From Candidatus Hecatella orcuttiae (GTDB lineage: Archaea > Thermoproteota > Bathyarchaeia > Hecatellales > Hecatellaceae), in contig MTLY02000001.1 in NCBI GenBank assembly GCA_002011035.2, positions 128,001-192,000 on the forward strand: 64,000 bases of DNA, in the 5' to 3' direction. A program made the position numbers and the translations under genes. This document shows positions 1 to 64,000 of this stretch, in pieces. Within the stretch, counting starts at the first letter, position 1. Every line of letters starts with the position of its first letter. The notes beneath the pieces are model-generated. The model saw only the letters and a list, made by a program, of their open reading frames with translations, made no database searches and was not told the DNA's origin.

Positions 1-2212
1 CATTGTAGACGGCGTTGGCTATGGCTGGGGCGCTGGTGACCATGCCGCTTTCGCCGACACCCTTTTGCCCTAGAAGAGTCACCGGGTCGATGGTTTCCAC
101 TATCAGGGATTGGATGTCTGGGAGGTCCGCTGCGGTGGGAATCTTGTAATCTGTGAAGTTTGGGTTAAACGGGTGGCCTGATTCAGCATTATAAACAAGG
201 CCTTCAAAGAGGCCGTAGCCTATTCCTTGGGCTGTTCCTCCTTGAAGCTGCTGTTCAACGATTTCAGGATTCAAAGCCCGGCCCACATCGTCTGCGGTCA
301 CATATTTAACAAGTTTCACATGGCCGGTTTCAGGCGAAACCTCCACAAGCACAGCGTGGGCTGCGAAGCCGTAAGTGGCGCAGCAGTTCCCGCAGCCGTT
401 CTCGTCAAAGGGCACAGAGGGGGGGTCGTAGACGCCTCTTCCTATGATAGGGCCTACTATTCCCCTTTTCTTGGAGAAGTAGGCGGTGGAGGCAACCTCC
501 CCTACCGTCACGGCTCTATCTGGGTCGTCTTTGACGAAGATTTTTCCTCCTCCCACCTCCAAGCTCTCGGAGGGTGTCTCCAGAATTTCAGCCGCCACCT
601 CCAGCATCCTTTTTTTAGCGTCTGCCGCAGCGAGTTTGACGGCGCTGCCAGCCATAGTAGCAGACCTGCTTCCCCAAGCACCTAGGCATGGTGGAGTGGC
701 GTCAGTGTCCGCGGCTACAACGGAGATATTTTCCATCGGTATTCCTAACTCCTCAGCGACTATCTGTGCTAGAACGGTGTAGAGGCCTGTTCCAAGGTCA
801 CAGGAACCTGTGAACAGCATCGCCGTGCCGTCTTCGTTAACCTGCACGATGGCTGAAGAGTAGTCGGCGTCGAATCCCGGAAGCCACTTTCCACCGGTCC
901 AAGTCATGGCGCAGGATACACCTATTCCTTGGTTGGGCTTCAGTTTCTCCCTTCCCACAGCCTCCAAGGCTTTTGTCAGGCATTCCTCTATGCCGCAGCT
1001 GTTTATTATCAAGCCGTTGGCGGTGGTGTAAGGGAGGTCCTCGGGCTTTATCAGATTAATCCTTCTGAATTCCACAGGGTCCATTCCCATTTCGTGAGCG
1101 GCGATGTCCAGCAGAGACTCTCTGGCAAAGGTAACCTGCGGGTTGCCGAATCCCCGAAATGCCCCGGAGGGGGCCTTGTTGGTATACACTATGTAGCTGT
1201 CGATCCAGAGATTGGGTATCTTGTAAGGCCCCACGGTGAAAGCCTGTGCCATGTAGGCGACGCCAAGCCCAAAACTAGCGTAGGCACCCGTGTCCAAGAT
1301 CGCTCTATTTCTCAGCGCTGTGATTTTCCCGTCTTTCCCCACGCCTATTTCCATTTCCATGATCATGGGGTGACGTGTTCTGGTGAGCATCTCCTCCTCT
1401 CTGCTGAGCACCATCTTCACAGGTTTCCCCGTCTTCATGGACAGTAAAGCAGCGCAGGCATCTAACGGGTAGTCGGACTTTATGCCGAAGCCTCCCCCCA
1501 TCCCTTCAGGCTTGGTGACTCTGACCTTACTCTCCGGTAGGCCTAGGGTGCCGGCGAGGTCTAGTCGAAGGATGTGGGGAGTATGGGTGCTGGACCAATG
1601 GGTCAGTTTACCGCTGACAGGATCGTAGTGAGATAGGGCGCAGTGAGGTTCTATAGGTGTGGGAGACTGTTTTGAGGTGACAAATCTTTCCTTGAACACG
1701 CGGTCAGACTCTTTGAATCCCTTTTCCACATCTCCAGCTCGAAGCTTTGCGTGATGGGTGTTATTCTTCACTCCATCATGTATTTGCGGTGCACCGGGTT
1801 TCATGGCTTCCTCCGCATCGTAGACAGCCGGTAAGACCTCATACTTTACATCTATCAGCTCTACAGCTTCTTCAGCTACATCCTCGCTTACAGCTGCCAC
1901 AGCAACTATTTCGTCCCCCACATGGCGAGCTTTGTCCTTTAAAACGTATTCGTCCTTTATCGTCGTCGGCCCGCTGGGTTTGGTTTTGGCGATAACTTCT
2001 TGGGGGGTTAAAATCGCTTTAACTCCAGGGAGCCTTTCCGCTTTACTGGCATCTACGCTGAGCACCTTGGCGTGAGGGTAGGGGCTTCTGAGAATTTTAC
2101 CCCACAACATGCCGGGAACAAAAAGGTCTTCCACATACTTGCAGGCGCCGGTAACCTTCGAAACAGCGTCTATTCGCTGCACTCGTTTACCTATAAACCT
2201 AAATTCTTTCAT
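1..2212 (-). CDS. Xanthine dehydrogenase/CoxL-family molybdopterin-binding large subunit (3' end runs off the window; absent from the ORF track)
   Basis: Manual translation from ATG 2212: MKEFRFIGKRVQRIDAVSKVTGACKY...LRSPYPHAKVLSVD; internal GGGFGIK and GAFRGFGNPQ; C-terminal GQKGVGE..APAIANAVYN in the same frame. Confidence 0.93.
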   Translation of the reverse strand, partial: MKEFRFIGKRVQRIDAVSKVTGACKYVEDLFVPGMLWGKILRSPYPHAKVLSVDASKAERLPGVKAILTPQEVIAKTKPSGPTTIKDEYVLKDKARHVGDEIVAVAAVSEDVAEEAVELIDVKYEVLPAVYDAEEAMKPGAPQIHDGVKNNTHHAKLRAGDVEKGFKESDRVFKERFVTSKQSPTPIEPHCALSHYDPVSGKLTHWSSTHTPHILRLDLAGTLGLPESKVRVTKPEGMGGGFGIKSDYPLDACAALLSMKTGKPVKMVLSREEEMLTRTRHPMIMEMEIGVGKDGKITALRNRAILDTGAYASFGLGVAYMAQAFTVGPYKIPNLWIDSYIVYTNKAPSGAFRGFGNPQVTFARESLLDIAAHEMGMDPVEFRRINLIKPEDLPYTTANGLIINSCGIEECLTKALEAVGREKLKPNQGIGVSCAMTWTGGKWLPGFDADYSSAIVQVNEDGTAMLFTGSCDLGTGLYTVLAQIVAEELGIPMENISVVAADTDATPPCLGAWGSRSATMAGSAVKLAAADAKKRMLEVAAEILETPSESLEVGGGKIFVKDDPDRAVTVGEVASTAYFSKKRGIVGPIIGRGVYDPPSVPFDENGCGNCCATYGFAAHAVLVEVSPETGHVKLVKYVTADDVGRALNPEIVEQQLQGGTAQGIGYGLFEGLVYNAESGHPFNPNFTDYKIPTAADLPDIQSLIVETIDPVTLLGQKGVGESGMVTSAPAIANAVYN

Positions 2213-2218
2213 GGAGAA

Positions 2219-2695
2219 TTAACCCTTCCTCATCCTCTCCGCTGCTGCGGAAATAGCGTCGATGATTTTCGTGTAGCCCGTGCATCTGCAGAGGTTTCCT
2301 TTAACGTACTCTCTTATCACTTCCCTTGTAGGGTTCGGGTTCTCTTCCAGTAAAGCCTTCGCCACGAGCACAAAGCCGGGTGTACAGTAGCCGCACTGGA
2401 TTGCGCCTCGCCTTACGAACTCTTCCTGCAAGGGATGCAGTTTTCCGCCTTTACCTAGCCCTTCTATGGTTAAGATATTTCTACCATCTACCGCCACTGC
2501 CAGAGTCAAACAAGATAGCACAGGTTCCCCGTCAACCAGCACGGTGCAAGCGCCGCACTCGCCGCTTCCACAGCCGTATTTCGCTCCTGTTAATCCTAGG
2601 TCATTCCTCAAAACTTCCAGCAAAGTTTTATGAGGATCTACCGAGACTTCGCAAACCTCGCCGTTGACGTTCAGCTTTATAAGACTTTTCGCCAA
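2219..2695 (-). CDS. XDH/CoxS-family 2x[2Fe-2S] small subunit
   Basis: GCGSGECGACTV, QCGYCTPG and NLCRCTGY motifs. Confidence 0.95.
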   Translation of the reverse strand: MAKSLIKLNVNGEVCEVSVDPHKTLLEVLRNDLGLTGAKYGCGSGECGACTVLVDGEPVLSCLTLAVAVDGRNILTIEGLGKGGKLHPLQEEFVRRGAIQCGYCTPGFVLVAKALLEENPNPTREVIREYVKGNLCRCTGYTKIIDAISAAAERMRKG

Positions 2696-2969
2696 TAGCT
2701 CTTTTACCCCAGAAGCTTCTACGGTTAGAAGCGAATTTAAGCTTTTCGAGAAATTGATTTTACCTCCGGGTCCGTCGATTTAGAAATCCGTCTGACAAAC
2801 TAAACAGCCCATTAGAAATTAGTGCGTCAATAAGACCCGCAGAAATGTTTCTCCGATTAAACACTGTTCCACTTTTCTGACCCTGCAGTGCAAGTGCTGG
2901 GCTTGAAGGGGGGGTCTTAATCTTTAAATACCAAGCTTCACGAAACCTCTAATAATCGGTGCAATTCAC

Positions 2970-3851
2970 TTGACCACCAGAACTTTAAGCAGGTTTGAGT
3001 ATTTGGAACCGAGGTCGGTGCAGGAGGCTGTTCGACTGCTTGCCGAGCATAATGGGGAAATTAAAGTTTTAGCCGGAGGCACTGATTTGCTGGTTTCTAT
3101 GAAACTGAGGAGGCTGAAGCCCAGATACTTGGTTAGCATTATGAAAATTCCAGGGCTTCAGGGGATGAGTTTCAACCCTGAATCAGGTTTACGCATCGGG
3201 GCGGCGACGACCATACGCAGTTTAGAGCGATCAGCTCTGATAGCTCAGCATTATCCTCTGCTCAGCGACGCCGCCAAGTCTTTTGCCTCGGTTCAGGTTA
3301 GGAACATGGCTACCTTAGGAGGAAACATTTGCAGCGCTTCCCCCGGAGCCGACTTTGCCACTTCCCTCTTAGCTTTGAACACTCAGGTGAAAATCGTTGG
3401 ACCTGATGGTGAACGCACCGCATCCCTAGAAGGGTTCTTCACCGGACCGGACCGATGCGCTTTCAGGCCTGATGAGATTCTGACAGAGTTCCTCATTCCT
3501 TCACCTAAGCCTAAAACTGGAAGCGCTTTCATGAAGTTGGGCCGGGTGAGCATGGATCTTGCAAAAGTGAACGCGGCGGTCGTCCTCACGGTGGACGGAG
3601 ATTTCTGCAAGGATGTGAGCATCGCCTTGGGAGCAGCGGCTCCGACTCCTATGAAAGCTAGGAAAGCTGAGGCGGTGTTAAGAGGCCGGAAGCTTACAAA
3701 TGAGGCTATAGAGAAAGCTGCTCAAGCAGCCTCAGCTGAAGCCCAACCTCGAACCAGCTTCAGATCCACCGCCCAATACAAGCGAGAGGCGATAAAAGTC
3801 TTGGTGCGACATTGCTTGATGCTGGCTTTTGAGCGAAAACCGTCTAAGTAA
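2970..3851 (+). CDS. XDH/CoxM-family FAD-binding subunit
   Basis: LAGGTDL, QVRNMATLGGNI..ASP.AD motifs; TATA-like TTTAAATA at 2923-2930. Confidence 0.95.
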   Translation: MTTRTLSRFEYLEPRSVQEAVRLLAEHNGEIKVLAGGTDLLVSMKLRRLKPRYLVSIMKIPGLQGMSFNPESGLRIGAATTIRSLERSALIAQHYPLLSDAAKSFASVQVRNMATLGGNICSASPGADFATSLLALNTQVKIVGPDGERTASLEGFFTGPDRCAFRPDEILTEFLIPSPKPKTGSAFMKLGRVSMDLAKVNAAVVLTVDGDFCKDVSIALGAAAPTPMKARKAEAVLRGRKLTNEAIEKAAQAASAEAQPRTSFRSTAQYKREAIKVLVRHCLMLAFERKPSK

Positions 3852-4105
3852 TGCGAATTTACACTTCACAACTGTTCGGTGGGAACAAATTGAGGATTCG
3901 CCTTGTCGACTCGTCGACCAACACCAGTAGAATCGTAACCTCCCGAAAAGAGTTGGAGGAAACCATTGGGCGGAGGGTCTGCTGGCTGGCTTTAAAAGAG
4001 CCTAGCGGCTACCGGAAGGTTTACTTGCATGAAGTAACGAGATTGGAAAACGAAGAAGAAGTCTACCTCATGTTTCCGGTGAGAGGGGGAACAACTGAGA
4101 TTTAA
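3851..4105 (+). CDS. MoaD/ThiS/SAMP-like ubiquitin-fold sulfur carrier with a short C-terminal extension
   Basis: C-terminus LENEEEVYLMFPVRGG-TTEI resembles MoaD L..GDEV.I.PPV.GG; TAATG overlap with the upstream gene. Confidence 0.6.
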   Translation: MRIYTSQLFGGNKLRIRLVDSSTNTSRIVTSRKELEETIGRRVCWLALKEPSGYRKVYLHEVTRLENEEEVYLMFPVRGGTTEI

Positions 4106-4180
4106 CTAGCTCGGCATAGAAGTGTTAAAAGCACTCTATCAAAAGACTTTTATATCCATATTGTAGGAATATAAGACAAG

Positions 4181-5710
4181 GTGTCTGTTTTGTCTTCGGA
4201 AAAAAATGTGAGTCAATCGCGTAGATCTGCCATGAAATACGGTGCAGCCGCCGTGGTTGCGGCGGTGGTGGCTGGTGTGGGCGGTTACGCCGCCTGGCAG
4301 GCTACAAGGCCGGCTCCAGCCCCCACACCGACGCCTGCACCGACGCCTACGCCGACGCCCACACCCACGCCAACACCGGCGCCCACACCGACTCCCACCC
4401 CAACACCGACGCCTACACCCACTCCCGCGCCTGTCCGTAAGATTGATTTCGACATCCCCCCCGACGCCATAGTGGAGCCTATCTATCTCAACACATGGCC
4501 GTTTAGGCCTGACATCGTCCGCGAAAACACGGAGCGGTTCAACGAGCAATATGGAGAAAAGGCGGAGATGGTGGAGATCACCGGTGACTATCACGCCATA
4601 ATGACATCTAAGCTTCAAGCAAAAGCACCACTGGACATATTCTACGGGTCCCTGTACCATCTCGCCCGGTATGCGTCTGCAGGATGGCTTGAATACATCG
4701 ACGACCTTCCAACTCTGGAAGACTACAAACGGGACGTCTACCCCAAGTACCGGGAAGCCCACTACGACCCGATGACAGGCCATTATTATGGCTTAGTCTA
4801 CTACGATGGCTGGAGAACCCTCCTGACCAATCAGGCTATCTTGGAAGAGGCGGGGATGGCCGACGACTACCCGAGAAACTGGGACGAAGTCTACGAAAAT
4901 GCTAGGGAATTAAAGCGGCGGGGATACACCGATACTCCTCTCGGGCTATGGTGGCAAGCTGATTGGTGGATTGGCGCCGAGCAGTTTGCGGCTGAACATC
5001 TGAACGAAGGCTTCACCCTCATCGACGAAAATTTTGAACCTGCCTTCGAGGGAACGGACTACATCTTGCAACGGTGGAAGGACGCTTACGATGAAGGCCT
5101 CGTCCCCAAGGAGCTGCCCGCCATGAGCTGGGGTGACTACTTCACCTTCCTGTTGAGCGGAAAAGCCGCCTACTTCTACACGGAATCCTACAACATAGCC
5201 GTCTTCAACGACCCGGCTAGGTCTCCCTATGCGGGAAAGTGCAGCCTAGTGCCCAGTACACCTAAGTACATCTTCGGCCACACCAAAGGAGGCGACGCTT
5301 ACCTTGTGGCAAAGAGACCTCGCGACGATGTACAGCTCTCCCGGGTCTTCAGATTCCTGTCCTACCTAGGCTACAGGGATAAATTTGGGGAACTCTATGT
5401 TTCGAAAAGGTGGAACCTAGAGTCCTACTTGTCATCGGTGTTCCCTGAAGTAAACGAAGACCCTGAAGTTGTAGCAAAGTTTGTAAATAAAGCCACAACC
5501 TACAGAGGCGAAGTAGACTACGAACGCTACACTTACGGATTTGCAAACGCCCCTTACATCCACTGGTGGAAAGCTTTCTGGGCTATCGACTTCATCATCA
5601 AAATCGTGGAAAGAGTACCCCGAGCGATATTGGGCGAAGTATCCATCCCTGAAACAGTGGAAGCGCTCAGAAACGACGTTATTAGCCTCAAAAAGATGTA
5701 CGGCATGTAA
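4181..5710 (+). CDS. ABC transporter solute-binding protein (carbohydrate family 1) with twin-Arg-like leader, TM anchor and Pro-Thr linker
   Basis: SRRSAMKY leader, hydrophobic helix, (PT)n, then P.NWDE and GKAA-type SBP_bac_1 features; followed by two MalF/MalG-type permeases. Confidence 0.88.
   Translation: MSVLSSEKNVSQSRRSAMKYGAAAVVAAVVAGVGGYAAWQATRPAPAPTPTPAPTPTPTPTPTPTPAPTPTPTPTPTPTPTPAPVRKIDFDIPPDAIVEPIYLNTWPFRPDIVRENTERFNEQYGEKAEMVEITGDYHAIMTSKLQAKAPLDIFYGSLYHLARYASAGWLEYIDDLPTLEDYKRDVYPKYREAHYDPMTGHYYGLVYYDGWRTLLTNQAILEEAGMADDYPRNWDEVYENARELKRRGYTDTPLGLWWQADWWIGAEQFAAEHLNEGFTLIDENFEPAFEGTDYILQRWKDAYDEGLVPKELPAMSWGDYFTFLLSGKAAYFYTESYNIAVFNDPARSPYAGKCSLVPSTPKYIFGHTKGGDAYLVAKRPRDDVQLSRVFRFLSYLGYRDKFGELYVSKRWNLESYLSSVFPEVNEDPEVVAKFVNKATTYRGEVDYERYTYGFANAPYIHWWKAFWAIDFIIKIVERVPRAILGEVSIPETVEALRNDVISLKKMYGM
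4264..4380 (+). repeat. 117-bp exact direct repeat, copy 1 (copy 2 at 59788-59904)
   Basis: ggtggtggctggtgtgggcggttacgccgcctggcaggctacaagg...cacgccaacaccggc is identical at both loci by base-by-base comparison. Confidence 0.92.
4310..4432 (+). repeat. Pro-Thr/Pro-Ala linker-encoding degenerate 6-bp repeat
   Basis: PAPAPTPTPAPTPTPTPTPTPTPAPTPT... read directly. Confidence 0.95.
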
Positions 5711-5737
5711 CTGTCAAATGAGGAAGCTAGTACAGGG

Positions 5738-6652
5738 ATGAGGAAGCCGCAGCGATCGAAGCCCAGAGTTACAAGCGACCAAACCTTTGCGATATACCTA
5801 CTCCTCCCCCTAATTTTTTTCACTATGGCACTGGTCATCTATCCACTGTCTTACTCGTTATGGTTATCGTTTCAAGAGCAAATTTGGATTGGAGGCTTAC
5901 GCTATGTCTTCGGCGGATTAACCCAGTATGCTAAGGCTTTGAAAGACCCCCTATTTATCAACTCGATCCCCATAACTTTTCGGTTTGTCGGCGAATCAGT
6001 CACATTAGCTGTGCTGATAGGGTTAGGCATAGCCTTAGCGTTAAATCAGCCTCTCCAAGGGAGAAAGGTAATAAGAGCTTTAATCCTCCTCCCTTGGGCC
6101 ATCTCAGAATTTGCAACAGGAATAATATGGTCTTTCGTCTACAAGAGGGATGTAGGTCTTCTAAACGCCATGCTGAAAGCTTTAGGGATCATCGAAAGCG
6201 ACATCGTGTGGATAACCCCCAAGTTTGCCATCGAAACCGTCTCCATAGCCTTCGCGTGGCATATGGCCCCCTTGGCAGCGTTCTTTTTCCTAGCAGGACT
6301 GCAGTTCATTCCCACGGACCTCTACCGTCAGGCTCGAATCGACGGAGCCGGTGTTGTCCGCCGCTTCTTAAGCGTAACACTTCCTCATTTGAAGTATTCT
6401 ATGCTGGTGATAACTATTCTCATCACGGTGATGACAGCTAGAAGCTTGGACACTATTTTGACCTTGACGGGCGGCGGGCCTGGGTTCGCATCCAGCACCT
6501 TCACCAACATCGTGTATGTGAGAACCTTTAAGGAGTTGCAGTTTGCATACGGGGCTGCTTTATCGTGGTATGTCATTCTCATCGTCGTTATCTTGGTGAT
6601 TGTGATGTTCATGTTAATGACCAAGGGATTTGCTCGTGGGGGGAGACGGTAA
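5738..6652 (+). CDS. Carbohydrate ABC permease (MalF-like)
   Basis: FFLAGLQFIPTDLYRQARIDGA EAA-like loop; multiple TM segments. Confidence 0.93.
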   Translation: MRKPQRSKPRVTSDQTFAIYLLLPLIFFTMALVIYPLSYSLWLSFQEQIWIGGLRYVFGGLTQYAKALKDPLFINSIPITFRFVGESVTLAVLIGLGIALALNQPLQGRKVIRALILLPWAISEFATGIIWSFVYKRDVGLLNAMLKALGIIESDIVWITPKFAIETVSIAFAWHMAPLAAFFFLAGLQFIPTDLYRQARIDGAGVVRRFLSVTLPHLKYSMLVITILITVMTARSLDTILTLTGGGPGFASSTFTNIVYVRTFKELQFAYGAALSWYVILIVVILVIVMFMLMTKGFARGGRR

Positions 6653-7531
6653 ATGGCAAAAGGGAACCGTGCGCTGCTTTACTTTGCCGTCATCATAATT
6701 GTACTCTGGAGTTTCATGCCCATCTACTGGATACTGAATTTGTCCCTTCAATTTGAAAGCACCATATATGCTACACCTACAAACCTAGCCCCCCTAAAGC
6801 CGACTGACTACTGGTACCGCCGCATACTCCAACTTCCTGTGGAAGAAATTGAGATGGCAGGAGCTAGCGTAGGGGCTATGACAGCGGAGCATATTGGGCG
6901 AGGTTTGAAGAACAGCATACTTGTGGCTCTCCCTGTTTCTGTCATCGCAACAGCGGTAGGTTCCCTCTCAGGGTACGCTTTTGGTAGATTGAAGTTTAAA
7001 TTTAAGAACGGCTGGCTAGTCATGTTACTAGCGTCCCAAGTACTACCTCCCGTCGCCGTGGTGCTACCGTTTTTCATCTTCTTCCTAACCCTAGGGCTTC
7101 TAGGAACTCTCCACGGTCTCATGATCATCTACCTCGGCATGTTGATACCTCTTGTAACTTGGGTTTTGCTAGGTTTTTTCGCAGGTCTTCCTCTAGAGAT
7201 CGAAAGAGCCGCCAGAATCGACGGCTGTGGAAGACTGGAAGCCTTAAGAAAAATTGTTCTCCCCATGGCCGCGCCCGGCATAGTTGCAGGGTGGGTGCTA
7301 GCTTTCATCACAGCCTATAATGAATTTATGTACGCGTGGATACTGACCACCGGCAGCTTCGCTCAGACTCTTCCCCCAGCCATAACCGGGCTGTTTTTCC
7401 AAGATACAGGGGTGCCAGAGATGAGCGCCGCTGTCATGCTATCACTGTTACCCGTGCTCGCTCTAGGCCTCGTCCTGCAAAAGTATATTATGCAGTTGAG
7501 AATAGTGGACCCCGTAACCGTCGTTGCCTAA
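6653..7531 (+). CDS. Carbohydrate ABC permease (MalG-like)
   Basis: LPLEIERAARIDGC motif; FITAYNEF. Confidence 0.93.
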   Translation: MAKGNRALLYFAVIIIVLWSFMPIYWILNLSLQFESTIYATPTNLAPLKPTDYWYRRILQLPVEEIEMAGASVGAMTAEHIGRGLKNSILVALPVSVIATAVGSLSGYAFGRLKFKFKNGWLVMLLASQVLPPVAVVLPFFIFFLTLGLLGTLHGLMIIYLGMLIPLVTWVLLGFFAGLPLEIERAARIDGCGRLEALRKIVLPMAAPGIVAGWVLAFITAYNEFMYAWILTTGSFAQTLPPAITGLFFQDTGVPEMSAAVMLSLLPVLALGLVLQKYIMQLRIVDPVTVVA

Positions 7532-7734
7532 AATACTGTTTTTTCCGCTTCAAAGCCAAGTCCCCTGTAATAAAAAATCTAAAAAGAAACATAGGCTATG
7601 CTCTAAAGTCTTAAGCTGAAACGCTCATCTCGAGAACACTAGTATCTCCAATACTCTCAAAAATTCAAAACTAATTGTAATCGTTAAATGGCTTAAAAAA
7701 CTTTGACGGTAGATGAAAAATGTTTTCTACGATT

Positions 7735-8829
7735 TTAGACGATAAGTTTCTCCGTCTTTCGGTCGTAGACGTGTATCTTGGCGATATCGATCTTAGCCCA
7801 TACCTTTTCTCCAAGAGAGGCTTTAAAGGTCGGAGGACATACACTTTTCACTATTTGTCCGCCAACCGTAAGGTCGACGATGGTTTCGGTTCCTAAGGGT
7901 TCCACAGCATAAACCTCCGTTTCAAAGGAATCATCGCCGAGCCGTTGCTTAGACACGGAAATGTTTTGCGGTCTCACGGCTAGGATGAGGTCAGAGGTAT
8001 TCCCGTGTTCTTTCACAAGGGCCGCTACATCACTGGGTAGACTTAGGGAAAACTCGGAGGTCTTCAACTTCGTCTTTTCTTTCTCTTCCATCAAGCTACA
8101 GTGGAAGAAGTTCATAGGCGGGCTGCCGATAAACCCCGCGACAAAGGTATCCGCTGGCTTGTCGAAAATTCGAATAGGCTCATCCAGCTGCGCCACTTTT
8201 CCCTTGTTCATGATGGCTATTCTATCCGCCATGGTCATGGCCTCCACTTGGTCGTGAGTTACGTAGATAGTGGTAGTCTTCAAAGTCTTCTGTAACCTGA
8301 TGAGCTCCGCCCTCATAGCAACCCTAAGCTTTGCATCGATGTTAGAAAGAGGCTCGTCTAGGAGGAAGGCCTTAGGATTTCTTACGATGGCCCTAGCCAA
8401 TGCAACCCGTTGTCTTTCACCGCCGCTCAGCTCGTAGGGCTTTCTGTCGAGCAAGGATTCTATGCCGAGCATTTGCGCTGCTTCCATAACTTGCTTCCTG
8501 ATTTTGTCGCTGGGAACCTTTCGCACCATAAGAGGGAAGGCAATGTTACGGTAGGCAGTCATGTGGGGGTAGAGGGCGTAGCTTTGGAAAACCATGGCTA
8601 CATCTCTTTTCTCCGGAGGGACCTCATCGACTTTCTCATCGTCAAAATAGACGCTCCCTTGGTCTTGCCTTTCTAAACCTGCAATGATGTTGAGTGTTGT
8701 GCTTTTTCCACAGCCTGACGGCCCTAAAAGGACAAAGAATTCTTTATCCTTAATCTCTAAACTTATATTGTTAACAGCTATAACGTTTCCGAATCTTTTA
8801 ACGACATTTTCTATTGTAATTTTGACCAT
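7735..8829 (-). CDS. Carbohydrate ABC ATPase (MalK-like, with TOBE domain)
   Basis: GPSGCGKST, MVFQSYALYPHM, LSGGERQRVALARA, LLDEPLSN, YVTHDQ. Confidence 0.96.
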   Translation of the reverse strand: MVKITIENVVKRFGNVIAVNNISLEIKDKEFFVLLGPSGCGKSTTLNIIAGLERQDQGSVYFDDEKVDEVPPEKRDVAMVFQSYALYPHMTAYRNIAFPLMVRKVPSDKIRKQVMEAAQMLGIESLLDRKPYELSGGERQRVALARAIVRNPKAFLLDEPLSNIDAKLRVAMRAELIRLQKTLKTTTIYVTHDQVEAMTMADRIAIMNKGKVAQLDEPIRIFDKPADTFVAGFIGSPPMNFFHCSLMEEKEKTKLKTSEFSLSLPSDVAALVKEHGNTSDLILAVRPQNISVSKQRLGDDSFETEVYAVEPLGTETIVDLTVGGQIVKSVCPPTFKASLGEKVWAKIDIAKIHVYDRKTEKLIV

Positions 8830-8917
8830 ATGAACTCACTCGGTTTTAGCGCTCCAAGGGCCTTCTAGCAATAAGTTCTATCGGTCTGAAATATTAGTCT
8901 TTCTTCTTCTATATAAC

Positions 8918-9397
8918 TTAAAATGCAGAGTAGGCCGAGGGATTTCTTTCCATGTACCTTTTTATATTCATCAGCCATTCTTCCGTTTTCTTTTTTATTT
9001 TCTTATTCACCCACAACCAGTCTGCTACAGTACCTAAAATCCAGCCCGGCAGGTCATATTCCAAGGTTCTGGTAAGTCTAGTTCCAACAGATATGGGTTC
9101 CAACGTCCATTTGCTTACCTTAAAATTGAAGCCTGATGTAGACTTGGTATGATAAAGTCGATTTTCCACGAGGCCTACAACTTCCGCTGTCCATAACACC
9201 CTCCTCAGTTTTCCCCTTCTAGCTGAGACGCGATATTTCGTCCCAACTCGTACCGGGCCATCGGTTAACTTTTCCACGTGGAACTCCCACTTCAACGGTA
9301 ACGGAACAAGGCTTAACATTTTCTTCTCATCCTTAACCAGCGAAAACACATCCTCCGCCAAGGCGGCAATCTCAATCGACAGTTTGACGAAGCCCAT
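8918..9397 (-). CDS. SRPBCC/polyketide cyclase-family protein
   Basis: GPVRVGTKY, WTLEP...GTRLT.TLEY.LPG pattern and C-terminal helix. Confidence 0.75.
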   Translation of the reverse strand: MGFVKLSIEIAALAEDVFSLVKDEKKMLSLVPLPLKWEFHVEKLTDGPVRVGTKYRVSARRGKLRRVLWTAEVVGLVENRLYHTKSTSGFNFKVSKWTLEPISVGTRLTRTLEYDLPGWILGTVADWLWVNKKIKKKTEEWLMNIKRYMERNPSAYSAF

Positions 9398-9537
9398 AGC
9401 TTCCTCTCTACCAAGAAGAGAGAGCCTACCATTGAAAAAAGTTCGCAGTGTACATCCCAGTGCCTTTATACAGGTGTTTGCATGCGGCTAACTCGAGACA
9501 TCCATTAGCTGAGGGGCGAGTAGTTCCGCTATGTCTT

Positions 9538-10482
9538 TTAGAGGAAGCTGAAAACGGTGAAGCTTATAGTACAAAGTATGGTTGAATGGAGGAAGCCGTT
9601 CTTGATGGAGCCGGTGCTCATTTTTCCTCCAGCCAGCCCTGAGAAGACACCTTCCACCATCGTCATGTAAAAGAAGATGGGGGTTATGATTTCCTTTGAA
9701 GCTATGGGTGCGCCGAATCCGCCGAAGGACTCCATGCCAGCTAAGCCGGGGATTCCCAAGGAGACATTGAAGAATTGTGTTGAGAGGAAGTAGGCAGTTA
9801 TGAGGAAAACGAAGAATGAGATGTATATTACCCCTATATATGGCTTCATCTGCATCATCCTTTTCCTCTCTTGTTTTTGAATCTCCCTGATGTGGCGGGC
9901 GATGGTTTCGATGCTTTCTTGAATGTCTCCTCCAGTTCGGCTGGCAGCCTGTATCATGAAGGCGGTGCGTCTAGCTAGAGGTGTGTCGCATCGTTCAGCA
10001 AACATTTGAAGCGCCTTGTCGAAAGGAACCCTCCAAGAAAGTTGAGCCACCAATTTTTTCAGCTCTCTAGTCAAAGGACCGTAGTTATGTTCTGTGGAGA
10101 CTTCTATGGCTCTTATGAGGGTCATGCCCACGGAGCCTGCTTCCGCTATCTCCTGCAACAGGGTGGGTAGGTTGTTATCTATGGCGTTTTTACGTTTGCT
10201 TTCGCGATGAAAGTAGATGGACGGAGGGATGAAAGCTGAGATCACTCCAAGGGCGATGAAGCGGTCTAGGGTTAGGGAAGCCGTATGCCCAAAAAGGGTT
10301 AGCGAAGGAGGATTGTGAGCTGTGAGAATCCCCATCAGAAAGTTTAGTGTAAACCAGGAACTAGAGAGGCTTAACATCATCCATATTGCTCTGCGCTTCG
10401 GTTTTCTCCCAGAAAACTTAGCAGGCTTATCTGCTGATTTTCTCGCCTTCAGTTTCCAGAAAGGGTTTAGGTTTATTCTCAT
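9538..10482 (-). CDS. Type II secretion F / TadC-ArlJ-like pilus platform protein
   Basis: LPTLLQEIAEAGSVGMTL..A, YGPLTREL, F..AL..FAER, AASRTGG. Confidence 0.9.
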   Translation of the reverse strand: MRINLNPFWKLKARKSADKPAKFSGRKPKRRAIWMMLSLSSSWFTLNFLMGILTAHNPPSLTLFGHTASLTLDRFIALGVISAFIPPSIYFHRESKRKNAIDNNLPTLLQEIAEAGSVGMTLIRAIEVSTEHNYGPLTRELKKLVAQLSWRVPFDKALQMFAERCDTPLARRTAFMIQAASRTGGDIQESIETIARHIREIQKQERKRMMQMKPYIGVIYISFFVFLITAYFLSTQFFNVSLGIPGLAGMESFGGFGAPIASKEIITPIFFYMTMVEGVFSGLAGGKMSTGSIKNGFLHSTILCTISFTVFSFL

Positions 10483-10489
10483 TAGCAGT

Positions 10490-11404
10490 TCACCCCTTCG
10501 GCTGAATGATGTCTATGAGAAGAATGTAGAAAGCCGCCAGCACGGGAATGATCAAAAAAGTTAGGAGGTACATAAGTTGGACGAGGTCGAATCCGGCCAG
10601 CGACCCTCCTATGGAAGCCATGATGGAGAGCATTATTATTGCAAGAAGAGGAAAAGCCGTAAACAGGAGCACATAGGTCTCGGCTAGCATCCCCAAAACA
10701 TTGAGAAACTGCTGTATTCCCATGTTTCTCCAAGCCAGAAGCTGCTTGGTCACCGTCAGGAAAAACTTCTTGACGTCGCCCCCGGTTCGAATGGTGGAGG
10801 CAAGCCCCTTCAACAGATTCATATACAAGGGGGAGGGCGCCCTTTCCGCTTCATGCTCCAAAGCCGAAAGGATATTGTAGCCCAATAGATCCATCTTTCC
10901 GATGATGGACCTCATTTCCTCGGATAAAAGTATGTCAGGGTCAGCGTTCGCAGCGGAACGTATGATCTTCTCAGGAGGGACACCGGCGCAGGACAACACA
11001 GACATGTAGCTTGCAGTGATGGGGAGAAACTGTTCCACCCGTCTTTTACGCGCATTGGCATTGAGAGACGGCAACTCATACAGAAGTAGAAAGACGCAAA
11101 CGCCGATGACGAAAGGCCCTAAGAAGACAACTGCAAAGGAGGCACCTTGAAAGGGGAGCAGAACCTGCAAGAGGGAAGGCGCTAGAAGGTTGAGGGTGAA
11201 GAAAACTCCGAAGCTTCCTACCACCGACAAGAAGGTGAGGAAGAATATCTGGCAGAGATATGCCTTAAAGCTTACTTTCATATCAGCTCGGGCTAGATCC
11301 AGTTTAAGTTTGTTGAACAAAGGGTAGATTGGGCTAAGTTTCTTTCCCAGAAGCTTGTAGCTGAAGTATGGAAGAGATCGGCTGATTCTTCCATGGGCTT
11401 TCAC
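10490..11404 (-). CDS. Type II secretion F / TadB-TadC-like pilus platform protein
   Basis: LP....YMSVLS.AG.PP, G.NI..AL...AERAPS, STIRTGGD. Confidence 0.9.
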   Translation of the reverse strand: MKAHGRISRSLPYFSYKLLGKKLSPIYPLFNKLKLDLARADMKVSFKAYLCQIFFLTFLSVVGSFGVFFTLNLLAPSLLQVLLPFQGASFAVVFLGPFVIGVCVFLLLYELPSLNANARKRRVEQFLPITASYMSVLSCAGVPPEKIIRSAANADPDILLSEEMRSIIGKMDLLGYNILSALEHEAERAPSPLYMNLLKGLASTIRTGGDVKKFFLTVTKQLLAWRNMGIQQFLNVLGMLAETYVLLFTAFPLLAIIMLSIMASIGGSLAGFDLVQLMYLLTFLIIPVLAAFYILLIDIIQPKG

Positions 11405-13173
11405 TGAGCCTTCTCCCCCCTTTCTATCTTTTTCATCAGCATAGAAGGATTCAAGTAGTAGGATCGGATGATCTCCACCACGTCCTTGTAGTTGTTAACG
11501 CGGTTTTTCACCATCCATTCGAGGACTTTCCGCCTGTTCTCTAACTCGCGTTCTATCTGCTCGTAGCTCATCCCCCTTTCATTCACAAGCCTGTCGAGAA
11601 AGTCGCTTCGCCCGGAGTAAACATGAGAGTCGGTTCTAGGATTCCATGTGAAAATGTCGCGGGTTATGATCTCCTTGGACACAGGGTCTAAGCCTAGGAT
11701 CTCTGTAACCTTGATTATTCTTCTGACGGATTTGCCCCCTAAGTTAACTCTTGCCTGAACGACGATGAACCCCAGCGTCGCTATCAGCGACCTCGGTATG
11801 TTCATTGGCTCACTCTCCAGCCGGTGCACCGCCGCCTCAACAGAGTCCGCATGTAAGGTTGAAAGACCGCCGTGGCCTGTTGCCACCGCTTGGGCTAAAG
11901 TGTAAGCCTCCGAGCCTCTGACCTCCCCTACGATGAGGTAGTCGGGCCTCTGCCTCATGGCGTTTTTCAACAAGTCGAAGAGAGTTATCTCCGACTGTCT
12001 GCCGCTTACACCAAATCCTGTTCTCACAACGGAGGGAAGCCAGTTTTCATGGGGCAGCTGCAGTTCCGCTGTGTCCTCTATGGAGATGATTTTTAAGGTC
12101 GGCTTTATGAACATGGATAACATGTTGATGGTAGTAGTTTTACCTGAGGCTGTTCCTCCAGCTACTAGGATCGACGCCCTGTTCTCTATGACGTACCAGA
12201 ACCAAGCAGCAAGCTCAGCTGATAAGGTGTTGCTGAGGATGAGGTCTGTTACGGTCAGAGGATTTTCGCGGAATTTTCTTATGGTGAAGGAGGAGCCTCT
12301 ACGGGTGACTTCCTTCTCGTAGGTTACCTGCAGTCTACTCCCATCTGGCAGGGTGGCATCCACCACGGGTTGAGCTATAGATACAGCTCTCTTGGTTATG
12401 TCCGTCAGCTTCACTACGAATCTGTCCAGCTCTTCCGGTGTTGAGAACACTACGTTTGTGGGTATGGACTCGTATTTTCTATGCCAGATGTAGACGGGTA
12501 ATCCGTGGCCGTTGCAAGATATGTCCTCAATGTAAGGGTCTTGCATGAGAGGGTCGATCTTGTCGTATCGGATGAAATCTCGGAGAATGTAGTACTTTAC
12601 TTTATCCAAGGTCTCCGGGCTGAGTTTCATGCGATACTTTTCAACTAGCTTCTCAACCTGATCTATCAAATACTGTTCAGCTTTCTCAACCGATCCTATC
12701 TTTCTTACGTCCACATCTAGTTCGTCGATCAAAAGTTCCTTTATCTCCTCAAGCTGCCACCTTTCCGTTTCCATGAGAGAAGGTTCGATTACCCTGTATT
12801 TTATCTGGCCTGAGCTCTCTTTGACTATCTGAACCCGCGCCAGCCCTCCCTTTAGTTCATACTGCTCTATCAGGGAAACGTTAGGCTCGTTTGGTTCTGG
12901 TAGCTCAAGGGGTTCCGTTTTCTTTTTCTGTCTTCTTACTACCTCCTTGTATAGCTTTTCGATGGAGCTTTTCCATAAATGATCCGGCATGATGATAACG
13001 GCTTCAGATAACTCCTCGGAAGCCAGTACAGCTTTCAGATCCTTTTTCAGCATCGCCTTTCCATCTTTACCGAATCTCTTTTTGTAGATGGATTCAAGTT
13101 CACGGTATAGACTGTCAGCCTTCTTCCCACCCCTCAGAATATTCCACTTTCCGAGACTCATCTTCATAACCAT
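11401..13173 (-). CDS. Type IV pilus assembly ATPase (VirB11/TadA/ArlI family)
   Basis: EDISCNG, FTIRKF, Walker A GGTASGKTT, SIEDTAEL, RQRPDYLIVGEVRG, TGHGGLSTLHA. Confidence 0.96.
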   Translation of the reverse strand: MVMKMSLGKWNILRGGKKADSLYRELESIYKKRFGKDGKAMLKKDLKAVLASEELSEAVIIMPDHLWKSSIEKLYKEVVRRQKKKTEPLELPEPNEPNVSLIEQYELKGGLARVQIVKESSGQIKYRVIEPSLMETERWQLEEIKELLIDELDVDVRKIGSVEKAEQYLIDQVEKLVEKYRMKLSPETLDKVKYYILRDFIRYDKIDPLMQDPYIEDISCNGHGLPVYIWHRKYESIPTNVVFSTPEELDRFVVKLTDITKRAVSIAQPVVDATLPDGSRLQVTYEKEVTRRGSSFTIRKFRENPLTVTDLILSNTLSAELAAWFWYVIENRASILVAGGTASGKTTTINMLSMFIKPTLKIISIEDTAELQLPHENWLPSVVRTGFGVSGRQSEITLFDLLKNAMRQRPDYLIVGEVRGSEAYTLAQAVATGHGGLSTLHADSVEAAVHRLESEPMNIPRSLIATLGFIVVQARVNLGGKSVRRIIKVTEILGLDPVSKEIITRDIFTWNPRTDSHVYSGRSDFLDRLVNERGMSYEQIERELENRRKVLEWMVKNRVNNYKDVVEIIRSYYLNPSMLMKKIERGEKAQ

Positions 13174-13215
13174 CTGCCCTATTCCTCCTGCAGATGAAGA
13201 TGGAGGGTGATGTTT

Positions 13216-14244
13216 TCAAGTGGTTCTAATGGCGACAAAAGGTATGGTCACCCCCATCTGCTCCCCGTTAACCTCGTAGTAGAGTCCTATGAAAACGATG
13301 TAACGGGTGCTGCTGGAGAGATCACGGGGAGTATCTCCTCCCATCTCCGTGGCGCTGAACTTAACTATCAGCGGCGGACCACCTGCTTGATAGTCTCCCT
13401 GCGCATTGGGCAGCAAAATGTAAGGGTCATTATCTTCATCGTAGGACACAACACCGGGAGTTCCCCCGGGATAGTCGGTAAGGGGGCTGACGATGAAGAA
13501 GGCTTCTGGAACAGGGTTACCGGACTCCTTAAACTCCATGGCATAGAACACGCTCTGTTTGAGAAGTTTCAACTCATACGGGCCTATGTTGGTGAGTTTC
13601 ACATACCACACCAAAGGCGTGGCACCCGGGACTACCCACCCCGGAGCAGGGGTAGTCTGGCTTGGCGAAGTATAATTAACCGAGGTATAGGTTAGGTCGA
13701 GCCTGATGGGGCCCAGGTTAACTTGACTTGCCCAAACTGCACTTGTCGATCGCTGGTATTCCGCTGTGAAAATTCTTCCTCTTTCGGTGACGAGTTTAAC
13801 AGTGTAGAGGGCTCCGTCGTTGAGGTTTCGGTCGGTTTTCACATGAATTCTTTTCTCCAATTCACCGCTGTCCAGAAAGTTGTTGGTGATGCCGGGGACG
13901 GTCGGGGATTCCTGTTCGTCGAGAACTGTCAAAAGGTCGCTGCTGTTGCTGTAGATGTAGATCCGCGCCACTTTAACTCCGACGCCTCCAACGTTACTGA
14001 CTACCACATCGAATTCGTAGCCTGCCTCTGAACTGGTGAAGTTGACGAGGGCCGGGTTTCCAAACTCTAGGTTTTCACTGAACCTTTCAGTGTCCAAGCG
14101 GTTCATCTGCTCTGTCACTTCTCTTAATGTCTCTTGCTGAACTAACATCCAGAAGATGGCGTTGAGAGATGAAACGGTAATTAACACCACAAAGATGCCG
14201 CCGATGACGGTGCTCAAACCTTGCCTGCTCTTGAAGAGCCTCAC
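13216..14244 (-). CDS. Large archaeal type IV pilin-like protein
   Basis: Class III signal KSRQG|LSTVIGGIFVVLITV; NVGG..V..ARIY and K.VTERG..F pilin motifs. Confidence 0.8.
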   Translation of the reverse strand: MRLFKSRQGLSTVIGGIFVVLITVSSLNAIFWMLVQQETLREVTEQMNRLDTERFSENLEFGNPALVNFTSSEAGYEFDVVVSNVGGVGVKVARIYIYSNSSDLLTVLDEQESPTVPGITNNFLDSGELEKRIHVKTDRNLNDGALYTVKLVTERGRIFTAEYQRSTSAVWASQVNLGPIRLDLTYTSVNYTSPSQTTPAPGWVVPGATPLVWYVKLTNIGPYELKLLKQSVFYAMEFKESGNPVPEAFFIVSPLTDYPGGTPGVVSYDEDNDPYILLPNAQGDYQAGGPPLIVKFSATEMGGDTPRDLSSSTRYIVFIGLYYEVNGEQMGVTIPFVAIRTT

Positions 14245-14258
14245 ATCGGCAGCCTCCT

Positions 14259-14732
14259 CTACCTCGCTTCCCAGTAGACGGTGTAGGTGTTTCCTCTACT
14301 TGAGAGAATCTCTATTTCCTTAAGGGCGCTTGGAGAGACTTTTTCCGTTAACGTGACCTCCAACTTTCCCACCTGGTTCATTCCTAGTTCCAGCGGTAGT
14401 TCAGGGGTCGTAACATCTTCCTTCACGCCGTCGACGTAGACTTCCTCGATGATGAGGTGGATCGTTCCGATGTTGCGTATGTACAATTCCACTTGGTCGT
14501 AGAGGCCGTCATCGTCGCCGTCCACAAACCAGACATGTTCGATGATGAAACGTTCTTTGGCTGAGCTACTTCTGTCTGACAGGTAAAAGCTCACTTGGCT
14601 TTGGTAGGCTCCGTAGCCTGTTACAGTCCATGCGAAGAGGGTTGTGCCTACGGCGGCGACCATGGCCATGATCAAAAGGTTTGCCACGATAGTTGAAACA
14701 GCTTTGCGGCTTCTGTGGAGCGGTGGATTCAT
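14259..14732 (-). CDS. Archaeal type IV pilin
   Basis: RSRKA|VSTIVANLLIM class III signal; ERFIIEHV, RNIG, I.SSRGN; ATG 14732 preferred over 14774 because GGGGAGG precedes it. Confidence 0.85.
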   Translation of the reverse strand: MNPPLHRSRKAVSTIVANLLIMAMVAAVGTTLFAWTVTGYGAYQSQVSFYLSDRSSSAKERFIIEHVWFVDGDDDGLYDQVELYIRNIGTIHLIIEEVYVDGVKEDVTTPELPLELGMNQVGKLEVTLTEKVSPSALKEIEILSSRGNTYTVYWEAR

Positions 14733-14769
14733 TTTTAGCCTCCCCGCACCCTCAACATGTATGTCTATG

Positions 14770-14785
14770 AGCATATTAATATGCT
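14770..14785. promoter_or_regulatory. Perfect 16-bp palindrome AGCATATTAATATGCT in the pilus operon promoter (candidate operator)
   Basis: Self-complementary sequence with an AT core about 40 bp upstream of the pilin start. Confidence 0.5.
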
Positions 14786-14830
14786 TTTTTATTTTTAGAA
14801 AAATATTCTCAAACAGTTAAAAAGCAAACC

Positions 14831-15364
14831 TTAGGCTTCGCCCTTAACCTCAAATATCAGAGGAGAAGTTAAGGTTCTCGCTTCAAGCTGACAGCCCAAG
14901 AGCTCCTCTAAAAACCCCAGCAAAAGGGTTGAATCAAAAAAAGGATTCTTCACCACAATAAACTTCTCCCGAAGGCTGAAATCGCCGAAGCCTAAGACAC
15001 GGAGGCGTTTGAACAAGTTGGGCCAATTCTCCCTTTTTGTCGTGTCCATGCCTTGGTCGACTTGGGTGGTGTGGCGGAAGGAAGAACCTATCCTTCTTCC
15101 AGCTTCCCGCCATTTTTCCTTGGGAATGAACTCTGCGAGGATGTTGACGGTGTCCCGGCTTACGAAGGCTACGCGGCTGCTTCCGTGATAATACTCTCCT
15201 GGGTATTTCCAGTCGTAGATGGCCATACTGCGGTAGATGTCAAACATCTTGGAGATGAACGGCTTTATTCCGGGCTCCTTTCCTTCCGCTATCAGTTTTT
15301 CTAGAAATTCCCGGTCGCCTTTTTCAAGAATGATAGTGGTTCTTTTGCTTCGCTCTTCTCTCAT
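14831..15364 (-). CDS. Putative transcription regulator: RHH-like N-terminus plus V4R-like domain
   Basis: KRTTIILEKGDREFLEKLIAEG strand-helix-helix; RVAFVS..., EAGRRIG, LRVLGFGDF resemble V4R/XylR_N-type domains. Confidence 0.55.
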   Translation of the reverse strand: MREERSKRTTIILEKGDREFLEKLIAEGKEPGIKPFISKMFDIYRSMAIYDWKYPGEYYHGSSRVAFVSRDTVNILAEFIPKEKWREAGRRIGSSFRHTTQVDQGMDTTKRENWPNLFKRLRVLGFGDFSLREKFIVVKNPFFDSTLLLGFLEELLGCQLEARTLTSPLIFEVKGEA

Positions 15365-15573
15365 GGTGGACCACTGGATAGCCGGAGGTCATAGGTAAGC
15401 ATACATAGGCATAATATCAAATGCCTTCCACCTAAATATCCTTTTCTTCCTTCAGAAACTTCCCTGCCGACTAAGCTCTCAAGGTAGCTCTGTTCAGCTT
15501 AACAGAAAACATTAGAAAGAAGACTGATAATAATAAGAGCTAGAATTTTAAGCCATGTCCAAGGCGCCTCAAA

Positions 15574-16356
15574 ATGGCTGAAGAATGGAGACTGGTCGAC
15601 GCGGAGTTTCCAGATCCTCGCAAGAATCTAGCCCTTGAAGAAACCCTTCTGCGAGCGCTCCAAGAAAACCCAGAAGCCTCTAATACCCTTAGGCTTTGGC
15701 GGAATCCGAAGGCAGTGGTTGTGGGGCGCTTCCAGAAAGTCCCATGGGAAGTGAACGTTAAACTGTGCAGGAGGCTCAGCGTCCCTATCCTCCGGAGGTG
15801 CAGCGGAGGCGGGGCTGTATACCATGACCCAAATAACCTTAATTGGTCTCTTTTCATGAGGCTTAAAAAAGACCCTTTGGCAGCTGAGCCGGTGACAAGT
15901 TTCTTCAAACTTGCCGGCGAATGTGTTATCCGAGGGTTGAAGCGCCTTCACCTTGAGGCCTTCTTCAAGCCGCCCAACACCATCGCCGTGGCTGATGGGA
16001 AAATATCCGGCATGGCCATGTGCATCAGAAAAAATACGCTTCTTTGCCATGGAACTCTCCTAGTCGCCACAGACCTTCAAACCTTGCAAGACATATTACA
16101 GCCCAAGAAAAATGTTTCTGAGGGGGAAAAGCCGTTTACGAGAAGCAGAAGGGAAAAAGTGACTTCCCTCGAAAAAATTCTAGGGAAACCTCCCTCCATG
16201 GTAGAGGTTAGAGAAGCGTTGAGGAAAGGCGTTGAGGAAACCTTAGGCGTCAGGGTGAAGAAAGGCGATCTGACCGCTTGGGAGAGAGAAGCTTTGGAGA
16301 AAATCTGGAGGGAAAAATATTCCACGGACTCTTGGAACCTTTCCACGCCGGGTTGA
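15574..16356 (+). CDS. lplA: Lipoate-protein ligase A family
   Basis: NLALEE.L, LRLWRN..AVVVGRFQ, RR.SGGGAVYHD, KISG.A, HGTLL. Confidence 0.93.
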   Translation: MAEEWRLVDAEFPDPRKNLALEETLLRALQENPEASNTLRLWRNPKAVVVGRFQKVPWEVNVKLCRRLSVPILRRCSGGGAVYHDPNNLNWSLFMRLKKDPLAAEPVTSFFKLAGECVIRGLKRLHLEAFFKPPNTIAVADGKISGMAMCIRKNTLLCHGTLLVATDLQTLQDILQPKKNVSEGEKPFTRSRREKVTSLEKILGKPPSMVEVREALRKGVEETLGVRVKKGDLTAWEREALEKIWREKYSTDSWNLSTPG

Positions 16357-16365
16357 CGGGGTCCT

Positions 16366-17571
16366 TTAAAGCATGAGCAAGTAGGGGTTCTCCAGCAGTT
16401 GTTTGACCTTCTGGAGAAACAGGGCTGCAGGCACCCCGTCGGTTATCCTGTGATCGAAGACCAGCGAGAGGACTGCCGTAGATTTGATGTGAAGAGAGCC
16501 GTTCTCTACCACGGGCTTTTTCACAGCCTTGCCCATCCCTAGGATGGCGCAGTGAGGAGGATTGATAACTGGAATGAAAACTTCCACACCATATCCGCCC
16601 AAGTTGGTGACGGTGAAAGTCCCCCCGGTTAGATCTTCCAACGTCAGCCGGCTGCTTCTGGCCTTCTCCGCCAAATGGCTGATAGCCTGGGATATTTCCA
16701 CCAGCGTTTTCCTGTCGGCGTTGGGGATCACCGGCGCGGTTAGGCCTTCAGACGTGTGGATGGCTACGGCGATGTTTATGTCCCTGAAAACCTTGACCTC
16801 GCCTCCCTCCAGAGACGAGTTGAGTATGGGATGGTCCTCCAAGGCCTTAGCGGCTGCCTTGACCAGTAGGGCGGTGACGGAGACTTCCTTGGAGGTTCCC
16901 ACCAGCTTCAGCGCATGCTCCATGTCCACCTCCATCGTTAACGTCGCGGGAACCGTTGTGCGGAAACTGTAGGAGAGCCGCTCCGCCACCGTCTTCCTCA
17001 CCCCTGAGAAAGGTATGCTCTCAGCTACCTCCGGGGCTCTGACTTCAAACCCCGTGGGCTCCAGCTGGGCTGCGGGCTTGACTTCAGGAGCCGCCTTCCC
17101 CATTTTCTTTTCCACAGCCCGAAGCACGTCTTCCCTGACTATTCTCCCACCGGGGCCTGTGCCCCTGAGGGTAGTCAGGTCTATTCCATGCTTTTCCGCA
17201 AGCTTCCGGGCGAGCGGAGAAGCCTTAACCCGCCGCTCCTCCCTCTCCAAGGTCGCTGCCGGCTTCTCACCAATGGCCGGAGCCGCAGCCTCAACCGGTG
17301 GGGGTTCGGCTGCTCCCACTTCTGGAAGCGGTTCCCCCGGCTCTCCGAGAAGGGCCATGACAGCGGCCACAGGGACGTCGGAGCCATCGCCGTAGATTAT
17401 CTTTCGGAGGACGCCCGACTGGGGAGCTGCCATTTCTAGGGTGGTTTTTTCGCCTTCCACCAACACTAAGGGTTCGCCTTTCCTGACGGGTTCTCCCTCC
17501 TTCTTGAGCCATCGGATGACCTTTCCGCTCTGCATGCCGGGGTCAAACCGGGGCATCATGATCTCGTGCAA
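16366..17571 (-). CDS. 2-oxoacid/acetoin dehydrogenase E2 (dihydrolipoamide acyltransferase)
   Basis: Lipoyl domain VEGEKT, PSBD ASPLARKLA..GTGPGGRI, GGTFTVTNLG, DHRITDG. Confidence 0.95.
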   Translation of the reverse strand: MHEIMMPRFDPGMQSGKVIRWLKKEGEPVRKGEPLVLVEGEKTTLEMAAPQSGVLRKIIYGDGSDVPVAAVMALLGEPGEPLPEVGAAEPPPVEAAAPAIGEKPAATLEREERRVKASPLARKLAEKHGIDLTTLRGTGPGGRIVREDVLRAVEKKMGKAAPEVKPAAQLEPTGFEVRAPEVAESIPFSGVRKTVAERLSYSFRTTVPATLTMEVDMEHALKLVGTSKEVSVTALLVKAAAKALEDHPILNSSLEGGEVKVFRDINIAVAIHTSEGLTAPVIPNADRKTLVEISQAISHLAEKARSSRLTLEDLTGGTFTVTNLGGYGVEVFIPVINPPHCAILGMGKAVKKPVVENGSLHIKSTAVLSLVFDHRITDGVPAALFLQKVKQLLENPYLLML

Positions 17572-17581
17572 GGATGATTCC

Positions 17582-18556
17582 TCATTTCAGCAGCTTGCGA
17601 GCGGCTTGAACTATCTTGTCACTGTTGGGCATGTATTCCCGCTCTAAGGAGGGGGAGAAGGGCACAGGCATGTCAGGGGAAGCCACCCGCAGGATGGGGG
17701 CGTCCAAGTAGTCGAAGGCTTCTTCCATCACCGAAGCGGCGATCTCGGCTCCTATGCCCCCTGTCTTAACGTCGTCCTCAGCTATGATAAGCACACCTGT
17801 TCTCCTGACCGAGTCTAGGATGGCTGCGAGATCCAAAGGCCGGAGGGACCTAGGGTCGATGACTTCGGCTTCGATGCCTTCCTCCTCCAGTTTCTGCGCG
17901 GCTGCTAGGGCTTCATGGACGGCCCTGGAAAAGGCGACGACGGTTAGGCTGTTTCCCCTCCTCTTGACCTCCGCCTTCCCCAAGGGGACAAAGTGTTCTC
18001 CTTCAGGGACAGGGCCTTTCATCCGGTAGAGAAGGCCTGTTTCCACGAACAGGACGGGGTCCTCATCTCTGATGGCCGCCTTCAGCAGGCCTTTGGCATC
18101 CGAGGGCGTGGATGGCAGGACAACTTTCAAACCTGGGACGTTAAGAAACCACACGGGGAAAAACTGGGAGTGCTGGGAGCCGTGAACCCTACCTAAGCTG
18201 TACTGGGTTCTCACCACCATGGGGACACTCAGCTTCCCCCCGCTCATGAAGCGCATCTTCGCCGCTTGGGTCACCAGCTGGTCGGAGCAAATGGTCATGA
18301 AATCCATATACATGATCTCAGCCACAGGCCTCAGCCCCATGAGGGCGGCGCCAATGGCTGAGCCGACGATGGCGCTTTCGGAAATGGGAGTATCCCTAAC
18401 TCTCTCAGGGCCGAACTCCTCCAAAAGGCCCTGAGTTACCTTGTAGGCTCCTCCGTAGACTCCGATGTCCTCTCCCATGAGAATAACCCGGGAGTCGCGT
18501 AGCATTTCCTCCCTCAATGCTTCACGTAGAGCTTCGCTGTAGGTCAGCTCCCTCAT
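17582..18556 (-). CDS. 2-oxoacid/acetoin dehydrogenase E1 beta
   Basis: GEDIGVYGGAYKVT, DTPISES, RPVAEIMYMDF, HSQ. Confidence 0.95.
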   Translation of the reverse strand: MRELTYSEALREALREEMLRDSRVILMGEDIGVYGGAYKVTQGLLEEFGPERVRDTPISESAIVGSAIGAALMGLRPVAEIMYMDFMTICSDQLVTQAAKMRFMSGGKLSVPMVVRTQYSLGRVHGSQHSQFFPVWFLNVPGLKVVLPSTPSDAKGLLKAAIRDEDPVLFVETGLLYRMKGPVPEGEHFVPLGKAEVKRRGNSLTVVAFSRAVHEALAAAQKLEEEGIEAEVIDPRSLRPLDLAAILDSVRRTGVLIIAEDDVKTGGIGAEIAASVMEEAFDYLDAPILRVASPDMPVPFSPSLEREYMPNSDKIVQAARKLLK

Positions 18557-18557
18557 T

Positions 18558-19586
18558 TTACTCCCCTACAAAGTAGACGTACTTCTCCAACTCGGAGAAG
18601 GAGAGAACGTTGCTGCTCTGGGCGAACTTCACAGAATCCTCCACTTCCCTCTTTACCTCATTCTCCAAACTATCCATCTCAGCAGCCGTCAAAAGGCCGG
18701 CTTCAAGGACTACTCGACGGAAGCGGGTGAGAGGGTCCTTTTTCAACCCTTCCTCCACCTCGCCCGGAGGCCTGTACTCAGCCTTGTCGTAGACTCCGTG
18801 GCCCTTCCGCCTGTAGGTTTTGCATTCGAGGAAAGTAGGCCCTTCTCCCCTCCGGGCTCTTTCCGCCGCCTGCGCTGTCGCCGCGTAGACGGCTGCCACA
18901 TCGTTTCCGTTCACCGCCATGCAGTTCACGCCGTAGGCTAAACCCCTAGCGGCTATGCTTTCCACAGCCATGGTTCGCTCCACCTTGGTGGACATGGCAT
19001 ACATGTTATTTTCGCAAATGAAGAGCACTGGCACCCTCCAGAGAGCGGCCAAGTTCATTCCTTCATGGAAAGCCCCCGTGTTGACGGCTCCGTCTCCAAA
19101 GAAAACAGCTGCCACACGGCCGGCTTTCTCCCGCTGCAAAGCCAAGCCAACTCCCACGGCAATGGGTATGCCGCTTCCCACGATGGCGGAGGAATAAAGC
19201 GCCCCTTTTTCAGGGTAGATGGCCACATGCATGGAGCCCCCGAGGCCTTTACAGGTTCCTGCAGCCTTCCCGAAGAGCTCCGCCATCACCAGCCTTGGGG
19301 GAATGTCCTTAGCTAAGGCGTGGCCGTGGCCTCGATGGTTAGAGATTATCGGGTCATCGCTGCGTAGGGCTGCAACGGCTCCGACGGCTATGGCCTCCTG
19401 CCCATAGCACAGGTGCGCCGGGCCGATGAGCAAACCTTTGACGAGAAAGAGCTCCTCCACCTTCTCCTCGAACAGCCGTATCTCCACCATCTTCCTCCAC
19501 ATCCACAGCAACTTTTCTCTTGTGAGTCCATGTTTGGAGTAATCTGCGGGAGGAACGTCTTCAACGACGGAAACCGAAGCCACCAT
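18558..19586 (-). CDS. 2-oxoacid/acetoin dehydrogenase E1 alpha
   Basis: HL..GQEA, HRGHGH, GGSMH, TPP motif GDGA...ENN, TYR..GH. Confidence 0.95.
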   Translation of the reverse strand: MVASVSVVEDVPPADYSKHGLTREKLLWMWRKMVEIRLFEEKVEELFLVKGLLIGPAHLCYGQEAIAVGAVAALRSDDPIISNHRGHGHALAKDIPPRLVMAELFGKAAGTCKGLGGSMHVAIYPEKGALYSSAIVGSGIPIAVGVGLALQREKAGRVAAVFFGDGAVNTGAFHEGMNLAALWRVPVLFICENNMYAMSTKVERTMAVESIAARGLAYGVNCMAVNGNDVAAVYAATAQAAERARRGEGPTFLECKTYRRKGHGVYDKAEYRPPGEVEEGLKKDPLTRFRRVVLEAGLLTAAEMDSLENEVKREVEDSVKFAQSSNVLSFSELEKYVYFVGE

Positions 19587-19748
19587 CCACCGCCTCTACT
19601 TAAGGTGAATCTGATAATTTTAAAAGTTTTTACACAGAACCCTATGCGCAGCATTTCCGCGGAAAAAATTTTCCGTTCTTGAGGGCTCTCTTAACTCTTG
19701 GAAAAGATTAAAAACATAGGGAGGCAACATAAATTTGCGGTGAAACCC

Positions 19749-20012
19749 ATGGTCTTGCTTTGCTACACTTGCAAAAGCGGGCTCATCTACTTCTCCAGCG
19801 ACTTCGCCTCCACCCGCTACTACTGCCCCACCTGTAAAAAATTCTACACCATAGCCCGAACCTCGCCTCCGGAAAAGAAGACCGTTAAGAGGCCGCCTCC
19901 AAGGAAGGCGCTGCGGACTGTTAAAAAAGTCGGTGCCAAAAAGATTCTCAAGAAAACCAAGAAGAAAGGCGCGCCTAAAAGGGTGAAAAGGAAAAAGGCT
20001 GGGAAAAGCTAA
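19749..20012 (+). CDS. Small Zn-ribbon protein with a Lys/Arg-rich tail
   Basis: CYTC...CPTC followed by KKTVKRPPPRKALRTVKKVGAKKILKKTKKKGAPKRVKRKKAGKS; GGTGA upstream of ATG 19749. Confidence 0.65.
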   Translation: MVLLCYTCKSGLIYFSSDFASTRYYCPTCKKFYTIARTSPPEKKTVKRPPPRKALRTVKKVGAKKILKKTKKKGAPKRVKRKKAGKS

Positions 20013-20240
20013 CTCTTCCCCCTTTAGGAAACTATCCTCCGCTACATGGTTTTGCGGCGCTAAGCTATACCTTCACTTCTAACGATGATAGGCACTTGAA
20101 GGGGGATAGCATTCGCAGTCAAACTCGTGGCAAATAGACCGGTAGGATACGCAGGATAGTTCCAACTTCGTTTTACGAGTTCTTTCTCTGTTGCGAAAAG
20201 TCTGAGGGGTAAGTAGGTTGGGAAATATTTTATTTCAGGA

Positions 20241-22631
20241 TTATCGTTGAATAGCTTGTTTTATTAATTCATTGTATTCTCCCCAGACCTCAGCTGCTGG
20301 TTTAGAGCGAAATCCAGGACCCGGGTCGCTTGGTAGGTGAATGTAACTATAGTCTCTTCCGAGAACTAGTTCAATATAACCCCGCTCTGCAACCGATTGC
20401 ATAAAAGCATTTGCAAGACGTTCATGCTCGCTGAGATCAACAGTATAATCTTCCGATTTCTTTACAACAAGATATGGTTCGGTAACGCTTTTACCGCTTG
20501 CAGCTCCCTCTATTGTGTTGTAAGTAAACCACATAGCAATTGGAACATTATAGTGATCATAAATTTGTTTGACCTGGGTATCAAATAGGCTGTCAAAGGC
20601 TGCTTTCATCTCCTCAACACTTGCATTTGACGGAACACCCAAGTCTACTTGACTGAAACCTGGATCAAGCAGATCTAAATTAGAAAAGTACGTCATCCTT
20701 GTCCCCCAATGTACCGGTGAATACAATTTTCCAGAATAGACTTTTCTAGTTTCCGTGATAAGTTGATTCATCCTCTCATCAATCAAATCAATGTACTGAT
20801 CAGTTACACACGGAGGAGGGGACGGAATCTGTATCACCTCAATACCTGCCTCTTCTGCAACCTTTGCAAACCCTATGAAGAAAAGCTCCATCTGGTCAAA
20901 CCAAGCATTATACCACTCAGCACTAATTCCAGTGTTCACATGCTCATCAAAGAACTGTTGGTATTCGTAACTGAAACCAATTACTTGGAAAACAATTACT
21001 TTAAGACCTTTACCATGCGCAATCTCTACAGCCTCTTTCAAGTCTTCCATCGGTGTAAACCAGAATTGGAACCTCGGTTCAGGTTCTACTCTGAGGTAGT
21101 CAGTTATCATGGATATGCCGACATAATCATGCCTCTCTCTAACCAAATCATCTGTAAGCCCATCAAAATTTGTTAGAAAGTTAGGCGCCCACCAATCAAA
21201 TGTGTTGTGCCCTACAGCAAACTCTGAACGTGGCGCAATGCTCACATTCGTGTTTATAGCTGTTGTTCTTTCACCATAATCACTGAAGGGCCATTTCTCA
21301 ACAACGTCATTAACCACCTGATCAACTGTTCCCACGACAATGCGGCGGCGCTCTTGCGGTGTCGGATCGATTATTTCGCAACCTTCTCCCGGGATTCCAT
21401 GTGCATAATTGTATTCAATAACATAGCCTGGCTTAACAAATATTTCTAATTGATATTGATTTTCACCAACTTTATGCATCGGAATATTTTCAAAAAGAAT
21501 ATTCTCTTTCGGATGCGTTTCAGGCGGTGTTCGCAGATTAAACGTTATCTTACTGTATTCCCTAAAACTATTAAGATGATCGTTAATTTGGGTTGTCGTA
21601 GGAGTTACAATAAATCTCCTAACCTGTATGCCGGAACCGTCGCTTGCCGGCTCTGCGCTAAGATGAACCCCGCCAAACGTATAAACATATTCGAGATACT
21701 GGCCGCCATAGAATTCAAGAGTTGTAGTAAACGTTTTATCATCCCGTGTAGTTAGTATCGGCGCACGTTCCATATATGAAATTGGACCCTGCGACATGAA
21801 GGTTCCAAGCTTATACGTGTTCCCAACGATTCTTAGTTTGTCCGGAAGCTCCTCAGCTGTCTCTACAGTGAATACTACTGTTACCTTTTCTGCTTTTTCT
21901 AATTGCACATCCAAGTTTAACGATTGATCCGTTGACAGATCAGCTTGTTTCGACTGCGATTTGAAATCATGCAACTCTGTGAAGAATGTGACAAGGTGTT
22001 TTCCTGGGGGTAGATAGAGTGAGTAAGTTCCATCATACCCAGTATACGTTTTTACCCCGCCGGCGACAACTAGAACGTTAAAGATCGGGGTGCCATCGTT
22101 ATCTGTCACTCTTCCTTGCAGCAAGTTAACTGGACCGTCGTAGAGTTTGAGTTGCTTCCATCCGGAAACAGTGTCTTCTATTTTGGTAAGGTCAGGGTGA
22201 ACTTTTACTACACGAAACGGATCAAATGATTCCGGGCCTATTGATTCCGATCTCACCCCTTCTTCACCACCGAGTACAAGTGTATAAGTATAGTAAAGAA
22301 AGGTATTAGTTGGCAATTGGACTGCCCCAGTCGCCCTGTCACCGTCTCTTTCCAAGGTTACTTGCACCCACGGTTCATTAGTAAAAGATAGAGCTGCAAA
22401 GATTATGTCTGCATTGTCTGGTGTCGTTTTCGGAATCTTGAGAGAAATCTCTACTGTCTGTGTTAGAAACGGCTGTAACGTTAGATTTGTTTGCCTCGGA
22501 GGCTGCTGCAATGTGTCTGGACCACTAGGCGGCGTTTGAACGTAGCCGCCAATAAAAATTACCCCAACTATCACCAATATTAAGACACTATAAATCATAA
22601 ATCTTTTCAGGCTTCTTTTCATCAGCGACAT
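20241..22631 (-). CDS. Membrane-anchored secreted multidomain protein: beta-sandwich repeats, carboxypeptidase-regulatory-like domain, C-terminal GH113-like TIM barrel
   Basis: N-terminal TM; GRVTDNDGTPI..V.V, T.YDGTYSL; C-terminal AH.KGLKV, WF......FAKVAEEAG, RKVYSGKL, KPAAEV. Confidence 0.65.
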   Translation of the reverse strand: MSLMKRSLKRFMIYSVLILVIVGVIFIGGYVQTPPSGPDTLQQPPRQTNLTLQPFLTQTVEISLKIPKTTPDNADIIFAALSFTNEPWVQVTLERDGDRATGAVQLPTNTFLYYTYTLVLGGEEGVRSESIGPESFDPFRVVKVHPDLTKIEDTVSGWKQLKLYDGPVNLLQGRVTDNDGTPIFNVLVVAGGVKTYTGYDGTYSLYLPPGKHLVTFFTELHDFKSQSKQADLSTDQSLNLDVQLEKAEKVTVVFTVETAEELPDKLRIVGNTYKLGTFMSQGPISYMERAPILTTRDDKTFTTTLEFYGGQYLEYVYTFGGVHLSAEPASDGSGIQVRRFIVTPTTTQINDHLNSFREYSKITFNLRTPPETHPKENILFENIPMHKVGENQYQLEIFVKPGYVIEYNYAHGIPGEGCEIIDPTPQERRRIVVGTVDQVVNDVVEKWPFSDYGERTTAINTNVSIAPRSEFAVGHNTFDWWAPNFLTNFDGLTDDLVRERHDYVGISMITDYLRVEPEPRFQFWFTPMEDLKEAVEIAHGKGLKVIVFQVIGFSYEYQQFFDEHVNTGISAEWYNAWFDQMELFFIGFAKVAEEAGIEVIQIPSPPPCVTDQYIDLIDERMNQLITETRKVYSGKLYSPVHWGTRMTYFSNLDLLDPGFSQVDLGVPSNASVEEMKAAFDSLFDTQVKQIYDHYNVPIAMWFTYNTIEGAASGKSVTEPYLVVKKSEDYTVDLSEHERLANAFMQSVAERGYIELVLGRDYSYIHLPSDPGPGFRSKPAAEVWGEYNELIKQAIQR

Positions 22632-23149
22632 CTCATCCGAATTATGAAAGAGCCAAAAGGGTTATTATTGCCTTATACCTATAACCTTACTATACCAATG
22701 TCGATAAAAAGATTGTTCTATGGTCTCGACCCACAAAAACACTAATTAACGAAATGGGTATTTACAAATAAATCCGACACCAAAACTATCTCACTATGCC
22801 TTTATACAACATGACTGTTTCCCTATTTTCCAGTCCATTACACCTTTCTTCTAATGCTGAGGGCCTCCCTTTATCTCATAAGAGAAAAAACGAGCAGAGT
22901 ACGCTTCTCGAAAAACTTGGAAACGCTGTAATGAAAGGGAAACCGCGAGACATTCACAGGACCTCCTCACTTTTTAGGTATCGCACAGCGACCGTTACAA
23001 CAATAGAGTTCATCCGATAGTTTAAACGATGTCTAAGGCTAGGCCATAGCATCATTGAACTAGTCAGGCCAGTGTTTAAACTCTTGGCTTCACACCAAAG
23101 ATAAGCAAACTGACAGTAAAAGAGATCATGGCTGAAACTCTGAAAATAG

Positions 23150-23225
23150 CGGGCCCGAGGGGATTTGAACCCCTGATCTTCGGCTCCGAAGGCCGATGCG
23201 TTGGTCCTGACTGCGCTACGGGCCC
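23150..23225 (-). tRNA. tRNA-Arg(TCG)
   Basis: GGGCCCG acceptor, anticodon arm TCGGC-CTTCGGA-GCCGA, T arm AGGGG-TTCAAAT-CCCCT. Confidence 0.93.
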
Positions 23226-23338
23226 TCTTCTTCTCCGTGAGGAGGGTTCTTAAAGATTTATCTAGGGCTTCTTTCTATAAGTTTTTCTAGCTTGATGGGG
23301 TTCCTCCCCTCGTTTTCGGAAAGTAGGGTTGATGTGGG

Positions 23339-24073
23339 TTGAAGACTGAAACTCATACCCGAGACTTGGAGTTCAGGCTGATGACTATCAAGATGTTGAA
23401 CACCATCAAAAAGAAGCATACTTATAGGGAGATTTCCCAGTGGACAGGGCTGCCGGTGACTGTGCTGAGCCGTTATGTGAAGGGACATGTCCTCCCTGCC
23501 TCCAAGAGGTCTAGGGAGATATGGAATTCTCTTCAAAAAGTCGCTGACTTGGAAAATACGCTCCTGTCAAGGATTAAATTTGATGACATGGGCTATTTTG
23601 ACAACACTCAGATTGTGTGGGATACGTCCCTCCTCCGCCTTGCAACCCAGTATGTGGTCGCTAAGTTTGCTGGAAGGAGGATAACGAAAATTCTAACAGC
23701 CGCCGTGGACGGAATTCCCCCTGCTACCCTCGTAGCTAGCTCTCTGGATGTGGATTTGGTGGTGGCTAAAAAAACTAGGGAGGTAGGGGTTAAAGATTAC
23801 GTAGAAGAAAGCTACGTGCCCCAAGACTCTGGGGTGGTGGTCACCTTCTACGTGCCCAAGGACTCCATCAAGAAGGGGGACAGCGTCCTCATAGTAGACG
23901 ACATCGCTAGGACGGGGGAGACCCAGGAGGCCCTCATCCACCTCATCCACAAGATGAGAGGAGAAGTAGCCGGGATATTCGTCTTGGTTGGAGTAGGCGA
24001 AGAATGGAAAACCAAGCTCAGCATACCCCCAAATTGCCCAGTAGAGGCATTGGCTGAAATACAGAAGAAATAA
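23339..24073 (+). CDS. HTH plus phosphoribosyltransferase protein (PurR/APRT-like regulator)
   Basis: TYREISQWTGLPVTVLSRYV HTH; VLIVDDIARTGET PRPP loop. Confidence 0.85.
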   Translation: MKTETHTRDLEFRLMTIKMLNTIKKKHTYREISQWTGLPVTVLSRYVKGHVLPASKRSREIWNSLQKVADLENTLLSRIKFDDMGYFDNTQIVWDTSLLRLATQYVVAKFAGRRITKILTAAVDGIPPATLVASSLDVDLVVAKKTREVGVKDYVEESYVPQDSGVVVTFYVPKDSIKKGDSVLIVDDIARTGETQEALIHLIHKMRGEVAGIFVLVGVGEEWKTKLSIPPNCPVEALAEIQKK

Positions 24074-24110
24074 CCAGATAAGCCCTCGCAGCCTGTTTAA
24101 AAGGGACAGA

Positions 24111-25148
24111 CTATCTTCCGTCAGACGCGTCTAGCAGAGCTCTAATTTTTGGGGGTTTAACTTCTATTACCCCCTTTTCGGTGATCAGGGCGGAAACCAG
24201 ATGAGGGGGGGTTATATCAAAGGCGGGGTTGAATGTTTTAATTCCCTTGGGAGCTATTCTCAACCCGCCCAATTCCAATACCTCTTTTGGGTTTCTTTCT
24301 TCGATGACCACTTCCTCCACAGAGTTTTCGGAATCTATGGTGGTGGTAGGCGCTGCCACGTAGAAAGGGATACCGTGCTCCTTAGCTAGAACGGCGATGG
24401 TGTAGGTTCCAATTTTGTTGATAACATGACCTGACATCAGAATGCGATCCGCTCCAACGAGCACCTTGTCTATGATCCCCTGAGCCATCAGATAGCCAAC
24501 CATGTTGTCGGTAATGAGAGCGAAAGGAATTCTCTTTCGCTTCAGTTCATAAGCTGTAAGGCGGGCGCCTTGAAGGAGAGGCCTAGTCTCAGTTGCTATC
24601 ACCCTTATGTTTTTACCTCTCCGATGAGCCGCGGCTATTACTCCTAAAGCAGTACCATATTCTACGGTAGCCAGTTCACCGGCATTGCAATGGGTGAGGA
24701 CAGTATCCCCAGTGTCGATCAATTCTGCCCCGTGGAGGCTTAAGGCACGGTTAACTTTTGCATCCTCAGCAATCAGTTCTAAACATTTTTTGATCAGATA
24801 TCTCCGCAACTCTTTGAGACTACACGGATGTTCTTCTGCCATTTTCAAAACAGCGTCGACAGAGTTAAACAGATTCACAGCCGTGGGGCGTGTGGTCTTT
24901 ATCAACACCGCTGTTTTTTGAAGCTCCTTCAGAAGACTGGCTCTGCTTTTAGCTTTTGACTTGTAAACAGTTTGAGCCAAAGCTAAAGCAGCAGCGGCGC
25001 CCAGAAGGGGGGCTCCTCGAATTTTCATGTTTTTTATCGCCTTCGCTATTTGGTTTGGTGTTCTCAGCTTAAGGTGAACCAGCCTATGGGGAAGGAGAGT
25101 CTGGTCTACGGTAATGACCACGCCGTCTTTCCATCGAATAGTCTTCAA
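24111..25148 (-). CDS. mtnA: S-methyl-5-thioribose-1-phosphate isomerase (MtnA/eIF2B family)
   Basis: DQTLLP, IRGAP, RPTAVNL, LTHCNAG.LAT..YGTALG, ETRPLLQGARLT, GADRI, NKIGTY, NPAFDITP. Confidence 0.9.
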   Translation of the reverse strand: MKTIRWKDGVVITVDQTLLPHRLVHLKLRTPNQIAKAIKNMKIRGAPLLGAAAALALAQTVYKSKAKSRASLLKELQKTAVLIKTTRPTAVNLFNSVDAVLKMAEEHPCSLKELRRYLIKKCLELIAEDAKVNRALSLHGAELIDTGDTVLTHCNAGELATVEYGTALGVIAAAHRRGKNIRVIATETRPLLQGARLTAYELKRKRIPFALITDNMVGYLMAQGIIDKVLVGADRILMSGHVINKIGTYTIAVLAKEHGIPFYVAAPTTTIDSENSVEEVVIEERNPKEVLELGGLRIAPKGIKTFNPAFDITPPHLVSALITEKGVIEVKPPKIRALLDASDGR

Positions 25149-25328
25149 ACCTTCAACTCCCAGACAAGTAATCTTATACTAACATTTCTGCCCGTAATAA
25201 AAAAGATACGCCAAGTCAGAGTAGCGGGCCCGGCATACCCTCGCTAACTTTATGGAAGGGAGATGAAGAGTTAAGGCTTAAATATTAGTATTACTTTTAT
25301 TTATAAAAATAATATTGATGAAAAATGA

Positions 25329-25553
25329 ATGGTATGCTACATCGTTCCTCTGGCTATGGCTGTACTGCTGTCCGCTCTCTGGGGCTTCTCGAAAAGAGGT
25401 ATTCAAGGATTCTGGCTTAACTTGATGCTTTACGGAGCCGCCTTCTTCGTAGTCGACCATCTCTGGCACGGAGAACTCTTTCTCACCTCAGCAAACTGGG
25501 TTGCCGATCTAGCCTTGGGGGGAATCATTACTAGTGTAATATTTGGGGCATAG
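25329..25553 (+). CDS. Small membrane protein, possibly truncated by a TGG>TAG change (frame stays open to 25634)
   Basis: Three hydrophobic segments and VDHLWHGELF; the TAG interrupts a hydrophobic helix that continues GLTLGVV. Confidence 0.5.
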   Translation: MVCYIVPLAMAVLLSALWGFSKRGIQGFWLNLMLYGAAFFVVDHLWHGELFLTSANWVADLALGGIITSVIFGA

Positions 25554-25741
25554 GGTCTGACGCTGGGCGTTGTCAAAGTAAAACCTGCCCTCGCCTACCG
25601 CACTGGCATTCTAAAACACCGAGAACTACACTGAATTCTAACCAAAACCAGCTAACTTTATATCAGAGTATCTGCCATTCTGCAAAGGAGAGATAATAGG
25701 CTAAACCAAAAAACGACACGTACTTTATTCGGGATAATTCC

Positions 25742-26602
25742 TTGTCATCCGAGAAGATGCCGCGGAAACTTGAAAAGCCATTAACTGTCAAGGCATCCGA
25801 CCGCGTATTCTTAAGGCTTTATCCCGACTGTAAGCCTCACAAGTTAGAGATCGCGGATTTGCAGAAAGGTTTAGTGCTTATGCTGGGAGCCAGCGAGCTT
25901 GTGGGGGAAGGCATAGGCTTCGGCGCTCCGGTGATAAGATATGCTGACAAAACTTTTTTCTCGAAATCAGCGGAGGTCTCTGTTCAAGGGCAGGATGAGG
26001 GAGGCGTAGTTGTATCAAAATCCTTTCTTATGGATGCTGTGTCAAGGAAGCGAATTTGTAGGGGGCCCTTTATCAGCGATAACCTTTACTCATTTTTTCA
26101 CAGAGCCTTCATGAGAGGTTATGAAGGCTGCAAAGACTTTAGACCTTTCTTCGACAAGATTATGGAACTGCGAAAGATTTTAGGGATAAAATCCCAGTTT
26201 GTCGAAGTTAATCCTAGAGGCAGAGTCAACATTGTTTATAAGTGTTTTTCAGACACTGTTCAAATCGAGGTTGATCTCAGAGCCTTGGACAAATCTGGAT
26301 GCGAAGAAATTTTGATCTTGAATGAGCAAGATTCCTCCTTCTTCAGGAGATACTTCGATACAAGCGGTCTCGAACTTTTTGGAAGGCAGATAGGAGCATG
26401 GGAAAAGGTTGAAGCTGATGAAGCCTCTTTTTCGGACATAAATGGACACCTAACCTTCAGCTTGAAGAGGTTAGACCAGGCGACGTTGTTTCGAGGATGG
26501 GAGGAGGTTAAAGGGAGGTTCTCTTGGGCGGGCTTGGGGTATTCCTTGAAACCGAACATATCCACCTTTACCTACCTAGTTAAGATCAGTATGCATGTTT
26601 AA
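25742..26602 (+). CDS. Hypothetical protein
   Basis: 286-aa ORF filling the interval; GEGIGFGAPV motif; no family recognised. Confidence 0.75.
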   Translation: MSSEKMPRKLEKPLTVKASDRVFLRLYPDCKPHKLEIADLQKGLVLMLGASELVGEGIGFGAPVIRYADKTFFSKSAEVSVQGQDEGGVVVSKSFLMDAVSRKRICRGPFISDNLYSFFHRAFMRGYEGCKDFRPFFDKIMELRKILGIKSQFVEVNPRGRVNIVYKCFSDTVQIEVDLRALDKSGCEEILILNEQDSSFFRRYFDTSGLELFGRQIGAWEKVEADEASFSDINGHLTFSLKRLDQATLFRGWEEVKGRFSWAGLGYSLKPNISTFTYLVKISMHV

Positions 26603-26644
26603 CTTAAATTCGAATCCCTTAGGCTCTCGGGGATCATCAGACTA

Positions 26645-27076
26645 CTAAATGTAGTAGAAAAGGTAGAATCCTATCCCCAGTAGCAATGCCAGAATCCACG
26701 TGGTGAAAACTATCCTCATCCATAGCCTTACATTTCCAAATTTTTTGAAGACTAAGATGAGACCTAGAATCCATGCGAAACCGCCTATCACCGCGTGAAT
26801 GATTGTTATTATTCGCCCCACAACCGGACCAACCATTAAGGCGCCGAAATTTGTAATCAGGGATACTCCCATAACTGCGAAGATGAGAGCTCCGTTAAGA
26901 GCCACGGCGAAAGTCATCAGATAGCCATGGCCTTTAAAATGTCCTTTCTTAACAGCGAAAACTCCTGCTAGGAGAATTATCAATATTACAAACTGAAGAA
27001 GAAGGTTTACATCGTAGATTAAGGCGGCTTTAGTTCCGAAAAGACCGACCATAATAATATTCAACCAGTCTTTCAA
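26645..27076 (-). CDS. DUF420-like four-TM membrane protein
   Basis: K.HG.LM..A and IHA.IG intramembrane His pattern. Confidence 0.65.
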   Translation of the reverse strand: MKDWLNIIMVGLFGTKAALIYDVNLLLQFVILIILLAGVFAVKKGHFKGHGYLMTFAVALNGALIFAVMGVSLITNFGALMVGPVVGRIITIIHAVIGGFAWILGLILVFKKFGNVRLWMRIVFTTWILALLLGIGFYLFYYI

Positions 27077-27103
27077 TAAAAGTGTTTCCGCAGAGGTTGA
27101 AAG

Positions 27104-28642
27104 CTAAGTAAAGAGAAGCTTCTCGATCCCTTTGAAAACACTCTGCCGGATCGACAGAAGGCCCACTGTCATATAGGCTACGGCGTAGAGAGTGAGGATA
27201 GGCGTTATTCCTATGTTTGCATTGGACAGTGCATAGGCTAGGCTTGCAACGGCCAGCATCCCAGCTGCCAGCTCTAAGATGGCAGTCTTCTGAATGTGGA
27301 TTTGATACTTTTTGTTTCTCCATAGATCATGCGGGCTTTCGATTTTGTATTTCGGAGTTCTCTGGAAAACACCCGACCGAGCGCTGAAAAGCCCTTTGAA
27401 TACTGCTATGGTATTGCTAATGCTGATCCCATAGCCTACGAAAGTTAAGGCTACGATGTTCTTTAAATAATCCACAAATTTCATTCTCACCTCTTTAGAG
27501 GCTATGTAGCACATGATCCAGACGGCGAAAGTGCTGAAAGCAATAGCCAGATAAAGGGCTACCAGAAACGCTGACCATAAGGGGGGAGAACTTCCAATTA
27601 CCCCGACCTTCAACGGTAACTGGATTACATGAGCTCGGAAAAAAACAGATGCAAGAGCTAGAAGGTAGGATGTGAACATCAAAAAGTGAACAAAATAGTA
27701 GGTGAGATGAAGAAGAGCCTCAATTTTCTGTTTCAGCGTTAACTGCGGCTTCTTAAAAAGAGAGAAAACAAGCCTCCTTGCAGTTCGAATGGAACCCTGC
27801 GCCCACCTAGACTGCTGTCTTTTGAAGGCTACGATGGTAGGCGGGATCTCCGCTGGGCAAGCTAGGTCTCGGAGATAAGCGTATTTCCAGCCTTTAATCT
27901 GCATTCGGTAGCTGAGGTCTAGGTCTTCGGAGAGAGTATCCGCGCACCATCCGCCTGCATCGATCACGGCCTCTTTTCTTAGCACGCCAGCTGAGCCGTT
28001 GAAGTTGATGAAGCAATCGGCTTTTTGCCTGCCGGTTTGTTCTACTAGAAAGAAGGCATCGATGGCCAGAGCTGCTGCCTTCGTTATCGCGTTGTACTTC
28101 GGATTCGCGTGGCCCCACCGGCATTGGAGGAAGCCTAGGGAAGGATCAGCCACCATATGGGGGATTGTTCTCTCTAAGAAGTCTTTTTGTGGAATGAAAT
28201 CGGCGTCGAAGATGGCGATAAATTCGCCTTGGGTATAGTGTAAGGCGTTGGCTAAGGCTCCTCCCTTGAAGCCGTCCCTGTGATTTCGGTGGATGAGGTC
28301 TATGTTGTATCCTTGAAGATGAAACTCTTCTACCTCTTTGCCGAGAATCTGTGTGGTGTCGTCGGTTGAGTCGTCAAGAACTAGGATTTGAACCTTATCT
28401 TTCCCGTAATGCTCAGCCATCTTTACCACCGCTTTGAGAAGACGGGGGGCGACGTAGCGCTCGTTATAAATGGGAAGCTGCACCGAGACTTTCGGCTTCG
28501 TGCAGTTGAAAGTTTTCGAGCTGAGATTTGACTCCTTTCTAGACTGCCAGGTCAGATAGTATATGTTGAAACCATAGACAAAAAAGCAAAGGAAAAGCAG
28601 CAACGATGCTACAAGTAGAACCGTTGAAACCAATAAGGCCAA
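27104..28642 (-). CDS. Processive GT2 glycosyltransferase (cellulose-synthase-like)
   Basis: QLPIYNE, LDDSTD, FKGGAL, FDADF, SEDLDLS, QQSRW; C-terminal TMs. Confidence 0.93.
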   Translation of the reverse strand: MALLVSTVLLVASLLLFLCFFVYGFNIYYLTWQSRKESNLSSKTFNCTKPKVSVQLPIYNERYVAPRLLKAVVKMAEHYGKDKVQILVLDDSTDDTTQILGKEVEEFHLQGYNIDLIHRNHRDGFKGGALANALHYTQGEFIAIFDADFIPQKDFLERTIPHMVADPSLGFLQCRWGHANPKYNAITKAAALAIDAFFLVEQTGRQKADCFINFNGSAGVLRKEAVIDAGGWCADTLSEDLDLSYRMQIKGWKYAYLRDLACPAEIPPTIVAFKRQQSRWAQGSIRTARRLVFSLFKKPQLTLKQKIEALLHLTYYFVHFLMFTSYLLALASVFFRAHVIQLPLKVGVIGSSPPLWSAFLVALYLAIAFSTFAVWIMCYIASKEVRMKFVDYLKNIVALTFVGYGISISNTIAVFKGLFSARSGVFQRTPKYKIESPHDLWRNKKYQIHIQKTAILELAAGMLAVASLAYALSNANIGITPILTLYAVAYMTVGLLSIRQSVFKGIEKLLFT

Positions 28643-28821
28643 GCCGGTTTTCCTCAGGTGTGGTATACTGCTATAAAATCGTTGTGATGTTTAAATAGAA
28701 TTCGCCGCAGATACAAATGCGTTTAAACGCTTATGCATAAATCGGAGAAATTAGGGATGAATAGATGCATGACTCGGCATTTTTATATTAGCTGTTAGAA
28801 ATCGGTGGATGAGGCGGAAGA

Positions 28822-30096
28822 GTGTTTAGCACTTCAACCAGCCGGTTGAGGAGGAATTCTTCCGGCAGCATGTATTTTGAGGCAGCCTTAAGCTTGACCT
28901 TTCAGTTGGCATTGGGCGCCTACCTCGGCCACTATTATGATATAAGGGTGTTCATGGTCTCAGGCTACGCTGTGGCTGAGGGTCTATCTCCCTATGAAAC
29001 TCGGGAGCTGGAAAGTGTTTTTGACCATCCTCACTTTGATGGCGGAGTGCCGGGTATAGGGTATCCCCCTCCCTGGGGGTTGCTTCTCGGCTTGATTTAT
29101 CAGGTCTCCTACAACATTTTCCCAAATATTTTCTTCTACAACGTTGTGATAAAACTTCCAGTCATCCTAGGGAATCTTCTTTTAGCCGTGCTCGTCAGGA
29201 ACCTCCTCCAAAAGGAAAATGTTGAAGCGAAGATGGTGAAGGCTGCGTGGAGGTTTTTTCTTTTTAACCCTTTCGTGGTCTACACAACGGCGGTGTGGGG
29301 TCAATTTGACCCTCTGGTCGCTTTTTTAACAGTTCTATCCGTCCTCCTTCTCTTCCAAGGGAAAAATAAGGCCTCCGCCATCCTTCTGGGTTTGGCGGCT
29401 GCCTTCAAACTTATCCCCGTAGCTTTCGTTTTCGCCAGTCTCCTATTCTTAAAGAAGAAGAATGAAAAAATAAGGGGGTTAGAATATATTCTGTTCTTTA
29501 CAGGGGCGTTTGTAGCCGCAACTTATCTTCCTTTCCCTCTTCTCAACTGGGGTATTGCCCCTATCTTCAGCTCTTGGAATATTCATTTTTCAGTTTTGGG
29601 AGGCTTGTCTCTTTTCAACATCGCCGAGCTTTTCGGTCGAGATAGTTTTCCGGCAGGCTTAGAATTGCTGGGTTATCTCTGGGCGCCGGCTTTGATTATC
29701 ACCTTTTATATCTTATGGAGAAGGACGGTATCTCCCTCCTTCGAAGAGCTTGTGAAAAGTTGTCTTGTTTTCATCTTTGTTTTACTGCTTACGCGTAGCT
29801 GGGTTTCGGAGCAGAATTTGAATCTGCTTTTTCCTTTCCTAATTTTAAACGCCTCCCTGGGAGGTATTAGCCAGCGTGCGGTGACCCTAGCGTGGGTTAT
29901 ACCTTTCATATTCACCTTTTTTAACGCATCTTTCCTTCAGCAACTTTTCCTAATTTATCCTGAAGCAATAGCGCTGAATGACACTGTTTTCTCCGCGGAG
30001 TCTTTCCTGCACTATCGCCTTATACTGAGATTTCTCGTCGTGATTCCGTGGCACATCATGGGATGGTGGATTGTAGTTCGAAACTTGCGCAGTTAG
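28822..30096 (+). CDS. Polytopic GT-C glycosyltransferase (GT87/PIG-M-like)
   Basis: H.YD, YPPPW, KLP.IL, FNP...Y..AVWGQFD, LGLAAAFK. Confidence 0.75.
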   Translation: MFSTSTSRLRRNSSGSMYFEAALSLTFQLALGAYLGHYYDIRVFMVSGYAVAEGLSPYETRELESVFDHPHFDGGVPGIGYPPPWGLLLGLIYQVSYNIFPNIFFYNVVIKLPVILGNLLLAVLVRNLLQKENVEAKMVKAAWRFFLFNPFVVYTTAVWGQFDPLVAFLTVLSVLLLFQGKNKASAILLGLAAAFKLIPVAFVFASLLFLKKKNEKIRGLEYILFFTGAFVAATYLPFPLLNWGIAPIFSSWNIHFSVLGGLSLFNIAELFGRDSFPAGLELLGYLWAPALIITFYILWRRTVSPSFEELVKSCLVFIFVLLLTRSWVSEQNLNLLFPFLILNASLGGISQRAVTLAWVIPFIFTFFNASFLQQLFLIYPEAIALNDTVFSAESFLHYRLILRFLVVIPWHIMGWWIVVRNLRS

Positions 30097-30234
30097 GGGC
30101 GATAAGCCCCCCCTGTGAAAAAAAGTTGACCGGGGATTAGAGCATCTGCAACAGCATTAGCCGCGGCGGAGAATTATTGTAGCTCCGGAAGGCGCCCTTT
30201 TTCTTTAGAAAGGCAACAAGTTTCACGCGGGCGC

Positions 30235-30462
30235 TTAGACGATGTATCTTACTAGGGTCATCCGTTTAGCGTATTGAGAAGCGTCTTCCAAGATCTGCCT
30301 AGCCTCTGGGGATAGGAATTCCGGTGAATTTTCCATATTCCTCAACACTGCGAGAAGGGCGGCTAGTTTAAGCAGTAAAGTTAGGCTTCCTTTTCCTCCA
30401 GCGTCCATGTCTTCCAACTCTTCGCGCATAGGCCGCGAACCTTCTTGTAATTTTTCTCGCAT
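30235..30462 (-). CDS. Hypothetical protein
   Basis: Short helical ORF occupying the gap; no motif. Confidence 0.4.
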   Translation of the reverse strand: MREKLQEGSRPMREELEDMDAGGKGSLTLLLKLAALLAVLRNMENSPEFLSPEARQILEDASQYAKRMTLVRYIV

Positions 30463-30548
30463 AGATAAAAAGTTTTCAGATAAACGGTGAAAGGCCGGCT
30501 GACTTGGTTTAAAGGGTCCTACCTCTTATATGTCTATTTTAATATACG

Positions 30549-32078
30549 ATGGCCCTGAATACTCTATTTTGGAGGTTGCTTCGTTTGAAGTTTATTGGGA
30601 GGATAGCCGACGGCTCTACGGAGGCCTCCGCCCGGGTTATTCTGCTGAAGAATTTGGAAGGGAAAGTGGCCGCGGAAGAGCTTGTCCTTGTCCACAATGG
30701 AGGTCGAGAAGATTATCCCAACCAACTATTGGGAGTGCTTCGCGGAGGGCTGGGTAAAAACGAGTTTCTCACCCATACATCCTATCGTCCGGATGTGGCG
30801 TATATGAAGTATGGAGGTGAGCCCTCGGGAGCTAGGGAAGTTTACTCTTTTTCCATCAAACCCATAGGCGTGGTTGCGGAGGGAGGAATAGAGCCGAATT
30901 TAGCCATCATTCAGCCTAGGTCTCCCGTATATTTGCTGGAGGAAGAGGATAACCCTCTCCACCTGATAGTAAGAGGGAAGACCCTGTGGATGGACGCCTA
31001 CATGGAGGGGCACGAGTCTTGGAGAATTCCGGTGAAGCATGAATTCATACCCTACCATGTGGGGGTATACGGGAGCACAGGCAGCGGTAAGTCTTGGTTT
31101 ACCCGCTACGTTCTCATACCTTTATATCTTAAAGCCGGCTACCGGGTTTTCATTCTCGACTGGAGTGGAACAGATTACGCTCCCTATTATCGAGGCTTAA
31201 AAAACGCTCAGGTGATGAAGGTAGCTGACATAGCCTTGGATGAGGAGTCGGTGTTAAGCTACTTAGAGGCTAAGACCTTCGGCTTTGGGAGAAACGACAA
31301 CATCCGCGACGCCTTCGACACCTACGTGGAAGGCTGGGTGAAGAAGGTGGAGCACACCTTAAACGCAGCCGCTGAGGAGGGAAAAGATCCCGCGGAATTT
31401 CTCTACGGGCAGCTTAGAGACCATGTGGAAGCGGTTGTAAACAACATAGACAAAAGGTGGAAGGGTTTCTCGGAAAGGGCAGCTCGGAGGGTTTTCAGGA
31501 GGTTGAAGCCCGAGGACTTGAAGCCGGTGATGGGAACCCTGCCCGTCGAGAGCCTATTCGAGAAACTTGAGGGCAGAAACCTGCTGGTGGTCGACATGGG
31601 CGGAGCCTTAACCCATGCGAAGCTGGGGTTCTTTCTCGCTTTAGCCAGACATCTCTACGGTTTGATGGAGGCGGGAGAGAATCTGAAGGCATCCCTAGTC
31701 GTCGACGAAGCTCCGCAGTATGCTCCTTGGGAGCCGAGGGGAATTCAAGCTGAGACAACCGAAACCATAAAGAATCTAACGGCCTTGGGAAGAAAGCGGA
31801 TGCTCAACCTGACCCTCATAGCTCAGGGAATAAAAGGAGAGATAGGGATCAACGCCTCCGTGAGGAGAAACCTGAACACTCATTTCTTCGGCAGAATACA
31901 TCCTTTGGACGCGGGAGGCGAAGGAGGCGCATCGGAGTGGCTTTCCCCCTACGGGATAACCTCAGACCAGATGCTGCAGTTGAAGCCGGGAAGATTCTAC
32001 TTCTCAGGGGTGATGAATCCTTCCCCGGTGCCTTTGCTCATCACCTACCAGCCTCCGGAGGGAGCCCAAGCTGTTTGA
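30549..32078 (+). CDS. herA: HerA-family ATPase/DNA translocase
   Basis: HVGVYGSTGSGKS Walker A, LVVDEA Walker B, LGRKR, IAQ; likely start TTG 30585 after GGAGGT. Confidence 0.88.
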   Translation: MALNTLFWRLLRLKFIGRIADGSTEASARVILLKNLEGKVAAEELVLVHNGGREDYPNQLLGVLRGGLGKNEFLTHTSYRPDVAYMKYGGEPSGAREVYSFSIKPIGVVAEGGIEPNLAIIQPRSPVYLLEEEDNPLHLIVRGKTLWMDAYMEGHESWRIPVKHEFIPYHVGVYGSTGSGKSWFTRYVLIPLYLKAGYRVFILDWSGTDYAPYYRGLKNAQVMKVADIALDEESVLSYLEAKTFGFGRNDNIRDAFDTYVEGWVKKVEHTLNAAAEEGKDPAEFLYGQLRDHVEAVVNNIDKRWKGFSERAARRVFRRLKPEDLKPVMGTLPVESLFEKLEGRNLLVVDMGGALTHAKLGFFLALARHLYGLMEAGENLKASLVVDEAPQYAPWEPRGIQAETTETIKNLTALGRKRMLNLTLIAQGIKGEIGINASVRRNLNTHFFGRIHPLDAGGEGGASEWLSPYGITSDQMLQLKPGRFYFSGVMNPSPVPLLITYQPPEGAQAV

Positions 32079-32082
32079 AGAA

Positions 32083-33240
32083 ATGCTAGAGTGGGTTAAG
32101 CTTCCCCAAGACCTTCAGCATCATTTTTTTAAGTTAGCTGAAGAGGAAGCTGAAAAGCTGTCAGAAAGCGTCCGCCGGTTAAGCCGCCAGCTGGGAGAGC
32201 TGAAAGCAAGGCTTCAACCTTACATTCACAGCCTACCCGGCAACGACATGGCGTTGACCGTGGCCGCTGTGGACAGTTCTAGGTCTCCGAGGCTCAGTGA
32301 AAGGCTGGGGGTGAGATACGGTGTTTTCGCAACAGGCGCCGTGTACCTTAAAGGTGTGGAGAGTAGGGAGGAAACCTTCAGGGCGGGAGTTTTTAAGAGG
32401 AAACAGGCGCTGTCTCAGGATAAAAGTAAGTACCTTTTCGACCTCCTCACAACCTATACGGAAAGGAAGCTGGCTTTGGAGGCCTTGGACAGGTGCGACC
32501 TGTTGATTCTGGACGGAAGCTTCTACGGTTTCATCTACGGAGCCAGTTTGATGAAGAAAACAGAGCTCTATGGGGATCAGGAGGAGGAAATCGTTAAAAA
32601 AATCTTCGAAATGACTGAGGAGCTGAGAAGAAGCGGAAAAACCGTCGGCGTGATCAAGCGAAGCCACACCAGAAGCATCGGAGGTTACCTTGCCTTCAAA
32701 CATGGGGACAGCGCCTTCACATCCATCATCGACAAGCTGATTCTCTCCATGCTGATGCCGGAAAACTCCTACTTCCGCTACCAGGAGCTGATAGGAGAGG
32801 AGCCTGTGCAGATATACTCCGGCTACGCCCGCTTGGTTTCCATAGGGTGGTCAGAGGGCGACCTGATGGAGGAGGCGGAGAAAAGAGCTTACAGGCCTCT
32901 TGAAAACCTGAAGCTGGACAAGGAGGGGCTTAAAAAAATGAGGAGGATGCAGGTTCGATTCCACAGGGATACAGCTCCCTGCGAAATAGAGTTCCCAGCG
33001 TCCATTGGAAAAAAGAAGCTCCTAGAATGGTTCGGCCAGAAAAACTTCTTCAACGAAGCGACAAACCTGCCCATGGCTTTGGACCTCGTCGACAACATGG
33101 TAGGCCTATCGGCTAAATTCACCGAAGAATTCGTCTCAGAGGTGGAGGGGAGAATGCTGGAGACTGTGGCTGAAAACCTACGCGACCAAGAAGCCGTGAA
33201 AACATTCTTCACCCTCCTAAACCCGCAAAAACCATACTGA
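32083..33240 (+). CDS. nurA: NurA-family nuclease
   Basis: VAAVDSS, E..LA, LILDGSF, GVIKRS, P.AL..VD; directly follows herA. Confidence 0.88.
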   Translation: MLEWVKLPQDLQHHFFKLAEEEAEKLSESVRRLSRQLGELKARLQPYIHSLPGNDMALTVAAVDSSRSPRLSERLGVRYGVFATGAVYLKGVESREETFRAGVFKRKQALSQDKSKYLFDLLTTYTERKLALEALDRCDLLILDGSFYGFIYGASLMKKTELYGDQEEEIVKKIFEMTEELRRSGKTVGVIKRSHTRSIGGYLAFKHGDSAFTSIIDKLILSMLMPENSYFRYQELIGEEPVQIYSGYARLVSIGWSEGDLMEEAEKRAYRPLENLKLDKEGLKKMRRMQVRFHRDTAPCEIEFPASIGKKKLLEWFGQKNFFNEATNLPMALDLVDNMVGLSAKFTEEFVSEVEGRMLETVAENLRDQEAVKTFFTLLNPQKPY

Positions 33241-33249
33241 AATTCCCCC

Positions 33250-34740
33250 TTATCTGTCGAAGTAGAGGTAGAATTCGTAGGGGTGGGGTCTCAGGCTGAC
33301 TTCCATGTCCTCCAACGTCTCCAGCTCGATTATTTTCTCTATCACATCCGGTGGGAAGATGGGCTTCAAATACTCGCTGTCGCTTTTCAGGCATTCCACC
33401 GCCTCTTTAAGGGTGGCGGGTAGAACCTGGATGCCCAGTTGCCGCCGTCTTTCAGGGCTCAGCTTGTAGATGTCCTCCTCCACAGGGTCCCCGATGTCTA
33501 TTTTCTTCTTAATTCCGTCCAAGCCAGCGGCTACCAGGGCTGCGAAGCAAAGGTAGGGGTTGCAAGCCGGGTCGGGGGGCCTGAACTCAATCCGCTTAGC
33601 ATCAGCCATCTTCGGCCCCTTATGGTAGACGGGTACCCTCACGGCGGCAGACCTGTTACTCCGACTCCAAGCCAAGTAGACGGGCGCCTCATAGCCGGGG
33701 ACAAGACGTCGATAAGAATTAGTGGTCGGAGCCACGATGGCCGCCAGAGACCGGCCATGGTCGAGGAGGCCTCCCCCAAAATACCGGCCCAGTTGGCTCA
33801 GCTCGGTTCGAGGGTCTTCAGGGTCATAGAAAAGGTTTCGCCCTTCCTTCCAGAGGCTTACGTGGACATGCATGCCTGAGGCGTTGTCCATGAAGACAGG
33901 TTTAGGCATCATGGTCGCTGTTAGGCCTTTCTGTTTGGCGATATTCTTCACCACAAACTTGTAGGTCATGACGCTGTCTCCCATGCTGGTCAAGGTATCC
34001 CGGTACATGTCGATCTCTCCCTGCCCGGCAGTGGCCACCTCATGGTGGTGAGCATCGCAGGGAATTCCGAAGAATTCCTCCAAGACCTTAGCGCACTCGC
34101 TCCGAAACTCCGTGAAAGTGTCCTGAGGAGAAGCGGGAAAATAGCCTTCCTTAAACCTTATGGGATACCCTGACTCGCAGCCGCTGTTCCAAGCTGCCTC
34201 CCGGGACTCCACCCGGTAGCTTTGGCCCCGGTAGGCGGAGAGGACATCCCATTCCACCTTGTCGAAGACGAAAAATTCCACCTCAGGCCCCCAGAGGGAA
34301 AAGTCGTAGCCCGTCTTCGTGACCGCTTGTTCAGCCTTCTGCGCTATGCTTCGAGGGTCCCGGGAAAGCCTCCCCAAACCAAACCCCCAGTAAACATCGC
34401 ATATCATCCTAGCCATCTTGATATCTTCAGGGACCCATGGAATAACCCCGTAGGTGGAGGGGTCGGGCTTGAGAACCAAGTCTGACTCATGGATCTCGGT
34501 GAAGCCCTTGATGGAGGAGCCGTCCAGCTTCGGCACTCCTTCCTCGAAAGTCTGTAGTTCAAGAGAATCGGCCCTGATGGTGGTGTGCTGAAGCCTCCCC
34601 AGCAGATCCGTGAAGTGGAGGTCGATGAATTTTATTCCATCCTCTTTCAAAAGCTTCAACACTTCTTCAGACGTCCTTTTCAAGGGCATGAGTTTTCCTT
34701 CAGGGGTCTTTGAGTAGGGCACTTTTCCAATCCCCGCCAT
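33250..34740 (-). CDS. glnA: Glutamine synthetase type I
   Basis: DGSSIKGF, GPEVEFF, HHHEVA..GQ.EI, MPKP...NASGMHVH.SL, RLVPGYEAP, NRSA..R.P, RIEFR.PDP..NPY. Confidence 0.97.
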   Translation of the reverse strand: MAGIGKVPYSKTPEGKLMPLKRTSEEVLKLLKEDGIKFIDLHFTDLLGRLQHTTIRADSLELQTFEEGVPKLDGSSIKGFTEIHESDLVLKPDPSTYGVIPWVPEDIKMARMICDVYWGFGLGRLSRDPRSIAQKAEQAVTKTGYDFSLWGPEVEFFVFDKVEWDVLSAYRGQSYRVESREAAWNSGCESGYPIRFKEGYFPASPQDTFTEFRSECAKVLEEFFGIPCDAHHHEVATAGQGEIDMYRDTLTSMGDSVMTYKFVVKNIAKQKGLTATMMPKPVFMDNASGMHVHVSLWKEGRNLFYDPEDPRTELSQLGRYFGGGLLDHGRSLAAIVAPTTNSYRRLVPGYEAPVYLAWSRSNRSAAVRVPVYHKGPKMADAKRIEFRPPDPACNPYLCFAALVAAGLDGIKKKIDIGDPVEEDIYKLSPERRRQLGIQVLPATLKEAVECLKSDSEYLKPIFPPDVIEKIIELETLEDMEVSLRPHPYEFYLYFDR

Positions 34741-34762
34741 ATGCTAACTTTATAGACATTAT

Positions 34763-34786
34763 GGAAAATGAATATATACTTTTTCC
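34763..34786. promoter_or_regulatory. Imperfect palindrome GGAAAATGAATATATACTTTTTCC between divergent glnA and Lrp genes
   Basis: 10 of 12 positions pair; surrounds an AT core that could be the glnA TATA box. Confidence 0.4.
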
Positions 34787-34852
34787 TCTAAAAAATGGAC
34801 AATCGTCAAGTTTATAAGCCAATATAACACAAATGTTCGGAAGGGGTAAGCC

Positions 34853-35302
34853 GTGAACCTCGACGAGCTAGACTACAGAATACTCAAGGAGTGCCTGAAA
34901 GACTCCCGAGCCTCCAGCCGGGAAGTAGCCAGAAAGGTAGGCGTATCGGTAGGCACAGCCTTAGCCAGAATCAAGAAAATGGAAAAGGAAGGCCTTATAA
35001 AAGGCTACACGGTGGTTCTCGACTACGAAAAACTCGGCTACCAGTTAACGGCGATAACGGAAGTAATAGTCTCCAAGGGTAAACTGCTGGAGGTGGAAAA
35101 AGAAATCGCTAAGATGCCCATGGTCTGCGCCGTCTACGACGTCACAGGAGAAATCGACGCCATTCTCATCGCTAAATTTAGAAGCCGAGAAGAACTCAGC
35201 AACTACACCAAAAAACTTCTAACCGTCCCCTACGTGGAAAGAACCAACACTCACGTAGTCCTTACCACCGTAAAGGAGGACTTCCGGCTGCTAAGCCAGT
35301 GA
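34853..35302 (+). CDS. Lrp/AsnC family transcription regulator
   Basis: LDELDYRIL..L.KDSR.S..EVA..VGVS.GT...RIKKME..G.I; VTGEID RAM domain. Confidence 0.95.
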   Translation: MNLDELDYRILKECLKDSRASSREVARKVGVSVGTALARIKKMEKEGLIKGYTVVLDYEKLGYQLTAITEVIVSKGKLLEVEKEIAKMPMVCAVYDVTGEIDAILIAKFRSREELSNYTKKLLTVPYVERTNTHVVLTTVKEDFRLLSQ

Positions 35303-35391
35303 AGCCGCCACCCTCAGCTCAAAGCTTCGCATCTTCTGAGCGTTAGCGTTAATATTTCTCATCCACCTACAGAGGTATAGGTGCGAGTAAT

Positions 35392-36063
35392 TTGACAAGA
35401 ATCAAAATCCTCGGAATAAGCGGAAGCCCTAAAAAGGGAGGAAACTGCGAGCAATGCCTCTCCGAATCTTTGAAAGCAAGCCAAACCGTCGGCGACGTGG
35501 AAACAGAGCTGATAAGCCTAGCTGGGCTTCAGGTCAACCCTTGCAACGGATGCCTCCGATGCCATTTTAAAGCCTCCCGGGAGAGGCCTTGCCCGGAATT
35601 CGACGACGGGATGACGACTCTATACCCTAAGCTGATCAACTCTGACGGCTTTATTTTCGCAAGCCCTGTGTATTTCGGCTCAGTTTCCGCCCTGATGAAG
35701 GCTTTCATGGACAGACTTCTCCCTTTCACAACAGCATACTACTACCCGGAAAGCGAGTTTAAGGAAACTTTGCGCTTTAAGCCAGCGGGAGCGATTGCCG
35801 TGGGAGGTGCCCGCAGCGACGGAGTTGAGGGAACCCTTTATTCCTTCCACCGCTTTTTCCTCTACCATGACATGATCACCGTCGGAGCCCAGACCGTCGG
35901 CAACATCTACGGGGTCTCAGCGTTGGGAGGAGCCGTGGTCACCGAAGATAAGCCAAACGCGGTGGACAGAGACCGCTCCGGCATGGCCACTGTTAAGGTG
36001 ATAGGGGAGAAAGTTGCGATGCTGGCGAAGGCGTTTAAACCTGTCAGGCCTACGCTTGAATAA
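35392..36063 (+). CDS. Iron-sulfur flavoprotein / flavodoxin family (FMN reductase)
   Basis: GISGSP.K.GN, CNGCLRC...C, ASPVYFG..SA.MKAFMDR. Confidence 0.9.
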   Translation: MTRIKILGISGSPKKGGNCEQCLSESLKASQTVGDVETELISLAGLQVNPCNGCLRCHFKASRERPCPEFDDGMTTLYPKLINSDGFIFASPVYFGSVSALMKAFMDRLLPFTTAYYYPESEFKETLRFKPAGAIAVGGARSDGVEGTLYSFHRFFLYHDMITVGAQTVGNIYGVSALGGAVVTEDKPNAVDRDRSGMATVKVIGEKVAMLAKAFKPVRPTLE

Positions 36064-36246
36064 AAGACAGCTCAGCCTTTAAACGGGTCAGCGTTTCCGA
36101 GTGAATAGATACCTTTATATGGGTTTCATTGCGATGTATAAGCGGAGTTAATCTTCAGGAAGAGACGGAGTAATTACGTAGCTCGTTTTTACTCGCGTTT
36201 TTCTTGCAAGAATAGCTCCAAAAAATCTAGAGAGTGGTGAGAGATA

Positions 36247-36390
36247 TTGAGTTTTGGTGAACGCAGAGAGAGGAAGATGTATCCGGTTACCTGCTCGGAC
36301 TGCGGAGTAGAGACGGAAGTTCCCTTCAAACCCACCGAAGGCAGACCGGTATACTGCAGAGAATGCTACCAGAAGCATAGGAGATACTAA
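36247..36390 (+). CDS. CxxC-x17-CxxC small Zn-ribbon protein (47 aa, below the ORF-track cutoff)
   Basis: MSFGERRERKMYPVTCSDCGVETEVPFKPTEGRPVYCRECYQKHRRY; TTG start after GGTGA. Confidence 0.9.
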   Translation: MSFGERRERKMYPVTCSDCGVETEVPFKPTEGRPVYCRECYQKHRRY

Positions 36391-36413
36391 GTTTCCTGGA
36401 AAACGGAAAGTGG

Positions 36414-36896
36414 ATGCGAATGTCAATAGGGGAAGAAGCAGACTCAGCAGCTGTGGAGAAAAAAGTAAGCGAACTAGGTCCTCACGTGAAAGGAGTTGAC
36501 ATAACCGTCAAGGTTATGTCGAAAACAGCTGCCCGTGAAGTACCTTCAAGGATCGACGGGTCTGTGCATAGGCTTGCAGAAGCATTGGTAGGCGACCCTA
36601 CAGGGTGTATCATATTGACCCTGTGGGACGACGCCATCGACAAGGTGAACGAAAACGAGACCATCTCCATAAAAAACGGCTACGTTTCAATGTTCAAAGG
36701 CTTTATGAGGTTGAACACGGGGAAAAGCGGCACCATAGAACCTGCGGAAAAACCAGTCACCGAAGTAAACGAAGCAAACAACCTGTCAGACCGCCGATTC
36801 GAACAAGAGCAACGCTACCCAAAGTTCCGCCCTTTGTACGGAGATATGGACCGTTCTAGACGAGGCAACCGAGGTAAATTTAGAAGAAGACGATAA
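36414..36896 (+). CDS. ssb: Single-OB-fold single-stranded DNA-binding protein (crenarchaeal-type SSB)
   Basis: V.ITVKV, VGDPTG.I.LTLWD, I.NGY...FKG...L..G; Arg/Gly-rich tail. Confidence 0.88.
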   Translation: MRMSIGEEADSAAVEKKVSELGPHVKGVDITVKVMSKTAAREVPSRIDGSVHRLAEALVGDPTGCIILTLWDDAIDKVNENETISIKNGYVSMFKGFMRLNTGKSGTIEPAEKPVTEVNEANNLSDRRFEQEQRYPKFRPLYGDMDRSRRGNRGKFRRRR

Positions 36897-37065
36897 GCCT
36901 ACTCAGTCAACAAGAACAGAAAAACCTCAAAAGGGGGGGCGTTGGAAACAGCCTCCTTCCGTATATGGGTCGACAAAATATTTTCTTTTTCATTTTTTAA
37001 ATTTTGCTTTCAACTTTCCAAGATTTTATTTATAAATTTTAGGAAGAAAATTCCCGTGTCATAAG

Positions 37066-37617
37066 GTGTATTCGGTGGACTGGAGAAGATTCGCATGGTT
37101 TGGCTTGGTGGGACCTTTGGTAGGTTTTGCTTTTGTCGGGGCTTCTATAATGTTGGCACCGTGGTTCAGCTGGCAGAGCAACGCTCTAAGCGACCTCGGA
37201 CACTCCGTTAAGAGCAGTGTAGCACCCCTTTTCAACTTCGGATTATTTTTAACCGGATTCCTCCTCATTGTATACTCAATTAAGGCTTTGCAGAAGCACT
37301 CAAAGTACGCAGGCTATTGTCTGCTTACCTCGGCTCTTGCACTTCAGCTGGTAGCCGTGTTCGATGAAGTTTACGGGCTTCTGCATTTTGCAGTATCGGT
37401 GTTGTTCTTCGCTTCCCTGGGGGTTTCCTCTATAGTGTATGCTGTGGAGAGAAAATCGATCCTTGCTTTCGCTGCCTTCATCATAGGTTTAGGAGCGTGG
37501 GTTTTATTTTGGATTGGAGGATATAGCGGAGGCGTTGCCATCCCTGAAACTGTATCCTCTGGAGTGATGGCTTTGTGGATAATGTCGTCCGCCTTTTACG
37601 TTTATTCCGCAAAGTGA
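37066..37617 (+). CDS. DUF998-family membrane protein
   Basis: PWFSW..NALSDLG, FN.GL, LVAVF.E, LHF.VS..FF, AIPE. Confidence 0.8.
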   Translation: MYSVDWRRFAWFGLVGPLVGFAFVGASIMLAPWFSWQSNALSDLGHSVKSSVAPLFNFGLFLTGFLLIVYSIKALQKHSKYAGYCLLTSALALQLVAVFDEVYGLLHFAVSVLFFASLGVSSIVYAVERKSILAFAAFIIGLGAWVLFWIGGYSGGVAIPETVSSGVMALWIMSSAFYVYSAK

Positions 37618-37624
37618 GGTGTTA

Positions 37625-38560
37625 TTATTTTACAATCCCTATTATTGTTTGAGGCTTGCTGAAAAGATTCTCCACTTCTTGAAAACTGCTCTTTGGCAAA
37701 GTATAGAGTAAAACGGTAGCAGGACCTGCTGATTTATTCAAATCAAGTTCCAAGGGTATTCTACGGGAAAATTTTACCTCTCGACCGACCCAAGAAACAA
37801 GCGCTGTAGCCTCGGCGACGATTCCCCGAGACCCTACGGGGACAATTTCATGAACGAATTTTTTCTGCAAGAGGAACATCACATCTAACAGGTCTGCAGT
37901 TTCTCCTCTCGCTTCATGGGTTAGTACTTCGTTTCCAGCACACGGCCGACCGAGCGCTACCACCAGATCTCCTTTACAGCTTTTCCCTATTCTCAGTTCT
38001 TTTTCGCGGGCGATGCCGATAACCGTCACGCCGAGGCCTGTTTGCGAAGTTTTGATGCTTTCCTCCGTGTCAAGGAGGACCATTTCATCGACATCCAAAC
38101 CTAGGAGTTTAGTTTCGCTTTCCACCCCCTTTAGAATCTCTTCACCTGCAGGGCTCCTTTCAGCGCTTAAAGCTACAGAAACAAGGGTTGGATGGGCGCC
38201 GGTTGACAGAACTTTTATCAGTCCAACCCTAGCCATGAATTTACCTAAAACTTCATTCTTCACTTGAATGACGTCGTCTGGTTTACAGCCAATGCCTCCA
38301 GAGGAAGATACACTCATGATCAATGCGAAATTGGGTGGAAACCTAGCAATGATCACATCTCTTACCTTTGTGAAGCTGATCTTCGCTGGCACTAGGCTGA
38401 AGGCAGCTGGGTAGATGAGTTCGCCGATGTTTTCAGCTGCATTCAAGTAGAAGAGTAGCGCCTGCCGTGCAATTTCAGATCTGCTCAGCGAGTATTTTTT
38501 AGAGAGTTTATCAATCTCGTGGAAAAGTCTTGCAGGGAGTCTGAGATTTAATATTTTCAA
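37625..38560 (-). CDS. Ribbon-helix-helix domain fused to an alpha-ribazole kinase (CblS)-like domain
   Basis: KILNLRLPARLFHEIDKLSKKYSLSRSEIARQAL (RHH), then VRD, SSGGIG.K..D, TEE...T.QTG.GVT..G, EI.PVGS.GI..EA, KSAGPAT; TTG 38560 preferred over 38581. Confidence 0.8.
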   Translation of the reverse strand: MKILNLRLPARLFHEIDKLSKKYSLSRSEIARQALLFYLNAAENIGELIYPAAFSLVPAKISFTKVRDVIIARFPPNFALIMSVSSSGGIGCKPDDVIQVKNEVLGKFMARVGLIKVLSTGAHPTLVSVALSAERSPAGEEILKGVESETKLLGLDVDEMVLLDTEESIKTSQTGLGVTVIGIAREKELRIGKSCKGDLVVALGRPCAGNEVLTHEARGETADLLDVMFLLQKKFVHEIVPVGSRGIVAEATALVSWVGREVKFSRRIPLELDLNKSAGPATVLLYTLPKSSFQEVENLFSKPQTIIGIVK

Positions 38561-38592
38561 TGTATGACAAATGTAATACATAATGTAACTAT
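38561..38592. promoter_or_regulatory. Tandem TGTAnnACA boxes (candidate RHH operator)
   Basis: TGTATGACA-aa-TGTAATACA-taa-TGTAACTA with 11-12 bp period in the short divergent intergenic region. Confidence 0.55.
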
Positions 38593-38634
38593 TAAATATT
38601 ATTTTCCCACTCTAGGGATAGCAGGCTAAAAATT

Positions 38635-39162
38635 ATGATTATGGAGAGAGCTCTCATGAGTAAGCGTTACTCCAAGTCCAAAACTTTGCATGTAGCCCGG
38701 TGGGGTATTTTTTCAGCTTTGAGTGTGGTGGGTTCCCTTATACCGTTTCCAAGCCCTGTGGGAACCATAGCCTTTGACTCTTTTCCCGGCTATTTTGCAG
38801 CCCTCTATTTTGGGGTTATGGACGGGGCGGTGATATTTGCCATCGGACACTTAGCCACGTCCATTGTCCATGGTTTCCCCCTTGGTTTTTGGCATTTCTT
38901 GATAGCTTTAGGCATGGCAGTTGTAGGGGTTGTTGTAGGAATCGTGCATAAGGTCATTTCCAGAGTTTGGGGGTTCATTCCGGCAACGATTGCGGGGATA
39001 ACCGCGAATACTGCCATGTTCCCCTTGGCAGTGCCTGTGATGGGTTGGGCTGGTTCGCTGCTGCTGGTGCCCTTTCTGGCAGTTGCTTCAACTTTAAACG
39101 GCATTCTAGCCATGTTCATATTCATAGCGATAAGGAGGAGAAAAATCCTCGTTGAGGGCTAG
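38635..39162 (+). CDS. cblT: ECF S-component, alpha-ribazole transporter CblT-like
   Basis: ALS.VGS.I..PSP.GTIAFDS.PGYFAAL..G, GHL.TS...GFPL...H; adjacent to cblS. Confidence 0.8.
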   Translation: MIMERALMSKRYSKSKTLHVARWGIFSALSVVGSLIPFPSPVGTIAFDSFPGYFAALYFGVMDGAVIFAIGHLATSIVHGFPLGFWHFLIALGMAVVGVVVGIVHKVISRVWGFIPATIAGITANTAMFPLAVPVMGWAGSLLLVPFLAVASTLNGILAMFIFIAIRRRKILVEG

Positions 39163-39919
39163 AAGACAGCCCAGAGAAGTGTTTGTAGAAACTCTGAGGG
39201 ATTTAATTGTTCTCAGAATCAATAAAACATATCTGACCGTTAGCTGCGACTCCTGCGGAGGAGTAGGTTTTAACCCTCTAGACACTTTGAAGGTTAAAGG
39301 TGTGGTTCTGGGGAGATTTCTGGCACGAGTGGCTCTTATGGAAACGCTCTCAGTTAACGCTCAACCTTTAGCGTGTTCGCTTACATTGTCAATAAATCCG
39401 AGTCCTGCATGGAAGGGGTTTTTAGCCGGCGTCCACGGGGAGTTCAAAGCTGCTGGTTTAAAAGCCTACGATGTGAAGTTTATTCTCAGCTCTGAAAAAA
39501 ATTTCCCCGTCAGACAGACAGGAGTCGGCATCACCATCTTGGGGGCTACGAGAAGCCTTAAGATTGGAAGAGTGGAAAGGGGAGATTTACTTGTAGCCGT
39601 GGGTAAACCGCATGTGGGACGCGAAGTCTTGAAAGCTGAAACAGGCCGTGAAATCGCAGACCTCAGAGATTTAAACAAACTGTTAAAGACAAGTTTCGTT
39701 CATGAAATTATCCCCGTTGGCTCCCAAGGTATTCTTCATGAGGCCAAAGTTTTAGCCAAAAGTTCAGGGCTGAATTTTAAACCCTTCAAGTCAACAATAA
39801 ACCTCAAGAAGCCAGCCGGCCCTTCAACGGTCATCTTGGCGGCTGTGGAGGAAAATAAAATGAGAGACCTCGCCGAACACGCCAATAAGCCCCTAACTCG
39901 GATTGGCTTTTTCACGTAG
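39152..39919 (+). CDS. cblS: Alpha-ribazole kinase CblS-like (AIR-synthase-related)
   Basis: RDL, SCDSCGG.G....D, ARVALME, SSE.NF...QTG.GIT..G, HEI.PVGS.GI..EA, K.AGPST. Confidence 0.8.
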   Translation: MRARRQPREVFVETLRDLIVLRINKTYLTVSCDSCGGVGFNPLDTLKVKGVVLGRFLARVALMETLSVNAQPLACSLTLSINPSPAWKGFLAGVHGEFKAAGLKAYDVKFILSSEKNFPVRQTGVGITILGATRSLKIGRVERGDLLVAVGKPHVGREVLKAETGREIADLRDLNKLLKTSFVHEIIPVGSQGILHEAKVLAKSSGLNFKPFKSTINLKKPAGPSTVILAAVEENKMRDLAEHANKPLTRIGFFT

Positions 39920-40064
39920 AGCCAAGATTGGTTTCTGGGGTTAAACGTTTTCAGTTGCTCTCAAACCGTTTATAGTTGCATTCCAGCTCAGTGACAGATA
40001 AGTTTTAAGAGAAAGAAATTATCGAACTCAGAGAGGCAGCAGGAAATTTTAAAAAATGGGAGTT

Positions 40065-40241
40065 TTATTTCTTCCTAACTATTTTTACGGAGTCCGACCC
40101 TTCTATCGGGATGCTGTCTCTTGTTTGGCCTGTCAGTGTAGCGTCCGTGTCACCATCTGCTATTCCTGTATCCTTTGTTTTGAAGTGATATACGGCATCT
40201 AGGGTCTCCCATTTTTGGTATTTGTTGACCGTCTCTCTTAA
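40065..40241 (-). pseudogene. Start-less C-terminal fragment of a secreted-protein domain
   Basis: LDAVYHFKTKDTGIADGDTDATLTGQTRDSIPIEGSDSVKIVRKK*; upstream in-frame TAG and no start codon. Confidence 0.5.
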
Positions 40242-40349
40242 CTATCTGAATTTATTTAAAAATTATAAAATAATATTTATTGGGGTTTGATCTTCCTCGG
40301 AAAGTGCTGGCGTTGTCTTCTATATTCTTTGGATGTACAAAGAAAGGCT

Positions 40350-40427
40350 TGGTGCTCCGGCCGGGATTTGAACCCGGGTCGAAGGCTCGAGAGGCCTTCA
40401 TCCTTAACCGGACTAGACTACCGGAGC
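40350..40427 (-). tRNA. tRNA-Glu(CTC), CCA encoded
   Basis: GCTCCGG acceptor; AAGGC-CTCTCGA-GCCTT; CCGGG-TTCAAAT-CCCGG; ends ACCA. Confidence 0.95.
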
Positions 40428-40436
40428 GTCCCTGAA

Positions 40437-40721
40437 CTAGACTTCTTGGGACAGATTGAAGGGGCGGCCTTGTTTCAGGATTTTTTCAGGCACCTTCTCC
40501 TTCCATTTTCGGAGGAAGGCTAAGTCTTCCCTTTCCTCCCTCAGCTCCGGGGGGAGGCAGTGGGGTATCTCCTCGATGATGGGATACCACATGCGGCATT
40601 CAGGGTTAGGGCAGGCTAGGATGCCTTCCACAATTTCCTCCTTTTCGTCGAACACGTGGAGCTCTAGGGGATGAGCCTTACACATGGCGCAGGCTAAGAA
40701 TTCCATGAGCCGCCTTTTCAA
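40437..40721 (-). CDS. trm112: Trm112-family methyltransferase activator
   Basis: LMEFLAC..CK..PLEL, EEIVEG.L.C...C..WYPI.EEIP..LP. Confidence 0.88.
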   Translation of the reverse strand: MKRRLMEFLACAMCKAHPLELHVFDEKEEIVEGILACPNPECRMWYPIIEEIPHCLPPELREEREDLAFLRKWKEKVPEKILKQGRPFNLSQEV

Positions 40722-40835
40722 TCCTTTTCACCTACACTTTAAAGCCCATCAGTCAGATAATAGTTTTTCCAGAGGGAGGCGTAAAACCATTTTTACCAAG
40801 GCCAACCAACCTTAGAAGAGGGGAAGGGTAGAGGT

Positions 40836-41423
40836 TTGGGAAGACCGGAAACTTTAGGGGAACTCGGCCGTCACGTTTCTCAGAGGCTTTTGATAAAAGG
40901 CTTTAGAAAAGTGAAACTGAGCGCCTTGGAGAGCTTCCTCCCCCGGTTAAGGGAGACCGTGGGGGGTGCGAAGGTTCAGCTGTTTGACGCCGACAGGATT
41001 GGGGGGCGGAGGCATTTAGAGGCGGCTGTTTTGAACGCTGTGAGGGCTTTTCAAGACGGCTACAACATTTCCCGAAGCTTTCCTGTTGAGGTCATGGTGT
41101 ATGCGTCAGCCCAGAGGCAGATTGGAAAAGCCTTCCAACTGGTGGGGTTGAGGCCTGAAACCGAAAACGTGGCCGTCCTCATCTTCGAGGCGAAAAAATC
41201 GGAGGCTGAAAACCTTCTCAAAAGGCTTCATGAATTGATGGGCGGCAAAATGGATGACAGAGTGGTGAGCACTCCCAAGGGAAAACATCTCAAGGTTTTC
41301 AAAAGAATCTTCAACATATCTGATCGAGAGATCGAAGCGGTGAAGACGAGGGGAGAGAGCGAAGGGGAGGCTGCGGTGAAGATTGCCTTGGAGAAAGTGT
41401 CCCTCCTATCCGCTGGGAGGTAG
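40836..41423 (+). CDS. cgi121: KEOPS complex subunit Cgi121
   Basis: QLFDAD.I.G.RHL..A...A.RAF..G.NISR...VE...YASAQRQI..A. Confidence 0.9.
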   Translation: MGRPETLGELGRHVSQRLLIKGFRKVKLSALESFLPRLRETVGGAKVQLFDADRIGGRRHLEAAVLNAVRAFQDGYNISRSFPVEVMVYASAQRQIGKAFQLVGLRPETENVAVLIFEAKKSEAENLLKRLHELMGGKMDDRVVSTPKGKHLKVFKRIFNISDREIEAVKTRGESEGEAAVKIALEKVSLLSAGR

Positions 41424-41434
41424 AGGGCGCTGGG

Positions 41435-42007
41435 TTAGATTTTCTCCTTTGCCACCGACAGGATGTCTGAGGGCTTGAGGAGGGAAACGCCTGCCTTACT
41501 GCCCAGAACTTCGATGAGAAGAACCTTGTCTGGATGTTTCAAGTCCACTTTCCTGTTCACCTCCCTCGCAACGGCCTCGATGATTTCTGCACGGTGAAGG
41601 CTGGTGTATCTTTTTTCAACTTCAACCTTAAATTTTTCTTCTGCACCAATTTTGGAGGCCAGCTTCCGAGATGCGGCTGCGATTTCCTCCAAGTTTGCAG
41701 GAACAACTTCATGGATGGGGATCACCTTCAAAACATATCGGAACTCTTCAGGTCTTTCAGCCAAGAGAGCCTTCAACTTTTCCACTGTTTCCACAGCGTC
41801 CAGCCTCGTCCTAGCCACCACCAAACCTCGGATGGAAGTCCGGTCTACCTGAGCTTCGGGGTCTCCCACCTCTTTGAGGAGATACCAAGTTTCTGAGCAT
41901 GCTAAGCTTTCTTTCCCCCTCCAAGTGGAAATGAGAAGGTTGAAGTTTTCCAAACCTTTCACCCGCCTATCAAAGCTTCCCCAACACTTGGGAAAGCTCC
42001 TCCACAT
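41435..42007 (-). CDS. Stand-alone THUMP-domain protein (Tan1-like)
   Basis: LKVIPI, FKVEVEKR, VDLKHPDK...IEV.G; true start probably a few codons downstream. Confidence 0.85.
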   Translation of the reverse strand: MWRSFPKCWGSFDRRVKGLENFNLLISTWRGKESLACSETWYLLKEVGDPEAQVDRTSIRGLVVARTRLDAVETVEKLKALLAERPEEFRYVLKVIPIHEVVPANLEEIAAASRKLASKIGAEEKFKVEVEKRYTSLHRAEIIEAVAREVNRKVDLKHPDKVLLIEVLGSKAGVSLLKPSDILSVAKEKI

Positions 42008-42590
42008 CCACCGCTCCCCTCCTCAGAACTTTAGGCTTCTCAGCTGAAAAATCCACTACGGTGGAGCCTACCCCGAGGGGGGTTCTTCCTCCGTTCAGGA
42101 TCATGTCCACCCTCCCTCCCAACTGGGCTGCGGCTTCTTCCGCCGTTTTAGGCGGGGTCTCCCCCGTCAGGTTGGCGCTGGTTCCCACTAAAGCTCCTCC
42201 GCAGAGTTCGATCAAGCTTAAAGCTATGGGGTGGCGGGGCACCCTCAAACCTATGAGGGAGGGGTCTCCGCCCAAACAGCTGGGCGCCTCCGGCTTCCGC
42301 CTCAACACCAAGGTCAGGGCGCCGGGCCAGAACTTTTTCGCCGCCTTCAACGCGGCTGGGGGAAAGTAGCCTAATCGACGGGCTTTTTCCAAGCTGGATA
42401 CCAGCAGAGGAAAGGGTTTCCCGGTTCTGCCTTTGACTCTGAAAGCTTTTAACACCGCCTCTTGGTTGTAGGGGTCGCAGCCTAACCCGTAGAGGGTGTC
42501 GGTTGGATAGACTACAAGGCCTCCTTTTTTCACGATTTCCGCCGCGGCCTTGAGGTTCTTTTTTGAAGTTGAACGCAAAAGTATTTTCAA
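41970..42590 (-). CDS. tsaC: L-threonylcarbamoyladenylate synthase, short YrdC/TsaC form (no SUA5 domain)
   Basis: GGLVVYPTDTLYGLG, K.R..KP, WPGALT, GLRVP, TSANL.G, STVVD, LRRGA; TTG 42590 preferred. Confidence 0.92.
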   Translation of the reverse strand: MKILLRSTSKKNLKAAAEIVKKGGLVVYPTDTLYGLGCDPYNQEAVLKAFRVKGRTGKPFPLLVSSLEKARRLGYFPPAALKAAKKFWPGALTLVLRRKPEAPSCLGGDPSLIGLRVPRHPIALSLIELCGGALVGTSANLTGETPPKTAEEAAAQLGGRVDMILNGGRTPLGVGSTVVDFSAEKPKVLRRGAVDVEELSQVLGKL

Positions 42591-42686
42591 AGGTATTCCT
42601 CGACGGGGTCCTGTTAAATTTAACCTATCGCTACCTGTTAAGGTTTCAGTCTTCTCTTGATTCTTCAAGGATATTAGCTAGTTGTT

Positions 42687-42833
42687 TGGTGCCGGGGGCG
42701 AGCTTCGAACTCGCGACCTTTCTCCGGCGGCTGCCTCTGGATTATGAGTTTCGCTCCCCTGCGCTGAACGTTGGGGTCCAGCGCTTTAGTCCAGCCCATT
42801 TTAAGGGGCTCTAACCAGCTGAGCCACCCCGGC
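42687..42833 (-). tRNA. Elongator tRNA-Met(CAT) with three non-canonical introns (22/23, 30/31, 43/44), CCA encoded
   Basis: Removing 42786-42810, 42750-42777 and 42720-42736 gives a complete 77-nt cloverleaf GCCGGGGTGGCTCAGCTGGTTAGAGCGCTGGACTCATAATCCAGAGGTCGCGAGTTCGAAGCTCGCCCCCGGCACCA. Confidence 0.9.
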
Positions 42834-42940
42834 ACTTCCTTTCAAGACAGGTGGGACAGGTGTTATAGAGTGAAACTAACGGTTATAAAAGTTTGGAAGA
42901 ATAATTATTTCATCAAACTTGGGGAGAGGGAGCTGTCGAG

Positions 42941-44161
42941 ATGGAGTATTTGACTCTCAACGATGTGGACACGGAGGATAAAACGGTTTTTTTGAGGCTT
43001 GACATAAACGTGCCCATCAACCCGGAAACAGGCCAGATTTTGAACGACGCGAGGATCAGGGCGGCTGTGCCTACGCTGAAAAACCTGAAAAACGCCCGCG
43101 TGGTTGTCGGCTCACATCAAAGCAGGCCGGGAAAAGACGATTTCATCTCTCTCCAAGCCCACGCTTTAGCCTTGAGGAAATATTTCGGGTGGAGAGTTAA
43201 ATTCATCGACGATGTCATCGGACCTAAGGCTAGGGAGGAGATCAGAAAAGTGGAGAAAGGGGAGGTTCTCGTCCTAGACAACCTCAGATTATGCTCTGAG
43301 GAAAACATTGAGGCTCCACCCGAGAAGCTGGTGAAAACAATCTTCATCCGAAGGCTGGCGCCCCTGTTTGACTTGTTCGTCAACGACGCCTTCGCCGCAG
43401 CCCACCGGAGCCAAGCTTCCATCGTCGGCTTCGCCGAGCTCATGCCTGCTGTGGCAGGTAAAACCATGGAAAGAGAGCTGAAGGCCTTGGAGGCCACCTT
43501 GGAAAAGCCCAAGAGGCCTTGTGTCTACGTCTTAGGCGGAATCAAGGTGGCGGACAGAATACCTGTCTTAGAAAACGTTCTTGGAAGCGGGGAGGCTGAC
43601 AAGATTCTCCTCGGAGGCTTGCTGGCTGAGTTCTTCCTCTACGCTGCCGGCCATAGGCTCGGCCAGAAAAACGAGGAGAAGCTGAAGGGGTTTCTCCCCC
43701 TCCTAGATAGGGCGAAAAAGCTTCTCGAAGCCTACAAAGACAGACTCATCTTACCCTCCGACCTAGCTGTTCTGGAGAACGGGGAGAGAGTTGAGAAACG
43801 TGTGAAAGAGTTTCCCCTGAACTCCGTGGCCCAAGACATAGGGGTGGATACGCTGGTTTCCTACAGGGGAATCATCAAAAAGGCGGGAACCGTCATCGCC
43901 GACGGCCCTGTGGGCGTCTTTGAAAAGGAACCCTTCAGCTTGGGCACTAGAGAGATCCTAGAGGCCATGGCGGAGAGCAACGCTTTCACCGTGGTGGGAG
44001 GCGGACATGTGGGCGGAGCCGCTGAGCTCATGGGGTTGAAGGAGAAAATCGGCCACATCAGCACAGGTGGGGGGGCCATGCTGGCCTACCTGTCCGGCCA
44101 AAAGCTCCCAGCTTTGGAGGCCCTAAAAAAGGCAGCCAGAAGGTTTAAAGGAAAAACATAA
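42941..44161 (+). CDS. pgk: Phosphoglycerate kinase
   Basis: RLDINVP, SHQSRPG, NLR, VNDAFAAAHR, GG.KV.D, GP.GVFE, VGGGH, HISTGGGA. Confidence 0.97.
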   Translation: MEYLTLNDVDTEDKTVFLRLDINVPINPETGQILNDARIRAAVPTLKNLKNARVVVGSHQSRPGKDDFISLQAHALALRKYFGWRVKFIDDVIGPKAREEIRKVEKGEVLVLDNLRLCSEENIEAPPEKLVKTIFIRRLAPLFDLFVNDAFAAAHRSQASIVGFAELMPAVAGKTMERELKALEATLEKPKRPCVYVLGGIKVADRIPVLENVLGSGEADKILLGGLLAEFFLYAAGHRLGQKNEEKLKGFLPLLDRAKKLLEAYKDRLILPSDLAVLENGERVEKRVKEFPLNSVAQDIGVDTLVSYRGIIKKAGTVIADGPVGVFEKEPFSLGTREILEAMAESNAFTVVGGGHVGGAAELMGLKEKIGHISTGGGAMLAYLSGQKLPALEALKKAARRFKGKT

Positions 44162-44189
44162 AACCTTGAAAGCCCTCCACAGTGGAAGA

Positions 44190-44289
44190 GCCCCGGTAGC
44201 TAAGCCAGGTTATAGCGATGGCCTTGTATCCTCACCGTGCATTTTGAAAAGAAAGCCATCGGTCGAGGGTTCGAATCCCTCCCGGGGCT
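44190..44289 (+). tRNA. tRNA-Thr(TGT) with a canonical 37/38 intron (44229-44253)
   Basis: GCCCCGG acceptor; ATGGC-CTTGTA[25 nt]A-GCCAT; GAGGG-TTCGAAT-CCCTC. Confidence 0.92.
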
Positions 44290-44384
44290 CATTTCCCTAC
44301 AAGGGTGAGAGTGCGCTCGTCTCCCGTGGTTGAAAAGGTTTTTTAAGGTTACCTTCCAGTTTATAGCTTAGGAAGAAAAAGGGA

Positions 44385-44627
44385 ATGCCAAGAATACAGA
44401 TCAACTTGGAATTGTGCGACGGATGCGGAACCTGCGTTTACGTCTGCCCTGCATCCGTTTTAGAACCCCACGGCAGAAAAGTGAAGGTTGCAAACCCTGA
44501 AGCCTGCTTGGGAATACGGGCGAAAAATATCTGCGCTGAGTGCATGGAGAAAGAAGAGTCATGCTTAGGGTGTCTTGCCTGCGTTAAAACATGCCCTACA
44601 GCCGCCATTGAAATATTCGAAGCCTAA
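44385..44627 (+). CDS. 4Fe-4S dicluster ferredoxin with additional Cys
   Basis: CDGCGTCVYVCP and CLGCLACVKTCP, plus an inserted C......C..C. Confidence 0.9.
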   Translation: MPRIQINLELCDGCGTCVYVCPASVLEPHGRKVKVANPEACLGIRAKNICAECMEKEESCLGCLACVKTCPTAAIEIFEA

Positions 44628-44808
44628 ACAGGCATCCTCAGTTCCACCTTAATTAATCTCCTTATCCGCCAGCTTCTTGAAAAGCGGCCATATATGGCAT
44701 GATTTTTATCGGATGGGAAATCACGAGGTCTGCCGCGTGGTTAGCATATAGCTTCTGTTTCCTCTGTTCCTTAGAGGGCTTTGACCTAGAATAACGCCTA
44801 TAAGGCGG

Positions 44809-45873
44809 TTAAGAGGACAGTAGGCAGGCTGGTTTTTTGCCCAGAAGCTCGGCGGCTGTGGTGACTTTTTTCCCCTCCTTTTTCGCCGTCTCCCAGATGG
44901 GGCGGGTTCTTTCCATAAACTTCGACTCCCGGGGTAAGTGGTGGTCGTAGATGAGGAGACGGCAGGAGGGGGTTTCTCTCACGATCTTTAACGCGTTCTG
45001 GAGGGTTCGGTTGAAGTTGATGAGGTTGAGGGTGTAGCCGAGCATGTAGGTCATGGGGCCGTCTAGAAAAAGCACATGAGGGTCTTCCTCCGCTATCCAC
45101 TGGGCATAGTCTTCGATGACGGGGCCGTTGAGGTCTGAAGAGTGAATGAGCTTTTCGCCGCCATGCTCCACCACGATGGAGAAAATCCAGCCTACCCTCG
45201 AATATTCGATGCCGTGAAAGAGAGGCCCCTTAAACCTCAGCCTCGTCCCTCCGAATCTGAATTCTCTGCCCTCCGGGAAGACCACCTGGGTTTTTCCGAA
45301 TTTAAGCTCTGGGATGACCCTGTATTTTCTCCACTTGTTCACCCTTGCTTTGAACCATTTTTCTCCCGCCTTCAACAAGGCCTTCCGCCTTTCACCGTAG
45401 TCCCCGAAATCTTTCTCTCTGGAGAGAACTAGGCTGTCCCGCGGGTCGACGTATTCTTGGGGCTGCGGTTCTTCCAGGGTTTCCTCCAATCTGACTCCTC
45501 CCAGCTCTGCGCAGAAATGTTGAAAAAACTGCTCAGCCCTGCTTCTCTGGGAGTCGTTGATGTAGCAGTTGGGGTTTTTGGCGAAGAGAAGCTTGTTTCT
45601 GTAAAGGCCTCCCTCAAAGTCGATGAAATGGTCGTAGTGATAATGGGAAAGGGTCACCAGGTCTGCTTTTCTCGCGGCGGAGCGGATGGCCTTCCCAGCT
45701 GCTTCATACCAGCGGAGTTTCTGCTCTTCTGAGGCTGGGAAGCCGGGGTGCATAACCGCCACTCCGGGGTCGATGATGAGCTTTACATCCGGTGTTTTAA
45801 CCAAGACGCAGGAGGACTTGGCTCCCAGAGAATCAAACCATACAATCTCGAAGCGAATATATTTCATATCCAC
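44809..45873 (-). CDS. Archaeal metallo-beta-lactamase-fold hydrolase (UPF0282-like)
   Basis: DSLG..S...V.T.D...IIDPGVA, SHYHYDH, HG, HSSD..GP, DHHL.R. Confidence 0.88.
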   Translation of the reverse strand: MDMKYIRFEIVWFDSLGAKSSCVLVKTPDVKLIIDPGVAVMHPGFPASEEQKLRWYEAAGKAIRSAARKADLVTLSHYHYDHFIDFEGGLYRNKLLFAKNPNCYINDSQRSRAEQFFQHFCAELGGVRLEETLEEPQPQEYVDPRDSLVLSREKDFGDYGERRKALLKAGEKWFKARVNKWRKYRVIPELKFGKTQVVFPEGREFRFGGTRLRFKGPLFHGIEYSRVGWIFSIVVEHGGEKLIHSSDLNGPVIEDYAQWIAEEDPHVLFLDGPMTYMLGYTLNLINFNRTLQNALKIVRETPSCRLLIYDHHLPRESKFMERTRPIWETAKKEGKKVTTAAELLGKKPACLLSS

Positions 45874-45984
45874 ATAGAGGAGGAGGCAGCTGATAAGTTA
45901 AGGCCTTTTCGCCAATTTTAATTCAGAAACCTGAAAGCCGAATCCGCGCCCTCTACACGAAGCTGACCGGTTTCTGGACCGGGT

Positions 45985-46827
45985 TTAGGGGAAGCCTAGG
46001 GAGTAGGGCTGGTTTATAGCGATACCGCCCACACCCACCTGTAAGTCGACATCCAGCCGGGTAGGAGCTTCTTCGTAGCCGGGGGTTCTTATCTCGCTTT
46101 CCAAGGCTGTGCTCTTGACCACCTGGAAGCCTCGGCTGTTTAGGGCTATCCCCCCTGTGTCTACGAGAGCGGTAAGCCGTCCTCCAGCGGGAGGAGTGAG
46201 GGTGAAACTTTCCAGCTGGATACCGCCTACTTCAACCCTAGCGGAGACCAGGGCGTTTTCTTGAAGATTCGGCCTTTCAACTTTCAGCCTTATTCCCCCC
46301 GTGTTCGCCCTCAGCTCTAGGCGGTTGAAGGATGCACCTTCTAAAGCTTCCAAGGATGTGCCTCCAAGATAGGCGACGTGAAGCTTAAGGCTGTCCACGG
46401 TGGAATCCTCCGTTAGCCTGACGGAAACACCGCCCACACCTACCTCCACAGCGAGGCTGTAGACTTGTCCGCTGCCGAGGATCACCTCGAACTCACCCTC
46501 CTCGGCGAAAACCTTCACTGCCAGCACGCCATCCATCTGGGTATAGGAGATGCTAGGTTCAGGAATGTTGTTGCCTTTAACTATGATTTTGTAGAGGAGA
46601 CCCGCGTCTTCGACGAAGGACATGTTAACTCCACCCCTCTTCACCGTCATGTCAAACTGAACATGAACCACCTCCCCAACCAGCCGAGGCTTGGTGAGGG
46701 CGTATTCCCTGAAAGCTTCAGGTTTCCTCTCAACTCCCATGGCAGTGTAGACTGAAGCTGCAGTATAAGCTAGGGAAAGGAGGAGAAGCCCTATGATCAC
46801 GGACCCTAGGATGGGGGAGCCTTTCAC
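45985..46827 (-). CDS. Membrane-anchored beta-repeat protein (putative adhesin/DUF4097-like)
   Basis: N-terminal TM and repeated V.VGG/TGG strand motifs; GTG 46827 overlaps the upstream stop (GTGA), so the ORF-track extension to 47280 is not real. Confidence 0.65.
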   Translation of the reverse strand: MKGSPILGSVIIGLLLLSLAYTAASVYTAMGVERKPEAFREYALTKPRLVGEVVHVQFDMTVKRGGVNMSFVEDAGLLYKIIVKGNNIPEPSISYTQMDGVLAVKVFAEEGEFEVILGSGQVYSLAVEVGVGGVSVRLTEDSTVDSLKLHVAYLGGTSLEALEGASFNRLELRANTGGIRLKVERPNLQENALVSARVEVGGIQLESFTLTPPAGGRLTALVDTGGIALNSRGFQVVKSTALESEIRTPGYEEAPTRLDVDLQVGVGGIAINQPYSLGFP

Positions 46828-47513
46828 CCCCAGAAACCTCCCCACATCAGAGGAGCCGCCCAAGTTAACCCAGTGAAGAGGACGAGGTAAACCAAGAGAG
46901 GCGCCACGAAGGCGGAGACAAAGGCTCTTCCAAAGCTGATGCGGTGGCTTCTCTCTACGGCTATCACCAAAAGAAGCACCGTCCAGAAGACGGCTGTCAG
47001 CCCTAAGAATGCAGCGTAGGGCAAGAGGAAAAGATTCAACCACCCCAGCGCCAAGCCTACTGCGACGAGGAAAAACGGTGTAGCCGCGTAGCCTTGGAGA
47101 GTGAAAACCTGAGCAAAGGAGCCTTCCCCGCCGAAGACCACCCGGGCGCAGAAATGGGAAATGGCCGAGGATATCAGCCAGAATAGGAGAACACAGACGA
47201 AGCTGAGCACACCCAAGGCGATGGGGAAAATGAAGAAAAGCTGAACTGCCGCCTGCGGGAAGACGGCGCCTCCCAACCATGGACCCGTGGAGGCGAAAAA
47301 GGCCGCTGCCAGTTTGGCTATGCCCATGCCCGCCATTCCCCCTAGGATGCCGAAGATGAGGGCAACCGCTGCCAGCGCCCCCAAGAAGCTTGCACCTTCG
47401 TCAAGCATTCGGTCGAAGGTGTGAATGGGTTCGATGAGGGTTCCGCCTAACTTTGACAGAAAACCCATCCGCAGATCAGCCGAAAGTGGCTGTTGAGGGT
47501 TTCCCGAAGACAT
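46824..47513 (-). CDS. Yip1-family membrane protein
   Basis: L..P..TF, W.I...I.H..AR..FGGEGSF.Q.....GYA..P, W...L...A....H..S..RA; start placed at ATG 47513. Confidence 0.8.
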   Translation of the reverse strand: MSSGNPQQPLSADLRMGFLSKLGGTLIEPIHTFDRMLDEGASFLGALAAVALIFGILGGMAGMGIAKLAAAFFASTGPWLGGAVFPQAAVQLFFIFPIALGVLSFVCVLLFWLISSAISHFCARVVFGGEGSFAQVFTLQGYAATPFFLVAVGLALGWLNLFLLPYAAFLGLTAVFWTVLLLVIAVERSHRISFGRAFVSAFVAPLLVYLVLFTGLTWAAPLMWGGFWG

Positions 47514-47681
47514 TTCAACCATACTTGTTAAGGGGCTGTAAAGTATAAAAAATTCTTCCCCCTCCATTCCCGCTAAACAGAACGGGAGTCTTGGGGAGAA
47601 GCTAAGCCTCCAACCTACTCCTAAGCCGGTTCGAAGGGGGAGAGACGCTGGTTTTAAAAATTCTCCGCCCAAACAAATCAT

Positions 47682-48455
47682 ATGGTGACCGGATTGAGCC
47701 CTCCCCAAGGTTTCGAAGCTAACTTTATCGAAAAAGCTTTGGAGGGTATTAAAGACAGACTGCTGAGAGATAAGGCCCTTACAGGGAGAACCTTCGTGTT
47801 CAGGGACAGAATCCACGCTGGCATGCTTTTAGCTGAAAAGCTTAAAGAAAGCGGCATTGAGGACTCTTTTATATTAGCGGTGCCCAGCGGCGGAGTTCCC
47901 GTAGGCCGCATGGTAGCGGAAAAATTGAGAGCCCCTCTCGACTTGGCTATCTGCCGAAAACTTCCAGTTCCCTCCAATCCTGAAGCAGGCTTCGGAGCCG
48001 TGGCTCCTGACGGAACCTTGGCGTTGAATCAGCCTTTGGTCAGGGGACTCGGCTTAACCGAAGAAGAAATCAGTAGAACGGTTTCCCGAGTCTTGGAGGA
48101 GATTAGGAGGAGGGATCAGGTCTTTAGGCAGGGGAAGCCCTTCCCTGACATGGCCGGTAAGTCTGTGGTCTTGGTCGACGATGGGCTGGCTTCTGGCTAT
48201 ACCATGCTGGTGGCTGCCATGTTCTTGAGGAAAAGGAACGCTGGCAGAATAACCGTGGCCGTCCCCACGGGCTCGGTGGATGCTTTAATGCTGGTCGCCC
48301 CGCAGGCAGATTTGATATGCTGCCTCAACATACGAAGCAGCCTCTTCGGCTTCGCCGTAGCTGACGCCTACGAGCACTGGTACGACCTAGATGACGGAGA
48401 AGTCCTGAGACATCTTCAAGAAGCTCGAAAAATTCATCAGCTTAACCCTACTTGA
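47682..48455 (+). CDS. Phosphoribosyltransferase family protein
   Basis: FRDR..AG..LA, A.P.GGVPV, RKL..P..PE.GFGA, VVLVDDGLASGYTM, AVP; true start may be near 47796. Confidence 0.9.
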   Translation: MVTGLSPPQGFEANFIEKALEGIKDRLLRDKALTGRTFVFRDRIHAGMLLAEKLKESGIEDSFILAVPSGGVPVGRMVAEKLRAPLDLAICRKLPVPSNPEAGFGAVAPDGTLALNQPLVRGLGLTEEEISRTVSRVLEEIRRRDQVFRQGKPFPDMAGKSVVLVDDGLASGYTMLVAAMFLRKRNAGRITVAVPTGSVDALMLVAPQADLICCLNIRSSLFGFAVADAYEHWYDLDDGEVLRHLQEARKIHQLNPT

Positions 48456-48465
48456 AGTAAACTTT

Positions 48466-48774
48466 CTACTTTTCTCCTTTTCTAGCTTGGATGGCTAGGA
48501 GGAGTTCTTCCGGCTGGGGTATACGTCCTGATAGGAGGAGCTTCCCGTCGACCACGAAGGCTGGGCTTACCTTAACTCCGTAGCGAGATGCTTCTTGGGC
48601 TAGGCCTCGGTGGACTTCGATTTCAACTTCCGAACCGTACTTCCTCTTCACTTCTTCGATGAGGGTGAGAATTTTACCCCAATAGCAGAGAGGTTGGCAG
48701 GTGAAGACTTCAAACTTGGTGACCATTGAAAACTTCAGACCCCTTTCTCTTCCCCGGCGGCCTGTTTGTTTCAT
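48466..48774 (-). CDS. Small thioredoxin-fold protein
   Basis: EVFTCQPLC, YGV..SPAFVVDGK....GR.P; true start probably at MVTKF. Confidence 0.7.
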   Translation of the reverse strand: MKQTGRRGRERGLKFSMVTKFEVFTCQPLCYWGKILTLIEEVKRKYGSEVEIEVHRGLAQEASRYGVKVSPAFVVDGKLLLSGRIPQPEELLLAIQARKGEK

Positions 48775-48887
48775 AAACTAGGGGCTCTGTTCTGGTGTCA
48801 CTCTTCACAGGTCCGCAATACCAGCTTTCATCATTGCCTAAGCTCTATGGGCGCGGGGTTCCCCAAATAGTTTTCGCGCATTCCAGC

Positions 48888-49220
48888 CTAGCCTATGGAG
48901 ATGATTCTGTCGGATTCTTCCACCAGTTTCAGCAAGTCGGCCATGGTGGACACAGGGCAAAGCTCCACGGTGTCTTTCCCTCTCAACTTCAGACAGGTTC
49001 CGCAGGCTAGAATTTCCCCCTTTTCCTTGAGAAACTGGGTGAGCTTGTTTTTTACGTCGAATTTTTCGTCGCCGATTTCCTCCAGTTCAACCCCTTTTCC
49101 CAGCAGGAAAATCCTTGTTTCATGCCCCTTCGCCAAGGAGGTGATGCCGAGCCTGAGGGCGTTCCACACCTTCTCAGCGTCGTTGGTTTCGATGATGATG
49201 CCTATCTTCATGGTCATCAA
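48888..49220 (-). CDS. DsrE-family protein
   Basis: IFLLG.GVE, ACGTCL..RG, STM.DL...V..SD.... Confidence 0.88.
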   Translation of the reverse strand: MMTMKIGIIIETNDAEKVWNALRLGITSLAKGHETRIFLLGKGVELEEIGDEKFDVKNKLTQFLKEKGEILACGTCLKLRGKDTVELCPVSTMADLLKLVEESDRIISIG

Positions 49221-49401
49221 TCTTTTATAGATTGTATATTTATTATTTTTATTTACATATAAATTGACCGCGCATTAACTGAAAAACCCATTAAAATCCT
49301 TTCAGATGTCATTTAGCAATAAACCTAAATTTCTTTTCGCCCCTGATAGTTAGAATTTGATGGGCTTAAGCCTCTAACCGTTAAAAAGGCAGGGGAAAAA
49401 C

Positions 49402-50127
49402 ATGCAAAGAAAAGGGTTAAAGATTTCTGCCAGCTGCAGAGTGGAAGCAGGGAGTAAACTGTATGGAAAGATCCGCCTTGGAGAACGGGTCAAGGTGGAT
49501 TTTAACGTTCAAATCTACGGTCCAGCCCGCATAGGCGACGGCTCCTACTTGGGGGCTCACAGCATCGTAGGCTATCCTCCCCGAAAGGACTTGAAATCTA
49601 TCCTGGTAGACGAAGGATGGAAGGAGGAGACTGAAAACAGAAGACCTGTGAAGCTGGGTAAAAACGTCATCGTAAGGCCCAGCTGCACTATCTACTCTGA
49701 CGTGGAGCTGGGAGATGGAGTGGAGCTGGGCCACAGCGTCCTTTTAAGAGAGGGCGTAGTGGTGGGAGAAGACACCCTCATTGGCAGCGGGGTGGTGGTC
49801 GACGGCCACTGCCATATCGGCGCCCATGTGTCCATTCAGACAGGCGCCTACCTGTCCGCCTACAGCAGAATAGAGTCCCGCGCCTTCCTAGGGCCCCGCT
49901 GCGTCCTCCTCAACGACAAATACATGAAGTGGAAGACTACCCCTCTGCGAGGGCCCGTGGTGGGGGAGGCTGCGAGCATTGGGGGAAACGCCGTGCTCAT
50001 GCCTGCGGTAAGGGTGGGAAAGAAGGCAGTGGTGGCCGCGGGGGCTGTGGTCACGGAGAACGTGGCGGCTAAAACCATCGTAGCCGGGGTTCCTGCCAGA
50101 AAAATAGGCACCACCTCCGACAAATAG
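49402..50127 (+). CDS. Hexapeptide-repeat (left-handed beta-helix) acyltransferase
   Basis: Repeated [LIV]G hexapeptides; FLGP....ND, IG.NA...P.V..G..A.V.AGAVVT, G.PAR. Confidence 0.88.
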   Translation: MQRKGLKISASCRVEAGSKLYGKIRLGERVKVDFNVQIYGPARIGDGSYLGAHSIVGYPPRKDLKSILVDEGWKEETENRRPVKLGKNVIVRPSCTIYSDVELGDGVELGHSVLLREGVVVGEDTLIGSGVVVDGHCHIGAHVSIQTGAYLSAYSRIESRAFLGPRCVLLNDKYMKWKTTPLRGPVVGEAASIGGNAVLMPAVRVGKKAVVAAGAVVTENVAAKTIVAGVPARKIGTTSDK

Positions 50128-50148
50128 TCTGGATTGAAGCTCACCAGT

Positions 50149-51381
50149 TTAGCCTGAACCGGTCGGAGGCCTGTGTTTCCTAGGTGGGCGTGTCAAAGCG
50201 ATGGATAGGAGGGCTGAGAAGGTTATCAGACCCCCGGCTAGGAAAGCCTCCCGATAGCCTCCGGTTACGTCGATCAAGTATCCGCCAAGCACCGGGCCTA
50301 TTCCTATGCCGATCCCGTAGGCTAACCCCTCAAAAACCCCGTAGACGACTCCGATGGATTTTGAGCCGAAAAAGTCCCCGATGATCGCTGGCATTTGAGG
50401 TATGAAGCCTCCGAAGGCGTAGCCGAAGACGGCGGCTGAAAGATAGAGCGCAAAAGCGTTCTTCACCCCCACCAGCGAAATGATGCTTCCGGTGAGCAGA
50501 GCGAGGCAGATCACCAACGCTCGAACCCTCCCAATCCTGTCAGAAAGAGGCCCTATAGTGAGTCTCCCAAAAATGCTTGAAACACCGAAAACACTCAAGG
50601 CCCCCGCTGCCGTGAGAGGCTGAATACCAGAGGCGATGGCGAAGGGAACCACGTGAACCAGAGGGATGAAAGTGCTGGTGAAGAAGAGGAGGTAGGTGGA
50701 AAGGATAAGCCAGAAGGCCTTGGTCCTAAGCGCTGCACCTAGGCTTAGGCTTTCTGGGGGAGAAGCCTCACGGATGTTCCCAGCCTCTTCGGAGAGTTCA
50801 CCGTGGGCTTCCAAGGCTTCCCGGCTGGGATTTTTAATCAGCACTATGCCCACCAGCATAAGACTCCACACCAGCACACCGCAGACCACGAAGGCTTCCC
50901 GCCAGCCGTAAAGGGCTATCAGCCGCTCGACGGCGGGAGGGATCAGAATAGCACCCAACCCAGCACCCACAGTGACCACGCTGAGGGCTGCGCCTCTTCT
51001 TTTGACAAACCATCTGACGACGGTGGAGTGGGTTGGAATGAACACTGCTCCGACCCCAAGCGAAGTCACCAAACCGTAGAAAAAGTAAAACTGTAGCAGA
51101 TTCGCCGTTAGACTGGACAGCACTAGGCCTAGCCCCATTAGGAGGCCTCCAACTCCCAAGGGCAGCTTTGGACCGTAGGCATCCGTCAGCTTCCCCATCA
51201 ACATGGCGGAGGCTACATAGGCTCCGGCGTGAACGGAGAAGGCTGCGGAGGTCTCCGCGTTGCTCCAGCCGAATTCGCTGCGCAGAGGAGTGAAGAAGAC
51301 GCCGAAGGCGAAGAAGACACCGTACACCAAGGTTACGGCTAGCGAGCCCCCGACCACCAGCCAACCGTAGTAAAAACGCAT
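50149..51381 (-). CDS. MFS transporter (OFA/monocarboxylate-like)
   Basis: YYGW.VV, GKLTDAYGPK, RWF..RRG.A, G.LSDRIGR; about 12 TM segments. Confidence 0.92.
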   Translation of the reverse strand: MRFYYGWLVVGGSLAVTLVYGVFFAFGVFFTPLRSEFGWSNAETSAAFSVHAGAYVASAMLMGKLTDAYGPKLPLGVGGLLMGLGLVLSSLTANLLQFYFFYGLVTSLGVGAVFIPTHSTVVRWFVKRRGAALSVVTVGAGLGAILIPPAVERLIALYGWREAFVVCGVLVWSLMLVGIVLIKNPSREALEAHGELSEEAGNIREASPPESLSLGAALRTKAFWLILSTYLLFFTSTFIPLVHVVPFAIASGIQPLTAAGALSVFGVSSIFGRLTIGPLSDRIGRVRALVICLALLTGSIISLVGVKNAFALYLSAAVFGYAFGGFIPQMPAIIGDFFGSKSIGVVYGVFEGLAYGIGIGIGPVLGGYLIDVTGGYREAFLAGGLITFSALLSIALTRPPRKHRPPTGSG

Positions 51382-51641
51382 AAGCCTCAGTTCCCTGCCT
51401 TTGATTTCAGCCGGTTAATAAGGTGTAAGCATCAATCTTATCAATGTTAACCTTTAACCCTGAAAATTTGCAGACACCCTTTCATCCGAGGTTCGAGATA
51501 AAAATCCCGGCTGAAAGCCTGCTCAGCGTTTCTCGGAAGATAGGCAGGATGTATCCTACGTGTCTCATCTAATTTTTTCAAGAGAATTTTTCTCCCTTCA
51601 GCTTAAACCGGCATCTCCTAGCCGGGGGCAAGCTGGCTGAC

Positions 51642-52334
51642 CTATTTCACGCCCACATGAAGAGCAACTACGCCGAAAGCTAGGAGTTTAAAAGAAGCCT
51701 CCTGGAATCCAGCGTTCAAAAGCATCTCTGCAACTTGCTCCGCCGGGGGAAAGTTGACTGCAGAGGCTCCAAGGTAACGGTAAGCAGCTTTACGTCCAGA
51801 TACTAGGCCGCCGAGCCATGGTACAATTTTTCTTAGGTATAGGTGGTAGAGAATTTTTAAAGGGCGTTGCTTCGGCTGGCTGGTTTCAACGCAGACAAAC
51901 CTTCCTCCGCAGCGCAGCGTTCTCAGCACTTCTTTGAGGTATTCTTCAGCCTTAGGATTTCTGTAGGTGAGATTGCGGAAGGAGAAGGAGATGGCTATTC
52001 GGTCAACGCACCCCTCTTTAAAAGGCATGTGCGCCGCGTCCGCGAGGACTAGATCTATTTTGCTTCTCCTTCCAAGTTTTTTGCCCGCCGCCTTCAACAT
52101 CGCCTTGCTGAAATCAAGCCCGACTATGCAGGCCTCGGGAGCAGCCTGCTTCAGGATGTGTAACGCCAAGTCACCGGTTCCGCAGCAGAGGTCGACCACA
52201 ACTCCGCTTGAATTGCACTCGCGGGCGCAAAGCTTCCGCCAAACCCCGTCCAGCCCCCAAGTCAACAGGCGGTTGAGCAGATCGTATGTTCCCACCACGC
52301 CGTCAAACATCGGTTTAAGCGACATTCCACCCAC
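51642..52334 (-). CDS. ubiE: UbiE/MenG-family quinone C-methyltransferase
   Basis: MFD.V...YD.LN...T.GLD..WR, DLCCGTGDL, DFS..ML, ADA..MPF, AY.YL..S. Confidence 0.85.
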   Translation of the reverse strand: MGGMSLKPMFDGVVGTYDLLNRLLTWGLDGVWRKLCARECNSSGVVVDLCCGTGDLALHILKQAAPEACIVGLDFSKAMLKAAGKKLGRRSKIDLVLADAAHMPFKEGCVDRIAISFSFRNLTYRNPKAEEYLKEVLRTLRCGGRFVCVETSQPKQRPLKILYHLYLRKIVPWLGGLVSGRKAAYRYLGASAVNFPPAEQVAEMLLNAGFQEASFKLLAFGVVALHVGVK

Positions 52335-52408
52335 GAGATGGAGATTAGTTGACGGGGACCGTTAGAATTTTAATCCCGCCGGTTGCCACGGAAGCCGGGG
52401 GCTTCGGG

Positions 52409-52978
52409 CTACAGAAGCTTTTTCAGCCGGGATAGGGCATCTTCCATAGACCCTACTTCAGGGGTTTCCGGTATGCCGATGAGGGGTATGTTCAAGTTTT
52501 TCTTTTTCATCTCATCCTCTAGAACCTCCATGTAGACGCCTTTTTCCGCCACTTGCTTCTGGCTTGGCAGCTTCTCCGGTATGAGTCCGCTCCAAGTTGG
52601 GTTTCTAGGCGTTTTGTTGACGCCGCAGCTGGGGCTTCCGTCTGCGCCTAGGATTGCCACTATCTTGTAGCCGCTTTTCTGATAGTCTTCTATCTGGTTT
52701 AAGATGAAATCAGCTAGCTTCTTGCAGTGTTCTCTGAAAGCCGGAGTGTCATATTGCTCCTTGACATACTGCCATCGACGTATTCCTAGGTAGGTGGTTT
52801 CAGGGCATGGCATTTGAAGGATACCCAGCCCGCTTTTGACCAAGAAGTCCACGACAGGCGTTATGACTCCGGGAAACTTAGCTATGCCTTGTATCTTCGC
52901 GTTCTGATTCAGAATGCAGTGCGTTGCAACAACGATTTTTTTGCTTCTCTTATCCTCCACCACGGTCACCCTATCCAA
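52409..52978 (-). CDS. TudS/DUF523-related putative desulfidase (CD3072-like)
   Basis: HCILNQN, Q.PCPE...LG..R....KEQYD, GSPSCGV, G..ME.L; three-Cys [4Fe-4S] pattern of the 2-thiouracil desulfidase family. Confidence 0.8.
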   Translation of the reverse strand: MDRVTVVEDKRSKKIVVATHCILNQNAKIQGIAKFPGVITPVVDFLVKSGLGILQMPCPETTYLGIRRWQYVKEQYDTPAFREHCKKLADFILNQIEDYQKSGYKIVAILGADGSPSCGVNKTPRNPTWSGLIPEKLPSQKQVAEKGVYMEVLEDEMKKKNLNIPLIGIPETPEVGSMEDALSRLKKLL

Positions 52979-53094
52979 ATTGACATGTGTTTCGCATTCG
53001 ACCGTATTTTAGTATTTACACAGTGAAAAATCTCAGGCTGCGAAGGGCAGCTCCGGTGAAAGTGAGTTGCAAAAAGCTTGTTGGCGATTCTTTT

Positions 53095-54501
53095 TTATTC
53101 TAGCGGGATCCCGTGGTCTACGAGTTCCTTCTTCACCTTTCGATATATAGCAAGCCATTCGGGAATAGGCTTCAAGGTCTTCAAGTCGACGCACTCCTCG
53201 AACTTTTTCCCGGCGGGAGGTTCCTTTAATTTATCTTCATATCTGGCAACTAAGGTTTTCACGATCTCGTTTGCGTCTGAGCGTTTAACCCCAGCCGAGG
53301 CTTTACCTACTTCCCCTGCAAAGCCCGCTTCAAGGCCGCTGAAATAGTGCGGATACCTCCCCATGCGAGGGCGGATGCCCATTATGCACGCAGTGCCGGA
53401 GGACGCATGCCCGATGCACTGGGCTGCCGCTTCGTAGAGAAGCATGTCGGTGCACGGCCCTGCCACCGGGTTGATGTTGAAGAGAGTGATGTTATGAGTG
53501 TTCCTACTCTGGGATTGGCATGTGAGGCTGTTGGCCCAGATGGACTCCCGGCTGCTGCCTCCGAAAAGATGCCGAAGGTCGAAGACGGCTGCGGAAGGTA
53601 TCGTCGCCTGATGCACCACGAGGATCAGAACGGCCGCAGCGTTGGCTGTTACCACGCATCCCTCCGGTGAACCGGAGTAGCCGCCGATCATAGAGTAATG
53701 GGCCGCCCCGACCGGACCGTTAAAATTGAGAGCCTGAGCTGTCTTGTTCAGCAGGGGATAGTTCGTCTTCAGGCATGAGGGGGGAAGACTCCACATGAGG
53801 TTCACCTGCGGGTCGGCAGCGTCCACAGTTCCATACGCGCCGATGGCGCCCCATCCGCTCACATCGGAGACGAGGAAAGGATAGGACATGCCGGGTCTTC
53901 CAGCCCTTCTCACCCCTTCCTTGGTCAACACGGCTTCCAGCTTCCCATAGACGGTCTCATAAGGGGTGGAGCCCTTAAGCGGCCTTCCATAGGCGGTGAC
54001 GAGAGTAGGCTGGTGGATGATGTCCACCGACCTATATTGGGCTGCAGCTTGAACGGCTAAAACGAAGAGCTCCTCGGAGCACTCGGTGTCGAAGGGACCT
54101 AGAAACGTCGTCGGAGCCTGTCCGTCTTCCGGCTTCCTCGCTTTGCATACAACCTTGTCTAAGCCGGTTCCAAGTGCTACTTGGCTTCGCGCTTCTCTCA
54201 AAGCGCTTTTGAGTTCTTCCTCGGTGAATCTAATGTTCCTTTCAGTGTCAGTGCAGAGCATGCCTACTTCGACGGCGAACTCGAAGCCGGCTTCCCAGAA
54301 CTTATCTGCCAGACTGTCGTCGGCGGGCACAGGGTTCTTGGGGTCGCAGACGCCCTCCAGCCCGTGTTCTTTAAGCTTCTCCGTCACTTTCGTCGGAATA
54401 ACTTTGGTGTCCCAGTCCTTGACCTTGCAGACGGGGCCTGTGTGAATTCTATCCAAGACTTCTAAAAAAGAAACACTCATCAACCAACTCTCCTTGCTCA
54501 T
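53095..54501 (-). CDS. mtmB: Monomethylamine:corrinoid methyltransferase (MtmB)-family protein, non-pyrrolysine
   Basis: R...GP....DWD, P.D..LAD.F..AG, G..C.DTER...FT.EE, GRP...TPYE, AGRPGM, GGY.G.PEG, AGP.T.M.L.E, P.GK.F.EC.D; no in-frame TAG. Confidence 0.88.
   Translation of the reverse strand: MSKESWLMSVSFLEVLDRIHTGPVCKVKDWDTKVIPTKVTEKLKEHGLEGVCDPKNPVPADDSLADKFWEAGFEFAVEVGMLCTDTERNIRFTEEELKSALREARSQVALGTGLDKVVCKARKPEDGQAPTTFLGPFDTECSEELFVLAVQAAAQYRSVDIIHQPTLVTAYGRPLKGSTPYETVYGKLEAVLTKEGVRRAGRPGMSYPFLVSDVSGWGAIGAYGTVDAADPQVNLMWSLPPSCLKTNYPLLNKTAQALNFNGPVGAAHYSMIGGYSGSPEGCVVTANAAAVLILVVHQATIPSAAVFDLRHLFGGSSRESIWANSLTCQSQSRNTHNITLFNINPVAGPCTDMLLYEAAAQCIGHASSGTACIMGIRPRMGRYPHYFSGLEAGFAGEVGKASAGVKRSDANEIVKTLVARYEDKLKEPPAGKKFEECVDLKTLKPIPEWLAIYRKVKKELVDHGIPLE
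54272..54311 (-). repeat. 40-bp exact inverted repeat, partner of 58427-58466
   Basis: TGGCAGATAAGTTCTGGGAAGCCGGCTTCGAGTTCGCCGT occurs in both mtmB paralogues. Confidence 0.9.
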
Positions 54502-55187
54502 TCTTTTATCATCGGCTCAGGGAGAGGCGGCTTCACCCTTTTTCCCAGAAGCTGTTTGCACACCTCCACCCCATCGTCGGCCAGTCTTCCGTATCCGTCG
54601 GCGCCGATCTCCCTCGCCCATGCGGGGGTTATGGCGCCTCCTCCAATTATAATGTAATATCTATTCCGGAGACCCATGTCTTTCAGGTAGTCTGCGACCT
54701 CCTGCTGGTAAAGCCGGGTGGTGGTCATTAGGGAGGACATGGCTATGATGTCTGCTTTGACTTTTTCAGCTTCCTCCACGAACTTCATAGACGGCACATC
54801 TGAGCCGAGGTCGTGGACTTCGAATCCGGCTGCCGAAAGCATCACAGCCACGATGTTTTTGCCGATATCGTGAATGTCCCCCTTCACCGTTCCTATGACA
54901 ACTTTTCCCGCTATGGCTTCACTTCTCCTTTCAGCCGTCAACTTGAAAAGAAGCACTTCCACACCAGCCTTGGTGGCGTCTGCCGCCAGCATCACTTGAG
55001 GCAGAAATATTTCACAGTCATGAAACTTCTGGCCGACCACAGCCATACCTTTTCCAAGCCCTTCTTTGATGGCTTTCAGAGGGTCTATACCCGTCTTCAC
55101 AGCTTCTTCAGCCGTGCTCTTCGCTGCCTCCTCATCCATTTCAATAACGGACCTAGCCAGCCTCTCCAAAATGTCAACTTCAGACAA
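54498..55187 (-). CDS. Methyltransferase corrinoid protein (MtmC/MttC-like)
   Basis: Cap domain GM..VG..F....FLP....AA; GTVKGDIHDIGKNIV, SSLMTTT, GGG. Confidence 0.95.
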   Translation of the reverse strand: MSEVDILERLARSVIEMDEEAAKSTAEEAVKTGIDPLKAIKEGLGKGMAVVGQKFHDCEIFLPQVMLAADATKAGVEVLLFKLTAERRSEAIAGKVVIGTVKGDIHDIGKNIVAVMLSAAGFEVHDLGSDVPSMKFVEEAEKVKADIIAMSSLMTTTRLYQQEVADYLKDMGLRNRYYIIIGGGAITPAWAREIGADGYGRLADDGVEVCKQLLGKRVKPPLPEPMIKE

Positions 55188-55329
55188 TTCAGACGTAACC
55201 TCTGTCTACGACTAGAGTCATCCGAAGACCAGCGAATTTAAGCGTTTCGGTTACTCGCGTTGGAAAAGCCTGAAGAGATGAGAAGGTTCTGCTGTGGCGA
55301 ACGCAGAGCAGTTCATCGGATGACAGTCT

Positions 55330-56106
55330 CTAGCCGAGCCCTAATAATTTGTGAATGTCTAAGATATATTCGGAAAATTTTTTCTCTTCCCTATGCTCCA
55401 ATCTTCTCGGCCGGGGTAGATCAATGACTATCTCTTTAGCTATTTTGCCTGGGCGGGGAGTCATAACCAGCACCCTGTCCGCCAGAAATACAGCTTCTTC
55501 AACATTATGGGTTATGAACAGTATTGTCTTTTTTGTTTCATGCCATATCCTCAAAAGTTCAAAGTTCATCTCATACCTTGTCAGCGCGTCCAGCGCACCA
55601 AAAGGCTCATCCATGAGCAACAGTAAGGGGTCATGTATCAGCGCCATACAGATGGAAACTCTCTGCTGCATTCCACCGGATAGTTCATGAGGGTATTTGT
55701 TCTCAAACCCTGATAGGCCGACCAGTTTGACCAGTTCAGGGATCTTTTCGTAATACTTCTTCCCCAGCTTGAGTACTTCGAGCGGTAGCATTATATTTTT
55801 GATAACAGTTCTCCAAGGGAAGAGGACGGGAAACTGGAAAACGATGCCTATGTTCGGCTGAGGTCCTTTCAGCAGTTTACCGGCTATACGGATTTCCCCG
55901 CTGGTTTCCGGTATTAAACCTGAGATAACATTGAGAAGCGTGGATTTTCCACATCCGCTCCTCCCGACGATGCAGATGAATTCTCCCTTCTTAACACTGA
56001 ATGAAACGTCTTCTAAGGCCAGAACGTCCCCTCTTGGAGATTGGTAGACTTTTGTTAGATTTTTTACTTCAATCAGTTCTTCGGCTGAATTACCGGTTTT
56101 CATCAC
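55330..56106 (-). CDS. ABC ATPase, TauB/SsuB family
   Basis: GRSGCGKST, LFPWRTV, YP.ELSGGMQQRV, LMDEPFGALDA.TR, ITH...EAV.LADR. Confidence 0.95.
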   Translation of the reverse strand: MMKTGNSAEELIEVKNLTKVYQSPRGDVLALEDVSFSVKKGEFICIVGRSGCGKSTLLNVISGLIPETSGEIRIAGKLLKGPQPNIGIVFQFPVLFPWRTVIKNIMLPLEVLKLGKKYYEKIPELVKLVGLSGFENKYPHELSGGMQQRVSICMALIHDPLLLLMDEPFGALDALTRYEMNFELLRIWHETKKTILFITHNVEEAVFLADRVLVMTPRPGKIAKEIVIDLPRPRRLEHREEKKFSEYILDIHKLLGLG

Positions 56107-56876
56107 TCACGAATTCTCCATGGAATCAGCAATTTTTCCAGCAACACTATAGACCCGTAGAGTGTAAGCGCCAAAATGCATAACACCAATAAAGACGCAA
56201 AGGCGAAGGGGACGTTTAATGAGAAGTTGGAAACAAGCACGAGATAGCCAACTCCGGAGCTGGACGCTATGAATTCTCCTACCACAACTCCTACAACTGA
56301 TAAAGTGATAGATACTTTAAATCCGTCAAACAGGTAAGGGAGGGCGTTCTTGAATCTTAATTTTCTGAGTATCTGCCATTCGGAAGCACGGAAAGAGCGC
56401 ATCAGCTTCAACATGTTGGGGTCGATCTTTGTTAAGCCACTTATGGAGGCGATGACTATAGGGAAAAAGGCGAGGAAGAAGGAAACTAGCAATATGGACG
56501 GACTCCCATACCCAACCCAGATGACAAAAAAGGGAGCGATAGCCACCACAGGCAGCGACCGTATGGCGACCATCAACGGATACAGGGTAACCCTCAGAAT
56601 CCATGAATAGGCAATTCCCACCCCAAGGACAAAGCCGAAGACTACAGCTAAAAGGAAGCCTTCCACAATTAAAAGAAACGTAAAGTACGTATTTCTCAAG
56701 AGCGTATCAAGATTATTCACAAGCTCGCTTGCTATGGCTGAAGGGGGTGGAAGAAAAAAACTAGGTATATTGAATATTTCTACCGCCATCTGCCACACTA
56801 TAACCAGCATAAACATGAAAACTGTGAAGATTACTGGCTCTCTTATTCTCATCTTCGCACCCGATCCTGCCGGCAT
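56103..56876 (-). CDS. ABC permease, TauC/SsuC family
   Basis: LPPPS, P.VA.AP....W.G.G, FFPI, ALPY.F.G.K, VVGEF. Confidence 0.93.
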   Translation of the reverse strand: MPAGSGAKMRIREPVIFTVFMFMLVIVWQMAVEIFNIPSFFLPPPSAIASELVNNLDTLLRNTYFTFLLIVEGFLLAVVFGFVLGVGIAYSWILRVTLYPLMVAIRSLPVVAIAPFFVIWVGYGSPSILLVSFFLAFFPIVIASISGLTKIDPNMLKLMRSFRASEWQILRKLRFKNALPYLFDGFKVSITLSVVGVVVGEFIASSSGVGYLVLVSNFSLNVPFAFASLLVLCILALTLYGSIVLLEKLLIPWRIRE

Positions 56877-56961
56877 ATCATATGTTTTTCGCTTCTTATC
56901 TAGCTCCCGCTACCCCGTAGGCTGTCAAACGGCTCATATTTGATGAGAGTGTAGCCGGCTG

Positions 56962-58053
56962 TTACATTACCTCCGCTATTATCGCATTGATGTTTTCTTC
57001 GGCATTTTCCGGTGGGAGTATTTTCGTCAAGTATTCGTTCGTGTAAATCCTTTCTAGGGGAACTTCTTCGAAGCCAAAAGCCTCCGACGCTATTTTTTGC
57101 GTAAAAGCCATTTTCTCTTCGGTTACCCAGCCCAGCCCCAATTTCGCAGTCTCTTCCGGGTTTCCTAAATACCCTTGCAGCCCAAACGCCAACTGAATTC
57201 TGATGTCTTCCCGTTTAAGCTCCGGGCGGTATTTGTGCATAGCGTCAACTGCTTCTTCAGGGTTGGCCATGGCGTCTCTGATGCCCATGAATGTGGCCTT
57301 TAAAAATCTCCGGATCAGCTCCGGGTTTTCCGCCATAAGATCCAAGTGTGCTACGATGGCATTATTGTACACGTCTAAACCCCAATCCGCGAAGTTGATG
57401 TGGTTGACTTTTTCCCATAGAGCTGCACTAGGAGACTCGCTGTAGAAGCCGCATATGTCGGTTTCTCCTGCAAGCAACGCTGAGACCGCTACCCCTGGAT
57501 CAAGGTTTCGCATCTCTACGGTCGCGGGGTCAACACCGTTGATCTCTAAGAAGTAGGGCAGAAGTAGCGAGGTTTCGCTTGCAAAAGTCTGCCCATATAT
57601 CTTCCCCACCATGTCCTGCGGCCCTTTTATTCCGCTGTCCTTTCTGACGATGACACCGTTTACGCTTCTGAGGTGCAGCATCGCCACTATCTTCAGCTGC
57701 GCACCTTCGGCTATGGCTTTTATGGTTCCGCTGGTGCCCGGCATGCCGAAATCAAATTTCTTGGCTTCCATGTTTTTTAAAACGTCGGAGGTTCCATATC
57801 CCCTAAATATCCTCAGGGACAGCCCTTCTTCTTCATAGTATCCCTTTTCCATGGCTAAGAAGAAGGGGGCATCCCTTCCGACGAAGGCCCATCCCGTTTG
57901 AAAAGTGACAATGGCGATTTCGGGTGCTGGTGTAGGTGGTGGAGCTCTTGCAGTTCCGGCGAGATATCCCCCAACCATGCCTACCGCAAAGCCTACTACG
58001 GTGCCTACGGCGGTTTTAAGCCATCCTCTTCGAGTAACTTTCTCATCTACCAA
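56962..58053 (-). CDS. NMT1/THI5/ThiY-like ABC solute-binding protein with twin-Arg leader
   Basis: TRRGWLK leader, TM, PPPTPAP linker; W......APF..A..KGYY.EEGL, FL.A...G...A..NPEEA. Confidence 0.85.
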   Translation of the reverse strand: MVDEKVTRRGWLKTAVGTVVGFAVGMVGGYLAGTARAPPPTPAPEIAIVTFQTGWAFVGRDAPFFLAMEKGYYEEEGLSLRIFRGYGTSDVLKNMEAKKFDFGMPGTSGTIKAIAEGAQLKIVAMLHLRSVNGVIVRKDSGIKGPQDMVGKIYGQTFASETSLLLPYFLEINGVDPATVEMRNLDPGVAVSALLAGETDICGFYSESPSAALWEKVNHINFADWGLDVYNNAIVAHLDLMAENPELIRRFLKATFMGIRDAMANPEEAVDAMHKYRPELKREDIRIQLAFGLQGYLGNPEETAKLGLGWVTEEKMAFTQKIASEAFGFEEVPLERIYTNEYLTKILPPENAEENINAIIAEVM

Positions 58054-58260
58054 AATTCTTACCTCTCTCCTACCTTAGCATCTAAGCCCTATTTAAACCT
58101 ACTGAGCTTGTTGAAAATCCCTTCTTCGCCCCGCTTACAAGCTTGAGCAAGTTTCGCAACTAAAGCCCAACGGATCCTTGGCTTCTTGTGTCTTAAGACT
58201 GCGAAAGATTTATCTGTAGATCGACAAGAGTAAACGTCTAACAATTGTCGGTGGTTTCGT

Positions 58261-59634
58261 GTGGTAAGTTTTCTTGAAGTCTTAGACAGAGCTCACAGCG
58301 GCCCCGTGTGCGAAGTAGGTGAATGGGATAAGAGAGTGATACCAGGGAAGATCATGGAGAAGCTTAAGGAACACGGGCTATCGCGAACATGCAGCCCTGA
58401 AAACCCTGTCAACACGGATGATGGTTTGGCAGATAAGTTCTGGGAAGCCGGCTTCGAGTTCGCCGTGGAGACGGGAATGCTCTGCATCAACACAGAGAGA
58501 GTCATAAAGTTCAGTGAAGAAGAAGTCAAAGAAGCCCTGCGGCTGGCTCCCAAAGAAATCACGGTAGGGGAGAGCAGCGACAAGGTGGTGATAAGAGCCC
58601 GAAGGCCAGAGGACCCTAGGCCGCCGGTTTTCAGGTCGGGGTTTGGAATAGTCTCCGAGGAGCTTTTCATGCCCATAATGCAGGGCATCGCTGAAAACAG
58701 GGTTATAGACATGTTGTCCGCGCTTTCCACATCCACAACCCACGGTCGACCTGTCATAGCAGGCTCACCCTACGAGTCCCTCGCAGGCCTCAACGAGGGA
58801 GCTGCTGTGAAGGAAGTGGCGAGGCGGGTAGGCCGGCCGGGCATCCCTTTCATAGGCCCAGCCCTCAGCCCCACAGAATACGGTCTGCTGGGCGGATATG
58901 GAGCACCTCACAGCTACACGCGGAACGACATGGGGCTGGTCCTCGCCATCACGGAGTTGAAAACCTCCTACGGCTTACTGCATAAGGTTGTCAAGGTTCA
59001 AAGCTATGGAGGCTATGTTTACGGAAACCACTGGTCCATGATAGGCGGCTACGTAGGCCCGCCTGAGGGAGCGGCTGTGGCGGCTGTGGCCGCTACGCTG
59101 CTTCAAGTCCTAGTGCACAGGTGCGCTGTTCCCTGCGGGGTGATTTACGATTTCAGGTATGACGGCAACGTAGGCCGGGAAGCCGTGTGGGCTGCCAGCG
59201 TGGTGGAGCAGGGGGAAAGCCGAAACACCCAGCTCTTGATAGGGGGAATAACCAGCCAGGTTTCAGGCCCGTGCACGGAGGAAATCCTCTACGAAATGGC
59301 CGTGGGAGCCATCGAACAGGCTGTGTCCGGGTGCGCAGCCAACATAGGAAACCGCTCCGCGGGAGGAAAACACAAAGACCACGTAAGCCCGCTGGAGCAG
59401 AAGTTCGGCGCAGAGGTTGTCAAGGCATGTGCGGGGATGAAACGCTCAGACGCCAATGAGGCTGTGAAGGCCCTTCTGCCGAAATATGAAAGCAAGCTGA
59501 GAAATCCTCCGCTGGGTAAAACCTTCCCGGAATGCTACGATGTGAAAACCCTCAAACCCAAGGACGATTGGCTCAGCATCTACAAAAAAGTGAAAAGAGA
59601 ACTGGTGGACCTAGGCGTACCTTTAGACGTTTAA
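58261..59634 (+). CDS. mtmB: MtmB-family methyltransferase, non-pyrrolysine, second paralogue
   Basis: GRPVIAGSPYE, GRPGIPFIGP, ELK, GGY.GPPEG, SGP.TE..LYE, P.GKTF.ECYD; no in-frame TAG. Confidence 0.9.
   Translation: MVSFLEVLDRAHSGPVCEVGEWDKRVIPGKIMEKLKEHGLSRTCSPENPVNTDDGLADKFWEAGFEFAVETGMLCINTERVIKFSEEEVKEALRLAPKEITVGESSDKVVIRARRPEDPRPPVFRSGFGIVSEELFMPIMQGIAENRVIDMLSALSTSTTHGRPVIAGSPYESLAGLNEGAAVKEVARRVGRPGIPFIGPALSPTEYGLLGGYGAPHSYTRNDMGLVLAITELKTSYGLLHKVVKVQSYGGYVYGNHWSMIGGYVGPPEGAAVAAVAATLLQVLVHRCAVPCGVIYDFRYDGNVGREAVWAASVVEQGESRNTQLLIGGITSQVSGPCTEEILYEMAVGAIEQAVSGCAANIGNRSAGGKHKDHVSPLEQKFGAEVVKACAGMKRSDANEAVKALLPKYESKLRNPPLGKTFPECYDVKTLKPKDDWLSIYKKVKRELVDLGVPLDV
58427..58466 (+). repeat. 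40-bp exact inverted repeat, partner of 54272-54311
   Basis: Direct comparison; contains the 12-bp palindrome GAAGCCGGCTTC. Confidence 0.9.
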
Positions 59635-59698
59635 ACATCCTGAAACCGGATCTCCGACAAATCCGGTGAAAATTTAAATACCAGAATCCCTAAACAGA

Positions 59699-60844
59699 AT
59701 GCGTTTAAAGGAGGATTTTGATCTCATGGCAACCCAAACATCCAGAAGAAGTGCTCTTAAATACGGTGTTGCTGCGGTTGTGGCTGTGGTGGTGGCTGGT
59801 GTGGGCGGTTACGCCGCCTGGCAGGCTACAAGGCCGGCTCCAGCCCCCACACCGACGCCTGCACCGACGCCTACGCCGACGCCCACACCCACGCCAACAC
59901 CGGCACCTACCCCCACACCAACACCGACACCGACACCCACACCCGCGCCTACTCCAATAAAAGTTGCAATGTCCTTGGATGCGGGAGCCGATATACCGGG
60001 ATGGAGCCATTCAGGATATCTCGCTTTGAAACATGTGGAAGAGAAGTTTGGAGCGGAGATTTCGTATTCTGAATTCATACCTTTCGCTGACGCTGAACGG
60101 GATTTGAAACAGTTTGCCGCCGCGGGATTCGACCTAGTTTGGGGCCACGGAGGCCAGTATGACGACGCGGCGGCTAGGGCGGCTGAGGAGTTTCCGGACA
60201 CCTATTTTATGACCACTGGCTGCCGGACGTCTGCCCCTAATCTCCGAGCCTATGATCCAAAGTGGCATGAAATGACATACTTAGGCGGATTGTTGGCGGG
60301 TTTGATGACGAAAACCGGCAAGATAGGTGTGGTCAACGGAGGGGAGTTCCCGGTTATAAAAATGCTCACCAACGGCTTCATCTTGGGAGTGGAGGCGGCT
60401 AACCCTCAAGCGGAAGTGATAGTCTCCTACGTGGGGTCTTTCATCGAGCCGGTTAAGGGAAAAGACTTCGCTACCTCTCAGATAAACGCTGGAAGCGACA
60501 TCATCGCCTCCTGGGCCGGTTTCTCCTCCACTGGAATCTTCGAAGCCGCGCGCGAACGGGAAGGAATTTACGTGGTATCAGAGCATCAAGACTACTTTGA
60601 AATGGGTAAAGACGTGTCCATCGCCACCTACGTCTTCAACTTCATTCCGCTGCTCGAGGAAACTGTTCAAAGCATCCTAGAAAACAACTTTCAAGGAGGC
60701 ACGTTTACGCCTGGAATAAAAGAGGGAGTTCTTGACCTTCGCATAAACACAGAGCTGGTTCCCTCGGACATAGCAGAGACCGTGATGAAGGCGAGGCAGG
60801 ATATCATCGACGGTGTGCTCGTGGTACCGGAAATATGGGATTAA
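59699..60844 (+). CDS. BMP/Med-family (nucleoside-type) ABC solute-binding protein
   Basis: GW...G, GHG.Q, A.EFPD..F, YL.G.LAG.MTKTGKIG.V.G, GSF..P.KG; SRRSALKY leader and PT linker; likely start ATG 59726. Confidence 0.9.
   Translation: MRLKEDFDLMATQTSRRSALKYGVAAVVAVVVAGVGGYAAWQATRPAPAPTPTPAPTPTPTPTPTPTPAPTPTPTPTPTPTPAPTPIKVAMSLDAGADIPGWSHSGYLALKHVEEKFGAEISYSEFIPFADAERDLKQFAAAGFDLVWGHGGQYDDAAARAAEEFPDTYFMTTGCRTSAPNLRAYDPKWHEMTYLGGLLAGLMTKTGKIGVVNGGEFPVIKMLTNGFILGVEAANPQAEVIVSYVGSFIEPVKGKDFATSQINAGSDIIASWAGFSSTGIFEAAREREGIYVVSEHQDYFEMGKDVSIATYVFNFIPLLEETVQSILENNFQGGTFTPGIKEGVLDLRINTELVPSDIAETVMKARQDIIDGVLVVPEIWD
59788..59904 (+). repeat. 117-bp exact direct repeat, copy 2 (copy 1 at 4264-4380)
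   Basis: Base-by-base identity over TM end, WQATR and the first half of the PT linker. Confidence 0.92.
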
Positions 60845-60930
60845 CGTCGGAAGGAACTAAACACCTAGAAAACGGAAGCAGAGGCCGTAGGTGCTAACCT
60901 ACCTACCTTTTTTTATAAAGGGCTCTTGGA

Positions 60931-61854
60931 TTATCTTGCTCTCTTGTATGGAACGGTTAGAGCTTTTGGGAATTCGGCTTTTCTGCCTATGGCGACCATC
61001 ATCGATATTGTCAGAAGATACGGCAGCATGGACAAGAATTGATACGGCACCATCACTCCCAATGCTTGAATGTGTATTTGAAGGGCTTCAGCCCCCCCGA
61101 AGATGAGCGCCCCTAAAATTGCGCGGGCAGGATTCCACTTGCTGAAGACCACGATTGCTATGGCTATGAACCCTCGACCTGCCACCATGTTGTGGGTGAA
61201 CAGCCCCACATGGGCGATGCTCAGGTAGCAGCCTCCTAAGCCGGCCATGGCTGCGCTTACAAGGATGGTGATAGACCTAACCCAGTTTACGTTAATAGCT
61301 GCATTTTCCGCAGCCAACGGGTTTTCTCCCACCGCTCGGATGTTTAAGCCGAATGTTGTTTTGAACAAAATTAACCAGAAAAGGGCGACAGCTAATATTG
61401 AAGCGTACACCAGAAAGTTCTGCTGAAACAGGACAGGGCCTATGAAAGGCAGCTTACTGAGGTATGGCACTGGAATTGCCTCCAACGTCTTTATGGTGGG
61501 GAATTGAGGTAAACCTGCAACATACCATTTCAGCAGGAAAGTGGAGGCTCCCAGTCCCAGAAGCCAAATTCCAACCCCGTTGATCACCTGGTCAACGTGT
61601 AGCAGGATGACGATGACGAGGGTTGCTAAGCCGAAAAGTAGCCCGCCTGCAAGGGCTGCTCCTAAGCCGATGTAGGGGCTGCCTGTGATGTGTGTTGCTA
61701 TGAGGCCTAGGGAGGCGCCCATCAGCATTATTCCCTCTATCCCCAAATTGAGCACACCGGATCGTTGGGACAAAGTCTCTCCAAGGGCGGGCAGTAGAAT
61801 GGGAACCATCATGTGAACGGCGGTGGCGAGGACGAACACTATAAACTCTGACAT
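60931..61854 (-). CDS. Nucleoside/simple-sugar ABC permease (NupC-like)
   Basis: ALGE..SQRSGVLNLGIEG.ML.GA, RAVGENP.AA, GRGFIA.A.V.F..W.P, MLPY. Confidence 0.92.
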   Translation of the reverse strand: MSEFIVFVLATAVHMMVPILLPALGETLSQRSGVLNLGIEGIMLMGASLGLIATHITGSPYIGLGAALAGGLLFGLATLVIVILLHVDQVINGVGIWLLGLGASTFLLKWYVAGLPQFPTIKTLEAIPVPYLSKLPFIGPVLFQQNFLVYASILAVALFWLILFKTTFGLNIRAVGENPLAAENAAINVNWVRSITILVSAAMAGLGGCYLSIAHVGLFTHNMVAGRGFIAIAIVVFSKWNPARAILGALIFGGAEALQIHIQALGVMVPYQFLSMLPYLLTISMMVAIGRKAEFPKALTVPYKRAR

Positions 61855-61870
61855 TCTCGCATACCTCCCT

Positions 61871-62884
61871 TTAGAACAATTTCATCTTCTCCATCATCGA
61901 GTCGATGCCCAGCATGAAAATCAGAATGAAAGCTTGGAGGACGTACATGAAAGCGCCAGGTATGACGGTCATGGAGGTCATGGCGGAGCTGCCGACTATC
62001 AGTCCTCCGAAGAAAATGCCTGTGAGAACCACTGCGATGGGATGCAGCCTGCCGAGCAGGGCGACGATGATGGCGAAATATCCGTAGCCGGGGGAGATGT
62101 TGTTAACCAGCCGGTAATGGACACCGGACACTTCTCCCATTCCCGCCATCCCTGCCAAGCCTCCGCTGAGGATCACAGCATATATGGTGTATCTGGTGAC
62201 GTTTATCCCGCCGTATCTGGCAGCTAGAGGATTGGAGCCGGTAGACCTTATTCTGTACCCGAAGATCGTTTTCTGCAGAACCAAGTACACGAGTATGGAG
62301 AGGGCAACCGCCACGATGAAGCCTGCATGCAACCTTGTTCCCGGGATCAATTTCGGTAACTGTGCAGCTGGTAGGATGGGAGGTGTACGGGGGAAAAGGG
62401 CGCCCTCCTCTTTTAACAAGTCTTCCACCAGAAAGCTCACAAACAGAAGTGCTATGAAGTTCATCATCAAGGTGGTGATTATCTCATTCACCTGCAGTTT
62501 AGCCTTCAAGTATCCGGGGATCACTCCCCACATTGCACCCGCCATGAAGCTGGCAGAAAATAGCAGGGGAAGCATAAGGCTGAAAGGTGCTTTAACACTC
62601 ATTCCAAGCCAAGCGGCGATGGCGGCTCCTAGGAGCAGTTGACCCTCCGCCCCAATGTTCCAAAATTTACATCTGAAGGCTACAATTATCCCTAAGGCTG
62701 CTAAGATGAGAGGTGTAGCCACGGTTAAGGTTTCAGCCACCCCGTAAAGAGAACCGAAGGCGTTGGAAAAAAAGACCCCATATGCCATCATGGGGTCTAC
62801 TCCCATGGCTGCGATGAGAAAAGCGGAGGCTGCGAACGCTAAACCTATTTCCGCCACGATGGCGAGGATCTTTCTTCCTTTCAT
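61871..62884 (-). CDS. Nucleoside/simple-sugar ABC permease (NupB-like)
   Basis: ATPLI, AFR...WNIGAEGQ, NEIITTLM.N, G.N..AARY.GI, GYG..AI.VALLG..HP. Confidence 0.92.
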   Translation of the reverse strand: MKGRKILAIVAEIGLAFAASAFLIAAMGVDPMMAYGVFFSNAFGSLYGVAETLTVATPLILAALGIIVAFRCKFWNIGAEGQLLLGAAIAAWLGMSVKAPFSLMLPLLFSASFMAGAMWGVIPGYLKAKLQVNEIITTLMMNFIALLFVSFLVEDLLKEEGALFPRTPPILPAAQLPKLIPGTRLHAGFIVAVALSILVYLVLQKTIFGYRIRSTGSNPLAARYGGINVTRYTIYAVILSGGLAGMAGMGEVSGVHYRLVNNISPGYGYFAIIVALLGRLHPIAVVLTGIFFGGLIVGSSAMTSMTVIPGAFMYVLQAFILIFMLGIDSMMEKMKLF

Positions 62885-63159
62885 CTAACTCATCATCAAC
62901 GGTTTTACCTTTTCTAACTTTATTATAGGGAATTTAAGGTTTTCCAAAAAAAATCGGCAGACATATTCAGCCGTCTTCAACTCCCATGGAGAAACTATAA
63001 AAAACCAGCTCTACCTGTCTGGGTTTCGGAAAGGCTTAAATCACTCTAACAGCAAGAGGCTTTCAACACCATGTCTACAATCGGTTGCCTTCAACAATTT
63101 GAAGGAGCAAAGCCGAAGGCGAACACCATCCATTAACCAGCGGGATAGGGGGAGTTACC

Positions 63160-63822
63160 GTGAAGTCAAAAAGGCATCAAAAATCAGGTGAAGTACTGGG
63201 GAAGGTCAACAGCTGCATAGTCAACTTCGACGTGGAAGGCCTCCGGCAGGCCTGCCGGGAAGCCTTAGACGAAGGCATCCCTCCTGCTGAAATTTTTAGG
63301 GAAATGGCGAGGGGCATGGAGGTCATCGGCCGGAATTACGAACGTGGAGAATACTACCTTTCTGAGCTGATCGCAGCAGGGGAGACCATGAAGGAGGGAA
63401 TGCGGATAGTGGAGCCGCATCTTAAAACTGCCGATTACAAAGCAGCGGGCAAGGTGCTCATAGGAACGGTTAAGGGAGACCTTCATGACATAGGAAAAGA
63501 CATAGTCATAGCGCTTCTGAAGTCCGCAGGCTTTGAGGTCGTCGACCTAGGCATAGACGTGCCTTCGGAGAAGTTCGTGGAGGAGGTTCGCAGGGTTAAA
63601 CCCGACATCCTCGGACTGTCCGGCTTACTGACGCCTTCCATGATGGAAATGGAAAACGTCATCCGAAGGCTTACTCAGGAAGGCCTCAGGGAAAAAGTCA
63701 AGGTCATCCTCGGCGGCTATCCCATCAAAGAAGATTTCGCCCGGAAGGTGGGAGCCGACGCCGGCGTGAACGACGTGGCTTTAGGCGTGAAAATCTGCAA
63801 AGAGTGGATTAAATCCAAATAG
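63160..63822 (+). CDS. Methyltransferase corrinoid protein
   Basis: GM..IG..YE.GEY.L.EL..AG; GTVKGDLHDIGKDIV, DLG.DVP, SGLLT. Confidence 0.95.
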   Translation: MKSKRHQKSGEVLGKVNSCIVNFDVEGLRQACREALDEGIPPAEIFREMARGMEVIGRNYERGEYYLSELIAAGETMKEGMRIVEPHLKTADYKAAGKVLIGTVKGDLHDIGKDIVIALLKSAGFEVVDLGIDVPSEKFVEEVRRVKPDILGLSGLLTPSMMEMENVIRRLTQEGLREKVKVILGGYPIKEDFARKVGADAGVNDVALGVKICKEWIKSK

Positions 63823-63830
63823 CCTTGCCT

Positions 63831-64000
63831 TTAACGGTATTTCCCATATTCTTCGGCTGCCTGAATCAGCGCGTCTAGGTTCTCCGGAGGGGTGTTGGCT
63901 GTGACCTCGCAGGAAGAACTCAGGATGAAGCGCCCCCCGGGGGATGTCTCCAAGACGCAGGCCTTTGCCATCTGAAAGACTTCCTCCTTTGGGCTGAAGG
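63831..64000 (-). CDS. C-terminus of a uroporphyrinogen decarboxylase/MtaA-MtbA (MT2) family protein (5' part outside the window)
   Basis: ...AKACVLETSPGGRFILSSSCEVTANTPPENLDALIQAAEEYGKYR* matches GG.FILS.GC.....TP.EN..A. Confidence 0.85.
   Translation of the reverse strand, partial: FSPKEEVFQMAKACVLETSPGGRFILSSSCEVTANTPPENLDALIQAAEEYGKYR

Follow-up and report, generated by a model that had tools for sequence, protein, structure and literature searches.

Pyrrolysine-free MtmB homologues beside ABC importers in Candidatus Hecatella orcuttiae: candidate modules for methyl removal from methylated N-heterocycles

The last part (positions 52,409 to 64,000) of a 64,000-nucleotide stretch of the Candidatus Hecatella orcuttiae genome, hereafter the window, carries two MtmB-family methyltransferase (MT1) genes in the company of corrinoid proteins and ABC importers. 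Profile matches and open frames bear out the gene content listed in an initial annotation, namely two MtmB genes, two corrinoid proteins, a UroD/MtaA-family gene, an NMT1-type importer, a BMP-type binding protein with two permeases and a TudS-related gene, all of them full open frames except the UroD/MtaA-family gene, which runs past the window end. MtmB1 (53095-54501, minus strand; PF05369, 264.4 bits, profile positions 3-449 of 450) shares four bases with the gene for corrinoid protein 1 (54498-55187, minus strand), a protein with B12-binding and B12-binding_2 domains that narrowly passes TIGR02370 (217.1 versus a cut-off of 215.3) and carries the DxHxxG motif as GDIHDIG. The same strand encodes a NitT/TauT-type importer composed of an ATPase (55330-56106; PF00005, with SaoA and taurine and nitrate ATPases as best NCBIfam names, all sub-cut-off), a permease (56103-56876; PF00528, best names SaoP and TauC, sub-cut-off) and an NMT1/THI5-like substrate-binding protein (56962-58053; PF09084, 138.6 bits), the PDB matches of which are weak (4nmy at 1.3e-15, then THI5, TauA and ThiY). 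Located 116 bp downstream of MtmB1, again on the minus strand, is the TudS-related gene (52409-52978), encoding a putative [4Fe-4S] desulfidase of the CD3072 family (NCBIfam NF045597, 184.7 bits versus a cut-off of 130) with three cysteines, which fall in the motifs HC, PCPE and SCG; its score for Pfam 2-thiour_desulf, 21.7, is under the cut-off of 34.7.

A gap of 64 bp separates MtmB2 (58261-59634, plus strand; PF05369, 288.5 bits) from the next gene, which encodes a BMP-family substrate-binding lipoprotein (59699-60844, plus strand; PF02608, 174.9 bits), and beyond it two CUT2-type ABC permeases of the BPD_transp_2 type occupy, on the minus strand, NupC-like (60931-61854; PF02653, 126.8 bits) and NupB-like (61871-62884; PF02653, 151.8 bits) positions. 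Within the window, the BMP system has no ATPase gene; five two-domain ATPases of this kind adjoin other BMP systems in the host genome. Corrinoid protein 2 (63160-63822, plus strand) has the same two domains and the motif GDLHDIG, and scores 188.6 for TIGR02370, under the cut-off of 215.3. The window closes on the C-terminal end (63831-64000, minus strand, continuing to 64883) of an MtaA/CmuA-like MT2 of the UroD family (PF01208, 250 bits; TIGR01463, 202.6, under 235.4), the whole gene encoding 350 amino acids (831-1883 in locus L001). Flavin reductase, RibD_C and CofG/H genes lie close by past the window end.

Neither MtmB1 nor MtmB2 contains an in-frame stop, and the pyrrolysine (Pyl) position, X in M. 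barkeri PDB 1l2q and shared by the host's own TAG-containing mtmB, aligns with Pro in MtmB1 and with Ile in MtmB2 (match to 1l2q at 3.6e-58). Both are Pyl-free members of the MtmB, corrinoid protein and MT2 modules that the locus had been proposed to encode. The host genome harbors 11 Pyl-free MtmB paralogs, seven of clade A and four others, which vary at the aligned Pyl position; MtmB1 is the most divergent clade-A paralog in our trees. The host, an uncultured archaeon, does not make methane: no MCR match was found in its genome (97% complete). It does use pyrrolysine, and its complete Pyl system includes tRNA-Pyl, a PylD-domain gene with three genes ahead of it that take the customary pylS, pylB and pylC places and have the matching Pfam domains, and Pyl enzymes for monomethylamine, dimethylamine and trimethylamine. 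Because tRNA-Pyl, the PylD-domain gene and the TAG-mtmB are kept, Pyl loss in the other MtmB proteins means a change of function.

Two associations on the MtmB1 side proved to be local. An NMT1/THI5-like counterpart was found at none of 79 related MtmB loci and is absent from both annotated MtmB1 relatives; the anticipated enrichment of such transporters near Pyl-free MtmB did not materialize, and the link is local to the host genome. The TudS-related gene had been given a functional role, in which methylated or methylthio nucleosides would be imported, S-demethylated by MtmB1 and then relieved of sulfur by the TudS-related enzyme. The close spacing on a shared strand, the retained cysteines and CPE motif, and the directly adjoining TudS-related genes at two of the 48 clade-A MtmB loci (L023 and L025, Bathyarchaeia) are consistent with this role. 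However, these two loci are mutual close kin, MtmB or a corrinoid protein occurs within 1.5 kb at none of 29 other TudS-related loci of the phylum sample (the best 29 of 54 other genomes with a match), and the gene is absent from both annotated MtmB1-subclade relatives (two annotated of three). The ribose-binding residues discussed below, missing from linked BMP proteins, also argue against it, and we know of no MtmB-family enzyme that acts on S-methyl groups. The TudS-related gene probably lies outside the module, and S-demethylation, which finds no support here, is highly improbable.

In contrast to these local links, the expected association of BMP genes with Pyl-free MtmB was borne out. 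Within the host genome, three of five clade-A MtmB loci lie at most 8 kb from one of six BMP genes (P = 0.0018 for random placement). The link is present at 25 of 48 clade-A loci, spanning 16 of 26 genomes, at least nine phyla and at least five gene orders, and at 20 of 31 loci in a Pfam-seeded, unbiased phylum sample (20 of 27 genomes, three of six families), in which the sole TAG-type locus has no BMP link. In Leptolinea and Bacillota loci, MtmB directly adjoins the BMP gene on the same strand. The MtmB-corrinoid-BMP-importer neighbourhood is real and recurs far beyond the host genome; conservation among the nearest kin, also expected, was not seen, with an MtmB match at E <= 1e-20 in none of three same-family genomes. 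Our literature search found no paper joining MtmB to BMP transporters or purines. The neighbourhood might be coincidental or regulatory, with BMP systems, amidohydrolases and xanthine dehydrogenases (Xdh) serving ordinary base salvage or catabolism and methyltransferases nearby by chance, given that all six host BMP proteins are of the base type by residue pattern and two of the six genes are away from any clade-A MtmB. Recurrence over many phyla in varied gene orders, immediate same-strand adjacency and the low own-genome P value render this the least likely of the readings considered.

An AF2 model of the window BMP protein (pLDDT 90.1) has AtzT (6pi5) as its best Foldseek match, and the named ligands of the solved BMP-family matches are all N-heterocycles (guanine and hydroxyatrazine, nucleosides, riboflavin; available text of PMC6834077), with no amine among them. 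Mapping by pairwise HMMER alignments and a MAFFT alignment, as opposed to ligand-bound structures, revealed that the protein keeps the aromatic sandwich W102/F248 and lacks the ribose triad, which in BmpA is Asp/Asp/Lys (available text of PMC13325309). Among 34 MtmB-linked or host BMP proteins, 33 have Trp at position 102 and all 34 an aromatic residue at position 248, while the BmpA residues have equivalents in 0 (Asp), 2 (Asp) and 1 (Lys); the residue corresponding to Ser97/Phe98 of the purine-binding AtzT is Ser in 22. In the commonest linked type, the pocket contains Trp at each of positions 102, 152, 248 and 313 together with two Glu; the window protein is an outlier in its pocket residues among the proteins compared. 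Since ribose-binding residues are absent from linked BMP proteins, bases are likelier ligands than the nucleosides named in the initial annotation, in keeping with a resemblance to the base-binding AtzT/3S99 type, and base-type binding is predicted for the window protein.

Enzymes of N-heterocycle metabolism are often near but restricted to some bacterial and archaeal lineages. Of the 48 clade-A loci, 15 include a TRZ/ATZ-type amidohydrolase and nine an Xdh Mo subunit, the MtmB loci of other genomes include adenine deaminase and Xdh FAD/FeS subunits, and best names include guanine-deaminase/SsnA-like and XdhA-like, with the amidohydrolases scoring below NCBIfam cut-offs. In the host, eight of ten amidohydrolase paralogs lie at most 9 kb from a clade-A MtmB or BMP gene, and tandem MtmB genes adjoin PreA, a YgfK-like protein, two carbamoyltransferases and carbamate kinase. 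In the phylum sample, a TRZ/ATZ amidohydrolase or Xdh was found within ~8.5 kb at none of 31 loci, AOR being frequent instead.

The phylum-sample result would suit enzymes that act, like MtqB, on quaternary or simple methylamines such as choline, tetramethylammonium and related cationic amines, with BMP proteins re-used for such ligands, or on methylamine freed from N-methylamino heterocycles by neighbouring TRZ/ATZ-type amidohydrolases. MtqB is also the only Pyl-free MtmB with demonstrated function (available text of PMC13044021), and the commonest linked BMP type has a Trp-rich pocket that could accommodate a cationic amine. Yet no solved BMP-family match has an amine ligand, the AtzT-type Ser is widely retained, eleven diverged paralogs with differing Pyl-position residues fit poorly to one or two small substrates, and the host already possesses Pyl enzymes for all three methylamines; jointly, the two variants are possible but not favored. 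Other methylated planar compounds (flavins, pterins, pyridinium, triazine-like or O-methylated heterocycles) could replace nucleic-acid bases as substrates, considering that the BMP-family proteins RfuA and AtzT bind riboflavin and hydroxyatrazine (PMC6834077), that an MtaB homologue sits beside MtmB in Caldarchaeales-type loci, and that flavin- and CofG/H-related genes follow the window. Adenine deaminase and the guanine-deaminase/SsnA-like and XdhA-like names indicate purines, however, and nothing points specifically to any one such compound, making this substitution unlikely.

We infer that, of the many Pyl-free MtmB-family modules for methyl harvesting that the genome encodes, two lie in the window, each adjoining its own ABC importer, and that the substrates of BMP-linked MtmB are most likely N-methylated planar N-heterocycles, methylated purine-type bases first, over nucleosides; to the whole explanation, substrates included, we assign a probability of about 0.5. 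The methylated substrate would be imported by the BMP-type system for MtmB2 and perhaps by the NMT1-type system for MtmB1, and its methyl group transferred by the MtmB homologue to the Co(I) corrinoid protein. The MtaA-like MT2 and/or MtrH would pass the methyl group on to tetrahydromethanopterin, from which it would enter the Wood-Ljungdahl pathway, and a RamA-like enzyme would re-reduce oxidized corrinoid. The host genome encodes two MtrH, Mch, CdhD/E (CODH/ACS) and a RACo-type (RamA-like) activase; no FTHFS was found in it. The demethylated ring may be broken down by TRZ/ATZ-type amidohydrolases, xanthine-dehydrogenase-type enzymes and a carbamate-kinase route. The conserved pairing of MtmB with purine-base-binding-type importers suggests methyl removal from methylated ring compounds, for example modified nucleobases.

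The Pyl-dependent monomethylamine system MtmB/MtmC/MtbA of M. barkeri (1l2q/1nth) shares with the window enzymes the family over its full length (200 bits, residues 7-453) and the three-part logic, but differs in transporter context and in having Pyl in place of Ile or Pro; MtmB1 is only 29% identical to the host's own TAG-mtmB. Another counterpart is MtqB/MtqC/MtqA of Methanococcoides methylutens, which catalyzes tetramethylammonium and choline:CoM methyl transfer with a Pyl-free MtmB homologue that demethylates both compounds, a cognate corrinoid protein and an MtaA/MtbA-type MT2, and in which Pyl loss likewise accompanies a new substrate (PMC13044021). Its host is a methanogen, unlike the MCR-lacking host here, and the available text of that report describes neither a BMP importer nor N-heterocycle enzymes. 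The non-Pyl MttB-family enzymes (MtgB and relatives, acting on glycine betaine and others) are also Pyl-free methylamine-methyltransferase paralogs turned to larger methylated substrates (PMC13044021; see also PMC13080624), but belong to the MttB rather than the MtmB superfamily of MT1 and use quaternary amines. The TudS/RudS desulfidases of thiouracil and 4-thiouridine resemble the window TudS-related protein in its three cysteines and CD3072 model match; that protein is nevertheless under the Pfam cut-off for the TudS family itself and has no conserved MtmB link. PnrA, BmpD, BmpA and Lbp, with NupABC-type transporters, share fold, family (TM about 0.8-0.86 on the target) and aromatic sandwich with the window BMP protein, in which Asp98, Asp225 and Lys242 of BmpA correspond to Thr173, His296 and Phe313. 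A parallel on the import side is AtzT with the Atz/Trz pathway of Pseudomonas sp. ADP, in which a BMP-family binder of planar N-heterocycles (Kd 0.11 uM for guanine, 2.2 uM for hydroxyatrazine) is paired with TRZ/ATZ-family N-dealkylating amidohydrolases (PMC6834077). The hydrogen-bonding residues of AtzT differ from those of the linked BMP proteins, and its partner enzymes release alkyl groups by hydrolysis, whereas the dealkylating step proposed here would be carried out by a corrinoid methyltransferase.

Open frames and family scans recovered every gene named in the initial annotation. On the minus strand, the gene of an NMT1/THI5-like binding protein (56962-58053) is followed by an ABC permease and an ABC ATPase; corrinoid protein 1 (Cor1, 54498-55187) overlaps MtmB1 (53095-54501, PF05369) by 4 bases; and a TudS-related gene (52409-52978) lies 116 bp beyond MtmB1, with a UbiE-type methyltransferase and an MFS transporter after it, also on the minus strand. 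Divergent from this set, MtmB2 (58261-59634) lies on the plus strand, and the gene of a BMP-family binding protein (59699-60844, plus strand) starts 64 bp after it; two CUT2-type permeases (minus strand) and corrinoid protein 2 (Cor2, plus strand) come next. Only the end portion of a minus-strand UroD/MtaA-like gene lies in the window, and the whole gene was read from the genome (831-1883 of L001, the locus that runs past the window end). Beyond it, outside the window (L001:2289-7286, window numbering 65289-70286), are a flavin reductase, a chlorohydrolase-type amidohydrolase (NF005552, 335.5 bits vs. a cut-off of 294), RibD_C and two radical-SAM CofG/CofH-type genes.

MtmB1 and MtmB2 match PF05369 at full length (264.4 and 288.5 bits vs. 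a cut-off of 25), covering profile positions 3-449 of 450, and MtmB2 matches 1l2q at 3.6e-58. Their description as free of pyrrolysine (Pyl) is borne out, both genes being uninterrupted and without an in-frame stop, and the Pyl position (X in 1l2q, TAG in the genome's own mtmB) is occupied by Pro in MtmB1 and by Ile in MtmB2; neither is MtmB proper, which carries an in-frame TAG pyrrolysine at the active site. Cor1 exceeds the TIGR02370 cut-off for methyltransferase cognate corrinoid proteins (217.1 vs. 215.3), Cor2 stays under it (188.6) with both B12-binding and B12-binding_2 Pfam domains passing, and the two share the DxHxxG motif (GDIHDIG in Cor1, GDLHDIG in Cor2). The MT2 gene passes Pfam URO-D at 250 bits and scores 202.6 against the TIGR01463 (MtaA/CmuA family) cut-off of 235.4, and by these profile scores is best filed as a UroD-family, MtaA-like gene. 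Family and fold both place the BMP protein in PF02608 (174.9 bits), and the NCBIfam "putative B6 ABC transporter" models NF047927-9 score below their cut-offs (109 vs. 400, 214 vs. 465, 222 vs. 400).

A neighborhood survey of Pyl-free MtmB, proposed in the initial annotation, revealed that the association with BMP importers recurs across phyla. In a first sample, one genome per species was scanned with patterns from seven proteins of clade A, the group of Pyl-free MtmB that includes MtmB1 and MtmB2, and the frames of the resulting 79 loci were tagged by phmmer with this genome's Pfam-verified proteins as queries; a FastTree phylogeny comprised 99 MtmBs (88 external frames of at least 380 aa, shorter ones excluded, and 11 from this genome). 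The counts are lower bounds because many contigs are short, many loci come from one metagenome-assembled genome (MAG), and kin are not independent. Within 8 kb, a BMP system was found at 25 of the 48 clade-A loci (which hold 57 external genes in 26 genomes), in 16 of the 26 genomes, and at 6 of 29 loci of the second group, clade B. The respective clade-A and clade-B frequencies were 15/48 and 3/29 for a TRZ/ATZ-type amidohydrolase, 9/48 and 3/29 for an Xdh Mo subunit, 36/48 and 8/29 for any of these three, 31/48 and 22/29 for a corrinoid protein, and 8/48 and 1/29 for UroD. The 16 BMP-linked clade-A genomes are labelled as eight phyla (Hadarchaeota, Bathyarchaeota, Nitrososphaerota, Thermoproteota, Chloroflexota, Bacillota, Spirochaetota and Thermodesulfobacteriota). 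Gene orders include RamA-Cor-MtmB-MtaB-perm-perm-ATPase-BMP in Caldarchaeales-type loci, BMP-ATPase-perm-perm-RamA-MtmB-Cor-DUF1638-Xdh in a spirochaete, Cor-MtmB-BMP-ATPase-perm-perm-amidohydrolase in Leptolinea, and three MtmBs followed by perm-perm-BMP in a Hadarchaeota-labelled MAG; in one Bathyarchaeia locus, an adenine deaminase lies next to the BMP gene.

The difference between 25/48 and 6/29 (Fisher P = 0.008) had suggested a link peculiar to clade A, but this sample had been seeded with clade-A proteins. A second sample, not seeded with clade A, came from searching 201 genomes of the phylum with Pfam PF05369: 28 carry the family, this genome included, and the 27 others gave 31 loci (about 8.5 kb on each side). 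A BMP system was present at 20 of the 31 loci, that is, in 20 of 27 genomes but only three of six families; the single TAG-type locus was without one. TRZ/ATZ amidohydrolases and Xdh occurred at 0 of the 31 loci within these flanks, and AOR was frequent. In a joint tree, with the proviso that the two samples may share genomes and their counts are not additive, the BMP link appears in both large clades (36/63 and 34/68 external rows) and is missing from one subclade (0/22). The claim of clade-A specificity was therefore dropped: the link belongs to several Pyl-free MtmB lineages, and the link to N-heterocycle enzymes varies by lineage.

Several of these loci have further features. Aldehyde:ferredoxin oxidoreductase (AOR) genes recur beside Cor-MtmB-MtmB-BMP clusters in L122-L135 of the phylum sample, with one of this genome at L003:17787-19730; over all, 26 of 131 external MtmB rows have AOR within 8 kb. 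In the Caldarchaeales-type loci (L039, L037, L040, L043, L044, L055, L058 and L143-L147), a full-length MtaB homologue (PF12176, 552.8 bits in L039) lies between the MtmB and BMP transporter genes with RamA upstream, an arrangement in which two different MT1 types share one corrinoid protein and one importer. Enzymes of nucleic-acid base damage each occur once next to these methyltransferases: an HhH-GPD base-excision glycosylase in a spirochaete MtmB-BMP-Xdh locus (L054:18022-18669) and, in a Hadarchaeota-labelled MAG, an endonuclease V immediately following a gene of the MtmB1 subclade (L059:2592-3269).

Within the host genome, a phmmer scan of its own frames found 11 uninterrupted MtmB paralogs and one TAG copy. 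The three other genomes of its family, among the 201 of the phylum, have no MtmB-family match at E ≤ 1e-20, and with 12 copies here the full set seems to be a recent gain or expansion. Seven paralogs belong to clade A (46-72% identical to the window's two copies) and four to clade B (31-34% identical to MtmB1); the residue at the Pyl position changes from paralog to paralog (P, I, W, I, Q, G, Q, V, I, L, F), which fits diverged substrate pockets. When some 20 kb around each paralog was annotated with Pfam, three of five clade-A loci proved to have one of the six BMP genes encoded here within 8 kb (P = 0.0018 under random placement), and four of those six genes are near a clade-A MtmB. Amidohydrolases of the TRZ/ATZ/SsnA type flank these genes, eight of the ten paralogs being no more than 9 kb from a BMP gene or from a clade-A MtmB; their best names, all under cut-off, are N-ethylammeline chlorohydrolase, 5'-deoxyadenosine deaminase, SsnA, 8-oxoguanine deaminase and guanine deaminase, and among solved proteins MTA/SAH deaminase and atrazine chlorohydrolase come closest to them. 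Where contig 1 ends, tandem MtmBs adjoin PreA and carbamate kinase (both over cut-off), a YgfK/GltD-like protein, two carbamoyltransferases and two further amidohydrolases; PALP genes beside them, which resembled diaminopropionate ammonia-lyase, pass the threonine synthase and cysteine synthase models and were left out of the counts. Clade-B copies instead adjoin SBP_bac_8-type ABC importers, a class-III aminotransferase and AOR, indicating that different paralogs are paired with different importers and hinting at amine-like substrates for clade B. Two such loci (L006, G000:C3:394001-414000; L007, G000:C3:594001-614000) have TOBE-domain ATPases with the SBP_bac_8 importers, and a class-III aminotransferase and a tungsten-type AOR with ferredoxin alongside the clade-B MtmB.

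The window's BMP protein matches guanosine-bound Lbp (7x0r), adenine-bound 3s99, AtzT (6pi5) and BmpA (9q1u) in sequence (E 1e-31 to 1e-24), and the ligands named among its solved matches are all N-heterocycles; 7x0r, suspected as a sugar binder, was ruled out as such by its bound guanosine, and a literature search turned up no paper on it. Foldseek with the AF2 model (pLDDT 90.1) returned AtzT on top, with AtzT, guanosine-bound Lbp, PnrA and BmpD all at E of about 1e-24 and RfuA (riboflavin) close behind; base binders and nucleoside binders are told apart by residue mapping only, not by fold search. AtzT sandwiches guanine between Tyr45 and Trp194 (PMC6834077, available text), and BmpA is described as holding the base by Phe27 and Phe176 and the ribose by Asp98, Asp225 and Lys242 (PMC13325309, available text). 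With contact residues transferred through alignments, the window protein retains the aromatic sandwich (Trp102, Phe248), but Thr173, His296 and Phe313 stand where BmpA has its ribose residues, which argues against the nucleoside import originally proposed; Thr at the first position is shared with AtzT and 3s99, and Lbp has Asp, Asp and Lys. Across 34 aligned proteins (six from this genome and 28 MtmB-linked ones from others), position 102 is Trp in 33 and position 248 aromatic in all 34, Asp occurs at position 173 in none and at 296 in two, Lys occurs at 313 in one, and the AtzT Ser97 equivalent is Ser in 22. We read this pocket as suited to a planar, base-like ligand without ribose. The 17 BMP proteins of the phylum sample and one from this genome (C1:365969) share one signature (E98 W102 N103 S151 W152 G173 W248 E276 I/V/Y296 W313); C1:12274 of this genome is also of this common type. 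A cationic amine could likewise fit a pocket so rich in Trp and furnished with acidic residues, and such a ligand stays in play as a rival to the base-like one.

The initial annotation had also invoked desulfidation and a THI5-type importer, for which no support was found beyond this genome. The TudS-related protein belongs to the CD3072 family (NF045597, 184.7 vs. a cut-off of 130) and retains three Cys (HC, PCPE and SCG motifs) that we take to be cluster-binding. Its family occurs in 55 of 201 phylum genomes (E ≤ 0.001; 23 over cut-off), and none of the 29 best other TudS-related loci has an MtmB or corrinoid protein within 1.5 kb. In the first sample, a TudS-related gene lies within 8 kb at 2/48 clade-A and 0/29 clade-B loci; these two, the sole TudS-MtmB cases besides the window, are closely related Bathyarchaeia loci in which the gene is convergent with an MtmB of a different subclade. 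The three nearest MtmB1 relatives have the corrinoid protein and no TudS-related match, no NMT1 importer was seen in the two annotated ones, and none of the 79 first-sample loci has an NMT1 match. The NMT1 protein itself reaches family-level membership only (138.6 bits), with weak PDB matches to THI5 and ThiY comparable to that to TauA, its solved relatives being distant and mixed. Both links are treated as local to this genome.

The host genome (1.75 Mb, three contigs, 97% complete) carries the archaeal markers CGI-121, HerA/NurA and TackOD1 domains, and SepRS, and the host makes and uses pyrrolysine, with tRNA-Pyl (CUA), a pyl gene set and a TAG-containing mtmB. At L009 (G000:C1:346001-366000), a complete pyrrolysine system, with tRNA-Pyl (3861-3931) and four genes in pylS-pylB-pylC-pylD order (3970-7949), adjoins the true mtmB (8085-9476), which reads G-M-G-L-TAG-G-P-E. 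Only the last pyl gene has a family domain (PylD_N); the others carry, in turn, class II tRNA-synthetase, radical-SAM and ATP-grasp domains, and their names pylS, pylB and pylC are inferred from gene order and domain type. The mtbB and mttB frames near the pyl system, and in L006 and L008, look TAG-split like mtmB. Eight xanthine-dehydrogenase-type Mo subunits are encoded, one with FeS and FAD subunits at the window start (2-3851), and two contigs begin inside Xdh-type copies of near-identical length (G000:C1:74-1426 and C2:95-1447), which suggests a repeat that broke the assembly. The genome, at 97% completeness, has no match for MCR, nor for FTHFS or MtaB, but carries two MtrH homologues, CODH/ACS subunits, a RACo/RamA-type activase and Mch; methyl groups therefore most likely enter tetrahydromethanopterin and the Wood-Ljungdahl pathway rather than methane.

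The initial observation is confirmed and its interpretation borne out in part: the transporter link stands, and the desulfidation and THI5 ideas have no support outside this genome. The BMP link points to methylated N-heterocyclic bases rather than nucleosides, and we give methylated N-heterocycles in general a probability of roughly 0.5 as the substrate class; nucleobase-type compounds in particular we put at somewhat under even odds. More tentative, and to us somewhat less likely than not, is a widespread anaerobic pathway of archaea and bacteria that takes methyl groups from methylated nucleobases. Such bases could be RNA/DNA modification debris or methylxanthines, base-type BMP importers would feed a radiation of Pyl-free MtmB enzymes, each tuned to another methylated base, and demethylation would be coupled to fermentative ring breakdown. 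The pairing is conserved, and every solved member of the transporter family binds an N-heterocycle, which together offer a concrete substrate class that is cheap to test. If the proposal holds, acetogen-like archaea of the subsurface would draw methyl groups and energy from methylated bases, and many genomes would carry wrong automated "methylamine use" calls.

Pyl-free MtmB homologues are many in uncultured archaea and bacteria, and databases label them "monomethylamine methyltransferase". According to the available part of PMC13044021, only one has a known function: MtqB (ACT9XH_RS04775) of Methanococcoides methylutens (2026), the first to be assigned, which acts on tetramethylammonium and choline and whose clade is marked by conserved Met/Cys and aromatic pocket residues; the others in its tree are all "of unknown function", and the roles of the rest "have remained elusive". 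In 'Ca. Formimonas warabiya' grown on dichloromethane, a Pyl-free MtmB-superfamily protein was the most induced, with no role assigned in the accessible text (PMC9768040). In literature open without subscription we found no paper linking MtmB to BMP transporters or purines; the transporter link is real and cross-phylum and, as far as this search reached, unpublished. A 2026 preprint, as far as its available text goes, traced the caffeine N-methyl carbon into 13C-methane in anoxic sediment enriched in Bathyarchaeia and Anaerolineae, without naming the enzyme (10.64898/2026.01.06.697959). If our proposal is true, Pyl-free MtmB would supply the missing enzyme of the anaerobic caffeine N-demethylation seen in sediments and a candidate enzyme for the anaerobic fate of methylxanthine pollutants.
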